From: Halogeometricum borinquense DSM 11551
GTDB lineage: Archaea > Halobacteriota > Halobacteria > Halobacteriales > Haloferacaceae
DNA: 32,000 bases
NCBI RefSeq assembly: GCF_000172995.2
Contig: NC_014735.1
Location: 180,001-212,000 of the forward strand
Direction of reading: 5' to 3'
The number at the start of each line of letters is the position of its first letter. Positions within the stretch are counted from its first letter, which is position 1. Below are positions 1 through 32,000 of this stretch, one piece after another. The notes under the pieces were generated by a model. It did not search any database. It was given only the letters and a program-made list of their open reading frames with translations, and had not been told where the DNA came from. Both the position numbers and the translations under genes were made by a program.

Positions 1-1
1 C

Positions 2-2056
2 AACAACATCGCAGTCAACTCGACGCTCGTCCGGTACGCTGACGCCGACGTTCGGGTCTTCGTCCCGAAAAACACGCTGGCCAGTACGCCCACCAACACG
101 GTCGTATTCGTGAAGAACAACGGTACGGCACCGATTCTGAACGCGACGGCCGCGGTTGACTACGGTGATGGCAGTAACACGACGGTCGATCTGGGTCGTA
201 TCAACGCCTCGCAGACCAACACCACGCGAGCGCCTCACACCTACAACAGTGGTGGCGATTACACGGTGACTGCGACGGTTGACGACGCAGTACCGTTCGA
301 CAACAACGAGGCAGCGAAGACGATTGAGGTCAAAGCGTTCGATCTGAACCTCGACGCGGAGGACATCTCGGTCCCGACTGACGCGACGAACGGGACGACG
401 TTCACCGCGACGGCACGGTTCCAGACGAACTACCCGACGACGGTGAATGCGACGCTCGAACTCCCGGACGGCCTCGAACTGGTCGCTTCGGAGAACGCGA
501 GCAAAGATGTCCCAGCATCCGCTACCGGTGGGACCGCTGCGTGGAAGGTCCGAGTCAACACGACTGAGGATGTCTCCGACGCGCAGGTGAACGTCACGAC
601 GAAGGCACACGGCCAAACGTCGTCGGCGAGCACCACTCTGAACCTCTCGGTGCCGAAGATCCGCCTCACGGACACCAACGCGACGACGCTTTCGTCGGGT
701 TCGGACAACGTGACGGTTGATCTGTCCAGTGCGACGACCTACGACCACACGGTGAACGTCACCGTGCAGGCTGGTTCACAGGGACGGACCCTCGCAGGCC
801 TCGAATATCTGTTCACCTACCCGTACGGGTGCGTCGAGCAGACGACGAGCCAGATGATGGGTGCGCTTCGGACGGACCAGTACTACCGCAGTGGCGACAT
901 CCCGAACAACTACAACCGGCAACGGGCGAACGACACTATCGAAATCGGTGTCGAAAAGCTCGGCACGAACCAAGCGTCCTCGCTCATCTGGCCTGATCTC
1001 GCACAGAACGAGGACGGCTCTTGGAGCATGTACGGCGGCGCCTTCTACGACGAGGGCGACCTCTACTACACGACCGCCGCGCTGCAGGGCGTGACGTCGG
1101 TTGCAAACGACGAAGTGCAAGGGACCCGCGCTGAGGTCTCAGACGATATCCAGACGGTCAACGCAAGTCGTTCGATCGAGTGGCTCTCCGACCACCAGCG
1201 CGCTGATGGCTCCGTCCCCGCGACGGATTACTTCCTCCGCGACCAGTTCTCCTCGACGGGGTACACGATGGTCGCGTTCGACCGCGCAGAGCCACACCTC
1301 AACTCGAGTGCTACGCAGACCGCCGAGGACTTCCGCGTCGATGCGGCAGTCTTCCTCATCGAGAACCAGAACAGCGACGGTAGCTGGGCGAGCGACCGAA
1401 GTCAGTCCGACATCAGCCAGAAACCGCAGGCGACTGCACTCGCGCTCCGCGGCCTCGCAACGGTCAACGAGAGCGCTGCACTCCGTCAGCGTGTGAATCA
1501 ACAAACCGATACCGACCTGTCCACTGCCATCGATAACGGTTCGCAGTGGCTGATCGACAACCAGAACGCCGATGGCTCGTGGGACGCCTATCGGAACTCC
1601 TTCTTCTGGAGTTCTAACGGCGAAGTCACGCGGGCGACGGGTCACTCGATCCTTGCACTGAACGAGACGCAGGGCGTGACGACCCAAGGAACCTCGGACG
1701 CAGCCGACTCTGTCGAGGATGCCACCGACTACCTCGTTGGCGTCTACGACAGTGACGGCTCGTTCGGTAACACCCGTGCGACGGGTGTGGCAATCAACGC
1801 GCTGACCACCGCGGACCAGCGCGGTGTCACTCCGCAGACCGTCGATGTGACGGTTGGCGGCGTGACGAAGACCGCATCGGTCGATAGTTCGACGACGACC
1901 GATACGGTCACCTTCTCGACCAGTGAACTTCAGCAGTTCCGCGACGAGGGAACTGGTAAAATCGAGTTAGAGGCACAGAACTCCGACAGCCTCGTCGTCA
2001 TCGGCGTCGAGTCGGTGCAAGTCGTGAACGAAGATGAGCATACGGAGAACAACTGA
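2..2056 (+). CDS. Secreted alpha-2-macroglobulin-type thioester-domain protein, 5' end outside the window (PKD-like, CARDB-like, thioester domain, C-terminal beta-sandwich)
   Basis: The frame of track ORF 110..2056 stays open back to nt 2 (NNIAVNSTLVRYADADVRVFVPKNTLASTPTNTVVFV...), so the GTG at 110 is internal. PKD-like motif DYGDGS...HTYNSGGDYTVTATVDD at ~150-300. Thioester signature LFTYPYGCVEQTTSQMMG resembles the bacterial A2M YPYGC[LG]EQT pattern as I recall it. Alpha/alpha-toroid-type repeats follow: QNEDGSW, NQNSDGSW, NQNADGSW, DSDGSFG. Many N-x-S/T sequons. No C-terminal anchor. Confidence 0.8.
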   Translation, partial: NNIAVNSTLVRYADADVRVFVPKNTLASTPTNTVVFVKNNGTAPILNATAAVDYGDGSNTTVDLGRINASQTNTTRAPHTYNSGGDYTVTATVDDAVPFDNNEAAKTIEVKAFDLNLDAEDISVPTDATNGTTFTATARFQTNYPTTVNATLELPDGLELVASENASKDVPASATGGTAAWKVRVNTTEDVSDAQVNVTTKAHGQTSSASTTLNLSVPKIRLTDTNATTLSSGSDNVTVDLSSATTYDHTVNVTVQAGSQGRTLAGLEYLFTYPYGCVEQTTSQMMGALRTDQYYRSGDIPNNYNRQRANDTIEIGVEKLGTNQASSLIWPDLAQNEDGSWSMYGGAFYDEGDLYYTTAALQGVTSVANDEVQGTRAEVSDDIQTVNASRSIEWLSDHQRADGSVPATDYFLRDQFSSTGYTMVAFDRAEPHLNSSATQTAEDFRVDAAVFLIENQNSDGSWASDRSQSDISQKPQATALALRGLATVNESAALRQRVNQQTDTDLSTAIDNGSQWLIDNQNADGSWDAYRNSFFWSSNGEVTRATGHSILALNETQGVTTQGTSDAADSVEDATDYLVGVYDSDGSFGNTRATGVAINALTTADQRGVTPQTVDVTVGGVTKTASVDSSTTTDTVTFSTSELQQFRDEGTGKIELEAQNSDSLVVIGVESVQVVNEDEHTENN
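830..841 (+). other. Predicted thioester-forming C-V-E-Q codons (Cys 830-832, Gln 839-841)
   Basis: tgc gtc gag cag is in frame with the 110..2056 ORF (residue 241 of the track ORF), inside GLEYLFTYPYGCVEQTTSQMMG. Confidence 0.7.
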
Positions 2057-2066
2057 GGTGATTCAG

Positions 2067-3275
2067 ATGAAGCAGACATTTACCGCAGTGACGGCCGCAC
2101 TCCTCGTGTTGGCACCGATTGCGCTCGCAATCGGTCCCGGAGCCGTAGCTGCGCAGCAAGACCCATATACGGTCGAGGTGGTAGCACCGGACGACTTCAG
2201 CACAAACGGGAATCAGACGCTCACCGTCCGTGTGACGAACAACGCGGACGACGCGTTCCTGAACCCCGTAGTCGAAGTACCGATTAGCAGTCCGCTGTCG
2301 CTTCCCGCGGGCGCGACGGACACCGTCTACGCCGATGGTGACCCGAGCAACACGCGTGAAGCAGCGGTTCAGGACAGTACGTTCCAGACCGGTGACGCAC
2401 TCGTTATCAGTGGTGCCAACATCGACGCTGGCGAGACGCGCACGTATCACTTCAACGTGACCGTCGATACGCCCGGTTCGACGACTGTCTCCGCAGACGT
2501 CCGACCGCTGTACAACACGGACCAGAACGTCCGAGCTAGTACGTCCATGACGGCACTCGGAACGGGTACCGTTTCGGCGAACGTTGTCGATACGGACGGG
2601 AACGCTGTCAGCAACGCCGACGTGTCTATCGACGGCAACGCCGTGGGTAGTAGCGTCTCCGAGACCGTCCTCGAAGGCGAACACACTGTCTCCGTGTCCG
2701 GTCTCGACGGCGATTACCCGTCGTTCACGTTCGACACGGCCGTTGGTGGTGACAACTCCGTGACGTTCGTGAAGCAGGATGAGAAGACGATTCAGCCCAT
2801 CGCTTACACCAGCGACGAGACGAACATCGTCGTCAGCAGTACCTCTCGGACCGAAGGATCGGCTGTCTCACCCGTAAATACGACCGTTTCGTTCACCTTC
2901 TCGAAGGACTCCGGAACGGCCGTCTACGAAGTCCAAGAGCCGTCCGTCGCCACCAAAGGTGACGGGACTGTCAGCACCGACGGTAATCTCGTGTCCGAAT
3001 CGATGGTTGACGGCGACAAACGACTGGAAATCAAGCCGACAGGAGCGACGACGCAAGTGGATCTCGAATACGAAGGATACGAACTCGGAAACGTGAACCG
3101 TGACGACACTGTGGACGCAACGGATGCTTCCGCGGTCTCAGCGGACGTCGCTAAGGGGCAGTCCCCTGAGTACGCCGACGTGAACGACGACGGTCGCGTG
3201 TCCGCAATCGACGCGATGTTCATCGCACAGTACGCCGCCGACAACCGAACGCCGGACTACTCGGGGGTGCAATAA
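2067..3275 (+). CDS. Secreted dockerin-bearing surface protein (Ig/CARDB-like and carboxypeptidase-regulatory-like beta-sandwich domains, C-terminal dockerin)
   Basis: ATG 2067 is preferred over the track start 2034. GAGGTGAT (2055-2062) lies 4-5 nt upstream, and the start is 10 nt after the upstream stop. Sec-type signal MKQTFTAVTAALLVLAPIALAIGPGAVAAQ. Acidic, sequon-rich body. Dockerin repeats at the C-terminus. Confidence 0.8.
   Translation: MKQTFTAVTAALLVLAPIALAIGPGAVAAQQDPYTVEVVAPDDFSTNGNQTLTVRVTNNADDAFLNPVVEVPISSPLSLPAGATDTVYADGDPSNTREAAVQDSTFQTGDALVISGANIDAGETRTYHFNVTVDTPGSTTVSADVRPLYNTDQNVRASTSMTALGTGTVSANVVDTDGNAVSNADVSIDGNAVGSSVSETVLEGEHTVSVSGLDGDYPSFTFDTAVGGDNSVTFVKQDEKTIQPIAYTSDETNIVVSSTSRTEGSAVSPVNTTVSFTFSKDSGTAVYEVQEPSVATKGDGTVSTDGNLVSESMVDGDKRLEIKPTGATTQVDLEYEGYELGNVNRDDTVDATDASAVSADVAKGQSPEYADVNDDGRVSAIDAMFIAQYAADNRTPDYSGVQ
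3087..3245 (+). other. Dockerin module (two EF-hand-like Ca-binding repeats)
   Basis: GNVNRDDTVDATDASAVSADVAKG and ADVNDDGRVSAIDAMFIAQYAADN. The second repeat fits the D-x-N-x-D-G-x-(I/V)-x-x-x-D-x-x-x-(I/L) pattern of type I dockerins. The first has N/N/D/D/D at positions 1, 3, 5, 9 and 12. Confidence 0.7.
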
Positions 3276-3276
3276 G

Positions 3277-4149
3277 ATGCGAACAAGTATGCAAGTACTC
3301 GTCACCGCGATGTGTGCCGTCATGCTCGTCAGTGCTGGGCTGACGGGATTCGCCGGTGCGCAGTCGAGCAAAACCATCTCGGTGAATGCGCAGGACACAA
3401 TCACCGAAGGGAACGCAGACGATAGTGCGACACTGGTCGCACAGAACGTTGAGGACGCCGATGGCGTCGGCGCGTACAAGGTGCACATCACCTACAACGA
3501 CAGCGCCGTCAGTCTCGATGTTTCGGGAACCTCGACGTTCGACGTGAGTACCGACCAGAGCAAGAGCGGAAACACGGTCACCCTGACTGTCGTCGGTTAC
3601 ACCGACAAAACGCAGGGACCGACCGGTCAGGTCACACTCGCAAACGTTGATGTGACCGCTAACAGCCCGAATGACGGAACTGACGTCGATGTGACGGTTG
3701 AGGAATTCTCCGATACGAAGGGTAACCTCCTTCCCCACTCCGGTGGGACAGAAAGCATCGTCATCAGCCGATCTGATGATGATGGCGGAGATGACGGTGA
3801 CGACGGTGACGACGGTGACGACGGTGACGACGGTGACGACGGTGACGACGGTGATGATGGAGATGACGGTGACGACGGTGGCGGTGGCGGCGGTGGCGGC
3901 GGTGGCGGCGGTGACGTGACCCCGACGCCGACGACCTCGACGCCCACGACTTCGACACCGACGACCTCGACACCGACGACTTCGACGCCGACGACGGACA
4001 CGCCGACGACGGATACGCCGACGACCTCGACGCCGCCGACGGACACACCAACCGATACGCCGACGGAAAGTCTGACGCCCGGATTCGGTGTCGTTGCTGC
4101 TATCACGGCGCTTCTCGCCGCGGCGCTCCTCGCGGTTCGCCGCGACTGA
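3277..4149 (+). CDS. Cohesin-domain cell-surface anchor protein with (GDD)9-G12-(TPTTS)n linker and PGF-CTERM sorting signal
   Basis: The ATG is 1 nt after the upstream TAA. Signal peptide MRTSMQVLVTAMCAVMLVSAGLTGFAGAQS. Cohesin-like body. C-terminal PGFGVVAAITALLAAALLAVRRD (nt 4078-4146) is a canonical archaeosortase-A PGF-CTERM tripartite signal. Confidence 0.85.
   Translation: MRTSMQVLVTAMCAVMLVSAGLTGFAGAQSSKTISVNAQDTITEGNADDSATLVAQNVEDADGVGAYKVHITYNDSAVSLDVSGTSTFDVSTDQSKSGNTVTLTVVGYTDKTQGPTGQVTLANVDVTANSPNDGTDVDVTVEEFSDTKGNLLPHSGGTESIVISRSDDDGGDDGDDGDDGDDGDDGDDGDDGDDGDDGDDGGGGGGGGGGGGDVTPTPTTSTPTTSTPTTSTPTTSTPTTDTPTTDTPTTSTPPTDTPTDTPTESLTPGFGVVAAITALLAAALLAVRRD
3367..3768 (+). other. Cohesin-like module
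   Basis: The spacing resembles type I cohesins: ...ATLVAQNVEDADGVGAYKVHITYNDSAVSLDVSG... (compare G(I/V)xxxxFxIxYDxxVL) and ...SGNTVTLTVVGYTDKTQGPTGQVTLANVDVTANSPNDGTDVDVTVEEFSDTKGNLL.... By-eye match only. Confidence 0.6.
3775..3912 (+). repeat. Coding tandem repeats: 9-bp ggtgacgac units (GDD x9), then 12 consecutive Gly codons (3877-3912)
   Basis: Direct reading gives ...gacggtgacgacggtgacgacggtgac... followed by ggt ggc ggt ggc ggc ggt ggc ggc ggt ggc ggc ggt. Confidence 0.95.
3919..4062 (+). repeat. Coding 15-bp tandem repeats encoding (TPTTS/TPTTD)n, a Thr/Pro-rich putative O-glycosylated stalk
   Basis: acgcccacgacttcg / acaccgacgacctcg units. Protein TPTPTTSTPTTSTPTTSTPTTSTPTTDTPTTDTPTTSTPPTDTPTDTPTE. 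Confidence 0.9.
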
Positions 4150-4164
4150 GCAACGCGACCATTC

Positions 4165-4181
4165 GGTTTTCCCACTTTTTC
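4165..4181 (+). terminator. Oligo-T tracts downstream of the cohesin gene (archaeal-type terminator candidate)
   Basis: ggttttcccacttttt begins 16 nt after the TGA at 4147-4149. Confidence 0.4.
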
Positions 4182-4428
4182 GAGTAGCCGATTGCCGTTA
4201 TCCGACCCTCAGTCGAGGGCGGGTCGTTTCCGCGACCGAGTTGCTATCATCTTTGTTACTGTCCCCATATGAGATCACGTACCAATACTCACAGGTACAA
4301 TCTTCAAATGGGTACCCGACGTGTACTTAGTGCGGCTAGGATGTGAGGTACTGTCATGGTCTGATCGCCTACCCAGGCCGTCAACCAGTACCTACACCGT
4401 CCGAAACAGTAGCTCCCTCAATCTGAAT

Positions 4429-4665
4429 ATGCCTGACGAACACTACGAAGCAGGTGAACACGTACCATCGTCGCTCACAGCGCATACGGCACCGGACGAC
4501 CTTCGTTTCACGACGGCAGTCGATGTCTATGCCGGATATGGCAGTCAATGGCACGTCTATCCGGTAGAAGCCGTCGAGTCTCGAAGCGAGATCCTCACAG
4601 AACCTCCGGAACACCTCGATACAGACGTATCGTTGTACACACTTCCGTACGAACAACTCCGATAA
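4429..4665 (+). CDS. Small acidic hypothetical protein (78 aa)
   Basis: Internal ATG of track ORF 4321..4665. The product MPDEHYEAGEHVPSSL... is acidic, as is typical of haloarchaea. A TTTTT run (4670-4674) follows the TAA. No recognisable domain. Confidence 0.35.
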   Translation: MPDEHYEAGEHVPSSLTAHTAPDDLRFTTAVDVYAGYGSQWHVYPVEAVESRSEILTEPPEHLDTDVSLYTLPYEQLR

Positions 4666-4815
4666 TCGCTTTTTGTCGCTCCATGCAGTCGTTCGGGGGG
4701 TCGTTAGTTTGTGTCTCGTTCCGACGAGGACGCTGCTACGTGTGTACTATCCGCCGTGATATCGCATCGAACGAAAAAGCGCGGGATGGTTCTATCCGGT
4801 CCGCTATTCCTAGCG

Positions 4816-5925
4816 TCAGTTCGTGGCACGACGCGCCAGGAGCGTCAGCGAAACGAACAGGATGAGGAGGCTGATGTCCGGGAGGACCGGTGTCTCCGTG
4901 GTTGTCGTCTGTACAGCCGTAGACGGTGCTGTTGACGATGCCGTTTGGGTCGGCATCGTCGTCGCCGTCGTGTTTTGAGGTGGTTCGGTGGAAGTGGTGT
5001 CCGTCACCTGTTCGGTCGTCGAATCAGCAGGCGACGAAGTGGTGGCGTCTGTATCTTCGTCCGCAGAGTCTCCACCTGCGGGCTGTTGTCCGTTCGGAGC
5101 CGACTCACTCGTTGTCGGTGTCGTCGTTGGTGTCGTCGTCGGTGTTGCCGTCGGAGATTCCGTCTCAGTTGGTGATTGCGGTTCCGTCGTACTCGGTGTC
5201 GACGGCTGTTCGGCCACGACGGAGAGCTGCTGTGAATCGCTCAGACCGATGAGTTCCTTCTCTCCGAATACTTCGTTGTCGCGCCGAACCGTGCTGTAGA
5301 CTCGATAGTCCCCGGTCGAGAGCGAACTGAGGTCAACAGTGGCAGTGTAAGTTAGGTCGGACTGTTTCGTCGCAGTCGTACGAACTGAGTCCGTATCGTC
5401 TCCGACGACAACTTCGACAGTTGCCGGCGGTGGCGATACGTCGTTGCTCACCTTCGTCAACTCGACGCTTACCTCCATCTGGCCGTCGCTCTCAGCACTC
5501 TCTGGCGCATGCTGGTCAACCGTGTATCCGGCAACCACGAGCGGTTGGACGGCGTATACCTCCTCGCTTCCATTCATTATTGCGACTGCGTACGTCCCCG
5601 GGTCGTATCGGTCGAGTTCGAACCTCGACTCGTCGTCGCCCACCCCGGGATTGCTGTGCATGAGTTCCTGTTCGCTGTTTATTATCCGAACTGTGTACTC
5701 CTTGTCTGACGGAGCGTTGGTCGTAACCGAGACGTAGTCACCAGTTTGGTATTTTCCGATGTCTGTGACTGTCTGTTCGCCCCACTTTGTTTCGATTGTT
5801 CGGTCGGGAATATCGACAGATTCCTCGGTACTGATACGATAATCCGCCGTTTGCCCGATTGAGACGGGAACCGTCAACAGGCAAACTGCGAGGAAAACGC
5901 CTAGACAGACTCGAGTCGAGGCCAT
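4816..5925 (-). CDS. Secreted surface protein with beta-sandwich body, Thr/Pro-rich stalk and a non-PGF C-terminal TM anchor
   Basis: Signal peptide MASTRVCLGVFLAVCLLTVPVSIGQ. Stalk ...PSTPSTTEPQSPTETESPTATPTTTPTTTPTTS.... C-terminus TETPVLPDISLLILFVSLTLLARRATN (hydrophobic helix plus basic tail). Oligo-T on the coding strand at ~4771-4777. Confidence 0.75.
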   Translation of the reverse strand: MASTRVCLGVFLAVCLLTVPVSIGQTADYRISTEESVDIPDRTIETKWGEQTVTDIGKYQTGDYVSVTTNAPSDKEYTVRIINSEQELMHSNPGVGDDESRFELDRYDPGTYAVAIMNGSEEVYAVQPLVVAGYTVDQHAPESAESDGQMEVSVELTKVSNDVSPPPATVEVVVGDDTDSVRTTATKQSDLTYTATVDLSSLSTGDYRVYSTVRRDNEVFGEKELIGLSDSQQLSVVAEQPSTPSTTEPQSPTETESPTATPTTTPTTTPTTSESAPNGQQPAGGDSADEDTDATTSSPADSTTEQVTDTTSTEPPQNTTATTMPTQTASSTAPSTAVQTTTTETPVLPDISLLILFVSLTLLARRATN

Positions 5926-6029
5926 GTGCTATACGACCATTTCCGCAGTGAGGATAAGTGTGTTTCTTCGTCCGCGTACGCACGCCCATTCGCCCGCCCG
6001 CCCCGAAGCTCACTCTCGCAACCCAATGA

Positions 6030-6233
6030 TGAAAACTAACCGGTAATTACAACTAGTTAATCAGTACCATCCACTGACATCTTCACAAAGTACTTAACTG
6101 ATCCGTCATTTGTCTCATCTACCCCTACCCGAGACGACACGCTGGCGAGTAAGCTGTGTCCCCAGCCCTTCAGGATATTGGGACGTCAACAAACGGCCAA
6201 AGCCTGTGTCGTCGTACCAACGATAGACAAACC
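6030..6233 (+). promoter_or_regulatory. AT-richer upstream region of the S-layer gene (promoter and probable long 5' leader)
   Basis: The locally AT-rich stretch aaaactaaccggtaattacaactagttaatcag contains the perfect palindrome AACTAGTT (6051-6058). No TATA box could be pinned down. The 308-nt divergent intergenic region is shared with the 4816..5925 gene. Confidence 0.3.
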
Positions 6234-9053
6234 ATGACAAGTAATACGAAGCAGTTCCGCGCAGTATTCCTCGCGGCGCTGATGGTTATGTCGGTCTTCG
6301 CCGGCACCATCGCGTTCGCTGGAAGTGCTGCTGCGGTCTCTGGTGCGTCCAAAGTAACCTTCAGTCCGACAGATGTCGATGAGGGTGAAACGGGCAGCCA
6401 GCACAACGTGAACGTATCGATTTCTGGATATACTAACGCTGATGGCGCTGCGGATACCATCAACGTCACGCTCCCCGCGGGCGTGACGTTCGCCAACTCC
6501 AATCTGGTCATCGAGAACGCCTCGGGCACCCAGATCGGCACTGGCTCCGTCACCTTGACGAACAACGACGCTAGCGCAGAGATCAGCATCAACCCTGCCT
6601 CTGGCGACGTTACGGACCCGATCTACCTGAGCGGTACCGTGACGGTTGACGCGCCGAGCAACATCGGATCCGACCAGCAAGGTCAGGTCACGCTCTCGAT
6701 GACGCAGTCTGACGGATCTGACCTCGCTGCGACTGACATCCAGCAGCTCACCGTCAACAACCTTGAGGAGGACAACACTGCTCCGAGCTTCGAGGACGCA
6801 GACCTCTACGACAACGACACGTCCGCGAGCGAGGATGCTGAACTCGAACTGGCCTTCAACGAGCCTATCAAGGACATCGAGAAGAGCGACTTCAACCTCT
6901 ACGTCGACGAGGAGCCGATTGCAGACAGCAAGATCTCGCTCGATCAAAAGGGAAGCTCCGGTCGCGTCGTGCTCGGTCTCGACGACGTCTACACGGGCGA
7001 CGTGGAGATCAAGCTCTTCGATAGCATCGAGGACACCTCGGGTAACGCACTCGACGACACGGGTAACAAGACGGTAACCGTCGCTCCCGTGCCGGTGAAG
7101 GATGGCAGCGACATCAACGCCTACCAGGGCTCCAACATCGCTGTTATCACCGATAAGACGCAAACCGAGATTACTGTTGAGGCCTCTGACGACGAGGACT
7201 TCGACTCCTTCCAGGAAGGTAACACTGGCACGAACAGTCAGGTCTACGTCTTCAGCACGACCGACGACACTGAAACCGGTCAGTACAACATCACTCTCAA
7301 GGGCGAGGGCAGCGCGCAGGTCAACGTCCGTAACCTCGGCCTCGAAGTGAACATCGACGACCTCAACGTCACGACTGAAGACGAGATTGAGGGAGTAGTC
7401 GAGGCGAAGGCAGGCAACCGTCCGGTCCGACTCGAACTGCTCGACTCCGACGGTGACACCGTCGAACAACGTGACGTCGAACTCTCGGGTCAGCGCAAGT
7501 ACGAGTTCTCGTTCAACGCATCGGAACTCGACCTCGACGCAGACAACTACACGGTCCTGGCGACGGACAAGCAGTCCGGCGTCGAATCCGAATCCTCCTC
7601 GATCGTTGTTAAGAAGGCCGGTGAGGGCCGCACATCGTTCCCCGGAGACCGTCTCTTCGTGGACCAGCGCGGTGACGTTGCGAACATCACGATCAACGTC
7701 GAAAACTCCGACTTCGCAACTCTGTCGCTCGGGTCGGACGATCTCGCCTTCGAGAGCAACGTGACGATCGAAGACGTCAACGGTGACGGACAGGTCAGCC
7801 TCCTGTTCAACACCTACGCCGCAACCGGAATGTCCGGTGACCTCGGCGATGGCGGTAACGTCTACAGTACCCCGTCGCTCGAAGATCAGGACGACGACGA
7901 GATCACCTCTGCAACTATCGAGCAGAGTGTCAAGTCGCTCCTCGAGCCGGGCCGGTACCCGCTCGAAGTCCGCGCGGGTCAGGATGAGACTGTCGACTCC
8001 GAAGACGCTGGTACGCTCGAGCTCGAAGAGCGTAACACGACGAACATCCAGAGCTGGGTCGCCCCGACTGGTACGAACTTCGAAGATATCGACGAACTCT
8101 ACGACGCAGTAGAGAACAACAACCTCACGCAGGCGAACAAGATTGCCAAAGGCGACATAGCGGTCCACAAGCTCGAGGCCTCCGGTCTTGAAGGGCTCCT
8201 TGGTGCACAGTCGGACGACGACGTGTCCAGCGAGTTCTTCTCCGAAGTCAATAGTGACGGCGCCTTCGAGCTCACCGTTGAGCAAGCGAACCCCGGTGCG
8301 AACCGCGACCCGTACGAACTCGAACTCGGTACGGACAACACGACTGTCTGGGCCGACTCCGACAACAACACGTACTTCATCAAGTACGATACGGACCAGG
8401 TCACGACGACCGAGCGTTCGATTGACAAGGATCACGTGCTCGAAGCGAACTTCACGGTCTACGAGGACGAAGGTAACCTCACCGACGTAGACGACGGTGA
8501 GACGGTCAAAGACGAGTACGAAGTTGTCGAGGCCGACTACATGATCGACGACCCGTACAACGTGACGAATGCTGCTGGTCAGACGATCATGGCCGAGACG
8601 ACTGTCGCGCCTGGTACGGAAGTCAGCGTACGAGCCCGCTCGACGGGTGACACGCAGCCGAGCTTCCTGAAGCCCGCGACCGTCTACGTCACCGAGAACC
8701 AGACGTTCTCGGCTACGCTCGACTTCAGCGAACAGGCAGTTGGCGACACCTACGAAATCACGATCGACGGCGGCGCAGCTGACTCTGTAACGGTTGATGG
8801 TAACGTCGTCGAGAGTCCCGAGACGCCGACGCCGACGGACACGCCGGACAACGAGACGGACACGGCGACTGACGGCGAAGATACGCCGACGGACACGCCG
8901 ACGCCGACGGCCACGCCGACTGACGGCGGAGACACGCCGACTGACGGCGGAGACACTGAAACTGAAACCGGCACGGGTACGCCCGGCTTCGGTGTCGTCG
9001 TTGCTGTCACGGCACTCCTCGCCGCGGCGCTCCTCGCAGTCCGCCGCGACTAA
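6234..9053 (+). CDS. csg: S-layer (cell surface) glycoprotein, PGF-CTERM anchored
   Basis: ATG 6234 is preferred over track start 6156. The signal peptide MTSNTKQFRAVFLAALMVMSVFAGTIAFAGSAAA closely resembles the haloarchaeal Csg signal peptide as I recall it from Haloferax (…LMVTSVFAGAIAFTGSAAA). 939 aa and very acidic. About 20 N-x-S/T sequons by hand count. Thr/Pro/Asp-rich C-terminal stalk and PGFGVVVAVTALLAAALLAVRRD (8982-9050). Confidence 0.85.
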   Translation: MTSNTKQFRAVFLAALMVMSVFAGTIAFAGSAAAVSGASKVTFSPTDVDEGETGSQHNVNVSISGYTNADGAADTINVTLPAGVTFANSNLVIENASGTQIGTGSVTLTNNDASAEISINPASGDVTDPIYLSGTVTVDAPSNIGSDQQGQVTLSMTQSDGSDLAATDIQQLTVNNLEEDNTAPSFEDADLYDNDTSASEDAELELAFNEPIKDIEKSDFNLYVDEEPIADSKISLDQKGSSGRVVLGLDDVYTGDVEIKLFDSIEDTSGNALDDTGNKTVTVAPVPVKDGSDINAYQGSNIAVITDKTQTEITVEASDDEDFDSFQEGNTGTNSQVYVFSTTDDTETGQYNITLKGEGSAQVNVRNLGLEVNIDDLNVTTEDEIEGVVEAKAGNRPVRLELLDSDGDTVEQRDVELSGQRKYEFSFNASELDLDADNYTVLATDKQSGVESESSSIVVKKAGEGRTSFPGDRLFVDQRGDVANITINVENSDFATLSLGSDDLAFESNVTIEDVNGDGQVSLLFNTYAATGMSGDLGDGGNVYSTPSLEDQDDDEITSATIEQSVKSLLEPGRYPLEVRAGQDETVDSEDAGTLELEERNTTNIQSWVAPTGTNFEDIDELYDAVENNNLTQANKIAKGDIAVHKLEASGLEGLLGAQSDDDVSSEFFSEVNSDGAFELTVEQANPGANRDPYELELGTDNTTVWADSDNNTYFIKYDTDQVTTTERSIDKDHVLEANFTVYEDEGNLTDVDDGETVKDEYEVVEADYMIDDPYNVTNAAGQTIMAETTVAPGTEVSVRARSTGDTQPSFLKPATVYVTENQTFSATLDFSEQAVGDTYEITIDGGAADSVTVDGNVVESPETPTPTDTPDNETDTATDGEDTPTDTPTPTATPTDGGDTPTDGGDTETETGTGTPGFGVVVAVTALLAAALLAVRRD
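8915..8956 (+). repeat. Perfect 21-bp tandem duplication (gccgactgacggcggagacac x2) encoding PTDGGDT PTDGGDT in the Csg stalk
   Basis: Direct reading: 8915-8935 is identical to 8936-8956. Confidence 0.95.
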
Positions 9054-9070
9054 CGTCGCTGGCTGAACCA

Positions 9071-9105
9071 CCGGCTCACGCCGGCCTCTTACTTTCCTTT
9101 CTTTC
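9071..9105 (+). terminator. Stem-loop (CCGGC tcac GCCGG) followed by a T-rich tract downstream of csg
   Basis: ccggctcacgccgg at 9071-9084, then ctcttactttcctttctttc, starting 18 nt after the TAA. Confidence 0.45.
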
Positions 9106-9162
9106 GGCGCGGTACCCGAGCACAGTCAAAACTCATCAGTAGTGTCATTCAATTCTAATAAG

Positions 9163-9176
9163 AATATTTAATATTT
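9163..9176 (+). promoter_or_regulatory. TATA-box region (AATATTTAATATTT) for the 9201 gene, with spacing that suggests a leaderless mRNA
   Basis: AT island in GC-rich DNA, centred ~31 nt upstream of ATG 9201. Two direct copies of the self-complementary hexamer AATATT. Confidence 0.5.
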
Positions 9177-9200
9177 CTCGATGGGTACATATACGAGTAG

Positions 9201-10019
9201 ATGCCGCCCAGAAGAGACCTCCATGTGATTAGCGAACGCGATCTCGTTTCCACGTACGATCCCCGCCAGTACGACGATGCGTGGGACGCGGTCGAACAGT
9301 ATCGATGTGTTCAGTCGTATCACGAACGCAACCCCGAGAAAGGATCCTCAGCCGTCTCGAACGAGTTTGGGTTACCCCGCGGCCGTGTCCACGGTTGGTT
9401 GCACGGTGGAAAGCCAGATCAGGTCAAAGCGCTCTCTTTCGGACACCAGTACGGCTGGTTCGACGCGACGTGGGAGGACGAAGCGGGACACGCGTTCAAT
9501 ACGCTTGTCGCCGCCGTCTTCGCTGGTGGATCCATTGGTGCGCGGGACTACAGCCTCAGATTCACCCTCGGGAAAGGACACGAGGCACAGATCACCGCCG
9601 CCGTCGAACGACTTGCCGGGGGCTACCGTACGGTTCAGGATATCGATGGCCGCAAGACGTGGGAGATTTCGCCCACGGAGGGACAGGCACCGCTGGCGCG
9701 CGCCTTGGTCGCGCTCGGCGCTCCGAGAGGCACGAAAAACGCCGATGCGGATGTCTCCCTTCCGCAGTACTTGAAGACGGCACCGGAACGAATCAGACAG
9801 GAGTTCCTACAAGTGTATCTCACGTTACGGGCCAGCGATGCTGAGTACACTAACTACCTCACGGTCCGCGAAAGCCGTCCCGACGAGTTCCTCGATGAAC
9901 TGGCAGCGTTCATGGATCAAGAACTCCCCGCCGAGGTGTATCGGAACGATAGCATCGTCGTCTCCCCCGAAGCGATAGATGCGCTGGACGCTCCCTTAGA
10001 AGAAGGTTCGCTCGGATAG
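9201..10019 (+). CDS. Hypothetical protein with an N-terminal HTH-like segment and possibly degenerate LAGLIDADG-like motifs
   Basis: Good haloarchaeal acidic composition. SSAVSNEFGLPRGRVHGWLHG looks HTH-like. LVAAVFAGGSIG and FLQVYLTLRASD weakly resemble degenerate LAGLIDADG helices lacking the catalytic acidic residues. The functional call is speculative. Confidence 0.65.
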   Translation: MPPRRDLHVISERDLVSTYDPRQYDDAWDAVEQYRCVQSYHERNPEKGSSAVSNEFGLPRGRVHGWLHGGKPDQVKALSFGHQYGWFDATWEDEAGHAFNTLVAAVFAGGSIGARDYSLRFTLGKGHEAQITAAVERLAGGYRTVQDIDGRKTWEISPTEGQAPLARALVALGAPRGTKNADADVSLPQYLKTAPERIRQEFLQVYLTLRASDAEYTNYLTVRESRPDEFLDELAAFMDQELPAEVYRNDSIVVSPEAIDALDAPLEEGSLG

Positions 10020-10053
10020 CGCTCGCCGCGTTCGCTTGATTCGGCCTGTGCGC

Positions 10054-13050
10054 CTATCGTTCGGTCCGAAGCAGGCGTTCGGGGTCGTGACTGAGGAAGG
10101 CGTATCCGACGCCGAGTGCACTGCCAATCGCAAGTGCAAGCGCGCCGAGTCCAGTCCCGAGGAGGAGTTCTACGGACTGGGGCGCGTGCAGTTTAATGCC
10201 GAAGATGACGAGTACGTCGCTTCGAGCGAGAACGTAAATGACGGTGAACGCCGTCCCGAATGCGATAGCTATCGCCGGAAGTGACAGTTTGACTGCATCC
10301 ACGGCGAGTACTCCGAGTAGTTGCCGGCGACTCGCACCCGTCGCACGGAAGATACCGATTCGGCGTCGGTTTGCGTGGACGGCATGAGCGAACGTTGCCG
10401 CTGTCCCACCGACCGTACTGACGCCAGCGAGAGCGATCATAACGAGGAACAGTACTCGAACGTTCCCGAAGACGCTCTCGATGGCGTGGTTGATGGCCGT
10501 CCCTTGTGAGTACTCGCCTTGGGACGCGAGCGTAGCGGTGACCCGTTCGTCACCGGTGACGCGGTACGTCGTCGTTGCGAGGACAATCTCATCCGAGACT
10601 AATCGGAGGTCGTACGTTCCGGGGGTGAGCGAGTCATCAAGTCCCGCGTCCGAGGCCGGAATACGAATTTGCGTGATATTGCCGCCGGTCATTTCCACGG
10701 TTCGGTGTTCCGTCTCCGCGGGGGTAACGAGCGAAACGTTTCGCACGAAAAACTGCCCCCATGGGTTCGCCAACTGTACCGTTACCTCCGGCTTGGTCAA
10801 TCGTGTTCCGCGTTGTGGTGATACCTGTAGTCGTCCGATGAGGCGCTGCGGTGCATCCTCTTCGACGACGAGCGTGCGCCGCTCGCTCGTGTAGTTCTGT
10901 TTCTCGATAGTGAGCGTGTACTCACCCGGTTCCGTGGGTACGCGCATGAGGACAGTGCCCTGCTCGTTCGTCGTACCCTGCCGATCTCCGAGCGTTACTG
11001 TCGCCCCCGTAACGGGCGTCTCGTTCCGCGTCGTCGCGGGGACGATGAGTGTCGAACCCGGTGGTGCCCGTCTGGGGAACTTCGCGGGGAGTCGGAGCGT
11101 TCGCGGACTGAACACTTCGACTGACTTGGTCATTTCTGCCGCTGTTATCGTGTGCGTTCCCGGCTCTGCGAAGGTGAACCCGACATCGGCCGCGCCGCTT
11201 TCTCCCGGCCCGACAGAGAGCGTTCGACTGCGCGTCCTGTTATCAGCGCGAACCGTTACGTTCCGCGTCGCGGCTTTCTTCCCAAGGTTCTCTCCTCGAA
11301 CCGTCAGCGTGTACGTGTGGTTAACTTCTACCGATGACGAACCTGATAGCTCGGTCACGACGATACCGCTTGATTGCCCCGCAAATCGCTCGAAGTCGAG
11401 CGTATCACCGTTCGTCCGGATGAGGTGAACGGTTTTACTGTCGGTGGCTAACTGCTGTCCCGTCTGTAGCGGAATGAGTAGTTGGTCGTCGGTGATACCG
11501 TCGCCCGAGAATCGCCCGACAATTGTGAGTCGCCGAACGCCGGGCGTGACACTTCCACCGACCATTATCGTCTCACCCACGCTGACATCGAGCGTGTCCG
11601 CGAGACTTGTCCCGATAACGGCCTCGTCGTAGGCCGCTGGGGTCCGCCCTTCGACTACTGTCGTATTCGAAACCGCGCTGAACGCCGTGTAGTTCGCTCC
11701 GCGAGCGAGATACGGTTCGCCGTTTCGTGTCTGCGCGTACAGTACCTCTGGACTCGCCGTGATGTTCTGCGAGCGCAGGACCGACGCGTACTCCTCGCTG
11801 ATTCGGCTATTCAGCGGGTGCGTGATACCGGCCTCGGTGACAGTGCCGCTCGACGTCGTTGCCAGTGGTGCGAGTGCGCCGCCGATTGCAGTCGTGAGGA
11901 GGATAACCAGCACGAAGACGGCAACTGTCGTCGTCGTCGGAACGACCGCCCGCCAATCGACGAACGTGGGCTGGACGAGCGAGAGCCGTTCTCGAACCCG
12001 TGTCGCAATCGACTGTGTCGTGTTCGTGGAGCGGCCGATTGTCGCAGGACTCCCTCGAACGACGGGAACTGATGCGAGAACGCCGGCGAGCACGCCCATC
12101 CCGAGGAGGAAGCCACCGATCTGTAGCACTGCCCACAGAATATCCGACGTGACGACGGCCCGTATCGTGACCGGCAATCCGGCGTACGTCGCCGCGTTGA
12201 TGACGGCTTTTGTCGTGATGAGACCGATTGCAAAGCCCAATATCACCCCTGTCCCGACGAGTCCGAGAACCCGCCCTTGCAGCACAGCGAAGAGACGGAT
12301 CGGTGAGATACCGGTCGCCCGCGCCACCCGTATCTCCGGATGGCGGTCGCGTATCGACATTCGCGTCACGTTGTAGACGACGACAAGGATGAGTAATCCG
12401 CCGCCGACGGCGGCGATGGTGAGCGTTCGTATCACCTGCCCGAGACCGCTGACTAAGAACGGTAACGCGCCGATCAGTGGTGCTCCCTGTTCTTGCCACT
12501 GTGCGATACCTGCCGGTTCTCCTCCGGCCTCGATGACGAGTGCGCCTGATGCTCCGAGTGATGTAACCGTATCAGCCGATCCGACGTACCACTCCGCCGG
12601 GAATATCGACTGTTCGGGCGGGTGTGGTGACACCGTCGTGTCGGTCGTTCCGACGGGGAGTTGTGTCGTTCGGGGGACTGGACCGTATAGCCCCTCGTCC
12701 GGAGCGCTGGGGACGGTCGCTGGTTGCCATGCGACCGACGCCTCCTCGATTCTCGGTGGGGCGTCCGGCGGAATCCCGACGACCGTTCGGGTGTGACCGT
12801 CGATATCGACACGTATGAGCGGAAATACGAGGTCTCCCGTATCCGTGGCGGCGACGGCAGCGTCGTGTGACTCGTAATACGTCGCCGTCGAAGCGCTTTC
12901 GAGGTCGCCTTCGAGCGTCGATGTGTAGGAGCCGACAGTCAGCAAGAGGACGGCGGAGCCGATGAGAAACGCCGTGGTGACGGCGATGACAGCGACACTC
13001 AGCCACTCCCGGCGAGACCACGACGAAAGCAGCGTCGATTCGAATCGCAT
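10054..13050 (-). CDS. Giant double-FtsX (MacB-like, type VII ABC) permease with large extracytoplasmic beta-sandwich-rich domains, paralogue 1
   Basis: Two FtsX-module signatures: MSIRDRHPEIRVARATGISPIRLF and ANRRRIGIFRATGASRRQLL. MacB-periplasmic-core-like YDEAVIGTSLADTLDVSVGETIMVGGS. A carboxypeptidase-regulatory-like repeat ATVTLGDRQGTTNEQGTVLMRVPTEPGEYTLTIEKQNY. Starts 18 nt downstream of the ATPase gene. Confidence 0.9.
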   Translation of the reverse strand: MRFESTLLSSWSRREWLSVAVIAVTTAFLIGSAVLLLTVGSYTSTLEGDLESASTATYYESHDAAVAATDTGDLVFPLIRVDIDGHTRTVVGIPPDAPPRIEEASVAWQPATVPSAPDEGLYGPVPRTTQLPVGTTDTTVSPHPPEQSIFPAEWYVGSADTVTSLGASGALVIEAGGEPAGIAQWQEQGAPLIGALPFLVSGLGQVIRTLTIAAVGGGLLILVVVYNVTRMSIRDRHPEIRVARATGISPIRLFAVLQGRVLGLVGTGVILGFAIGLITTKAVINAATYAGLPVTIRAVVTSDILWAVLQIGGFLLGMGVLAGVLASVPVVRGSPATIGRSTNTTQSIATRVRERLSLVQPTFVDWRAVVPTTTTVAVFVLVILLTTAIGGALAPLATTSSGTVTEAGITHPLNSRISEEYASVLRSQNITASPEVLYAQTRNGEPYLARGANYTAFSAVSNTTVVEGRTPAAYDEAVIGTSLADTLDVSVGETIMVGGSVTPGVRRLTIVGRFSGDGITDDQLLIPLQTGQQLATDSKTVHLIRTNGDTLDFERFAGQSSGIVVTELSGSSSVEVNHTYTLTVRGENLGKKAATRNVTVRADNRTRSRTLSVGPGESGAADVGFTFAEPGTHTITAAEMTKSVEVFSPRTLRLPAKFPRRAPPGSTLIVPATTRNETPVTGATVTLGDRQGTTNEQGTVLMRVPTEPGEYTLTIEKQNYTSERRTLVVEEDAPQRLIGRLQVSPQRGTRLTKPEVTVQLANPWGQFFVRNVSLVTPAETEHRTVEMTGGNITQIRIPASDAGLDDSLTPGTYDLRLVSDEIVLATTTYRVTGDERVTATLASQGEYSQGTAINHAIESVFGNVRVLFLVMIALAGVSTVGGTAATFAHAVHANRRRIGIFRATGASRRQLLGVLAVDAVKLSLPAIAIAFGTAFTVIYVLARSDVLVIFGIKLHAPQSVELLLGTGLGALALAIGSALGVGYAFLSHDPERLLRTER

Positions 13051-13068
13051 CTCAGCCCCCGAGCGCGG

Positions 13069-13767
13069 TCATTGCCGCGGAGAGTAGTCTATCGATTCCA
13101 GCTCGTCGTCGTCCGCATCTGTGATGCGGCCGTCTTGGAGGAGTACTGTCTCCGCGAACCGCGGTGCTAACCCTCGGTCGTGGCTGATGAGTACGAGAGC
13201 GGTATCCGTCTGCGCTTTGACTCTGAAGAGGAGATCAAGCACGCGCTCGGCCGTGTTCGGGTCGAGTTGTCCTGTCGGTTCGTCCGCCAGCACAACGTCG
13301 GGTTTGTTCGCCAGCGCGCGGGCGATGGCGACGCGTTGTTTCTCCCCGCCGCTCAGCGTAGTTGGGTACTGCTCTCTGAGGTCTGTGATGTCGAGCGCGT
13401 CGAATAGCGTTTCGAGCCACGATTCGTCGCGGCTCCCGGTGTGGTCCTGCGGGAGCGCGGCGTTGTCCCACGCGGAGAGGTCCGGAATCAGCTGAAAATC
13501 CTGAAACACGAACCCAATCGTATCGCGCCGAATCGCGGCGCGCTTTCGCTCCGGTAGCGAACTGGCGTCCTCGCCGTTGACGAAGAGTGACCCGCTGGTC
13601 GGTGTACTCAGTAGTCCGAGAACGTTGAAGAGAGTCGTTTTGCCAGCGCCGCTCGGGCCTCTGACAAGGAGCGACGTGTCGTCGGCGACATCGAGCGAGA
13701 TGCCGTCGAGAATGACGCTCCCTCCCCGTTCGACAGTGACGTTTTCGCCGCGGAGCACGGGTGCCAT
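13069..13767 (-). CDS. ABC transporter ATP-binding protein (MacB/LolD-type)
   Basis: Walker A GPSGAGKTT, Q-loop FVFQDFQLIPDLSAWDN, signature LSGGEKQRVAIARAL, Walker B VVLADEPTGQLD, H-loop ISHD. Confidence 0.95.
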   Translation of the reverse strand: MAPVLRGENVTVERGGSVILDGISLDVADDTSLLVRGPSGAGKTTLFNVLGLLSTPTSGSLFVNGEDASSLPERKRAAIRRDTIGFVFQDFQLIPDLSAWDNAALPQDHTGSRDESWLETLFDALDITDLREQYPTTLSGGEKQRVAIARALANKPDVVLADEPTGQLDPNTAERVLDLLFRVKAQTDTALVLISHDRGLAPRFAETVLLQDGRITDADDDELESIDYSPRQ

Positions 13768-13843
13768 CTTGCCGCCACGTTCACGCTTCTCCTATGTATG
13801 TCGTTTGCTTCTGTGAGTTACAAACTGACGACACGAATCGACG

Positions 13844-14362
13844 CTACCGCTTGACCGGATGCTGGTGCCGACTCCACGCCCAGACTGCCACCGCCACGAT
13901 AGCAAGCGAGAACTGAACTCGCATCCCGAGACCGAAGCCGTGGTTGAGCAGTCGTACCCACGGCGGTATTCCGTCGTTCGGATAGTTGATTGCGGGGAAC
14001 ACGGGCCAGAGGAGGAATCGAAGCTCCGTCCACTGCTGTGTGAGAACGAGTCGATAGGAGTCGCCGAGTACGTGTGAGAGCGTGCCGACACTGAGGATCG
14101 GCCACAGCGGCCGCCGTTCGAGGTGAACCAAGATTGTCCCCACGAGGAGCAGCACTGGGACGAGAACCACGAGCGAGTGTGCGAGCGAGCGCCCACTCGA
14201 CAGCACGCCGATGTACACGAGCGGTTTGTCCACGAGGTCAGGGAGTTGCGATGCCACGACGAGGATGGCAAGCGGACGGCCGTGCGGCAGTTGGATATCC
14301 GTGACTCTCGCGTAGAGAACGTAGCTGAGATATGCCAGCGCGAGATGCCCGATTGGATACAC
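13844..14362 (-). CDS. Membrane-bound metal-dependent hydrolase-like protein (DUF457/YdjM-like)
   Basis: GTG start. Small polytopic protein with His-containing motifs MYPIGHLALAYL, LAHSL and LSHVLGDS, typical of that family as I recall it. The 190-aa alternative-frame ORF (13792..14364) is Ser/Arg-rich and not membrane-like. Confidence 0.7.
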   Translation of the reverse strand: MYPIGHLALAYLSYVLYARVTDIQLPHGRPLAILVVASQLPDLVDKPLVYIGVLSSGRSLAHSLVVLVPVLLLVGTILVHLERRPLWPILSVGTLSHVLGDSYRLVLTQQWTELRFLLWPVFPAINYPNDGIPPWVRLLNHGFGLGMRVQFSLAIVAVAVWAWSRHQHPVKR

Positions 14363-14416
14363 ACGTAGAGTCGCTTGCGGCGGACGTATCAGTGTTCGGT
14401 TCCGACGCCGTCGCGT

Positions 14417-16075
14417 CTAACAACCCGAGTACTGACCGCTCGGCATCGAGATGACGAGTGGGTCGCGTCCGTTTGAGGCGTAGACCACGTTTCGAGACGA
14501 GAGCCACCGGTCGTACGCTTCCGGTGAGACCGTTTTCGGGGCTGTCGGGAACAGGTGTGCCCCGGTCGTCGTCCACGACCGCTGTGAGAGGACCGGACAG
14601 GATGGACTCGAACCTCCGGTCAACCAGTTTGCAACGGGGTCGAACGTTGCGTTTTCGTCGAATACGTACACTCCGATTCGCGTAACTGGATGGTCGCTTA
14701 CCCAGTCCGACTCGCTTTGGGTGCTGACGAACTCGATGCCCTGATACTCGGACGGCATGGTCGTTGTGAGGGCTGACCCGGAGTCTAAGTTGATGAACGC
14801 AAGCGGTGCCGAGGCGGTCACGGTCGCAACGACGAGTAAGACGAGCAGTATGCGGAGTGCTCGCCGTGGGCTACTGTCACCCCGCCGTTCGAGCAATCGC
14901 GCAACGGTGATCGCACTGATGATCAAGATCGGGAGGTGAAGGAACGTCTGTGCGCGCATTGCAGTGGCGAAGTACTCGGGTGTGAGCGACGCCGTGAGGC
15001 TAAAACCGATGATGACGGCCGGCGCGGAAAACAGTGCCACGAGGAGGAAAGCACCGCGATATTCATCGAGAACATCCAGCGAGGCGACCGCTGCGAGTGC
15101 AACGACGACGAGCAGACTCACCAATCCGAGTACGGTTCGTGGCGTGGTCACCGTGCCCGGGAAGATGGGCGTGAACGCGTTCAGGATCACAACGGCGAAG
15201 AACGAGCCGATGACCGCGAGATACGTTCCCTGCCTGATGCGGAGGCTGGTGTGTTGGATCCACACCACGCCGATAACGAGGACGATACCCCACGCGACGA
15301 ACAGTCCCGGATAGGCCGTGATGCGATCCACGTACGGAACGGTGAGCGAAAGGCTCGTTGCCGCAGTCCGGTAGTAGACGGCGATGTACGCCCAAAACCC
15401 ACCTGCAAGCCCGACACCACAGAGCAGCGAGCGGCGTGTCAACGTCCGCGAGACGTGCAGTGCAGTCAGCGCAGTGACGATCAATCCGACGACGAGCGAC
15501 GTGAACGTGTGTAATATCGGGAAGATACCGAGAAGCAGTCCGACGATACCGTACCATCGTCGCTGGCCCGTCCGGAAGGCGTAATGAAGCGAGACCGCAA
15601 CGATCAAAGAGAGGAGGATTGCGACGATTTCTTCGTCCGGGACGGCCGTTCGTCGCAGGAATAATCCTTGGACCGCGAGGAGACCGGCCGTGACTGTGGC
15701 GACAGTAGACGGTCGGACCGAGAGGTGCGGAGTATCGCGGACGATGCGGCGTGCGACGACGGCACCGACGAAACAGATGATCGCACCGATTGTCGTCGCT
15801 AGCGGTTGGGCCACGTATAGCGGATCAGCATCGAATACGGTGCCGGTGACAGCGAACAGCGACGTGAACAGCAGGCTATCCGCCCGTCCGGTGAGCGGCA
15901 CCGACCCGGTTTCGGTCGCCGTCCGCGCCATCGCGGCGTAGTTGAAGCCGTCCAACGTCGAGGGATACGGACTCAGGTGGAGTGGAAACGACCGGATCGC
16001 AAGCGCTAGCAGTACTAGAGCGGTGAGGGCGAGTCCGAACCGTCGTCGTCGTTTACGCATCGCGTCGTTCCCCAC
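14417..16075 (-). CDS. GT-C-fold-like polytopic membrane glycosyltransferase candidate (ArnT/PMT/AglS-like) with a C-terminal extracytoplasmic domain
   Basis: More than 10 predicted TM helices. The first loop LDGFNYAAMARTATETGSV aligns with the ArnT-type DETRYAEISREMLASGDW motif (D..YA...R.....G). ~130-aa soluble C-terminal domain. Overlaps the upstream permease stop by 23 nt, or by 8 nt if the alternative ATG 16060 is used. Confidence 0.75.
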   Translation of the reverse strand: MGNDAMRKRRRRFGLALTALVLLALAIRSFPLHLSPYPSTLDGFNYAAMARTATETGSVPLTGRADSLLFTSLFAVTGTVFDADPLYVAQPLATTIGAIICFVGAVVARRIVRDTPHLSVRPSTVATVTAGLLAVQGLFLRRTAVPDEEIVAILLSLIVAVSLHYAFRTGQRRWYGIVGLLLGIFPILHTFTSLVVGLIVTALTALHVSRTLTRRSLLCGVGLAGGFWAYIAVYYRTAATSLSLTVPYVDRITAYPGLFVAWGIVLVIGVVWIQHTSLRIRQGTYLAVIGSFFAVVILNAFTPIFPGTVTTPRTVLGLVSLLVVVALAAVASLDVLDEYRGAFLLVALFSAPAVIIGFSLTASLTPEYFATAMRAQTFLHLPILIISAITVARLLERRGDSSPRRALRILLVLLVVATVTASAPLAFINLDSGSALTTTMPSEYQGIEFVSTQSESDWVSDHPVTRIGVYVFDENATFDPVANWLTGGSSPSCPVLSQRSWTTTGAHLFPTAPKTVSPEAYDRWLSSRNVVYASNGRDPLVISMPSGQYSGC

Positions 16076-19031
16076 TTCCTTCAGGGACTGGTATATGTCT
16101 GTCTACTAGGAGCGACGCTGGCATCTTCCGAACCATCCCCGCTGTCGCCAGCGTCGCACTGATGACCGCGAGTGCGACGCCGCCGACGAGCGCAGCGACA
16201 ACGGCTGTCGGCGTGATAACGGGTTCGAGGACGACTCCGAAGACGCGGAGTTCCCCCACCGAGAGGAGTCCGCTGACGACTCCGAACGCGATTACTCCTG
16301 CGAGCACCGTCGCGGTCGTCCCGATTTTGAGCGTATCGACGATCACGTCGGTGAGAATCGCCCACGGCGATGCGCCCGTCGCGCGCCGGATCCCGATTTC
16401 GCGCTTCGTCGTGTGAACCGCACGAGTGAATGCGGCGGTGGTGCTTCCGACCGTCATCACGGATAGCAGCGCGACGACAGCGAGGACGAGCACTTCGATA
16501 TTGCCGAATGCAACCTGAATCGCCTGCGTAATTCCTCCGCCGCCGGTGTATCTGCCGCTCTGTGCGAGTGCCGCACCGAGTCGATCATCACCCTGTACAG
16601 TGTACGTCGCGGTGACGCGCTGTCCTGCTGTTGTCGTTGCTTCGACGGTGTACGACCCGGCTGGCCGCCGCGGCAGTCGGGCGCGCACGGTTGCCGTCTC
16701 ACCCGATTCAACAGTCACGGGGCGTTTCTTTTCGACGCTCGGCCCGGTTACTCGGAGTGACGACTGAACCGTCTCTGCCCACGGATTCCATGCGCGTACG
16801 GTCGCTTTCGGTCGCGTGAAGATGCTTGGCGCATCCGGTGAGACCGTCGCGTCGAGCGTCAGTGCCCGAACAGCGTCGTCTCTGACGGTTACTGTGGTGG
16901 TTTCTCGCTCTCCGTTACTTGTGGCGACGAGCGTCGCGTTCCCAGTCGAGTTGAGCGCCAGTCTGGCGAGTCCGCGGTCGTTCGTTGTCACGGTTTGTGC
17001 GCCGAGACTAATCGTCGCGTTTGCCACTGGTGTGTCTCCGTGAGATACCCTCACCGCAGGTGTACTGTTCGTCGGTGCCGTCCGCGGTGCGGAGATCGAG
17101 AGTCCCGAGAGGTTGTCGGATTCGCCGTTCGGCCCGCCGACACTGACGTTTTTGGTAATTTCGCCGACTGCGAGTGTATGCGTTCCTGACGGGGTTTCGT
17201 CGAACGGAACGAACACGCGCGTTGACTGCTGGCTCCCGACCGTTACCGATCTTTTGCGGACGGTAGACCCGAGTTTGATCTCGAACTCCCGAGTTGCCTC
17301 GCTCAGACCGAGGTTCGTCACGGCGACGGACACGCCGGTTCGGTTGTTCACGTTTCGGAGGCGTGCACTCGTCGCAACAAGCGTTGATGTTGCTGCGGTC
17401 TCGCGGTCGAGGCCGCGCGTCCGGACGAAGTGAACCGAGTCGTCGCGGATATTCCCCATCTCTCGTGCGGCCGGTATCGAGACGAGTAGTTGGTCGTCCT
17501 GAATCCCCGTTCCAGTGAACGTTCCGGTGATGTTGAACCGTGCGACGCTGGCGGTTGTACTACCGCCGATGACGACTGTTTCTCCCGGCGATAGGTCGCT
17601 CGAACGAGCGAGATCAGCCCCGATGACAGCCTCGTACCGCTGGTTGGGTGCGGACCCCTCCGTGATTTGGACGCCGGATAGCTCCCGGTATGCGGAGAAG
17701 TTGACGCCTCGTGCGACAATCGGATCGCCCTCGTACACCTCGAACAGGAGAATCTCCGGGCTGGCTGCCGCCTCTTGAGAGCGAAGCGCGTCGGCGTACA
17801 CGACCGGCACGTTGCTGGCAATCGGATGCGGAGCATCCGGTTGCGTTATCGTCTGTCCATCGGTGTCCGAGGCGGGACCGACCGCACCCGCGACCGCGGT
17901 CAAGAGCAACAGCGCACACATGAACACTGTGAGCGTCGAGGCGGTTGGAACGAGCGCTTCCCATCCGAGTAGCCGCGTTTTGAGGAAGCTGCTGCACGTT
18001 TCCAGCAATCCAGCGAATCGGCTGGTGTCAGCGTCTGCGGTTTGCCGTGCTGGTTTGGCGAGTGCGGCCGGTTCCTGTGTCGCGCCTTTGTATGCCGCAA
18101 GGAGGCCGGACAGACCCCCAACGACGAGGAATAACACAACGGCGGGAACGAGTACCGAGAGTACCGGTTGAGATATCTGTGCACTCAGCGATGTCGGTAG
18201 CCCGCCGTATATCGCGGCGTTGACGACGACACGAACGAGGATGAGACCGAAGCCGTATCCGACGGCGGTCCCGACCGCCGTGAGCGTGACCGCTCGAAGC
18301 GCGAAGAGTTGGAGGACCTGCCGCGGCGTCGCACCGGTCGAGCGCAGTACGGCGATATCTGGTCTGCGTTCCCGAACGGTGATCTGAACGACGCTGTAGA
18401 TGGTCACCGCAACGAGGATGCCCGCCGCTACCGTCGCCAGCCTGAGCAGTCGAACGAGTTCGCCCGCGCCGCGGACGAAGAACTCCAAGGCGGAGAGCAG
18501 CGGCGTGGCAGCGCGTCCGTCAACTGATCGAATCGTGACTTGGGTGGCGTGGTCGAACGAGGCGGCAGTCGCTGGGTCGGTGACGTACCACGAATCGGGA
18601 ATGAACGAGTTCGATTGGCGGGATCGAATACTGACGGTCTCTCCGCTCGCATCCGACTGTAGTCGTGATTCAGGCCCCTGATACGCCGCCGCAGCGAGCG
18701 CCCCGCGTTCAGGCGTCGGGAGCGAAATCGTCTCTCCTCGAACAGTGAGAGCGGAAGCATCACGCGGAATCCCGACGACCGGGACTTGTTGGCCGTCGAG
18801 CGTCGTCTCAGCGAGCGTCAACGTGAGCGCTGTCGATGAACTGCTGTCTTGGGGTGTCTCGTATATCCCGTAGGATGTCTCGTACTCGGCCGCGATGGTC
18901 GTCGTCTGATCGCCGAGTGCCACGCCGAGAACGGCCGCACCGACGAGAAACGAGACCGTGAGTGCGATGACCACGACGGCGAGTGTATCTCGTCGTGCCC
19001 ATCCGAACGACAGAACTCGACGGTATCCCAT
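16053..19031 (-). CDS. Giant double-FtsX (MacB-like) permease, paralogue 2, with no ATPase gene adjacent to it
   Basis: Collinear with the 10054..13050 product. FtsX signatures ITVRERRPDIAVLRSTGATPRQVL and HTTKREIGIRRATGASPWAIL. PCD-like RYEAVIGADLARSSDLSPGETVVIGGS. Multiple beta-sandwich-like repeats in the second outside region. Confidence 0.9.
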   Translation of the reverse strand: MGYRRVLSFGWARRDTLAVVVIALTVSFLVGAAVLGVALGDQTTTIAAEYETSYGIYETPQDSSSSTALTLTLAETTLDGQQVPVVGIPRDASALTVRGETISLPTPERGALAAAAYQGPESRLQSDASGETVSIRSRQSNSFIPDSWYVTDPATAASFDHATQVTIRSVDGRAATPLLSALEFFVRGAGELVRLLRLATVAAGILVAVTIYSVVQITVRERRPDIAVLRSTGATPRQVLQLFALRAVTLTAVGTAVGYGFGLILVRVVVNAAIYGGLPTSLSAQISQPVLSVLVPAVVLFLVVGGLSGLLAAYKGATQEPAALAKPARQTADADTSRFAGLLETCSSFLKTRLLGWEALVPTASTLTVFMCALLLLTAVAGAVGPASDTDGQTITQPDAPHPIASNVPVVYADALRSQEAAASPEILLFEVYEGDPIVARGVNFSAYRELSGVQITEGSAPNQRYEAVIGADLARSSDLSPGETVVIGGSTTASVARFNITGTFTGTGIQDDQLLVSIPAAREMGNIRDDSVHFVRTRGLDRETAATSTLVATSARLRNVNNRTGVSVAVTNLGLSEATREFEIKLGSTVRKRSVTVGSQQSTRVFVPFDETPSGTHTLAVGEITKNVSVGGPNGESDNLSGLSISAPRTAPTNSTPAVRVSHGDTPVANATISLGAQTVTTNDRGLARLALNSTGNATLVATSNGERETTTVTVRDDAVRALTLDATVSPDAPSIFTRPKATVRAWNPWAETVQSSLRVTGPSVEKKRPVTVESGETATVRARLPRRPAGSYTVEATTTAGQRVTATYTVQGDDRLGAALAQSGRYTGGGGITQAIQVAFGNIEVLVLAVVALLSVMTVGSTTAAFTRAVHTTKREIGIRRATGASPWAILTDVIVDTLKIGTTATVLAGVIAFGVVSGLLSVGELRVFGVVLEPVITPTAVVAALVGGVALAVISATLATAGMVRKMPASLLVDRHIPVPEGSGERRDA

Positions 19032-19210
19032 GGAGTCAGTCTACAGACAACCCTCCGCCGGGAAGTAACTATCTGTCTGGTTTTCGTTCTGCAACGCGGA
19101 CGACAGAAACGAAGTGAGAATCGTTAGACCGACGTTAATTGGTCGGCAAACGCTGTCGTATTTTCATCCCCGCCCGGACTCCTCCGTACGTTATCGCTAT
19201 GACAGCAAGT

Positions 19211-19217
19211 ATTATAT
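19211..19217 (+). promoter_or_regulatory. TATA-like element ATTATAT upstream of the GT2 gene
   Basis: Centred ~34 nt upstream of GTG 19248 and ~94 nt upstream of ATG 19308. It is compatible either with a leaderless GTG start or with a ~60-nt leader. Confidence 0.35.
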
Positions 19218-19264
19218 GAATGTCTTTCGGAATCACACGTAGACTCTGTGGCTGAGTCAACCGG

Positions 19265-19285
19265 GCACCTACACAGAGTAGGTGC
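19265..19285 (+). repeat. Perfect 8-bp inverted repeat (GCACCTAC acaga GTAGGTGC)
   Basis: Direct reading. Lies 23 nt upstream of ATG 19308. Confidence 0.9.
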
Positions 19286-19292
19286 GACCAAA

Positions 19293-19306
19293 CACACACA
19301 CACACA
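19293..19306 (+). repeat. (CA)7 dinucleotide microsatellite immediately upstream of ATG 19308
   Basis: cacacacacacaca ends 1 nt before the ATG. It lies inside the reading frame if GTG 19248 is the start. Confidence 0.95.
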
Positions 19307-19307
19307 A

Positions 19308-20546
19308 ATGTCTACTGAGATTACACGGAAGGGATCCCAAGGGGACGTAAGAGGGGCGTCTCCGCCTGAAGTTTCCGAAGCGCATAGGTCGGGTGATGAA
19401 CTGCTGCTGGATGCAGACAGTGAAACCGAACCGGTGCTGTCGCTCGTCATGCCGACGCTGAACGAAGAGGAAGGCATCGAGGAGTGCATCGGTCGGATGA
19501 AAAACGCACTCGAAGAGTTACAGATTACTGGCGAAATCGTCGTCAGTGACAGTTCGACCGACAGAACACCCGAGATAGCCGAATCGATGGGTGCTATCGT
19601 CGTCGAACCCGATAAACCGGGCTACGGCTACGCGTATCAGTACGCGTTCGATCACGCCCGTGGCGATGCTATCGCAATCGGGGACGCCGACACGACGTAC
19701 GATTTCGAGGAGCTTCCGAAGCTCTACGAACTCGTTGCGAACGGTGACGCTGATATGGCGATGGGGAGCCGATTGAACGGTGAGATCAAAGATGGCGCGA
19801 TGCCGCCACTTCACCAGTACGTCGGCAATCCATTGCTCACGAAGTTCCTCAACGTCTTCTACGGTGCAGGCGTGAGTGACGCACACTCGGGGATGCGTGT
19901 CCTGTCAAAGGAGGCTTGGGAACAGATGGAATGTGATTCGCCGGGCATGGAGTTCGCCTCGGAGATGATTATGGAGGCGGGTGCCCGCGACCTCACTATC
20001 GAGGAGCGCCCGATCACGTACCACGAGCGGGAAGGCGAAGCGACCCTGGAGAGTTTCCAAGACGGGTGGCGTCACGTTCGGTTCATGCTCGTGAACGCTC
20101 CCGGCTATCTGTTCTCCATCCCCGGTATCCTGATGTCGATAGTCGGTGCGTTCGTCATGCTGGCGGCGTACACTGACGTTTCAATCGGTGCGACCGGGTT
20201 CGGGCCACACTCGATGGTTCTGGGAAGCTTCCTGGTTCTCGTCGGCTACCAAGTGACGAGTCTCGGGGTCTTCGCAACTGTCGTCGGCGATCCGATCAAA
20301 AAACCGAACGACCCATTCACGAACTGGTTGGTCCAGAACGTGACACTCGAACGCGGTGTGACAGCGGGTGCTATCCTGTTCGGCATCGGTGCGGCCTACG
20401 CCGGTGTGATGGTTAGCCAGTGGGCACTGAGCGGATTCACGGAACTCCCATTCCTCTTGGGCGATATCGCCGCCCTGACCGGGATGATTCTCGGTTTACA
20501 GATGGTGTTCTCCGCATTCTTCCTCAGTACCGCCAACCGCTGCTAA
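19308..20546 (+). CDS. GT2-family glycosyltransferase with a C-terminal 4-TM domain (Dol-P-sugar synthase-like, AglD/AglJ-like)
   Basis: LSLVMPTLNEEEGIEECI, VVSDSSTDRTPEIA, DxD-type GDADTTYD, GSRL. Hydrophobic C-terminal third. Alternative upstream GTG at 19248 (the track start). Confidence 0.9.
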   Translation: MSTEITRKGSQGDVRGASPPEVSEAHRSGDELLLDADSETEPVLSLVMPTLNEEEGIEECIGRMKNALEELQITGEIVVSDSSTDRTPEIAESMGAIVVEPDKPGYGYAYQYAFDHARGDAIAIGDADTTYDFEELPKLYELVANGDADMAMGSRLNGEIKDGAMPPLHQYVGNPLLTKFLNVFYGAGVSDAHSGMRVLSKEAWEQMECDSPGMEFASEMIMEAGARDLTIEERPITYHEREGEATLESFQDGWRHVRFMLVNAPGYLFSIPGILMSIVGAFVMLAAYTDVSIGATGFGPHSMVLGSFLVLVGYQVTSLGVFATVVGDPIKKPNDPFTNWLVQNVTLERGVTAGAILFGIGAAYAGVMVSQWALSGFTELPFLLGDIAALTGMILGLQMVFSAFFLSTANRC

Positions 20547-20565
20547 CAACACCTCAACGACGACC

Positions 20566-20580
20566 GCTCTCGTTTTTGCT
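20566..20580 (+). terminator. Oligo-T (ctctcgtttttgct) downstream of the GT2 gene
   Basis: TTTTT at 20573-20577, 27 nt after the TAA. Confidence 0.4.
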
Positions 20581-20773
20581 GTAACACTCGTACGACTGTT
20601 ACACTATCTCTCGGCGTTGCACTGTGATTGTCCGTCGCGGTTGAGTCGTTTTCTGTGGATGCGTTTGGGGCGTATCGAATCCGCGAGTAGATAACCGTAT
20701 TCGGCACGTGGAGTTCGGGGTCCGGAGCTCGGAGTTCGGCTTGCCCGCGGTTCTGAATCGTGAATGGCTGTCG

Positions 20774-20789
20774 ATAATCGGTCGATTAT
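20774..20789. repeat. 7-bp perfect inverted repeat ATAATCG gt CGATTAT
   Basis: Direct reading. Lies 8 nt upstream of the tetramer array. Confidence 0.85.
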
Positions 20790-20797
20790 GCCACCTA

Positions 20798-20825
20798 TTG
20801 ATTGATTTATTGATTTATTGATTGA
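20798..20825. repeat. Seven-tetramer array TTGA TTGA TTTA TTGA TTTA TTGA TTGA, mirror-symmetric in unit order
   Basis: Direct reading. An AT island in GC-rich intergenic DNA upstream of the REC-PAS-HK gene. Confidence 0.9.
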
Positions 20826-21086
20826 CCTGGTCCCTCGTGGGACAGAACCGTTCAGGTTTGAGGCATCCATTCGGCTGTCGGGCGAGTCGGTCGTGTTATT
20901 CTCGTGACTGATCCGTTCGCGTTTCAGCGTTTCGACGACGAATACGAGTTGATTTTCCTCGCATCTCCTCGTCTCGTTCCCGATCCCGATATGTGCCTTC
21001 CGGCGAAGTTTGTACTACACCGCTCACAAAAAGTTGTCAATGCATATTTACTTGAACCTGAAGGGAGACTAGTGGTCCATCAACTC

Positions 21087-22469
21087 ATGACATCGATCCG
21101 GATACTATATGTCGATGACAATAACGAACACCGCGATCTCGTCGCCGACGCCCTCGTACAGTTCGACGAGCGGTTCGATGTCATCCTGGAGCGGGGCGCT
21201 AGTGACGCAATCGACCGGCTCGCGGCCGACGATGAAGCGATTCACTGTCTCATCAGCGAATACGAACTTCCGGATCAAACCGGTCTTGAACTGCTCGCCA
21301 CTGTTCGTGAGGAGTTTCCGCAACTTCCGTTCATTCTGTTTACCGGCGTCGGGTCCGAAGCACTCGCAAGCGAGGCAATCTCGATGGGAGTGACGGAGTA
21401 TCTGCCGAAGCGCTACGAGGAGACGCAGCACGAACGCCTCGGAAACCGAATACTGGACGCCGTATCGCAGTCCCGGATCGAACAGGATCGAGACAGGGTG
21501 TATGAGGCGCTCGAAGCAGCGACTCAAGGCATCTCGATTCTCGATGCCGATGGTCGATACCGCTACGTCAACGATGCCTTCGCTGACCTGTACAACTGTA
21601 CGCCAGAAGAGATTCTCGGCGAACATTGGACGGGACTGTATCCGGAGCCGGAAGTAACGCGTTTTCAGCAGGAAGTTCGTCCCCGACTCGACGAGACGGA
21701 TATGTGGATGGGTCGGTGTCGTGGCATGACCGTCGATGGAACGATTTTCCCCGAACGAGCCTCCGTCACGCAACTCGATACCGGCGGCTACGTCTGTGTT
21801 GTCCGGCCCGTCACCGAACTGGACGGCAACGAGCCAACGCTCGAACAACAGAACGAACAACTCGACCGCTTCGTCAGCGTCGTCTCCCACGACCTCCGCA
21901 ACCCGCTCAACGTGGCGATTGGTCGGACGGAACTCCTACAAAATGAGTACGACAGCGAGCATCTGACCGAGGCACAGCAGGCGCTCGACCGCATGGCGGA
22001 ACTGATCGACGACCTGCTGACGCTGGCCCGAAACGGCCAGCGAGTCGATGACATCAGTCCCGCGTCCCTTGCGGCGAATGCGAAGACGAGTTGGCAGCAT
22101 ATCTGCTCGGACGATAGCACCCTTGTCATCGATACCGACCTCGTCATCCGGGCTGATCGGTGCCGACTCCAGCAACTGTTCGAGAATCTCCTCCAGAACG
22201 CGATTGATCACGGCGGAGACGGCGTGACGATCACTGTCGGTTCCTGTGAGGATGGCTTTTACGTCGCCGACGACGGACCGAGTATCCCCGAAGACAGACG
22301 AGAGAAAATCTTCGAGGCGGGCTACTCGACGCACATGAACGGCACTGGAATCGGACTCAGTATCGTCGCGGATATCGCAACGGCGCACGGCTGGAAGCTC
22401 AAAGCGACGGAGAGCGCGGCCGGTGGGGCACGGTTCGAGATTACCGGTGTCGAGATTGTTGATCGATGA
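21087..22469 (+). CDS. Hybrid signal-transduction protein: receiver (REC) - PAS - HisKA - HATPase_c histidine kinase (soluble)
   Basis: REC: ILYVDDNNEH...HCLISEYELPDQTG...ILFTGVG...EYLPK. PAS: YEALEAATQGISILDADGRYRYVNDAF. H-box VVSHDLRNPLN, N-box LLQNAIDHG, G-boxes VADDGPSIP and GTGIGLSIV. ATG 21087 is preferred over GTG 20904 because nt 20990-21086 are AT-richer with tgcatatttac ~40 nt upstream, and the N-terminal extension has no domain. Confidence 0.9.
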   Translation: MTSIRILYVDDNNEHRDLVADALVQFDERFDVILERGASDAIDRLAADDEAIHCLISEYELPDQTGLELLATVREEFPQLPFILFTGVGSEALASEAISMGVTEYLPKRYEETQHERLGNRILDAVSQSRIEQDRDRVYEALEAATQGISILDADGRYRYVNDAFADLYNCTPEEILGEHWTGLYPEPEVTRFQQEVRPRLDETDMWMGRCRGMTVDGTIFPERASVTQLDTGGYVCVVRPVTELDGNEPTLEQQNEQLDRFVSVVSHDLRNPLNVAIGRTELLQNEYDSEHLTEAQQALDRMAELIDDLLTLARNGQRVDDISPASLAANAKTSWQHICSDDSTLVIDTDLVIRADRCRLQQLFENLLQNAIDHGGDGVTITVGSCEDGFYVADDGPSIPEDRREKIFEAGYSTHMNGTGIGLSIVADIATAHGWKLKATESAAGGARFEITGVEIVDR

Positions 22470-22601
22470 GACACTGTCTGGCTGTGAGTGGCGTCTGTTT
22501 CTCGGCTGTCGTGACCGAACGACACTGCATGGTACGTTGCTCTGACTCAATATGGAAGTAACACTTATGCTGGTTCTGACTGCATTTGGTATCACATCGG
22601 A

Positions 22602-22757
22602 ATGTCAGTAGTTGACTCTGCGTGCGAAGAGCTGCTCGAACGGATGGAAGACAATACCTGTGCCTACTGCGAGGGCGGTCTCGTGATGGGGCAGTACAAA
22701 GACACTGCTGCAGTCCTGTGTGAGGACTGTGGGACGCCTGCGATTCGCGTTTGGTAG
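22602..22757 (+). CDS. Small zinc-ribbon protein (51 aa, CxxC...CxxCG), not in the ORF track
   Basis: My translation: MSVVDSACEELLERMEDNTCAYCEGGLVMGQYKDTAAVLCEDCGTPAIRVW*. Two CxxC knuckles 16 residues apart. Acidic composition. Fills an otherwise empty 305-nt gap. Confidence 0.5.
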   Translation: MSVVDSACEELLERMEDNTCAYCEGGLVMGQYKDTAAVLCEDCGTPAIRVW

Positions 22758-22774
22758 GTAGGTTTTCGGTGGGC

Positions 22775-23218
22775 TCAGTCGAGTTTCTCCAGATAGCGTT
22801 CGACGTACGGATGAACCGTTTCGTATGGTGGTTCGAACACCTGGAACCGGCTGTGTTGTGTATCCGTGTTGAGTTTATTTGTATCAGGAGTCACGACGAA
22901 CGCCGTCGCCACATAGTGCTTCGAGTCAATACCATCGACCTCGGATGTGTCGTAGAAGTGTTCGAAGGTTCCAAGCCGATCGTTGATTGTGACATCAACC
23001 CCCAATTCCTCCGTAGCGACGCGGTGTACCGCATCAGTCAGAGACTCACCTTTCAGCACTGTGCCGCCGGGGACGAACCACTCGCCTTTCGCAGGTTCGT
23101 TCTCGCGCATCCCGAGGAGGATGCCTCCATCGTGCTTGACGACGAGATCGACAGAGACAATCGGGACGTTTTCGACAATCGTTCGCCATTCGTTTGGGGG
23201 GATCGGCTTTTCGCACAT
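22775..23218 (-). CDS. NUDIX hydrolase, GDP-mannose mannosyl hydrolase-like
   Basis: Nudix box GGTVLKGESLTDAVHRVATEELGV. The N-terminal WRTIVENVPIVSVDLVV...GILLGMRENEPAKGEWFVPGG resembles Gmm/WcaH-type enzymes. The ATG is 3 nt after the rmlB stop. Confidence 0.85.
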   Translation of the reverse strand: MCEKPIPPNEWRTIVENVPIVSVDLVVKHDGGILLGMRENEPAKGEWFVPGGTVLKGESLTDAVHRVATEELGVDVTINDRLGTFEHFYDTSEVDGIDSKHYVATAFVVTPDTNKLNTDTQHSRFQVFEPPYETVHPYVERYLEKLD

Positions 23219-23221
23219 TGC

Positions 23222-24145
23222 TTATTCGAGATAGTACTCGACGGTTTCTTCGAGTCCTTCTTCGAAGGTGTACGCCGGTTCCCAGCCCAACGATTCTATT
23301 TTCTCGGTTTCGAGGGCGTACCGCTGGTCGTGACCCGCCCGATCCTCGACGAATTCGATGAGGGCTTTGTCTGCTCCAACAGCATCGAGAATCGCTTCGG
23401 TGACCTCTAAGTTCGTTTTCTCCGCGTGACTGCCGATGTTGTATATCTCACCAATCTCTCCCTCGCGGAGGACGGTATCGAGTGCTCGACAGTTGTCTTC
23501 GGCGTAGATCCACTCTCTGACGTTCGATCCGTCACCGTAGACGGGGAGTGATTTGCCCTCGCTGGCGTTCTTGATAAACTTCGGGATGAGTTTCTCTGGA
23601 TGTTGTCGCGGGCCGAAGTTGTTGCACGTCCGCGTAATGAGCACCGGAAGGTCGTGTGTCGTCTCGAAACTCTTTGCGAGATGGTCGGCACTCGCCTTCG
23701 TCGCGGAATAGGGGTTTCGAGGATTGAGTGGGTCATCTTCGGAGAACTTCCCGTCTAGAATCTGTCCGTAGACTTCGTCGGTCGAAATCTGGAGGAACCG
23801 TTCGATTCCCGAATCCTTGGCTGCATCGAGGAGCGTCTGCGTCCCCTGTACGTTTGTTTCGACAAACGGCTTTGCACCCTCGATCGACCGGTCCACATGT
23901 GATTCTGCGGCGAAGTTGACGACTGTATCCACGTCAGCGACGAGGTCGCGGACGAGTTCTTCGTCTCGAATGTCACCTTCGATGAATTCGTGGCGTGGAT
24001 TGTCGAGGACGCCTTCTAAGTTCTCCTTCGAACCAGCGTACGTGAGCGCGTCGAGTGTAACGACTTCGTCATCGTACTGTTCGATCACGTAGTGGACGAA
24101 GTTTGAGCCGATGAATCCAGCGCCTCCAGTGACGAGTATTCGCAT
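23222..24145 (-). CDS. rmlB: dTDP-glucose 4,6-dehydratase
   Basis: MRILVTGGAGFIGSNFVHYV Rossmann motif, catalytic YSATKASADHL (YxxxK), conserved TRTCNNFGPRQHPEKLIP. Confidence 0.95.
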   Translation of the reverse strand: MRILVTGGAGFIGSNFVHYVIEQYDDEVVTLDALTYAGSKENLEGVLDNPRHEFIEGDIRDEELVRDLVADVDTVVNFAAESHVDRSIEGAKPFVETNVQGTQTLLDAAKDSGIERFLQISTDEVYGQILDGKFSEDDPLNPRNPYSATKASADHLAKSFETTHDLPVLITRTCNNFGPRQHPEKLIPKFIKNASEGKSLPVYGDGSNVREWIYAEDNCRALDTVLREGEIGEIYNIGSHAEKTNLEVTEAILDAVGADKALIEFVEDRAGHDQRYALETEKIESLGWEPAYTFEEGLEETVEYYLE

Positions 24146-24199
24146 GATCGGGTAATCGTCAGTAGCACCTATTTACGTTTTCATTGAGACAGGGGGCAT

Positions 24200-25105
24200 A
24201 TGCAACTCCTCATCCTCGGCGCGAACGGACTCCTCGGATCGAACGTCGTCACCGCTGCGCAGGACCGTGGCTGGAGGACTACAGGTACCTATCACTCCGA
24301 ACGACCCACGTTCGATATCCCCCTTCATCAGATCGATATTACGAACACAGATGCGGTCCAGCGCGTCCTCTCGGAGGTAGAACCCGACTGGGTCGTCAAC
24401 TGCGCAGCGATGACTGACGTTGACGGTTGTGAGGAGAATACCGAGCACGCACACGAGGTGAATGCGCGCGCACCTGGTGAGATTGCGAGTCAGTGTGTCG
24501 AGTCTTCGATTCGGTTCCTTCACGTCTCAACTGATTACGTTTTCGACGGCACCGTGAATGGAGTATACGAGGAGGACGACGCGCCACAGCCGATACAGGA
24601 GTACGGCAAATCGAAATTCGCAGGCGAAAACGAAGTTGTAGAGCGCGACCCGGACGCGCTCATCACGCGACTTTCGTTCGTCTACGGTATGCATCGCGGC
24701 TCCGATCAGTTGACCGGATTTCCTGCATGGGTTCGGGGGCGACTGCTTGACGGCGAGCAAACTCCACTTTTCACCGATCAACACGTCACTCCGACACGTG
24801 CGGGCCAGGCCGCCGAAACTATCTGCGACCTCATCGACGCCGACGAATCGGGACTGTTCCATGTCGCCGCGCAGTCCTGTACGACCCCCTACGAGTTCGG
24901 GGCAGCGATTGCTGGTCAGCTCGGGATGGACGAGACACTTCTCACTCAGGGATCACAGTCGGACGTGAATCGACCGGCTGAGCGACCGTCACGCACGTGT
25001 CTCAATGTTTCAAAAGTCGAGGAGACGCTCGGTAGGGCGCAACCGACGCTCACGACGGATCTCGACGCGATCAGTGACGCGTTCGATACGGCGACCCTCG
25101 ATTAA
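24200..25105 (+). CDS. rmlD: dTDP-4-dehydrorhamnose reductase
   Basis: MQLLILGANGLLGSNVV, VVNCAAMTDVDGCE, HVSTDYVFDG, YGKSKFAGE (YxxxK). Divergent from rmlB across 54 nt. Confidence 0.9.
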   Translation: MQLLILGANGLLGSNVVTAAQDRGWRTTGTYHSERPTFDIPLHQIDITNTDAVQRVLSEVEPDWVVNCAAMTDVDGCEENTEHAHEVNARAPGEIASQCVESSIRFLHVSTDYVFDGTVNGVYEEDDAPQPIQEYGKSKFAGENEVVERDPDALITRLSFVYGMHRGSDQLTGFPAWVRGRLLDGEQTPLFTDQHVTPTRAGQAAETICDLIDADESGLFHVAAQSCTTPYEFGAAIAGQLGMDETLLTQGSQSDVNRPAERPSRTCLNVSKVEETLGRAQPTLTTDLDAISDAFDTATLD

Positions 25106-25112
25106 CGCCTCG

Positions 25113-25292
25113 TCAGATCTCGTAGCGGTCCTTGTTTTCGAGGAAGTGCTCTTGTGCTTCGACTGGGAGTTCGCTGAATCGGTGGACGTGTTCGCACCCG
25201 AAGCCCGGGCACTTCATCACGCGGTTCGATTCGAGTTCGTTCGCCGCGACGACGGTGCCGCACTCAGGACATGTTGTAGTGATGATGCGCAT
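25113..25292 (-). CDS. Small zinc-ribbon protein (59 aa, CPxCG...CPGFGC), not in the ORF track, translationally coupled to rmlA
   Basis: Base-by-base reverse-complement translation: MRIITTTCPECGTVVAANELESNRVMKCPGFGCEHVHRFSELPVEAQEHFLENKDRYEI*. The ATG (25290-25292) is 2 nt downstream of the rmlA TAA (25295-25297). Just below the 60-aa track cutoff. Confidence 0.6.
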   Translation of the reverse strand: MRIITTTCPECGTVVAANELESNRVMKCPGFGCEHVHRFSELPVEAQEHFLENKDRYEI

Positions 25293-25294
25293 TG

Positions 25295-26368
25295 TTAGAG
25301 CTTCAGTTGTGAATTCTCTCCGACAACGAGGCGGCGTCCCTCGGGGAGATGTTCGTCCGCGCTCTCAAGATTCGCACTCCGGCCGAGCAGACTATCGACG
25401 ATGCGGCCCGAAGCAGTTATCTCGGAGTCACCGATCACAACGCTGTTCTCGATGTGCGTGTCCGCTAACGTCGAGTTCGCACCGATAGACGTGTACGGAC
25501 CGACGTAGGTGCCGCTTTTGATGGTCGTGTTCTCCGCGATGGACGCCGGCCCTCGGACTACTGCTCCGTCCTCGATGACTGCCGACGGCGCGAGTTCGAC
25601 GCGACCGTGCGTTTCGGCACCGTCTTCGACAGTTCCCTCGGTTTCGAGCGTTTTTTCTTCGAGTACGAGGCGGTTCGCTTCTAGGATGTCCTCGGGTTTC
25701 CCCGTGTCCTTCCACCAGCCTGTGACCACGTGTGAGTCGATTTCGTGGCCGTCTTCGAGGAGATGTTGAATCGCATCCGTGATTTCGAGTTCGCCGCGCC
25801 ACGACGGTTCGAGGTCGTCAATCGCGTCGAAGACGGCGGGCGAGAAGACGTACATCCCGATGAGTGCGAGATTCGTCGGGGGGTCGTCTGGTTTCTCGAT
25901 GAGTTCCGTGACGTTTTGCTGGTCATCGACATCCGCGATACCGAACGCCTGCGGATTATCGACTTCCTGTAGTGCGATACCTGCGCCGTAGTCACCGGAC
26001 TCGAAGCTCTCGACAAGGTCAGTGACACCCGATTTCAGGATGTTATCACCGAGGTACATCACGAAGTCGTCGTCTCCGACGAAATCTCGCGCACATCCCG
26101 CGGCGTGTGCGAGTCCGAGCGGGTTCCCCTGGACAATGTACGTGATATCCACACCGTACTTCGATCCGTCCCCGAGGAGCTCCTGAATGTCTTCGCGGCC
26201 TTTGTGGCCGAGAATCACTCCGATCTCGGTGATTCCTGCTTCTTTGAGGTCTTCGATTGCGTATTCGAGTACCGGCTTGTTTGCAACTGGAACAAGCTGC
26301 TTCGGACCAGTGTGAGTAATGGGCCGAAGACGCGAACCTGTCCCTCCCGAAAGTAAAACGCCTTTCAT
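25295..26368 (-). CDS. rmlA: Glucose-1-phosphate thymidylyltransferase (long form with a C-terminal left-handed beta-helix)
   Basis: MKGVLLSGGTGSRLRPITHTGPKQLVPVANKPVLEY nucleotidyltransferase signature. The hexapeptide-repeat C-terminus (…IGANSTLADTHIENSVVIGDSEI…) fits this family. Confidence 0.9.
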   Translation of the reverse strand: MKGVLLSGGTGSRLRPITHTGPKQLVPVANKPVLEYAIEDLKEAGITEIGVILGHKGREDIQELLGDGSKYGVDITYIVQGNPLGLAHAAGCARDFVGDDDFVMYLGDNILKSGVTDLVESFESGDYGAGIALQEVDNPQAFGIADVDDQQNVTELIEKPDDPPTNLALIGMYVFSPAVFDAIDDLEPSWRGELEITDAIQHLLEDGHEIDSHVVTGWWKDTGKPEDILEANRLVLEEKTLETEGTVEDGAETHGRVELAPSAVIEDGAVVRGPASIAENTTIKSGTYVGPYTSIGANSTLADTHIENSVVIGDSEITASGRIVDSLLGRSANLESADEHLPEGRRLVVGENSQLKL

Positions 26369-26395
26369 CGACGTGCGTTGGTACCTTACAAGACG

Positions 26396-26403
26396 TTAAA
26401 TAA
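26396..26403 (-). promoter_or_regulatory. TATA box (TTATTTAA on the minus strand) for rmlA
   Basis: Centred ~32 nt upstream of the rmlA ATG (26366-26368), which suggests a leaderless or very short-leader transcript. Confidence 0.5.
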
Positions 26404-26434
26404 GTTCGTGCCTCACTGACAGACGCCTGTTTGC

Positions 26435-26974
26435 TCAGCCGTGAATCTCGGCGTTCCAGTCGTACGGAATCCGGTCGTCGTCGTACGGGATGCGCTCCTC
26501 GTCGGGGTCTTCGTAGTCGTAGAGGTTCGTCGGGTAGTTGATGAGGAATGCTGGCTCGTCGCCGATGGCTTTGAATCCGTGCCAGCAGTCGCCGGGGATG
26601 CGGATGACTTGCTGGTTGTGTTCGCCGATGACGAACGTGTCGAGTTCTCCGTTAGTTGGTGAGTCCTGTCGGTCGTCGTAGATTCCGACCGTGATTCTAC
26701 CTTTCGGGCAGACGAAGTGGTCGATCTGGCCTTCGAGGTGCCGATGCCAGGCTCTGACGACACCGGGGTAGGTCATCGAGTAATAGGACATTGCCGGGTC
26801 AATATCGTATTCGTCCCAGTCCTCACGGAATACTTCGACAAGGTGGCCGCGTTGGTCGGCGTTGACTTGCAGGTCGCGGACTTCAACGTCGTGGATGTTC
26901 GGCATCTCTACATTGAACGCTTCGCCGGTTCGTCTTAGAAGTAGTGGTCCGGGGTTGATGTCCCCCTTCTCCAC
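26435..26974 (-). CDS. rmlC: dTDP-4-dehydrorhamnose 3,5-epimerase (cupin)
   Basis: NADQRGHLVEVFRED, VVRAWHRH, QVIRIPGDCWHGFKAIGDEPAFLINYPTNLYD are cupin/RmlC-like. The alternative internal ATG at 26905 (MPNIHDVEV...) would give the more typical ~156 aa. Confidence 0.85.
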   Translation of the reverse strand: MEKGDINPGPLLLRRTGEAFNVEMPNIHDVEVRDLQVNADQRGHLVEVFREDWDEYDIDPAMSYYSMTYPGVVRAWHRHLEGQIDHFVCPKGRITVGIYDDRQDSPTNGELDTFVIGEHNQQVIRIPGDCWHGFKAIGDEPAFLINYPTNLYDYEDPDEERIPYDDDRIPYDWNAEIHG

Positions 26975-27087
26975 TGTGTCCCCTTCTGAGTGCGATACTC
27001 GTTTTCCGTCACCGATAAGTTCTCTCCGGAAATCGTCACCTACGTGATTGACAACGAAGTCTGCACATCTCGAAGGAGGGTTTCGCG

Positions 27088-28512
27088 TTGAATCTTGCTC
27101 GTTCGAGTGTCAAGCTCTTCTTAGCGAACGTCATTAGTGCCGGGATCCAATTCCTTGGAATTACGTTCTTCGCTCGGGAACTCGGTGCCTCTCAGATGGG
27201 TGTCTTCTTCCTCTTTCAGGCTTTACTCGGAATGCTCGCTATCCCTGCCGACTTCGGTTTGCGTGGCGCGGTTGAGAAACGCATCAGTGAAGGGGAGTCT
27301 CCGGGTGCCTTCTTGTCCAGTGCAGTTCTGCTGAAGTTGATCCCACTGGCTCTCATCGTCTTGGGGATTCTGTTGTTCCGTTCGTGGATTAACAGCTATC
27401 TGGGGGCGGATCTTGCTGTGTGGCTCGCGCTTGCTATCGTATTACAGGAAGCTGCTCAGTTGGCCGTTGTTGTACTGAAGGGAGAGCTCCGAGTTGGTGA
27501 GACAGCAGTGTTGAAACTCGCTCGACGAATATCATGGGTCGGCGGAGGTGCTCTTCTTGTCGTCTCTGGATTGAAAGCTGAAGCTCTGATTTACAGCCTA
27601 TTGGGTGGTATGTGTGTAATATTGGTTTGGGGATGGTACAAAAGTTCAATTTCCCTGCAGAGGCCATCTGCTTCCCATGCCCGTTCGTTATTTGACTACA
27701 GTAGGTATAATGTCATTTCATCTATCGGTGGGTACTTTTATAGTTGGATGGACGTCGCGATTATTGGGTTATTTCTCACGCAAGCAGATGTTGGAGCATA
27801 CGAAACTGCATGGCGTGTGACTACCATTACGATGCTGTTCAGTAGGGCAATTGCTTCAACGATTTTTCCGCAAGTGAGCCAGTGGAATACTGAAGACGAA
27901 AAAGACCGAATTGAGTCGGTTATCAATAACTCAATGGTTCCTTCTATGGTCTTAGTTATACCGGCGTTCTTCGGTACAATTGTTTTCTCTCGTGAGATCT
28001 TGGGCTTAGTTTTTGGCACAGAATTCGCTATTGCATCGGTTGTTTTGGTTATTTTGACAGGGGAGAAGATACTCCAGTCCGTTCATATTATTCTTGGTAG
28101 AGCACTCCAAGGAATAGATCGACCCGATTTAGCGGCATGGGCAACTGTGGTTTCTGTAGCTTTGAACCTCATACTAAATGTCGTTTTGATCCTCTCATTC
28201 AACGACATTGTTGGTGCTGCCTGTGCGACGGCTATCTCATTTGCACTAAATACTGTTCTTCATGCGTATTTCCTCTCGAAATACTTGACAATCAGACCTC
28301 CATATGCAGAAATTGGTTGGTGTGTTTTCTCATCGGTTATGATGGCTCTACTATTGGAAGGTATTCAGACTATAGTTACTGTGGAGACTCTACCACAGTT
28401 GTTCCTTGCTGTAATATTCGGTGCAGTAACGTATGGGTTCTTTATTCTACTCTTCCGCCCTATTCGTACGTCTGTGTTTAGAAACTTGAGGAACGCAGTT
28501 GGTGTGAGCTAG
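27088..28512 (+). CDS. Oligosaccharide flippase (Wzx/MOP superfamily, AglR-like polysaccharide biosynthesis protein)
   Basis: TTG start preceded by GGAGG (27074-27078). About 12-14 TM helices. The N-terminus SSVKLFLANVISAGIQFLGITFFARELGASQMGVFFLFQALLGML is typical of Wzx-type proteins. GC content falls along the gene. Confidence 0.85.
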   Translation: MNLARSSVKLFLANVISAGIQFLGITFFARELGASQMGVFFLFQALLGMLAIPADFGLRGAVEKRISEGESPGAFLSSAVLLKLIPLALIVLGILLFRSWINSYLGADLAVWLALAIVLQEAAQLAVVVLKGELRVGETAVLKLARRISWVGGGALLVVSGLKAEALIYSLLGGMCVILVWGWYKSSISLQRPSASHARSLFDYSRYNVISSIGGYFYSWMDVAIIGLFLTQADVGAYETAWRVTTITMLFSRAIASTIFPQVSQWNTEDEKDRIESVINNSMVPSMVLVIPAFFGTIVFSREILGLVFGTEFAIASVVLVILTGEKILQSVHIILGRALQGIDRPDLAAWATVVSVALNLILNVVLILSFNDIVGAACATAISFALNTVLHAYFLSKYLTIRPPYAEIGWCVFSSVMMALLLEGIQTIVTVETLPQLFLAVIFGAVTYGFFILLFRPIRTSVFRNLRNAVGVS

Positions 28513-28861
28513 CGATATTAAAAAATCTGGAAGTAAATCCATGATTATTATATTTGGTGTCTTTAATTCATGGTTAAATTGTATCTCTATTTGTATCCTT
28601 TTCTGCGCCAAGTTTATCAATGAGCGAATAGTATTGGCGTTCATAGGGTATTGTGCATACGTTCGATATACTGTGGCCCAATCTATTGATGAGATGCTTT
28701 ATTCCCAACCTTGTTGTATCTTTGAGTAGATGGCTTTCAGTAGTCTGTATAAAAACTATCTTATGAATGGTAGACTTTGCTTGAAGACAGTTAAATTATC
28801 TACGCCTCTTAATTTAGAGATACACCGAGAAGATAATATGTGTTGTCGTTGGGGGTAACTG

Positions 28862-30721
28862 ATGTTGCAAGTATTTCGGAAATTAGATCGGACTGTCGCT
28901 TTAACAGGCATTGTTTCCCTTGCTGTTGCATTATTCATTATTGGAACAACACTTGGTCCGGAAACAGCAATAAAAGGGTCATATATGCTCCTAGCTATGG
29001 TCTTGGCAACTTTCCTTTATAACCGCAACCCAAGCTGGGATAATAGTTTGACAGTTGGTCTCTCCGCACCCAACATAACGAAATTGATGGTTTTTGTCTT
29101 TTTGACTTCAATACTGTTATCATTCACTATTGAGCAACGATGGCTGATTTTAATAACTACTCTCCCGATTGGTTATTACCTTGTCATTAGTGGAATTCAT
29201 CGTTCTGAGCTACCATCTCCTGCCTGGATATTTATTCAAGTTTCTATTTTATTTTCAATTCCTCTAATCACGGAATTAGTACAAACCGGGGTATATTTTG
29301 GAAATGGAGATCTACTTAAGCATAGCCGGTTTGTCACTGAATTAGTCGAACAAGGTACTATTGAAGCGATACCGTCTGATTACAGTTCTCTTCCTGGACT
29401 ACATCTATTAATTGGACAGATACATACCGTCACAAATTTGCCTGTAATTTTATCCATTAGTGTAACTGGAATCATAGTATATGCTGTCTCCGGAATTGGA
29501 TTAGTATTTACTCTGGCTAACAGAGTTCTAACTAAACGCTTAGCTTTCTACTCGGTTGTTGTTGGATCTGCTGTGGTTCAGATGACATACTTTTCCCTTT
29601 ATTTCTTTCCACAGTCGTTGGGAGTTCTTTTATTGATAACTTCTCTTTTTGCCGGAACTGCAGGTAGCATTCAGCAAGATAGAAGGTTAATACTCTTGTC
29701 AGTTCTTACGGCAATAATTGTTGTTTTCACACATCATCTTTCACTTATACTATTTCTTCCCATTTTACTGGTACTCTCCATATGCGCCCATCGATCAGTG
29801 TTATCTGCTCGAATTGTTACCCCAACAGCACTCGGTTTCTTAGCGGGATTGGCATACTGGTCCCTCCTAGTTGATAATTTCATAACTAACTTTGTGAGCT
29901 TTGCTATGGGAACTATTTCTGGGGTTACTGCAAGTAACCAAGGAGCCTCATCGGTTTTCTATTACGGAGTTCAACCAAAATCGGAGACACTTGGAGACGC
30001 AGCTTTGAGTTTAATTTCTGTTGATGGTTTATACTATATTGCTATTGCGACTCTCTGTATTATTGGGGTATTGGCTGTTTTGGGAGCAACTTCTAGAGGT
30101 TATAGTATCTCTCCATACTTGCTGTTAGCAATCGTTTCTATTCCGTTTATACTGAAAACACCACTTGCGATCAAGTCATTGACTCGGCTGCAACTTCCTC
30201 TTGCCTTCTTCCTCTCAATGATTGTAGGACTAGGAATAAAGAATGCACTAAATACCAGAACACGGATAAAAAAAGCAGGAGCTTTATTGACTGTACTCGT
30301 GCTATGCGTGACTGGTCCACTTGTTGCCGCCGAGGATTTCTCTGACTCAAATCGCCCTGCCCAATATCAGTTTACAGACTCGGAATATGAGCAACTGAAC
30401 AGCGTGGGTACTTTCGCTGAACACTCTCGTATGTCAACGACCCTTTGGGCAGACAGACAGGGCCTCTATTCGTTAGGATATACTTCTTCTGGTCGTGTTA
30501 CCTTACGCCGTTCTGGAATAGAATATCCTGAAGGCGTTTTCATTTATAGAACTCGGTGGCCTGAACATCGAATGTCTGTCACTACAAGTCCAGTATATTC
30601 CAATAAGGTCGTGATGTCTGATATGTGGCTTTCGGATAGCATTGAATCCTCACACAAAGTATTTTCATCCGGTCAAGTTGGTGTTATTTGGTCAGGAAAT
30701 AGAACGACATTGTCTCCGTAG
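28862..30721 (+). CDS. Low-GC polytopic membrane protein, candidate GT-C-like glycosyltransferase or glycan polymerase, with a C-terminal extracytoplasmic domain
   Basis: 619 aa with more than 12 hydrophobic helices. Loop GNGDLLKHSRFVTELVEQGTI and a C-terminal domain share motifs with the 14417..16075 product. No WWDYG motif, so it is not AglB/STT3. Confidence 0.75.
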   Translation: MLQVFRKLDRTVALTGIVSLAVALFIIGTTLGPETAIKGSYMLLAMVLATFLYNRNPSWDNSLTVGLSAPNITKLMVFVFLTSILLSFTIEQRWLILITTLPIGYYLVISGIHRSELPSPAWIFIQVSILFSIPLITELVQTGVYFGNGDLLKHSRFVTELVEQGTIEAIPSDYSSLPGLHLLIGQIHTVTNLPVILSISVTGIIVYAVSGIGLVFTLANRVLTKRLAFYSVVVGSAVVQMTYFSLYFFPQSLGVLLLITSLFAGTAGSIQQDRRLILLSVLTAIIVVFTHHLSLILFLPILLVLSICAHRSVLSARIVTPTALGFLAGLAYWSLLVDNFITNFVSFAMGTISGVTASNQGASSVFYYGVQPKSETLGDAALSLISVDGLYYIAIATLCIIGVLAVLGATSRGYSISPYLLLAIVSIPFILKTPLAIKSLTRLQLPLAFFLSMIVGLGIKNALNTRTRIKKAGALLTVLVLCVTGPLVAAEDFSDSNRPAQYQFTDSEYEQLNSVGTFAEHSRMSTTLWADRQGLYSLGYTSSGRVTLRRSGIEYPEGVFIYRTRWPEHRMSVTTSPVYSNKVVMSDMWLSDSIESSHKVFSSGQVGVIWSGNRTTLSP

Positions 30722-30869
30722 ATGGTTATTTAGGTATAACTGTTTAATGCTTTCCGCGATTGGAGAAGCGTGCAACTTAAACTGACGGTTCCCCCCACCT
30801 AGCGGTGATTTCCTTGTCGTTGTAATGTGGTATTGCGGCTTTTTCTCTTACTAATAGTTTGTTTTAGTC

Positions 30870-32000
30870 TTACCGATACCCAAGGGCCTCCAATTGTTCC
30901 ATTCGCTGCACATCATCGATTCCACGCACGTCCCCTGACATCGTCTTCACGCTAGGGAATGGTTCGCTTCGCACCTTCTCTCGTAGCTCGTTGGTGACAG
31001 TTCCGTATTCATCTTCTGTACCATCACGACGTTTGATGACGTATCCATCTGGTCCTGTAACCCGGATTGATGTATTCGATTTGCTGACCGTGAGGCGACT
31101 AGACGAATCAAGTAACGGATGCGTATCATCTCGAGGATGACTTTGCTGATCAAGCACTGAAGCGACAGTTGCCGGGATATCTGCATGCTGGACACGGTGC
31201 TGAACGATATCACCCGCATGGTTTTCAGAGGGGAATTTGACCGCTAGTGGCACATCAATAAGTTCTTCAACTGGATCGATAGTCATCGGGTGCCACATAT
31301 AGCCATGTTCACCAAACAGCTCGCCGTGATCACTGGCGAGGATGATAAGCGCGTCATCGTACCAATCTTGTGATTGGAGTTCCAGTAGAGCGCGTCCTAG
31401 CCCCCGATCAAGATATCTGACGTTTGCTTCGTAGAGTTCCCAGAGTAGGTCCTGGTGTTCCTTGCTCGGTGGGTCATCTTCACGTTCATAATCGTTCAGA
31501 TATCCGAGTTTCTCTTTCGTAACGGTTACTTTCGGGCCATCAATGGCACGTTCCGGGATGAACGGTTTGTGTGCGTCCATATAGTGGGCCCAGAGGAATT
31601 CCGGAGGGTCTCGGGTTTCTGCAAGCAGCCAGTCCGTCACTACGTCGGCGTCCTTCGCTGGCTTTGAGTACGGTGGTGATTCACTGAGAGATTTATACCA
31701 GCTATAGAGTCGTTTGAGAGTCTGTGAATTTTTAACGTGTTCAATTTCTACAATGCGCTCGAATAGTGAACCGGAAGCTTTGTTCTGATGTGTAGGAAGA
31801 GAGGTATCTGCAAAATCATCAACCCCACGTGAATAACCACGATCTGCCCGCAGATGGCCGTTATTCGTGAATGCGACTGTGCGCCCATCAAATAACTCGG
31901 CAATAGTGGATGTCCCAGATTTGAATTTGCCATCGTCAATAGCTGGAGTACCAGCGATGATCCCAGGGAAGGCGTGTGGTGTGGCGACACCACTAGAGAT
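30870..32000 (-). CDS. Sulfatase-family (alkaline phosphatase superfamily) protein, 5' end outside the window
   Basis: ILASDHGELFGEHGYMWH is the sulfatase-family metal-site motif. My translation shows the frame of track ORF 30870..31640 remains open upstream to nt 32000 (...ISSGVATPHAFPGIIAGTPAIDDGKFKSGTSTIAELFDGRTVAFTNNGHLRADRGYSRGVDDFADTSLPTHQNKASGSLFERIVEIEHVKNSQTLKRLYSWYKSLSESPPYSKPAKDADVV-TDWLLAE...). The GTG at 31640 is therefore internal. Confidence 0.8.
   Translation of the reverse strand: MSSGVATPHAFPGIIAGTPAIDDGKFKSGTSTIAELFDGRTVAFTNNGHLRADRGYSRGVDDFADTSLPTHQNKASGSLFERIVEIEHVKNSQTLKRLYSWYKSLSESPPYSKPAKDADVVTDWLLAETRDPPEFLWAHYMDAHKPFIPERAIDGPKVTVTKEKLGYLNDYEREDDPPSKEHQDLLWELYEANVRYLDRGLGRALLELQSQDWYDDALIILASDHGELFGEHGYMWHPMTIDPVEELIDVPLAVKFPSENHAGDIVQHRVQHADIPATVASVLDQQSHPRDDTHPLLDSSSRLTVSKSNTSIRVTGPDGYVIKRRDGTEDEYGTVTNELREKVRSEPFPSVKTMSGDVRGIDDVQRMEQLEALGYR

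Follow-up and report, generated by a model that had tools for sequence, protein, structure and literature searches.

Among the described systems closest to the locus analysed here are the bacterial alpha-2-macroglobulins (A2M), represented by YfhM/ECAM of E. coli and the A2M of Salmonella (4ziq, 4u48), which are single-chain thioester proteins of the periplasm that carry an N-terminal lipoprotein anchor, have PBP1c as a partner and function in protease trapping and envelope protection. On the eukaryotic side, CD109 is a thioester protein held at the cell surface by a lipid (GPI) anchor, and C3 and C4 are multi-chain proteins that come from one precursor, the chains of eukaryotic thioester-containing proteins (TEPs) being produced by proteolytic processing. 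A different kind of likeness is offered by the sortase/SLH-anchored single-cohesin scaffoldins (ScaE of Ruminococcus flavefaciens, OlpA/OlpC of C. thermocellum), in which a single cohesin, a Thr/Pro-rich linker and a sortase-type fixing to the envelope go together with a dockerin-bearing partner, the cargo in cellulosomes being a glycoside hydrolase.

In archaea, A2M/TEP homologues with a CxEQ motif have been described earlier (Makarova et al., 2021; PMC8416519). The exemplar of that study, WP_050459478.1 of Haloferax gibbonsii ARA6, was reported to have a thioester domain (TED), an intact CxEQ, a signal peptide and an association with arCOG14565; conserved neighbours were noted, with ABC transporters and endoproteases near the archaeal A2M genes, and the loci were placed among inter-microbial conflict systems (PMC8416519). 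This protein is apparently an orthologue of the first gene described below, and arCOG14565 is probably the DUF8159 lipoprotein of the same locus. The parts of that paper drawn on here make no mention of a cohesin/dockerin link to the family, nor do they describe its split and fused architectures, a cohesin-PGF-CTERM anchor gene or a fusion relationship with S8 proteases (PMC8416519). Measured against those parts, the thioester protein family in archaea is known, and the apparent cohesin/dockerin tethering and the gene split are new. The opinion of an initial sequence-only reading of this DNA, that no system of this combination had been described, was thus too strong, though the homologues in the parts cited come without cohesin or dockerin.

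The locus belongs to Halogeometricum borinquense DSM 11551 and was analysed in a window of 32,000 nucleotides (NC_014735.1:180001-212000), in which three genes follow one another on the + strand at 2-2056, 2067-3275 and 3277-4149. Gene 1 stops at TGA (2054-2056) and is separated from the ATG of gene 2 (2067) by a spacer of 10 nt, GGTGATTCAG, whose first six letters (GGTGAT, 2057-2062, + strand) are Shine-Dalgarno-like, which we take to reflect complementarity to the 3' end of the 16S rRNA. Gene 2 ends in TAA (3273-3275), and a single G stands between it and the ATG of gene 3 (3277), which stops at TGA (4147-4149). As read from the sequence, the 10-nt and 1-nt junctions and the GGTGAT are signals of translational coupling, and two oligo-T runs (T4 and T5; 4167-4180, + strand), 18-31 nt past the gene 3 stop, are a plausible archaeal terminator. 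All three products carry Sec-type signal peptides. A fourth gene of the conserved locus, encoding a DUF8159 Tat lipoprotein, lies outside the window. Our preferred reading, which we consider moderately probable, is that the three genes and the DUF8159 gene specify a surface-tethered, two-chain archaeal thioester protein of the A2M/TEP type.

Gene 1 is represented in the window by the C-terminal 684 codons of a secreted protein. With the upstream part taken from AOHT01000044.1 (full gene L001:4348-9990), the product has 1880 aa if it is started at the ATG preceding a Sec-type signal peptide, MRLGNSNRTKLISLVLVGVVVFSTVVGPVSAASA, which has no lipobox Cys; the signal is followed by six CARDB beta-sandwich repeats, the TED and a short beta-strand tail. 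In Pfam searches of the full protein the N-terminal array scores as CARDB (98.7 bits across six stretches) and not as MG domains, so that CARDB-scoring repeats replace the recognisable bMG domains of the bacterial A2M. The last of them, CARDB/PKD-like, lies at 62-331 (+ strand) ahead of the TED region, and its matches in the gene 1 fragment to CARDB (21.9 bits, residues 21-95) and PKD_4 (residues 31-110) both fall slightly under the Pfam cut-off. A relative (locus L010) matches MG4 with 29.4 bits (cut-off 24.7), and MG2 under the cut-off.

The thioester domain, an alpha/alpha-toroid, occupies 773-1804 (+ strand) and is recognised by the Pfam model TED_complement (PF07678, E 2.7e-11, 43.6 bits, cut-off 22), with 42-48 bits for homologues. 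Its thioester motif, G-C-V-E-Q at 827-841 (Cys 830-832, Gln 839-841, + strand), stands in the context YPYGCVEQ, and the bacterial A2M share a near-identical YPYGCxEQT. In 51 representatives of the family, chosen to be no more than 50% identical to each other, the C, E and Q of CxEQ never vary (51/51); together with the flank (R38, G42, L43, L46, P50, C53, E55 and Q56, all 100% conserved) they form the best-conserved stretch of the TED in the conservation map of these divergent sequences. A profile of the family matches the TEDs of A2ML1, CD109, C4, TEP1, YfhM and A2M with E values from 5e-14 to 3e-8 (CD109 1.8e-13, C4 2e-13, YfhM 4e-9), and these matches run over the whole TED, thioester site included. 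By TED homology and the CxEQ motif, gene 1 belongs with the A2M/C3/TEP proteins, and a Cys-Gln bond is predicted.

After the TED comes the beta-strand tail (1805-2053, + strand), which ends in ...VVIGVESVQVVNEDEHTENN and in which Q449 is kept in 98% of the sequences. A CUB domain into which the TED is inserted would be compatible with the beta-rich stretches on either side of it, of about 50 residues before the TED and about 80 after it, and the tail may represent the returning half of such a CUB-like domain. In gene 1 the TED is not followed by an MG8/MG10 (receptor-binding) domain, and neither a dockerin nor a cohesin nor a C-terminal anchor came up in Pfam searches of the full 1880-aa protein. 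A bait region, for which there is no sequence signature, was not identified.

The product of gene 2 (2067-3275, + strand) consists of a signal peptide (residues 1-30), three beta-sandwich domains (34-146, 155-235 and 242-335) and a C-terminal dockerin, as delimited by an AF2 model (pLDDT 84.3), Pfam and homologue alignment. The dockerin, of type I (3087-3245, + strand), matches Dockerin_1 over residues 342-389 (PF00404, E 1.7e-9, 38.2 bits, cut-off 22.9) and the CelS dockerin 1daq (E 0.005); its two segments, each of a Ca loop plus a helix, contain the canonical loops NVNRDDTVDATD and DVNDDGRVSAID, and the helices (351-362 and 380-389) are modelled with a pLDDT of about 90. Precomputed PF00404 matches are present in 12 of 13 homologues. 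The first beta-sandwich, no more than a candidate for the MG8/MG10 position of A2M, matches bMG10 at a sub-threshold level (Pfam, E 0.01-0.07); among 18 homologues PF00207 appears in five (best 5e-4) and bMG10 in two (best 0.0026), all sub-threshold, and Foldseek with this domain returns generic Ig-like matches.

Gene 3 (3277-4149, + strand) encodes a signal peptide, a single cohesin, a stalk and a PGF-CTERM signal. The cohesin module spans residues 31-165 (3367-3771, + strand). Gene 3 has no PF00963 match in Pfam searches, not even with the threshold relaxed to E<=10, and its homologues reach 21.8-23.2 bits, just under the cut-off of 24.1; unlike the known cohesins, the sequence is too diverged for the Pfam threshold. 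A five-sequence profile of the homologues finds the NagJ cohesin of C. perfringens (PDB 2jh2, 2ozn, 2o4e) with E values of 3e-4 to 5e-4. The AF2 model (pLDDT 82.8) is a nine-stranded flattened beta-sandwich of cohesin topology, its 50 best Foldseek matches in the PDB are cohesins without exception (E 3e-7), with a TM of up to 0.82 (2vo8), and ScaE, OlpA/OlpC, the A. fulgidus cohesin 2xdh and NagJ are all among the fold matches. The stalk (3772-4074, + strand) combines an acidic (DDG)n stretch, 12 consecutive Gly and Thr/Pro repeats of the form (TPTTS)n, which are likely to be O-glycosylated; it matches haloarchaeal S-layer glycoprotein models in their C-terminal linker only. At the C-terminus stands TPGFGVVAAITALLAAALLAVRRD (4075-4146, + strand), a PGF motif with a hydrophobic helix and a basic tail, which is recognised as an archaeosortase sorting signal by PF18204 (31.9 bits, cut-off 18.8) and TIGR04126 (41.7 bits, cut-off 24.5). 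The logic would be that of the single-cohesin scaffoldins, with a PGF-CTERM/archaeosortase signal and a lipid anchor in place of their sortase or SLH fixing, and a thioester protein as cargo in place of a glycoside hydrolase.

The sequence-only reading had proposed most of this layout, and its coordinates and junctions, the intact A2M-type thioester signature and missing C-terminal anchor of gene 1, the secreted beta-sandwich and dockerin of gene 2, and the acidic/Gly/Thr-Pro stalk and PGF-CTERM of gene 3 agree with what was found. Its single cohesin holds by homologue profile and fold, a direct Pfam match being lacking.

The relationship between genes 1 and 2 becomes clearer when the relatives are considered. 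About 14 of roughly 46 full-length TED representatives have 400-480 extra residues past the TED, and about 10 of this group show direct matches to gene 2 (E 1.5e-47 to about 1e-5), most of them with a dockerin-type tail at the end. One relative, P0010, aligns with gene 2 residues 49-351 (E 3e-16) over a stretch that lies past its TED (residues 860-1162). The post-TED tail of the fused proteins is followed by a linker and then by the gene-2-like module, and in the forms examined this linker takes the place of the stop codon and signal peptide. Most likely, gene 2 does not encode an independent client protein but the C-terminal module of the thioester protein, split off from it. The TED, dockerin and cohesin-PGF genes keep their order in five genera (Halogeometricum, several Haloferax species, Halorarius, Natronomonas and Haloarchaeobius) and on several brine-metagenome contigs, with gene 2 identities down to 27-38% across the syntenic loci; Haloferax prahovense has two paralogous cassettes. 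About seven relatives end in C-terminal TM or PGF-like tails, and since other anchoring solutions occur in this way, surface tethering seems to be characteristic of the family. The proposal made from the sequence, an anchor with a plug-in partner and a covalent warhead, is much better founded by the synteny and the fusions, with the correction that the partner is most likely a split-off module. The caveat that gene 1 might be unlinked to the other two is largely resolved: in the relatives, about 14 cluster representatives, the polypeptide continues past the TED into a module of the size of gene 2.

Under the preferred reading, chain A (gene 1) would be secreted by the Sec route as a long CARDB/MG-like beta-sandwich array with a thioester domain, and chain B (gene 2), the split-off module with its own signal peptide, would rejoin it non-covalently, in the manner of the C3 and C4 chains, which remain associated. 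Through its dockerin, chain B would bind the gene 3 cohesin with Ca2+, and the acidic, Gly-rich and Thr/Pro-rich stalk is expected to receive a lipid anchor from ArtA at its PGF-CTERM. A complex tethered in this way would keep a Cys-Gln thioester in latent form outside the membrane, at the height of the S-layer. By analogy with A2M, CD109 and the TEPs, the thioester would become exposed upon cleavage or conformational change and would go on to form a covalent bond with a nucleophile in its vicinity; the likeliest target would be an attacking or partner protease, so that the envelope is shielded, and a foreign surface would be the alternative. For the biochemical function of the operon, which we can only infer, protease trapping, adhesion and envelope defence had all been suggested earlier, and they stay candidate roles.

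Such a protein would share with the bacterial A2M its place at the envelope or surface. It differs from them in having a Sec signal without lipobox, two chains, no PBP1c and a predicted C-terminal tethering through dockerin, cohesin and archaeosortase; the neighbours of gene 1 are the DUF8159, dockerin, cohesin and ABC/FtsX genes. From the eukaryotic proteins it differs in that its chains come from separate genes and not from processing, and in that the direct GPI anchoring of CD109 would be replaced by a cohesin-dockerin adaptor.

The evidence presented so far also has to be set against other explanations. It is highly improbable that the genes are independent neighbours, with gene 1 freely secreted, genes 2 and 3 forming a separate cohesin-dockerin pair that displays the beta-sandwich protein only, and their common direction due to chance or shared regulation: the separate signal peptides and the lack of dockerin, cohesin and anchor in gene 1 would fit, but parts like genes 1 and 2 form one polypeptide in the fused representatives, the gene order persists at low identity and the junctions are of 10 and 1 nt. 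Very unlikely, too, is a surface display without thioester chemistry, in which the toroid would be a binding module like those of terpenoid cyclases and prenyltransferases. The operon would then be a display cassette of the cohesin-dockerin kind, of which archaea have many, for a large glycoprotein with a structural or adhesive function. It is true that the TED family profile has its strongest PDB matches, of partial extent, with the QW repeats of squalene-hopene cyclase (E 2e-26), and NCBI names one homologue a [quoted passage not shown]. These matches, however, are confined to the repeat region (profile positions 195-327), whereas those to the A2M family span the whole TED; the invariant CxEQ with its flank and the Pfam TED score above cut-off likewise argue against it.

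A covalent adhesin or opsonin, although we hold it to be rather unlikely, has more to be said for it. In this case the tethered protein would trap no proteases; it would covalently fasten either the cell or a subtilase, whether fused to the thioester protein or partnered with it, to a foreign surface such as a virus, a particle, a protein substrate or another cell, by analogy with TEP1/C3b tagging and the thioester adhesins of Gram-positive bacteria, and the subtilase would be an activating "convertase" or a delivered effector. Six of about 46 representatives, and loci L010 and L011, have an N-terminal S8 fusion domain that looks active, its HGTH and GTSMA motifs being intact; in loci of the Haloferax gibbonsii group a stand-alone S8-dockerin protease lies two genes upstream and is 46% identical to the fused module over 658 residues. 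This recurrent association with an apparently active protease sits uneasily with a purely anti-protease role. The placement among inter-microbial conflict systems (PMC8416519) points the same way, as do the scores of CD109, C4 and TEP1, which exceed those of the bacterial A2M with the TED profile. Against it, no S8 gene occurs in the 53 kb covered at the H. borinquense locus, no target-recognition domain was identified, and the residue that decides between hydroxyl and amine reactivity gave no reliable alignment. A bolder proposal, which we regard as doubtful, is a modular complement-like surface machine of haloarchaea and some methanogen-type archaea, in which the thioester chain, the dockerin adaptor chain and often a dedicated subtilase, fused in cis or with its own dockerin, would be gathered on the lipid-anchored cohesin stalk; the subtilase would act as activating convertase, and foreign proteins or cells would be covalently tagged or trapped at the S-layer. 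If true, this would be an archaeal protease-plus-TEP cascade assembled by cohesin-dockerin pairing and not in solution.

The surroundings of the three genes vary among the relatives. The S-layer-like gene next to them, to which the sequence-only reading had drawn attention, is seen in H. borinquense and its adjacency is not conserved in the related loci. The DUF8159 gene adjoins the triad in the genome loci, and of the four metagenome loci whose flanks are long enough, three have it there as well; this Tat lipoprotein gene and the recurrent subtilase partner had both escaped that earlier reading.

The first three genes of the window encode a protein with a thioester domain (TED) of the A2M/C3/TEP family (gene 1, 2–2056, of which the C-terminal 684 residues fall inside the window), a dockerin protein (gene 2, 2067–3275) and a cohesin on a stalk (gene 3, 3277–4149), and this operon is a real arrangement, far beyond chance. 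The upstream sequence of gene 1 was taken from contig AOHT01000044.1 of assembly GCA_000337855.1 (locus L001, the extended locus around the window), where its open frame, 4333–9990, is much longer than the part inside the window. With the start deposited for this gene (L001 4612, 1792 aa) no signal peptide is encoded; begun at the in-frame ATG at L001 4348, the protein has 1880 aa, and its N-terminus, MRLGNSNRTKLISLVLVGVVVFSTVVGPVSAASA, is a Sec-type signal peptide. Approximately 88 N-terminal residues (L001:4348–4611), signal peptide included, are missing from the deposited protein. The junctions read earlier from the sequence alone were recovered to the nucleotide: gene 1 stops at TGA 2054–2056, followed by GGTGATTCAG and ATG 2067, and gene 2 stops at TAA 3273–3275, followed by a single G and ATG 3277. 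For gene 2, alignment with homologues favors a start at 2067 rather than at an ATG further upstream (2034). Gene 3 stops at TGA 4147–4149, after which there are two oligo-T runs. The promoter and terminator scan used bacterial-type models and is uninformative for an archaeal host.

In gene 1, Pfam recognizes CARDB in six stretches (98.7 bits) and also a TED_complement domain (39.8–43.6 bits, cut-off 22); a dockerin, a cohesin and an anchor were looked for in the protein and not found. A family profile of 12 sequences (A5) was needed to match A2M-family TEDs in the PDB: the full-length protein gave nothing meaningful with phmmer, and with one TED sequence alone the A2M matches were weak (E 0.12–0.5). 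The profile matches A2ML1 (5e-14), CD109 (1.8e-13, over the whole TED), C4 (2e-13), TEP1 (1e-12), YfhM (4e-9) and human A2M (3e-8). The QW repeats of squalene-hopene cyclase outscore every one of these TEDs (E 2e-26), as a partial match only, and since the archaeal TEDs retain such repeats with a score above the A2M family, they may occupy a position between the terpenoid cyclase toroids and the animal TEDs. Searched exhaustively with HMMER, 1.84 billion cluster representatives yielded no more than 111 relatives at E<=1e-3, of which 61 reach E<=1e-10, which makes this a small family.

The notion that the domain is a mere cyclase-like binding toroid, with which the QW repeats would agree, is strongly opposed by the conservation of the thioester motif. 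CxEQ is present in every representative that covers the site, usually as YP[YHN]GC[VPIA]EQT.S, and in an alignment of 51 representatives (pairwise identity <=50% by construction) the residues R38, G42, L43, L46, P50, C53, E55 and Q56 are 100% conserved, the invariant CxEQ block being the most conserved stretch of the TED. A Cys–Gln thioester is the putative product of gene 1 folding.

Gene 3 ends in a clear PGF-CTERM, preceded by a stalk made up of (DDG)n repeats, 12 consecutive Gly residues and (TPTTS)n repeats. Its cohesin has no direct Pfam match at E<=10, either in the full length or as an isolated domain; the homologues reach 21.8–23.2 bits against the Pfam cut-off of 24.1, and the full-length searches were swamped by the low-complexity stalk (phmmer against the PDB, and a large-database search with six matches only). 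A five-sequence profile of gene 3 matches the NagJ cohesin of C. perfringens (E 3e-4), and the best 50 PDB fold matches of the AF2 model (pLDDT 82.8) are all cohesins, including the non-cellulosomal cohesin of A. fulgidus (2xdh) and the sortase-anchored ScaE. On the basis of this profile and the predicted fold, the domain is accepted as a diverged cohesin. The dockerin of gene 2 scores 38.2 bits on Dockerin_1 (Pfam cut-off 22.9) and also matches the CelS dockerin (1daq). In the AF2 model of gene 2 (12 sequences, pLDDT 84.3) the signal peptide is disordered, three domains are beta-sandwiches, and the two dockerin helices come after the loops NVNRDDTVDATD and DVNDDGRVSAID.

The sequence-only reading had cautioned that gene 1 has no link to the dockerin and cohesin pair; it was correct that gene 1 carries no dockerin, and the link is now backed by fusion and synteny. 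In a relative of 1187 aa with non-halophile composition (P0010), the TED occupies residues 424–733, a dockerin-like tail stands at the end, and residues 860–1162 align with residues 49–351 of gene 2 (E 3e-16). Approximately 30 of the approximately 46 full-length representatives stop a few to ~70 residues past the TED module, like gene 1, and ~14 continue for 400–480 more residues; ~10 of these extended forms match gene 2 directly (E 1.5e-47 to about 1e-5), and most of them have a dockerin tail of the ...DAM.IAQY type at the end. In those fused forms that were examined, the stop codon and signal peptide of the split forms give way to a linker of 30–70 residues. Because a gene 2-like part is fused behind the TED in these relatives, gene 2 is most likely the C-terminal module of the thioester protein, split off as a gene of its own, and not an unrelated client. 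About seven other representatives have a transmembrane or PGF-like tail at the C-terminus. Given these different C-terminal forms, the TED family would appear to get to the surface in three ways: by a direct anchor, by a fused dockerin or, as in this operon, by a dockerin carried on a second chain.

The thioester is shielded in A2M by the MG10 domain and in C3 by MG8. Matches of the first domain of gene 2 and its homologues to bMG10 and PF00207 are recurrent and all sub-threshold (Pfam), and a PDB profile search for an equivalent of MG10 or MG8 gave spurious Fab matches only. With the whole chain, Foldseek returned generic pilin, integrin and MSCRAMM Ig-like folds, and matched C4 and C3c at no better than E ~3e-4.

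The order of the module (TED gene, dockerin gene, cohesin-PGF gene) is constant, with gaps of 0–10 nt at every junction read. The three families co-occur in this order in at least Halogeometricum, Haloferax gibbonsii, H. marisrubri, H. prahovense (two paralogous cassettes), H. denitrificans, Haloferax sp. S1W, Halorarius, Natronomonas and Haloarchaeobius, a range that is a lower bound, with dockerin motifs common among the contig-scan matches listed. The order is also kept on several brine-metagenome contigs; across these loci as a whole the identity of gene 2 falls to 27–38%.

On a methanogen-like, non-halophile contig (L005), two adjacent large surface proteins (2–2458 and 2480–6043), one of them the fused P0010, share one type of single-loop dockerin-like tail (RYDA.G.GRI.RSEA...YF.G), which hints at a shared docking partner. 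On a brine-metagenome contig (L006), the gene upstream of the TED gene (3–1307) encodes a PGF-CTERM protein with an N-terminal domain closely like the N-terminus of the TED protein itself.

A Peptidase_S8 (subtilase) domain is located N-terminally on the TED chain in six representatives and in two metagenome loci, L010 (1612–9999) and L011 (1–7785). Of eight proteins checked, seven keep both the His motif (HGTH) and the Ser motif (GTSMA) intact; the exception, P0034, another TED relative, has no GTSMA-type match. The Haloferax gibbonsii group has a stand-alone S8 protease of 734 aa, encoded two genes upstream of the module (L009:374–2578, + strand), with its own dockerin, of a different subtype; over its residues 1–658 this protease shares 46% identity with the N-terminal part of the L010 fusion protein. 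Judged by sequence comparison, the stand-alone and fused proteins constitute a second fusion relationship, one that in many lineages connects a protease with the system. In the 53 kb around the window no S8 gene was found.

It is well known that A2M/C3 thioester proteins are central in animal innate immunity and that they protect the bacterial periplasm; to our knowledge, there is no prior account of how an organism with neither a periplasm nor a cell wall would deploy one. The analysis shows the domain identities, motif conservation, fusion and synteny; the assembly of a complex, its thioester chemistry and its target are inferred. In the model with the best support, the chains would be exported separately by Sec, with the thioester forming on folding outside the cell; chain A (gene 1) would then re-associate with chain B (gene 2), whose dockerin would bind the gene 3 cohesin, and the archaeosortase ArtA would lipid-anchor gene 3 in the membrane, its stalk setting the complex at the height of the S-layer. 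The role favored here, by analogy with YfhM and the GPI-anchored CD109, is that of a protease-triggered covalent trap guarding surface proteins. A complement- or TEP-like tagging role, or one in adhesion, is kept alive beside it, and the S8 fusions to the TED chain speak in its favor.

Two secreted chains held by a dockerin to an archaeosortase-anchored cohesin suggest how surface deployment could be achieved without a periplasm and, if this is true, non-cellulosomal archaeal cohesin–dockerin pairs gain a concrete, conserved cargo. The apparently natural split/fused pair would be useful in studies of A2M-family assembly, and the repeated subtilase link is relevant to the question of whether complement's logic of protease plus thioester protein is older than eukaryotes. 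Since Haloferax, which has orthologous cassettes, is amenable to genetics, these predictions are open to experiment.

Archaeal alpha-2-macroglobulin homologues have been reported before (Makarova et al., 2021; PMC8416519), and the statement that no such system had been described does not hold for the family itself. That paper counts 27 proteins in 24 genomes with a TED and intact CxEQ, and names arCOG14565, antimicrobial-peptide transporters and endoproteases as neighbors; the exemplar WP_050459478.1 (Haloferax gibbonsii ARA6) appears to be the gene 1 orthologue. The main text contains neither “dockerin” nor “cohesin,” and in the supplement sheets other than the A2M-neighborhood sheet “cohesin” occurs in unrelated neighborhoods only. 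A literature search pairing cohesin or dockerin with PGF-CTERM, haloarchaea or Haloferax brought up no relevant work; in the literature on ANME archaea, cohesin and dockerin proteins are abundant and their role is unknown. As far as the literature shows, those parts of PMC8416519 included, three features are new: the cohesin–dockerin–archaeosortase tether, the division of the protein over two genes, and the modular link to a subtilase. The overall interpretation first drawn from the sequence was largely right, apart from treating gene 2 as separate from the thioester protein, the family as undescribed and the nearby S-layer gene as meaningful.

That S-layer-like PGF-CTERM glycoprotein (window 6156–9053, gene 6231–9050, + strand) has DUF7827, halo_surf_dom and a haloarchaeal surface-glycoprotein signal peptide, and its last 24 residues at the C-terminus nearly match the corresponding ones of gene 3. 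On the model of the ArtA-dependent S-layer glycoprotein its score is 576 bits, below the cut-off of 1100, and so it is a paralogue or a diverged S-layer protein. None of the 14 other loci searched has a counterpart beside the module, which rules the gene out as part of the system and makes its adjacency incidental.

A DUF8159 Tat-lipoprotein of 163 aa (L001:3637–4128, − strand; twin-arginine signal KRRAFL, lipobox IAGC) is encoded ~4.2 kb upstream of window position 1. Its gene adjoins the module in the genome loci, and of four metagenome loci whose flanks are long enough, three have it there as well; it is either divergent upstream or convergent downstream. The protein probably corresponds to arCOG14565, “associated with polymorphic toxin loci.” The PADLOC defense models matched none of the four proteins. 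A secreted 369-aa protein (window 4816–5925, − strand; DUF3244-like domain, Thr/Pro-rich linker, C-terminal hydrophobic tail) and a MacB-like exporter set (window 10054–19031, − strand; two FtsX-domain permeases of ~1000 aa, an ABC ATPase and a 552-aa protein) are not core, as their synteny with the module is limited to the Haloferax/Halogeometricum clade; the exporter set probably corresponds to the “antimicrobial peptide transporters” of Makarova et al. Further along, a surface-glycan island (window 19248–31640) contains a GT2 glycosyltransferase, RmlA/RmlB/RmlD-type dTDP-sugar genes, a Wzx/MurJ-type flippase, a sulfatase fragment and a hybrid PAS histidine kinase, and between 27 and 31 kb the GC content drops to 0.39–0.49, from ~0.60 before, which suggests that this sequence was horizontally acquired.

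Follow-up and report, generated by a model that had tools for sequence, protein, structure and literature searches.

A conserved dockerin-cohesin gene pair of haloarchaea as a candidate surface tether for a thioester protein

Many archaea encode cohesin and dockerin modules, whose function outside cellulosomes is described in reviews as not known (PMC5244752; PMC9012536). A locus of Halogeometricum borinquense raises this question in a specific form. In the 32-kb stretch of DNA that was analysed (hereafter, the window), a gene for a secreted dockerin protein (gene A) directly precedes a gene for a cohesin protein (gene B), and it may be asked what these two modules join, and where. We consider it reasonably probable that genes A and B encode a dedicated, non-cellulosomal cohesin-dockerin tether that holds a thioester-protein complex at the cell surface. 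The features discussed below are listed in Table 1.

Table 1. Features of the dockerin-cohesin locus, in coordinates of the window.
Feature	Position	Strand	Basis or description
First cassette gene, 3' part (last 684 codons)	1..2056	+	5' part lies beyond the left edge of the window
GCVEQ thioester motif (CxEQ) within YPYGCVEQTTSQ	827..841	+	sequence reading; motif intact
Gene A	2067..3275	+	ORF; 402-aa secreted protein: signal peptide, several beta-sandwich domains, C-terminal dockerin
Type I-like dockerin	3087..3245	+	repeat 1 loop 3090-3125, repeat 2 loop 3177-3212, end of second helix 3245
Gene B	3277..4149	+	ORF; 290-aa single-cohesin surface anchor protein
Sec-type signal peptide, gene B (MRTSMQVLVTAMCAVMLVSAGLTGFAGAQ)	3277..3363	+	sequence reading: hydrophobic core, AGA-Q site; inferred by eye
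Cohesin module, aa 30-163	3364..3765	+	nine-stranded beta sandwich, type I-like, without inserted helix (predicted)
Acidic (Asp-Gly)n spacer, then Gly12 run	3766..3916	+	GACGGTGAC tandem array
Thr/Pro-rich (TPTTS)n linker	3917..4074	+	15-nt and 45-nt period arrays, 3918-4065
PGF-CTERM sorting signal (PGFGVVAAITALLAAALLAVRRD), archaeosortase ArtA recognition signal	4075..4146	+	PF18204, TIGR04126
Oligo-T runs directly after the gene B stop (...cggttttcccactttttcgag...)	4160..4185	+	sequence reading

The dockerin that the earlier note had placed at 3087-3245 is borne out by a match of gene A to Dockerin_1 (PF00404; E 1.7e-9; 38.1 bits, cut-off 22.9; aa 353-400 when the gene is read as 413 aa), and the module indeed ends 30 nt before the stop codon (3273-3275). 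Two calcium-loop/helix repeats form the C-terminus of the protein (NVNRDDTVDATD... at 3090 and DVNDDGRVSAID... at 3177), and in a six-frame scan of the whole 32 kb the dockerin loop motif occurs at these two sites only. All 13 gene A orthologues match PF00404 (best E 2.1e-13), the orthologue profile matches solved dockerins in the PDB at E 1e-5, and the closest PDB sequences are CelS of C. thermocellum and other dockerins. Ligand-type residues occupy all five positions (1, 3, 5, 9 and 12) in both repeats, as is characteristic of a dockerin with two tandem repeats of ~22 residues. The first repeat had been described as divergent, which holds for position 6, where D replaces G, and for the helix, but not for the calcium ligands (N, N, D, D, D), which are intact (loop N-V-N-R-D-D-T-V-D-A-T-D, compared with D-V-N-D-D-G-R-V-S-A-I-D in repeat 2). 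The asymmetry of the repeats is found in 13 of 13 orthologues, with 5-11 of 23 positions common to both repeats. Across the same 13 orthologues, the second-repeat helix is more constrained (mean column entropy 0.92 vs 1.49 bits) and contains an invariant D-A-M-x-x-x-Q-Y. The asymmetry together with the constrained second helix is consistent with a single preferred binding face of the dockerin, and the second-repeat helix would probably provide most of the contact with the cohesin.

The 2067 start of gene A is matched by the N-termini of the orthologues in the alignment; an alternative ATG at 2034 gives a 413-aa protein. The NCBI label is 'dockerin type I domain-containing protein' (WP_006055910.1 / ADQ68668.1). 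Weak matches in orthologue profile and Pfam searches suggest a carboxypeptidase-regulatory-like sandwich at approximately aa 170-250, and no catalytic domain is detectable in gene A by Pfam, NCBIfam or PDB profile searches. In cellulosomes, dockerins are carried by carbohydrate-active enzymes, and the gene A product is not such a protein. A bMG10 match, which would make gene A the MG10 domain lacking from a split macroglobulin, was rejected as evidence, as it reaches only E 0.075 and occurs in one of the 13 orthologues.

The cohesin of gene B is far less obvious at the sequence level. The protein, which is also encoded, identical, on contig AOHT01000044.1 of GCA_000337855.1, has no Pfam family recorded, and PF00963 does not match the cohesin of the window at E<=10 (aa 29-165) or the whole gene B protein at E<=1. 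Taken as a single sequence, the region has no cohesin match in the PDB (phmmer), recovers no family in a word-index homologue search, and is modelled by AlphaFold without an alignment at a pLDDT of 41. The sole search from the single sequence that opened the family was an exhaustive HMMER search, which gave 53 relatives. PF00963 is matched at E<=0.01 by 27 of the 39 aligned domains of this family (best 7.7e-12), and the family profile finds solved cohesins in the PDB (1g1k, E 7.7e-5; 2vn5, E 8.5e-5), with the matches that follow being cohesins too. A word-index search with this profile returned four proteins only, the matches bearing precomputed PF00963. With the 39-sequence alignment, AlphaFold2 predicts a nine-stranded fold (pLDDT 96.0, pTM 0.88), and ranks 1-24 of a Foldseek search of the PDB with this model are all cohesins (E down to 2e-7, TM up to 0.84). 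By transitive homology and predicted fold, aa 30-163 of gene B are thus assigned to the cohesins, their own sequence failing Pfam. The earlier note had proposed a cohesin-like module at 3367-3768 (aa 31-164 of gene B) and had named a nine-stranded jelly roll as the fold to be checked; the family profile, the PF00963 matches of the relatives and the model all agree with this proposal. Haloarchaeal cohesins of such divergence are unseen by Pfam as single sequences, so that Pfam-based censuses would miss them and undercount the family.

Gene B and its haloarchaeal relatives contain one cohesin domain only, the rest of gene B being low-complexity linker and anchor; gene B is not a multi-cohesin scaffoldin. 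In distant members of the family, such cohesins are combined with dockerins within one protein, as in typical cohesin-dockerin proteins. In a crude test that assigned inward and outward residues from hydrophobicity alone, conservation on the outer side of the 8-3-6-5 sheet, where dockerins usually bind, was no higher than on the outer side of the second sheet (Mann-Whitney p = 0.32).

Behind the cohesin, gene B has the organization of an anchored surface protein, a feature on which the earlier note was silent. Tandem Repeats Finder resolves the spacer array at 3793-3916 into 14.1 copies of a 9-nt period. In haloarchaeal S-layer glycoproteins, linkers of this Thr/Pro-rich type carry O-glycans, and the same modification may be expected here. 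The C-terminal 79 aa align to the end of the model for ArtA-dependent S-layer glycoproteins (NF041335, E 1.8e-13), and the sorting signal, a PGF motif with a hydrophobic helix and basic tail, is recognized by both PF18204 (E 1.2e-7, 31.9 bits, cut-off 18.8) and TIGR04126 (E 6e-11, 41.7 bits, cut-off 24.5). With these curated thresholds passed, the gene B product is a predicted substrate of archaeosortase A; the ArtA gene itself is absent from the 32-kb window. The oligo-T runs behind the stop codon probably mark the end of the transcription unit.

The junction between the two genes is tight, with the TAA of gene A at 3273-3275 separated from the ATG of gene B at 3277 by one spacer base, which is the sense in which the distance of 1 nt given by the earlier note is right. 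The A/B pair is the end of a conserved three-gene cassette, not mentioned in that note, in which a giant protein is followed by the dockerin protein and then the cohesin protein. The cassette is found in Halogeometricum, Haloferax (four species), Halobellus, Halobacterium, Halorarius (two species), another isolate assembly and brine metagenomes, and FtsX/ABC genes flank it. In the profile scan, dockerin is followed by cohesin in 19 of 20 compared loci, and in the 20th (L017) the contig begins within the dockerin helix; a scan of the genome collection with a narrower cohesin alignment (A2) detected seven loci. In all 15 loci with both ends readable, which come from brine metagenomes and six or more genera, the cohesin ATG lies -4 to +3 nt from the dockerin stop, and the adjacency is therefore not a coincidence of one genome. 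This junction is kept even though the most distant orthologues have diverged by ~65-70% in sequence and the other parts of gene B vary, with PGF-pre-PGF, PKD and CARDB inserts and either a PGF-CTERM or a TM anchor; the complete cohesin proteins all end in PGF-CTERM or in a transmembrane helix with a basic tail. Among the loci compared, this cohesin family is always placed directly after a gene A-type dockerin. In four unrelated metagenome loci that have a dockerin only, no such cohesin adjoins it, which indicates that the adjacency is specific to this family. Searches of PLSDB plasmids with the cohesin and the dockerin (tblastn) gave no match, a result that is uninformative if PLSDB contains bacterial plasmids only. 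The reading of A and B as a dedicated pair rather than part of a multi-cohesin scaffoldin, already put forward in the earlier note, is well supported by comparative genomics, given the one cohesin in gene B and the tight junctions in all 15 loci.

The PGF-CTERM anchor and the first gene of the cassette, which likewise did not figure in the earlier note, point to the likely purpose of the pair. The first gene encodes a secreted, alpha-2-macroglobulin/TEP-like protein of ~1,900 aa, which combines CARDB repeats and a PKD-like domain with a thioester domain (TED_complement, PF07678; E 2.2e-11, 43.9 bits, cut-off 22). In the full giant protein of locus L001 (1,792-aa reading), Pfam identifies five CARDB stretches, PKD-like domains and the TED; an in-frame ATG further upstream gives the protein a Sec signal peptide, MRLGNSNRTKLISLVLVGVVVFSTVVGPVSAASA. 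No macroglobulin (MG) domain reaches the Pfam threshold in the 1,792-aa reading, only a 'faint' MG2 being seen in the L014 orthologue, and the giant protein has no match among PDB sequences at E<=0.01. Of the 18 compared loci that reach far enough upstream, 16 have the GCVEQ motif ~2.2 kb ahead of the dockerin, and one of the two others (L011) has a CxEQ motif by a looser scan. The C-terminal motif of the giant protein (VVG.ES.Q.VNE.E...) is conserved across genera. PADLOC defence models match neither the giant protein nor gene A, gene B or the DUF8159 neighbour.

A link between the giant protein and gene A is suggested by the Halobacterium bonnevillei locus (L010), which was also absent from the earlier note. 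Here, the two form one fused polypeptide, in which the conserved C-terminal motif of the giant protein leads directly into gene A homology and a non-hydrophobic linker takes the place of the gene A signal-peptide region. Since the two are one polypeptide in this organism, gene A may act as a part of the C-terminus of the giant protein that has become detached, and the single fusion among 15 loci suggests that the two proteins associate also when they are split.

Under the tether mechanism, the gene B protein would be exported, cut by archaeosortase A at PGF-CTERM and joined to a membrane lipid, displaying one type I-like cohesin on its glycosylated Thr/Pro and acidic spacer. The gene A protein would be exported on its own, and the calcium-binding dockerin at its C-terminus would dock in the gene B cohesin. 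The cargo would be a product of the three-gene operon, not a carbohydrate-active enzyme: gene A would associate with the giant thioester protein and, as the net result, the thioester-protein complex would be kept on the cell and not lost into the brine. By analogy, the thioester protein could trap proteases or covalently tag foreign molecules. More broadly, we propose tentatively, as a possibility that falls short of being probable, that haloarchaea show a complement-like thioester protein at their surface as a split self-assembling complex consisting of a secreted body, the gene A dockerin piece and a dedicated, archaeosortase-anchored single cohesin that fixes the whole to the membrane.

Other scenarios have to be weighed against this mechanism. 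The pair could anchor gene A alone, as a beta-sandwich adhesin or surface-layer accessory, with the thioester protein acting in the same pathway as a freely secreted, unattached partner. In 14 of 15 loci, the giant protein and the gene A product are indeed encoded by two genes and have a signal peptide each, and we identified no interaction domain between them; nevertheless, the H. bonnevillei fusion shows that both can work as one chain, the conserved C-terminal motif of the giant protein hints at a constrained contact, and this protein has no anchor of its own, so we view this scenario as unlikely. It is also conceivable that the pair binds, with the cohesin serving as a general docking post for several dockerin-bearing secreted proteins, of which gene A would be the co-transcribed one. 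In Haloferax gibbonsii, a gene ~6 kb upstream of the cassette encodes a Peptidase_S8 (subtilisin-like) protein that carries a dockerin, and the gene A orthologue profile also matches PDB 'serine protease' chains (8x39, 8x3a) over the dockerin repeats. However, the dockerin of this protease is internally symmetric and has other helix residues (LADVQTLFAH / VADVQALFAK, compared with DAMLVQQY), and the restriction of the cohesin family, among the loci compared, to positions directly behind gene A-type dockerins also argues against a general post, which we find quite unlikely.

Finally, the cohesin fold of gene B might be only a stalk or spacer, with the dockerin being a calcium-dependent stabilising module or binding another target, e.g., the S-layer. 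The divergence of the cohesin beyond the reach of Pfam, the lack of a conserved binding face in the crude test and the statement in PMC5244752 that no function of non-cellulosomal archaeal cohesins and dockerins is known would all fit. It is harder to see how a mere spacer would account for a -4 to +3 nt junction kept through ~65-70% divergence and changes in every other domain of gene B, and Archaeoglobus cohesin-dockerin pairs do bind, as stated in the part of PMC9012536 that cites Haimovitz 2008; we regard this scenario as improbable. The tether of genes A and B for the thioester-protein complex remains the explanation that we prefer.

If true, such a split surface complex would give non-cellulosomal archaeal pairs a concrete role in surface defence or conflict systems. 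The locus is a clean testable case, with one dockerin, one cohesin, a known anchoring pathway and an identifiable cargo related to complement and alpha-2-macroglobulin, and the cassette has orthologues in Haloferax, some species of which are genetically tractable. The pair presumably works in multimolar salt and could serve as a protein-assembly tool.

Among known systems, the cohesins of Clostridium perfringens toxin/glycosidase pairs (PDB 2jh2, 2vo8, 2w1n, 2o4e) include the best structural matches of the gene B model (2jh2, E 2e-7; 2vo8, TM 0.84). These, too, are defined pairs of non-cellulosomal secreted proteins, but they are bacterial and join enzyme to enzyme, whereas the proposed link here is to a membrane anchor; to our knowledge, they are not encoded as adjacent coupled genes. 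Counterparts in function would be the C. thermocellum surface-anchoring proteins OlpA and OlpC (3ul4, 4dh2) and anchoring scaffoldins such as SdbA, in which, as proposed here, an envelope-anchored cohesin brings a dockerin protein to the surface; OlpA and OlpC are single-cohesin proteins, and 3ul4 and 4dh2 are among the Foldseek matches of the gene B model (ranks 17 and 20). However, the C. thermocellum proteins are held in a bacterial wall by an S-layer-homology module, in contrast to the predicted archaeosortase/PGF-CTERM lipid anchor, and their cargo is a cellulosomal enzyme instead of the proposed thioester protein module. The anchoring systems of C. thermocellum also have many dockerin clients spread over the genome, whereas the client is here encoded immediately upstream. 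The cohesin of Archaeoglobus fulgidus (2xdh), which is archaeal and non-cellulolytic, shares its fold with the gene B model (Foldseek rank 13) but comes from a hyperthermophile, unlike the halophilic pair of H. borinquense, and we know of no PGF-CTERM anchor or thioester protein context described for the A. fulgidus cohesin and dockerin. Archaeal cohesin-dockerin pairs bind specifically, according to the part of PMC9012536 that cites Bayer 1999 and Haimovitz 2008.

The haloarchaeal TEP loci of Makarova et al. (2021; PMC8416519) are the same kind of locus. Secreted archaeal TED proteins with intact CxEQ were reported there in Halobacteria, exemplified by Haloferax gibbonsii ARA6, the genome of one of our compared loci (L002), and archaeal TED proteins were placed among surface proteins and antimicrobial-peptide-type ABC transporters. 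The words cohesin and dockerin are absent from the main text of PMC8416519; in the part of its supplement covered here, which includes a portion of the sheet of alpha-2-macroglobulin neighbourhoods, 'dockerin' is not found and 'cohesin' appears 10 times, at least two of them in arCOG labels for a Nitrososphaera protein. With respect to bacterial alpha-2-macroglobulins, the giant protein differs from E. coli ECAM/YfhM in the region before the TED, which consists of CARDB and PKD repeats and has no macroglobulin domain at the Pfam threshold. The ECAM/YfhM type is a large secreted thioester protein that is held at the membrane, being itself a lipoprotein. Thus, ECAM/YfhM anchors itself, whereas in the haloarchaeal cassette anchoring would fall to a separate protein via a cohesin-dockerin joint.

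The adjacent dockerin and cohesin modules encoded on either side of a gene boundary in H. borinquense are real and well above chance expectation. The upstream gene, whose product bears the NCBI title 'dockerin type I domain-containing protein [Halogeometricum borinquense]' (WP_006055910.1 / ADQ68668.1), has two candidate starts in the ORF listing and translation, ATG 2034 and ATG 2067; the latter is better supported because it is used by NCBI and the N-termini of the orthologs align there. Two loop-helix repeats lie within the last 60 residues, the protein matches Pfam Dockerin_1 above the curated cut-off (E = 1.7e-9), and the top PDB sequence matches of the dockerin are C. thermocellum dockerins. 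Full-length relatives are 33-61% identical. A six-frame motif scan detected no further dockerin loops in the 32 kb. The earlier note was correct in both the position of this module and its end 30 nt before the stop codon (TAA 3273-3275), as well as in the single base that separates this codon from ATG 3277 of the next gene.

Coordinates of features in the window
Feature	Position	Strand	Remarks
Giant protein ORF	ends at 2056		crosses left edge
Motif YPYGCVEQ of giant protein	827-841		
Dockerin gene	2067-3275	+	
Dockerin module	3087-3245		
Cohesin gene	3277-4149	+	
Tandem arrays, periods 9, 15 and 45 nt	3793-4065		encode acidic and Thr/Pro spacers of cohesin protein
Secreted 369-aa protein	4816-5925	-	
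S-layer-glycoprotein-like gene, 965 aa	6156-9053	+	DUF7827; BGTF surface domain
961-aa open frame	6186-9071	-	exactly antisense to S-layer-like gene
Two FtsX-type permeases and ABC ATPase	10054-13767, 16053-19031	-	permeases ~1,000 aa each, large extracytoplasmic regions
dTDP-rhamnose-type genes	23222-26974		polysaccharide cluster
Flippase	27088-28512		polysaccharide cluster
G+C dip	28001-30000		0.40, vs about 0.60 elsewhere
619-aa ORF	28862-30721		inside low-GC stretch; no Pfam match
Sulfatase fragment	30870-31640		polysaccharide cluster

The cohesin-like module of the downstream gene (residues 30-163 of a protein also present, in identical form, on contig AOHT01000044.1 of assembly GCA_000337855.1) is too diverged to be recognized by itself: it retrieved no Pfam family at E<=10, no cohesin in a PDB sequence search and no homolog in a word-index search, and AlphaFold failed to model the single sequence when no alignment was supplied. 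When 1.84 billion representatives were searched exhaustively with HMMER, 53 relatives emerged, of which 25 have E<=1e-10. Most are acidic proteins with a C-terminal PGF-type motif or transmembrane helix, as in the query, and the remoter members of the set carry several cohesins or combine cohesin with dockerin. Of 39 aligned domains of this family, 27 individually match Pfam Cohesin; the profile built from the alignment retrieved from PDB the solved cohesin of C. cellulolyticum first (E = 7.7e-5), followed by other cohesins. With the same alignment, AlphaFold2 predicted a nine-stranded sandwich (pLDDT 96), for which all 24 best Foldseek matches in PDB are cohesins, including that of Archaeoglobus fulgidus. 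Since this is the jelly roll on which the earlier note had made its assignment depend, the cohesin is confirmed, by profile, Pfam matches, predicted fold and structural neighbors alike. A crude conservation search revealed no conserved binding face on it.

Contig look-ups, a genome scan, a metagenome scan and local profile scans yielded 20 loci that carry either family, and in 19 of these the dockerin match is followed, 80-165 nt on, by a same-strand cohesin match; the remaining contig, that of L017, starts inside the dockerin helix. In all 15 loci with both ends readable, only -4 to +3 nt separate the dockerin stop codon from the ATG that opens the cohesin gene. Of the loci, 18 extend far enough upstream to show a CxEQ motif; 16 of them have it about 2.2 kb before the dockerin, and in L011, one of the other two, a looser scan found one. 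The cassette occurs in Halogeometricum, Haloferax (gibbonsii, marisrubri, prahovense, sp. Q22), Halobellus, Halobacterium and Halorarius, in one further isolate genome assembly, and in saltern or brine metagenomes. All loci retain the N-terminal cohesin, a C-terminal anchor of one of two kinds (a PGF-CTERM signal or a basic-tailed transmembrane helix) and, directly in front, the dockerin gene; the rest of the cohesin protein varies, with an inserted PGF-pre-PGF domain in Haloferax and Halobellus and added PKD or CARDB domains in other versions. Four dockerin-only metagenome loci showed no cohesin of this family nearby in the same scan, and the adjacency is thus a property of the cassette, not of dockerins generally. 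The conserved adjacency and uniformly tight junctions give strong comparative support to the dedicated pair proposed in the earlier note, the binding itself being putative.

The two dockerin repeats are asymmetric. Among 13 orthologs, they have only 5-11 of 23 positions in common within one protein; the second is invariant at D-V-x-x-D-G ... D-A-M-x-x-x-Q-Y, with a mean helix entropy of 0.92 bits vs 1.49 bits for the variable helix of the first. The first repeat was called divergent in the earlier note, and so it is in its helix, but every calcium-ligand position of its loop is kept, so that it is probably functional. Because internal symmetry of dockerins goes with dual binding, the asymmetry agrees with the idea, raised in the earlier note, of one preferred putative binding face. 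About 6 kb upstream of the cassette of Haloferax gibbonsii (L002:1-578, CP011947.1), a subtilisin-like protease (Peptidase_S8) bears a terminal dockerin with near-symmetric repeats (DVNGDGNVTLADVQTLFAH / FSGNGRVNVADVQALFAK), unlike that of the cassette.

The first cassette gene encodes a giant protein with a Pfam-significant A-macroglobulin thioester domain. As called on the full contig, it has 1,792 aa and five CARDB stretches and lacks a signal peptide. Translation from another in-frame ATG, 88 codons further up, adds a clear one, MRLGNSNRTKLISLVLVGVVVFSTVVGPVSAASA (3138-3401 in locus L001 of H. borinquense, where position 10001 is window position 3277, and thus beyond the left edge of the window), and the Haloferax ortholog has the same N-terminus as this extended form; the public model of the gene is probably truncated at its 5' end. 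Archaeal TEP/alpha-2-macroglobulin homologs with CxEQ, exactly this class, have been described in Halobacteria, Haloferax gibbonsii ARA6 being the example; they have surface proteins and peptide-transporter genes as neighbors, and a part in immunity or in conflict between microbes has been suggested for them (Makarova et al., 2021; PMC8416519). Neither 'cohesin' nor 'dockerin' occurs in the main text of that work; in the part of its supplements that was searched, 'dockerin' is absent and 'cohesin' occurs at least 10 times, at least two of these being arCOG labels (Nitrososphaera protein). PADLOC has no model for any cassette component.

In Halobacterium bonnevillei (L010:2-5902, NZ_WUUU01000001.1), alone among 15 loci, the giant protein and the dockerin protein share one open frame, in which the thioester domain motif and the conserved C-terminal motif of the giant protein (...EQLVNREEYEDTE) are followed by a linker and the whole dockerin protein up to the dockerin. 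A non-hydrophobic 30-residue linker occupies the site of the dockerin protein's signal peptide, and since the dockerin part could not then be exported alone, this looks like a real fusion. Albeit a single case, it argues that the dockerin protein and the thioester protein may act together.

The cohesin gene encodes a single-cohesin stalk protein: the cohesin is followed by an (Asp-Gly)n + Gly12 spacer, encoded by the 9-nt array, then by a (TPTTS)n linker, encoded by the 15-nt and 45-nt arrays, and by a PGF-CTERM signal that exceeds both curated thresholds, with oligo-T runs past the stop. Folded domains stand in for the spacer stretch in orthologs, and array length likely varies between strains. 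PGF-CTERM proteins are lipid-anchored by archaeosortase A, and this protein would, by analogy, be a substrate. The S-layer-like protein scores 576 bits against NF041335, under the 1,100 cut-off; its PGF-CTERM tail (PGFGVVVAVTALLAAALLAVRRD) is almost identical to that of the cohesin protein (PGFGVVAAITALLAAALLAVRRD).

Several neighboring genes deserve mention. The 369-aa protein contains two beta-sandwich regions (weak DUF3244 match), a long linker rich in Thr, Pro and Ser and, at the C-terminus, a hydrophobic helix; at its position, Haloferax loci carry a 379-aa gene for which no Pfam family is recorded. A DUF8159 gene of about 160 aa (L001:2427-2918, minus strand), with no NCBIfam or PADLOC match, has equivalents in L002, L004, L005 and L015, either divergent upstream of the cassette or just downstream. 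The FtsX/ABC transporter type is likewise encoded next to the cassette in the Haloferax locus and one metagenome locus, and matches the 'antimicrobial peptide transporters' near archaeal macroglobulin genes (PMC8416519). The G+C dip sits within a sugar-nucleotide and polysaccharide gene cluster that has the look of a glycosylation island gained by horizontal transfer. The 961-aa frame and the many other long antisense frames found throughout the window, of which G+C is about 60% over most of its length, were rejected as genes, being the usual high-G+C artifact.

The fuller picture is that of a predicted PGF-CTERM-anchored single cohesin closing a conserved thioester-protein operon, of which we found no earlier description in the literature searched. 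We hypothesize that the product of the cassette is a thioester-protein complex tethered to the cell surface: the giant and dockerin proteins would be secreted and associated (or fused), and the cohesin would capture them on a lipid-anchored, probably glycosylated stalk. The closest analogy for this tether is with OlpA and OlpC, the single-cohesin anchoring proteins of C. thermocellum, and for holding a thioester protein at the membrane, with the lipoprotein-anchored bacterial alpha-2-macroglobulin.

Follow-up and report, generated by a model that had tools for sequence, protein, structure and literature searches.

The conserved unit of the archaeal gene cluster described here is a pair, found with or without an ATPase gene: a giant single-chain type VII ABC permease and, directly downstream, a polytopic membrane protein (M552) that by its predicted fold belongs to a new, OST-like GT-C family. 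This pairing is previously undescribed and M552 was previously unrecognised; a literature search found no publication on these genes or on the module, in line with the remark in the first-pass annotation that no characterised archaeal system of such composition was known. We report the gene anatomy, the predicted folds, the conservation of the gene pair, and its fused and split forms. From these we infer a physical complex of the permease P1 with M552, and likewise its substrate.

Gene order and neighbours

The genes P1–M552–YdjM–ATPase–P2 lie on the minus strand within the window, which is the whole 32-kb stretch of Halogeometricum borinquense DNA that was analysed (Table 1). All five co-directional reading frames were found where the first-pass annotation had placed them, with intergenic gaps of exactly the 54, 76 and 18 nt it had given. 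The overlap that it had placed between P1 and M552 at 16053-16075 stands at 23 nt if M552 starts at GTG 16075 (552 aa), but ATG 16060 is the more likely start, leaving 8 nt and matching the H. borinquense gene call. At this junction (ATGCGTAA), the P1 stop codon TAA occupies 16055-16053 and the M552 ATG 16060-16058, both on the minus strand. The cluster is 96.9% identical and collinear in another H. borinquense genome and its core recurs across dozens of genera, so the arrangement is not a chance pattern of open reading frames.

Table 1 Features of the permease–M552 cluster and its surroundings in the window.
Feature	Position	Strand	Evidence
csg	6156-9053	+	NF041335, 1.5e-172
P2, 998-aa double-FtsX permease, second, GT-C-independent clade	10054..13050	-	FtsX x2, identity to P1, tree
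LolD/FtsE/MacB-type ABC ATPase, 232 aa	13069..13767	-	ABC_tran 1.3e-32, NCBIfam
YdjM/DUF457 small membrane protein, 172 aa	13844..14362	-	PF04307, 1e-11
M552, 547-aa polytopic membrane protein, predicted GT-C fold, OST-like, ~13 TM helices	14417..16060	-	AF2, Foldseek, invariant residues
P1/M552 overlap, 8 nt, read as a translational-coupling junction	16053..16060	-	Sequence
P1, 992-aa single-chain double-FtsX type VII ABC permease, "GT-C-coupled" clade	16053..19031	-	FtsX x2, AF2, Foldseek, tree
P1 array of three Ig-like beta-sandwiches, aa 551-813, within extracytoplasmic domain 2	16593..17381	-	AF2, family Pfam matches, Foldseek
P1 MacB-PCD-like alpha/beta module, ~aa 385-547	17391..17879	-	AF2, LolC 6f49 profile match, homologue P0031
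P1 extracytoplasmic domain 1, beta-rich, TM1–TM2, ~aa 49-179	18495..18887	-	AF2 secondary structure, hydropathy scan
Intergenic region of 216 bp separating the divergent P1 and GT2 genes; presumed operon promoter region	19032..19247	.	Sequence
GT2, dolichyl-phosphate-hexose-synthase-like, C-terminal TM helices	19248..20546	+	Glycos_transf_2 1.9e-25

The ATPase gene is the only one of its kind within the cluster, as had been noted. The product scores best against the NCBIfam models LolD (top), FtsE, YbbA and DevA without reaching the equivalog cutoff of any of them, and it retains complete Walker A, signature, Walker B and H-loop motifs. The DUF457 assignment of the small membrane protein also holds (PF04307 YdjM at 45.1 bits; cutoff 29); a 190-aa reading frame overlapping it in another frame gave no match. 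The divergent GT2 gene matches the AglJ and DPhHxTase_Halo models below their cutoffs, and its H. borinquense orthologue is annotated GT2_TM_C. YdjM homologues occur within 10 kb at 11 of the 40 related loci, where their position and strand vary (and also in locus L050), and a GT2 homologue is adjacent at 4 of the 40. Both are variable, optional accessories. The GT2 enzyme could be a source of lipid-linked sugar donor; its membership of the module is weakly indicated. On the side of the cluster opposite csg lie rmlABCD and flippase genes. A gene for a PGF-CTERM protein is also nearby in the window, and a histidine kinase gene adjoins the cluster; the kinase is soluble, has no hydrophobic segment, and is not kept beside the module in related loci.

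Predicted architecture of the permeases and M552

Matches to FtsX, to PDB profiles and to Foldseek structures all support the earlier view that the giant double-FtsX permeases belong to a type VII (MacB/Lol/FtsX-type) ABC system. Each permease carries two FtsX stretches (PF02687; Pfam, 1.4e-20 for P1 and 9.8e-18 for P2), and the two are collinear paralogues, as proposed, with 33% identity over 975 aa (E 1e-136). The AlphaFold2 model of P1 (pLDDT 85.9, pTM 0.77) has 8 TM helices, and model and hydropathy scan both give two extracytoplasmic domains; the two halves, in P2 as in P1, are joined through a cytoplasmic linker of ~40 aa, with 8 TM helices in each chain. The two outside regions are smaller than was claimed: ~130 aa rather than ~170 for the first and ~450 aa rather than ~480-500 for the second.

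In the model, the second domain (~residues 385-831) consists of an alpha/beta module (393-547) followed by beta-sandwiches at 551-631, 644-716 and 725-813. The module carries YEAVIGADLA...GETVVIGGS, and the segment (Y/D)EAVIG...GET..(V/I)GGS, which had been described for both permeases, is indeed found in both. The MacB_PCD profile (PF12704) gave no scoring match in P1 or P2, and among 16 family members profiled it scores only in the homologue P0031 (2.1e-10); the family profile weakly matches the periplasmic domain of LolC (6f49, E 0.099, positions 469-536). As for the sandwiches, which had been likened to CARDB and carboxypeptidase-regulatory domains, three are present in the P1 model, but CarboxypepD_reg is sub-threshold in P1 and P2; among the 16 family members, it matches 11 and CARDB 8. 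Foldseek matches the array to SiiE and to TEP1/MG domains. For P1 as a whole, YbbP ranks first (3.6e-9), then LolE, HrtB, YtrF and MacB, with BceB also matched (8s5g, 3.3e-4), and the PDB profile matches of the family are YtrF, LolF, LolC, MacB, HrtB and LolE.

In Thermoplasmata-type contigs (L051, L054, L055 and L060), two genes encode the permease: a product of ~340-380 aa aligns collinearly with the N-terminal half of P1 and P2, and one of ~410 aa (in L051, 677 aa) with the C-terminal half. The haloarchaeal 1000-aa permease therefore corresponds to a fused LolC/LolE-like pair. The Ig-like array is missing from the ~410-aa second permeases at three of these loci. In YbbAP, the ATPase:permease stoichiometry is 2:1 and YbbP alone binds two ATPase copies (PMC12646458). 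By analogy with E. coli YbbA2-YbbP, one ~1000-aa chain with an ATPase dimer would form a complete transporter.

For M552, sequence profiles are silent, with no Pfam (including STT3, PF02516), NCBIfam or PDB match (PDB up to E 10). Neither the OST hallmark WWDYG nor a DK/MI-type motif is present. The AlphaFold2 model (pLDDT 93.5, pTM 0.92) and Foldseek nevertheless bear out the initial guess of a GT-C-like protein. GT-C enzymes fill the first 21 Foldseek ranks, of which 1-19 have probability 1.00. STT3 (9.3e-9), AglB (2.3e-7) and PglB lead (E 9.3e-9 to 4.3e-6, TMq 0.47-0.57), followed by DPY19, ArnT (5f15), AftA, ALG9 and Pmt4. Other folds appear after rank 21, at probabilities of at most 0.28 and TM below 0.2. 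The protein is predicted to have its N-terminus inside and its C-terminus outside, with a C-terminal outside domain of ~130 aa. Seven residues are invariant in the family (D42, H189, N299, R374, Q376, H380 and W501), the polar ones in predicted outside loops and the Asp in the first of these. The most distant relatives lie within glycan clusters with GT4, GT2, Glycos_transf_4 and methyltransferase genes. Fold similarity and conserved residues suggest that M552 is probably an active glycosyltransferase.

Conservation of the permease–M552 pair

M552 lies directly 3' of the permease in 31 of 40 haloarchaeal loci, from more than 15 genera, and the pair is also present in Thermoplasmata-type metagenome contigs. 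The two genes usually overlap by 4-8 nt, with 8- or 4-nt overlaps in Haloferax, Halobellus, Halegenticoccus, Halorarius, Halomarina, Halorubrum, Halomicrobium, Natronomonas and the Thermoplasmata-type loci. When the search was started from M552, six of eight sampled relatives sat behind FtsX permease genes, the two exceptions being the most distant ones, in glycan clusters. The distance matrices of permease and M552 are correlated (r = 0.72, reached by 0 of 2000 Mantel permutations), although shared vertical descent alone may account for this. A single 1488-aa permease::M552 fusion protein is encoded in two assemblies, which differ by 3 mismatches and 1 gap over 10 kb and represent a single lineage. 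At 12 of the 31 paired loci no orthologous ATPase gene lies within 10 kb, which means that, judged by gene order, the pair need not be coupled to ATP.

M552 follows P1-type genes only and is never found after P2-clade genes; the P1-type permeases of Natronococcus have no adjacent M552. P1 and P2 fall in two separate, old clades (80% neighbour-joining bootstrap for P2). Roughly two thirds of the loci (~26/40) have a single permease. Halococcus has the P2 type only, with YdjM and ATPase genes, and Halorubrum, Haloplanus and Natronomonas have the P1 type only. The P1–GT-C–ATPase–P2 set is shared by Halogeometricum, Halobellus, Haloferax and Halegenticoccus, and a Haloferacaceae plasmid has it with P2 inverted; P2 is divergently oriented in Haladaptatus and Halocatena. 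The proposed conservation of all five genes in order and of their linkage to csg was not upheld: csg was seen beside the cluster only in H. borinquense, and YdjM is as variable as described above. A weak (28%), partial csg-like match was seen near a P2-type locus of Halalkalicoccus (L026). For H. volcanii, no homologue was found among the genome matches or cluster members, and the module appears to be absent.

Proposed mechanism, alternatives and known systems

We give about even odds to the following reading: two separate type VII machines draw on one ATPase, and P1 is paired with M552 for ATP-assisted glycosyl transfer at the outer face. The P1-type permease would be the dedicated partner of M552. 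Cytoplasmic ATP binding and hydrolysis would move its large outside domain. By this motion a lipid-linked molecule embedded in the membrane could be lifted or presented to the active site of M552, which would face outward, or be taken away from it. Candidates are a dolichol-phosphate-linked sugar donor and a lipid-anchored acceptor or product. Glycosyl transfer would thereby be ATP-assisted, and P2-type transporters would operate without a GT-C enzyme. The pairing may thus represent ATP-powered glycosylation or lipid-linked glycan handling at the archaeal cell surface.

A role in resistance to antimicrobials (halocins, bacitracin-like compounds or peptides) is unlikely, though it is the best placed of the alternatives. 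Here, BceAB/MacB-like permeases would protect or clear lipid-carrier intermediates or toxins, and the GT-C protein would modify envelope lipid or glycan as ArnT does. BceB and ArnT are among the structural matches, relatives are annotated "ABC-type antimicrobial peptide transport system permease", and the GT2 and histidine kinase genes adjoin. However, the nearest folds are YbbP/Lol and OSTs, the topology (8 TM helices, two outside domains) differs from that of Bce permeases (10 and one), and the soluble kinase and the GT2 gene are rarely or not kept beside the module.

A slightly smaller chance is given to M552 as an AglB-independent protein glycosyltransferase, either a second OST or an O-glycosyltransferase, for the S-layer glycoprotein and other surface proteins, with the ABC transporter as an accessory. 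Its nearest folds, its position between csg and the rmlABCD/flippase glycosylation island, and the glycan-assembly clusters of its most distant relatives agree with this, and both an OST for the Agl15 pathway of H. volcanii and the enzymes of archaeal O-glycosylation are yet to be identified (PMC8241124). Since no H. volcanii homologue appeared among the genome matches or cluster members, M552 cannot be the missing OST of that species. The lack of WWDYG and of an STT3 Pfam match, the small outside domain and the unconserved csg/agl linkage also argue against this role, which does not account for M552 being so closely coupled to a type VII permease.

The proposal of the first-pass annotation, a single heteromeric or alternating machine made of P1 and P2, powered by one ATPase and working with M552 and YdjM on S-layer, glycan or PGF-CTERM proteins, is rather improbable. 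One ATPase gene for two permeases, their co-directional, closely spaced genes, the gene order kept in four genera, and the nearby csg and PGF-CTERM genes are in keeping with it. But each chain already holds both half-transporters, most relatives have a single permease, P2 is divergently oriented in two genera, and csg was found next to the cluster in H. borinquense only. The separate clades, which occur independently, and the restriction of M552 to P1-type genes argue against a heteromer, and two separate transporters drawing on one ATPase fit better. That P1 and P2 have this ATPase in common is suggested only by the single ATPase gene. Of the original interpretation, the type VII permeases, the one ATPase, the GT-C fold and YdjM stand, while the heteromer and the five-gene/csg conservation are not supported; S-layer or PGF-CTERM envelope roles are speculation. 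Mere inherited synteny around a transporter, which the name "sodium/phosphate symporter" given to some M552 relatives in UniRef or source records and a mirror-tree signal possibly reflecting species phylogeny would allow, is very improbable given start/stop overlaps kept from Thermoplasmata-type loci to Halobacteria despite split or fused permeases and rearranged neighbourhoods, the gene fusion, and the poor scores of transporter folds against the best GT-C matches.

The two-machine reading can be set beside several known systems. M552 shares with STT3/AglB/PglB (GT66) a predicted layout of ~13 TM helices that ends in an outside domain, and its first outside loop, like theirs, holds an invariant Asp; but there is no sequence similarity, and the gene linked to that of M552 is a type VII permease gene, not an agl gene. 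BceAB- and ADOP-type permeases share with P1 and P2 two FtsX modules per chain, a separate ATPase and a large outside domain; the ADOP match is weak (TIGR03434, 8e-7, 27.5 bits against a cutoff of 622), BceB differs in topology and has a cognate BceRS, and we know of no GT-C enzyme paired with either type.

Three-component extracytoplasmic glycosylation systems combine a GT2 polyprenyl-phosphate-sugar synthase, a flippase and a GT-C enzyme (ArnC/ArnEF/ArnT, CsbB/GtcA/YfhO and H. volcanii AglD/AglR/AglS; PMC11127046). The window resembles them in its GT2 gene divergent from the GT-C operon, but no small GtrA-type flippase gene was seen, and these systems have no ABC mechanotransducer, the constant partner of M552. 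The "11-gene conserved cluster" HVO_2163-HVO_2173 of H. volcanii encodes an ABC ATPase, two ABC permeases, DUF4350, MoxR, DUF58 and DUF1616 (PMC8241124, supplementary file 7). As described, its permeases are split and it has no GT-C gene. The permease–M552 module adjoins DUF1616, DUF58, MoxR and DUF4350 genes in 16-18 related loci (none lies within the window), and Thermoplasmata-type modules include DUF1616.

LolCDE, the heterodimeric MacB-type lipoprotein extractor, resembles the Thermoplasmata-type module in having two half-permease genes and one ATPase; searches by sequence and by fold both place LolC, LolE or LolF near the top, and LolD is the best model for the cluster ATPase. Scores are, however, far under the equivalog cutoffs (e.g. 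24.7 against 362 bits), there is no LolA/LolB, and the haloarchaeal permeases are fused, with a ~260-aa Ig-like array and a GT-C partner. YbbP differs from P1 and P2 in having 10 TM helices, of which TM5-6 form a linker pair, in having no Ig-like arrays, in its negligible sequence similarity to P1 (E 0.48), and in its partner, a soluble periplasmic esterase rather than a 13-TM GT-C enzyme. Among whole-chain structural matches to P1, YbbP ranks highest, and YbbAP has in common with the cluster a single-chain pseudo-dimeric permease with two outside domains, a separate ATPase that binds in dimeric form, and an enzyme dedicated to the transporter and encoded beside it.

Gene arrangement and conservation of the cluster

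Five co-directional minus-strand genes fill positions 10054-19031 of the window, and both the genes and the junctions listed in the first-pass annotation are borne out by the sequence. They encode P1 and P2, two paralogous permeases; M552, a membrane protein encoded directly downstream of P1; a YdjM protein; and an ABC ATPase. The P1 stop and the M552 start overlap by 8 nt if translation begins at ATG 16060 (ATGCGTAA), the start in H. borinquense annotations (547 aa), or by 23 nt from GTG 16075. The other gaps are 54, 76 and 18 nt, with the ATPase gene lying downstream of P1-M552-YdjM and 18 nt upstream of P2. Reading the 216-bp region upstream of the operon by eye gave no confident TATA/BRE assignment. 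The YdjM (DUF457) assignment holds, at 45.1 bits against a PF04307 cutoff of 29 and with profile positions 1-137 of 176 covered. In NCBIfam the ATPase comes closest to LolD (181 bits), FtsE, YbbA and DevA, in each case below the equivalog cutoff, and its motifs are intact.

Coordinates of features in the window and in related genome or metagenome loci (L-numbers)
Feature	Position	Strand	Description
P1	16053-19031	-	992 aa, permease
M552	14417-16060 or 14417-16075	-	polytopic membrane protein
YdjM	13844-14362	-	PF04307 (DUF457)
ABC ATPase	13069-13767	-	the cluster's single ATPase gene
P2	10054-13050	-	998 aa, permease
csg	6156-9053	+	S-layer glycoprotein gene; opposite side of cluster from GT2, kinase and rml genes
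Hybrid histidine kinase	20904-22469		receiver, PAS and HisKA domains; soluble, no hydrophobic segment
Four csg-flanking protein genes	110-4149; 4816-5925	+; -	
272-aa ORF	9201-10019		between csg and P2
MOP/Wzx flippase	27088-28512		
619-aa protein	28862-30721	+	polytopic membrane protein
256-aa ORF	30870-31640	-	partial Sulfatase match
Split P1-type gene	L026 13282-16151		Halalkalicoccus salilacus
MacB-like system	L049 1067-5050; L050 646-3840		Halomicrobium; Natronomonas
DUF4350/MoxR/DUF58/MG4-DUF4129/DUF1616 set	L005 1574-9876		also L013, L015, L023, L027-L030, L035, L040, L044, L050, others
Unfused module	L051, L054, L055, L060		lower-GC metagenome contigs, Thermoplasmata-type
P0199	L052 6001-10467; L053 4780-9246		permease::M552 fusion, 1488 aa

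On the far side of the cluster from csg are a GT2 gene, the kinase gene, rmlB/D/A/C and a gene for a MOP flippase. P1 has 97% identity with a protein of H. borinquense, and window positions 8922-26911 are collinear with, and 96.9% identical to, a contig of another H. borinquense genome. Collinearity with H. borinquense GCA_040679015.1 (L057; 96.9% over 18 kb) ends at ~26.9 kb, inside or beside rmlC. Past ~26911 the window carries a low-GC island with a flippase and a membrane protein, and GCA_040679015.1 carries a 446-aa sulfatase and a different flippase; this region looks like a strain-variable glycosylation island. The 619-aa protein of the low-GC (39-44%) island, encoded beside the flippase gene, has ~12-13 hydrophobic segments and a ~130-aa C-terminal soluble part. 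It has no Pfam or NCBIfam match and no relationship to M552 by hhalign, and may be a lipid-linked-glycan enzyme of the rhamnose pathway (polymerase, ligase or GT-C). The nearby 256-aa ORF matches the Sulfatase profile in the C-terminal half only (positions 154-299 of 301) and may be a truncated gene or have a mis-called start; the 446-aa sulfatase of GCA_040679015.1 is encoded at a different place in the island.

The first-pass annotation had treated the five-gene order as a unit linked to csg. Conservation was assessed by a genome scan (one genome per species, seven-sequence query), which returned 45 loci; window proteins were mapped onto these by tblastn and ORF-level BLAST, and counts refer to the 40 loci longer than 15 kb. 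M552 lies directly downstream of a permease gene, on the same strand, in 31 of the 40, an orthologous ATPase (at least 55% identity) is present in 27, and the two features occur together in 19. Two permeases are found at about 14 of the 40 loci (raw tblastn gave 16, including two loci where a broken gene was counted twice). YdjM homologues occur at 11/40, in varying position and strand, and GT2 homologues at 4/40, with GT2 adjoining the cluster in the window and in H. borinquense. A conserved unit of all five genes is not supported.

The proposed csg linkage fares no better, since csg lies beside the cluster in no locus above 15 kb outside H. borinquense; beyond that species, csg-like similarity was limited to a partial match of 28% in Halalkalicoccus (L026). 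At that locus the P1-type permease gene appears broken into two successive pieces, pointing to a frameshift or a pseudogene; the pieces adjoin an intact P2-type permease gene and an ATPase gene, with the weak (28%) csg-like match ~1 kb downstream. In the window, csg is flanked by genes for a 648-aa protein with an alpha-macroglobulin TED/terpene-cyclase-like domain and PKD/CARDB, a 413-aa dockerin-domain protein, a 290-aa PGF-CTERM protein and a 369-aa membrane protein. The last three have homologues that directly adjoin P2 in Haloferax (L001, L006, L007, L011, L012). Thus csg and the 272-aa ORF, which has no family match, separate P2 from those genes only in H. borinquense.

The junction between permease and M552 genes is more widely kept, with 4- or 8-nt overlaps in Haloferax, Halobellus, Halegenticoccus, Halorarius, Halomarina, Halorubrum, Halomicrobium and Natronomonas. 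For 31 adjacent permease/M552 pairs, the two distance matrices correlate with r = 0.72, a value reached in 0 of 2000 Mantel permutations. This correlation shows co-inheritance of permease and M552, not contact. Immediately upstream of the giant permease-M552 pair, Halomicrobium and Natronomonas encode a second MacB-like system, of conventional type, with one ATPase and two ~410-aa MacB_PCD/FtsX permeases.

Permease class and the fold of M552

Both permeases match FtsX (PF02687) in two stretches each, with 74 bits for P1 and 64.8 bits for P2 against a cutoff of 25.5, and they share 33% identity across 975 collinear residues. An AlphaFold2 model of P1 (52 homologues; pLDDT 85.9, pTM 0.77) has an N-terminal half made up of TM1, a beta-rich outside domain (about residues 49-179) and TM2 to TM4. 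A ~40-aa non-hydrophobic cytoplasmic linker (residues 319-356) joins this to a C-terminal half of TM5, a second outside domain and TM6 to TM8. The second outside domain combines an alpha/beta module (393-547) with three beta-sandwiches (551-631, 644-716 and 725-813). In this topology each 4-TM unit carries a large outside domain between its first and second TM helices, and a hydropathy scan matches the layout.

When the P1 model was compared with the PDB by Foldseek, E. coli YbbP ranked first (3.6e-9), followed by LolE, HrtB, YtrF and MacB (E 3.6e-9 to 1e-4 for the five), then a pneumococcal MacB-like protein, with BceB lower down. A permease profile matched the PDB sequences of YtrF, LolF, LolC, MacB, HrtB and LolE; the match to the LolC periplasmic domain was weak (E 0.099, positions 469-536). 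PF12704 (MacB_PCD) has no match in P1 or P2 and matches one homologue at 2.1e-10, and CarboxypepD_reg and CARDB matches are frequent in the family. Taken together, the FtsX, fold, PDB-profile and CarboxypepD_reg/CARDB matches identify P1 and P2 as type VII ABC permeases into which an Ig-like array is inserted, in agreement with the MacB/FtsX-type permeases with beta-sandwiches first proposed.

Within this class, the YbbP type heads the structural matches, but its sequence matches the permease profile only at E 0.48. YbbP-type permeases have 10 TM helices and a TM5-TM6 pair that joins the halves, whereas P1 has the cytoplasmic linker instead; YbbP also works with TesA, and no TesA-like gene is present at the window cluster. 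The TM count, the linker and the absence of such a gene rule out a YbbP-type assignment. BceAB-type permeases likewise have 10 TM helices, with one large outside domain (TM7-TM8), in contrast to the 8 TM helices and two outside domains of P1. They also have a cognate BceRS-like system with an intramembrane-sensing kinase, whereas the kinase adjoining the cluster in the window has no hydrophobic segment; it is also not conserved near the module (the P1-type permease gene plus M552 gene) in related loci. A Bce-type assignment is therefore ruled out by TM count, number of outside domains and type of kinase. The ADOP duplicated permease family (TIGR03434) is dismissed because the score, 27.5 bits, falls short of the 622.3-bit cutoff.

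M552 matches nothing in Pfam or NCBIfam, Pfam gave no meaningful result for any of 40 family members, and the family profile matched no PDB chain at E up to 10. PADLOC also gave it no sequence-based identity, and some databases label its relatives 'sodium/phosphate symporter'. An AlphaFold2 model was obtained with high scores (40 homologues; pLDDT 93.5, pTM 0.92), and its best 21 Foldseek matches in the PDB are all GT-C enzymes, drawn from several families of that superfamily. The list is headed by STT3 (human and yeast), Archaeoglobus AglB and Campylobacter PglB (E 9.3e-9 to 4.3e-6, TMq 0.47-0.57), with DPY19, ArnT, AftA, ALG9, Pmt4 and Emb next; the first non-GT-C matches, MFS transporters and others, have a probability of at most 0.28 and TM <0.2. 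The 'GT-C-like' label given earlier to this gene is thus upheld by the model and these matches.

Secondary structure and hydropathy give M552 ~13 TM helices, an inside N-terminus and a ~130-aa outside C-terminal domain. D42 is invariant in 40/40 sequences, within the motif P-x-T-L-D-G-F directly after TM1; it supplies the GT-C trait of a conserved acidic residue in the predicted first extracytoplasmic loop. Also invariant are H189, N299, P306, R374, Q376, H380 and W501, while D66 and D147 are nearly so, and C493 and C552, the latter at the C-terminus, are a conserved pair of cysteines. The topology model would place the conserved residues in outside loops or at outer helix ends. The C-terminal part holds a conserved motif, S-W-T-T-T-G-A-H, in which W501 and G505 are invariant. 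GT66 oligosaccharyltransferases (OSTs; STT3/AglB/PglB) move lipid-linked glycan onto the Asn of N-x-S/T and are marked by PF02516 and by WWDYG in the C-terminal outside domain, whereas M552 lacks both marks despite its OST-like fold: the STT3 signature was found in 0/40 members at E up to 1, and a WWDYG-like motif, the OST hallmark, in 0/40. Since the modelled fold is OST-like and WWDYG is absent, M552 is a new GT-C family outside GT66 and a predicted glycosyltransferase.

Split and fused forms, and the relation of P1 to P2

A HMMER scan of 1.84 billion representative proteins recovered 308 M552 relatives at E up to 1e-3, and genomic context was examined for eight of these. Six lie after FtsX permease genes, in Halomicrobium, Natronomonas and four lower-GC metagenome contigs; one contig relative shares a 90% cluster with a protein labelled 'Thermoplasmata archaeon'. 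The two most distant (E about 1e-30) are not beside FtsX genes and instead lie inside clusters of GT4, GT2, Glycos_transf_4 and methyltransferase genes, which ties the M552 family independently to lipid-linked glycan assembly.

In the four contigs the module is unfused. DUF1616 and ABC ATPase genes are on one strand (L051 being the exception, with DUF1616 but no called ATPase gene next to it), and on the other a ~340-380-aa FtsX gene and a ~410-aa MacB_PCD-FtsX gene (677 aa in one contig) precede the M552 homologue, with successive genes mostly overlapping by 4 nt. The first half-permease aligns to the N-terminal half of P1/P2 and the second, which lacks the Ig-like array in three of the four contigs, to the C-terminal half. 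The opposite extreme is P0199, a single protein combining permease and M552 from a MAG of a high-GC (68%) halophilic archaeon, with a DUF1616 gene directly upstream. It was found in two independent assemblies that show three mismatches and one gap in 10 kb, which makes an assembly artefact improbable; with the C-terminus of the permease and the N-terminus of M552 both on the cytoplasmic side, the topology allows such a fusion. The series from two half-permease genes to a 1000-aa permease to a 1488-aa permease-GT-C protein is a clean case of progressive gene fusion.

These forms bear on the earlier proposal that P1 and P2 make a heteromeric machine. In a neighbour-joining tree of 52 permeases, the P2 clade separates with a bootstrap of 80/100. 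It includes window P2, the second permeases of Halogeometricum, Halobellus, Haloferax and Halegenticoccus, those of Haladaptatus and Halocatena, which are divergently oriented, the only permease of Halococcus and one Halalkalicoccus copy. None of the P2-clade genes in this tree is followed by M552. All M552-coupled permeases fall in the non-P2 clade, which also holds two MAG sequences and a Natronococcus subclade that have no M552 next to them. Because the fused permease is the equivalent of the split pair elsewhere, and YbbP alone binds two YbbA subunits (PMC12646458), we conclude that P1 and P2 are each a transporter in its own right rather than partners in a heteromer. We infer that the single ATPase probably serves both.

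A proposed envelope machine and its comparison with known systems

Type VII ABC systems such as LolCDE, HrtBA, BceAB, FtsEX and YbbAP-TesA pass ATP-driven motion to outside domains, and so extract lipid-anchored or hydrophobic molecules or activate partner enzymes. Their outside work is done via partners: EnvC with amidases, LolA, MacA-TolC and TesA. GT-C enzymes work at the outer face, with sugar donors linked to polyprenyl phosphate. In the module, a P1-type permease gene is translationally coupled to, co-inherited with and once fused to a GT-C-fold gene. Such an association between a predicted Lol/MacB-type mechanotransducer and a new GT-C family of OST-like fold is undescribed and phylogenetically broad. 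Of the first interpretation, type VII ABC, GT-C and YdjM proteins stood, as did the description of the system as uncharacterised, a literature search having found no paper on the permease-M552 module; the heteromer, the five-gene unit and the csg linkage were not supported.

We see about an even chance that P1, an ATPase dimer and M552 form one complex, in which the permease would bring a lipid-linked donor, acceptor or product to the GT-C active site or take it away. Candidate substrates would be surface glycoproteins, a glycolipid or lipoglycan, or the dolichol carrier. The adjacent GT2, which resembles a Dol-P-hexose synthase, would fit donor supply in the H. borinquense genome and is not conserved. 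Rather improbable, in our view, is the stronger proposal of a holoenzyme of P1-type permease, ATPase dimer and M552 in which ATP hydrolysis mechanically drives or gates outward-facing dolichol-linked glycosyl transfer. Such a holoenzyme would be a new archaeal envelope machine, ranging from Thermoplasmata to Halobacteria, for AglB-independent surface-protein glycosylation or for building or extracting lipid-anchored glycoconjugates. If true, a GT-C glycosyltransferase as dedicated partner would be a new use of the type VII mechanism, and ATP hydrolysis would be linked to extracytoplasmic glycosyl transfer for the first time. M552 itself represents a GT-C family invisible to Pfam and NCBIfam and mislabelled in some databases, and its OST-like family offers testable glycosylation candidates in carriers such as H. 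gibbonsii and H. borinquense.

Gaps in archaeal glycobiology include the Agl15-pathway OST and the entire O-glycosylation route, both unidentified (PMC8241124). H. volcanii has no entry among P1/M552 cluster members or genome-scan matches and seems to lack both proteins, which could account for the lack of work on the module; M552 is thereby ruled out as the missing H. volcanii Agl15-pathway OST. The same absence excludes identity of the module with HVO_2082-2084 ('probable substrate macrolides', N-glycoprotein), for which a published supplement describes a different three-gene operon. An anti-phage defence role is dismissed, as PADLOC gave generic FtsX and ABC matches only.

Three-component glycosylation systems link a GT2 and a small flippase to a GT-C enzyme. 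A GT2 gene adjoins the cluster in the window and in H. borinquense and accompanies the module in 4/40 loci overall; no GtrA-like flippase gene was recognised. At 16-18 related loci the module adjoins genes for DUF1616, DUF58, a MoxR AAA+ ATPase (AAA_3), DUF4350 and a large (~740-aa) MG4/DUF4129 protein, in differing relative positions; none of the five is within the window. These neighbours match the gene set of HVO_2163-2173, an 11-gene conserved H. volcanii cluster of unknown function described by Schulze et al., which includes split ABC permeases and several N-glycosylated products (PMC8241124 supplement).
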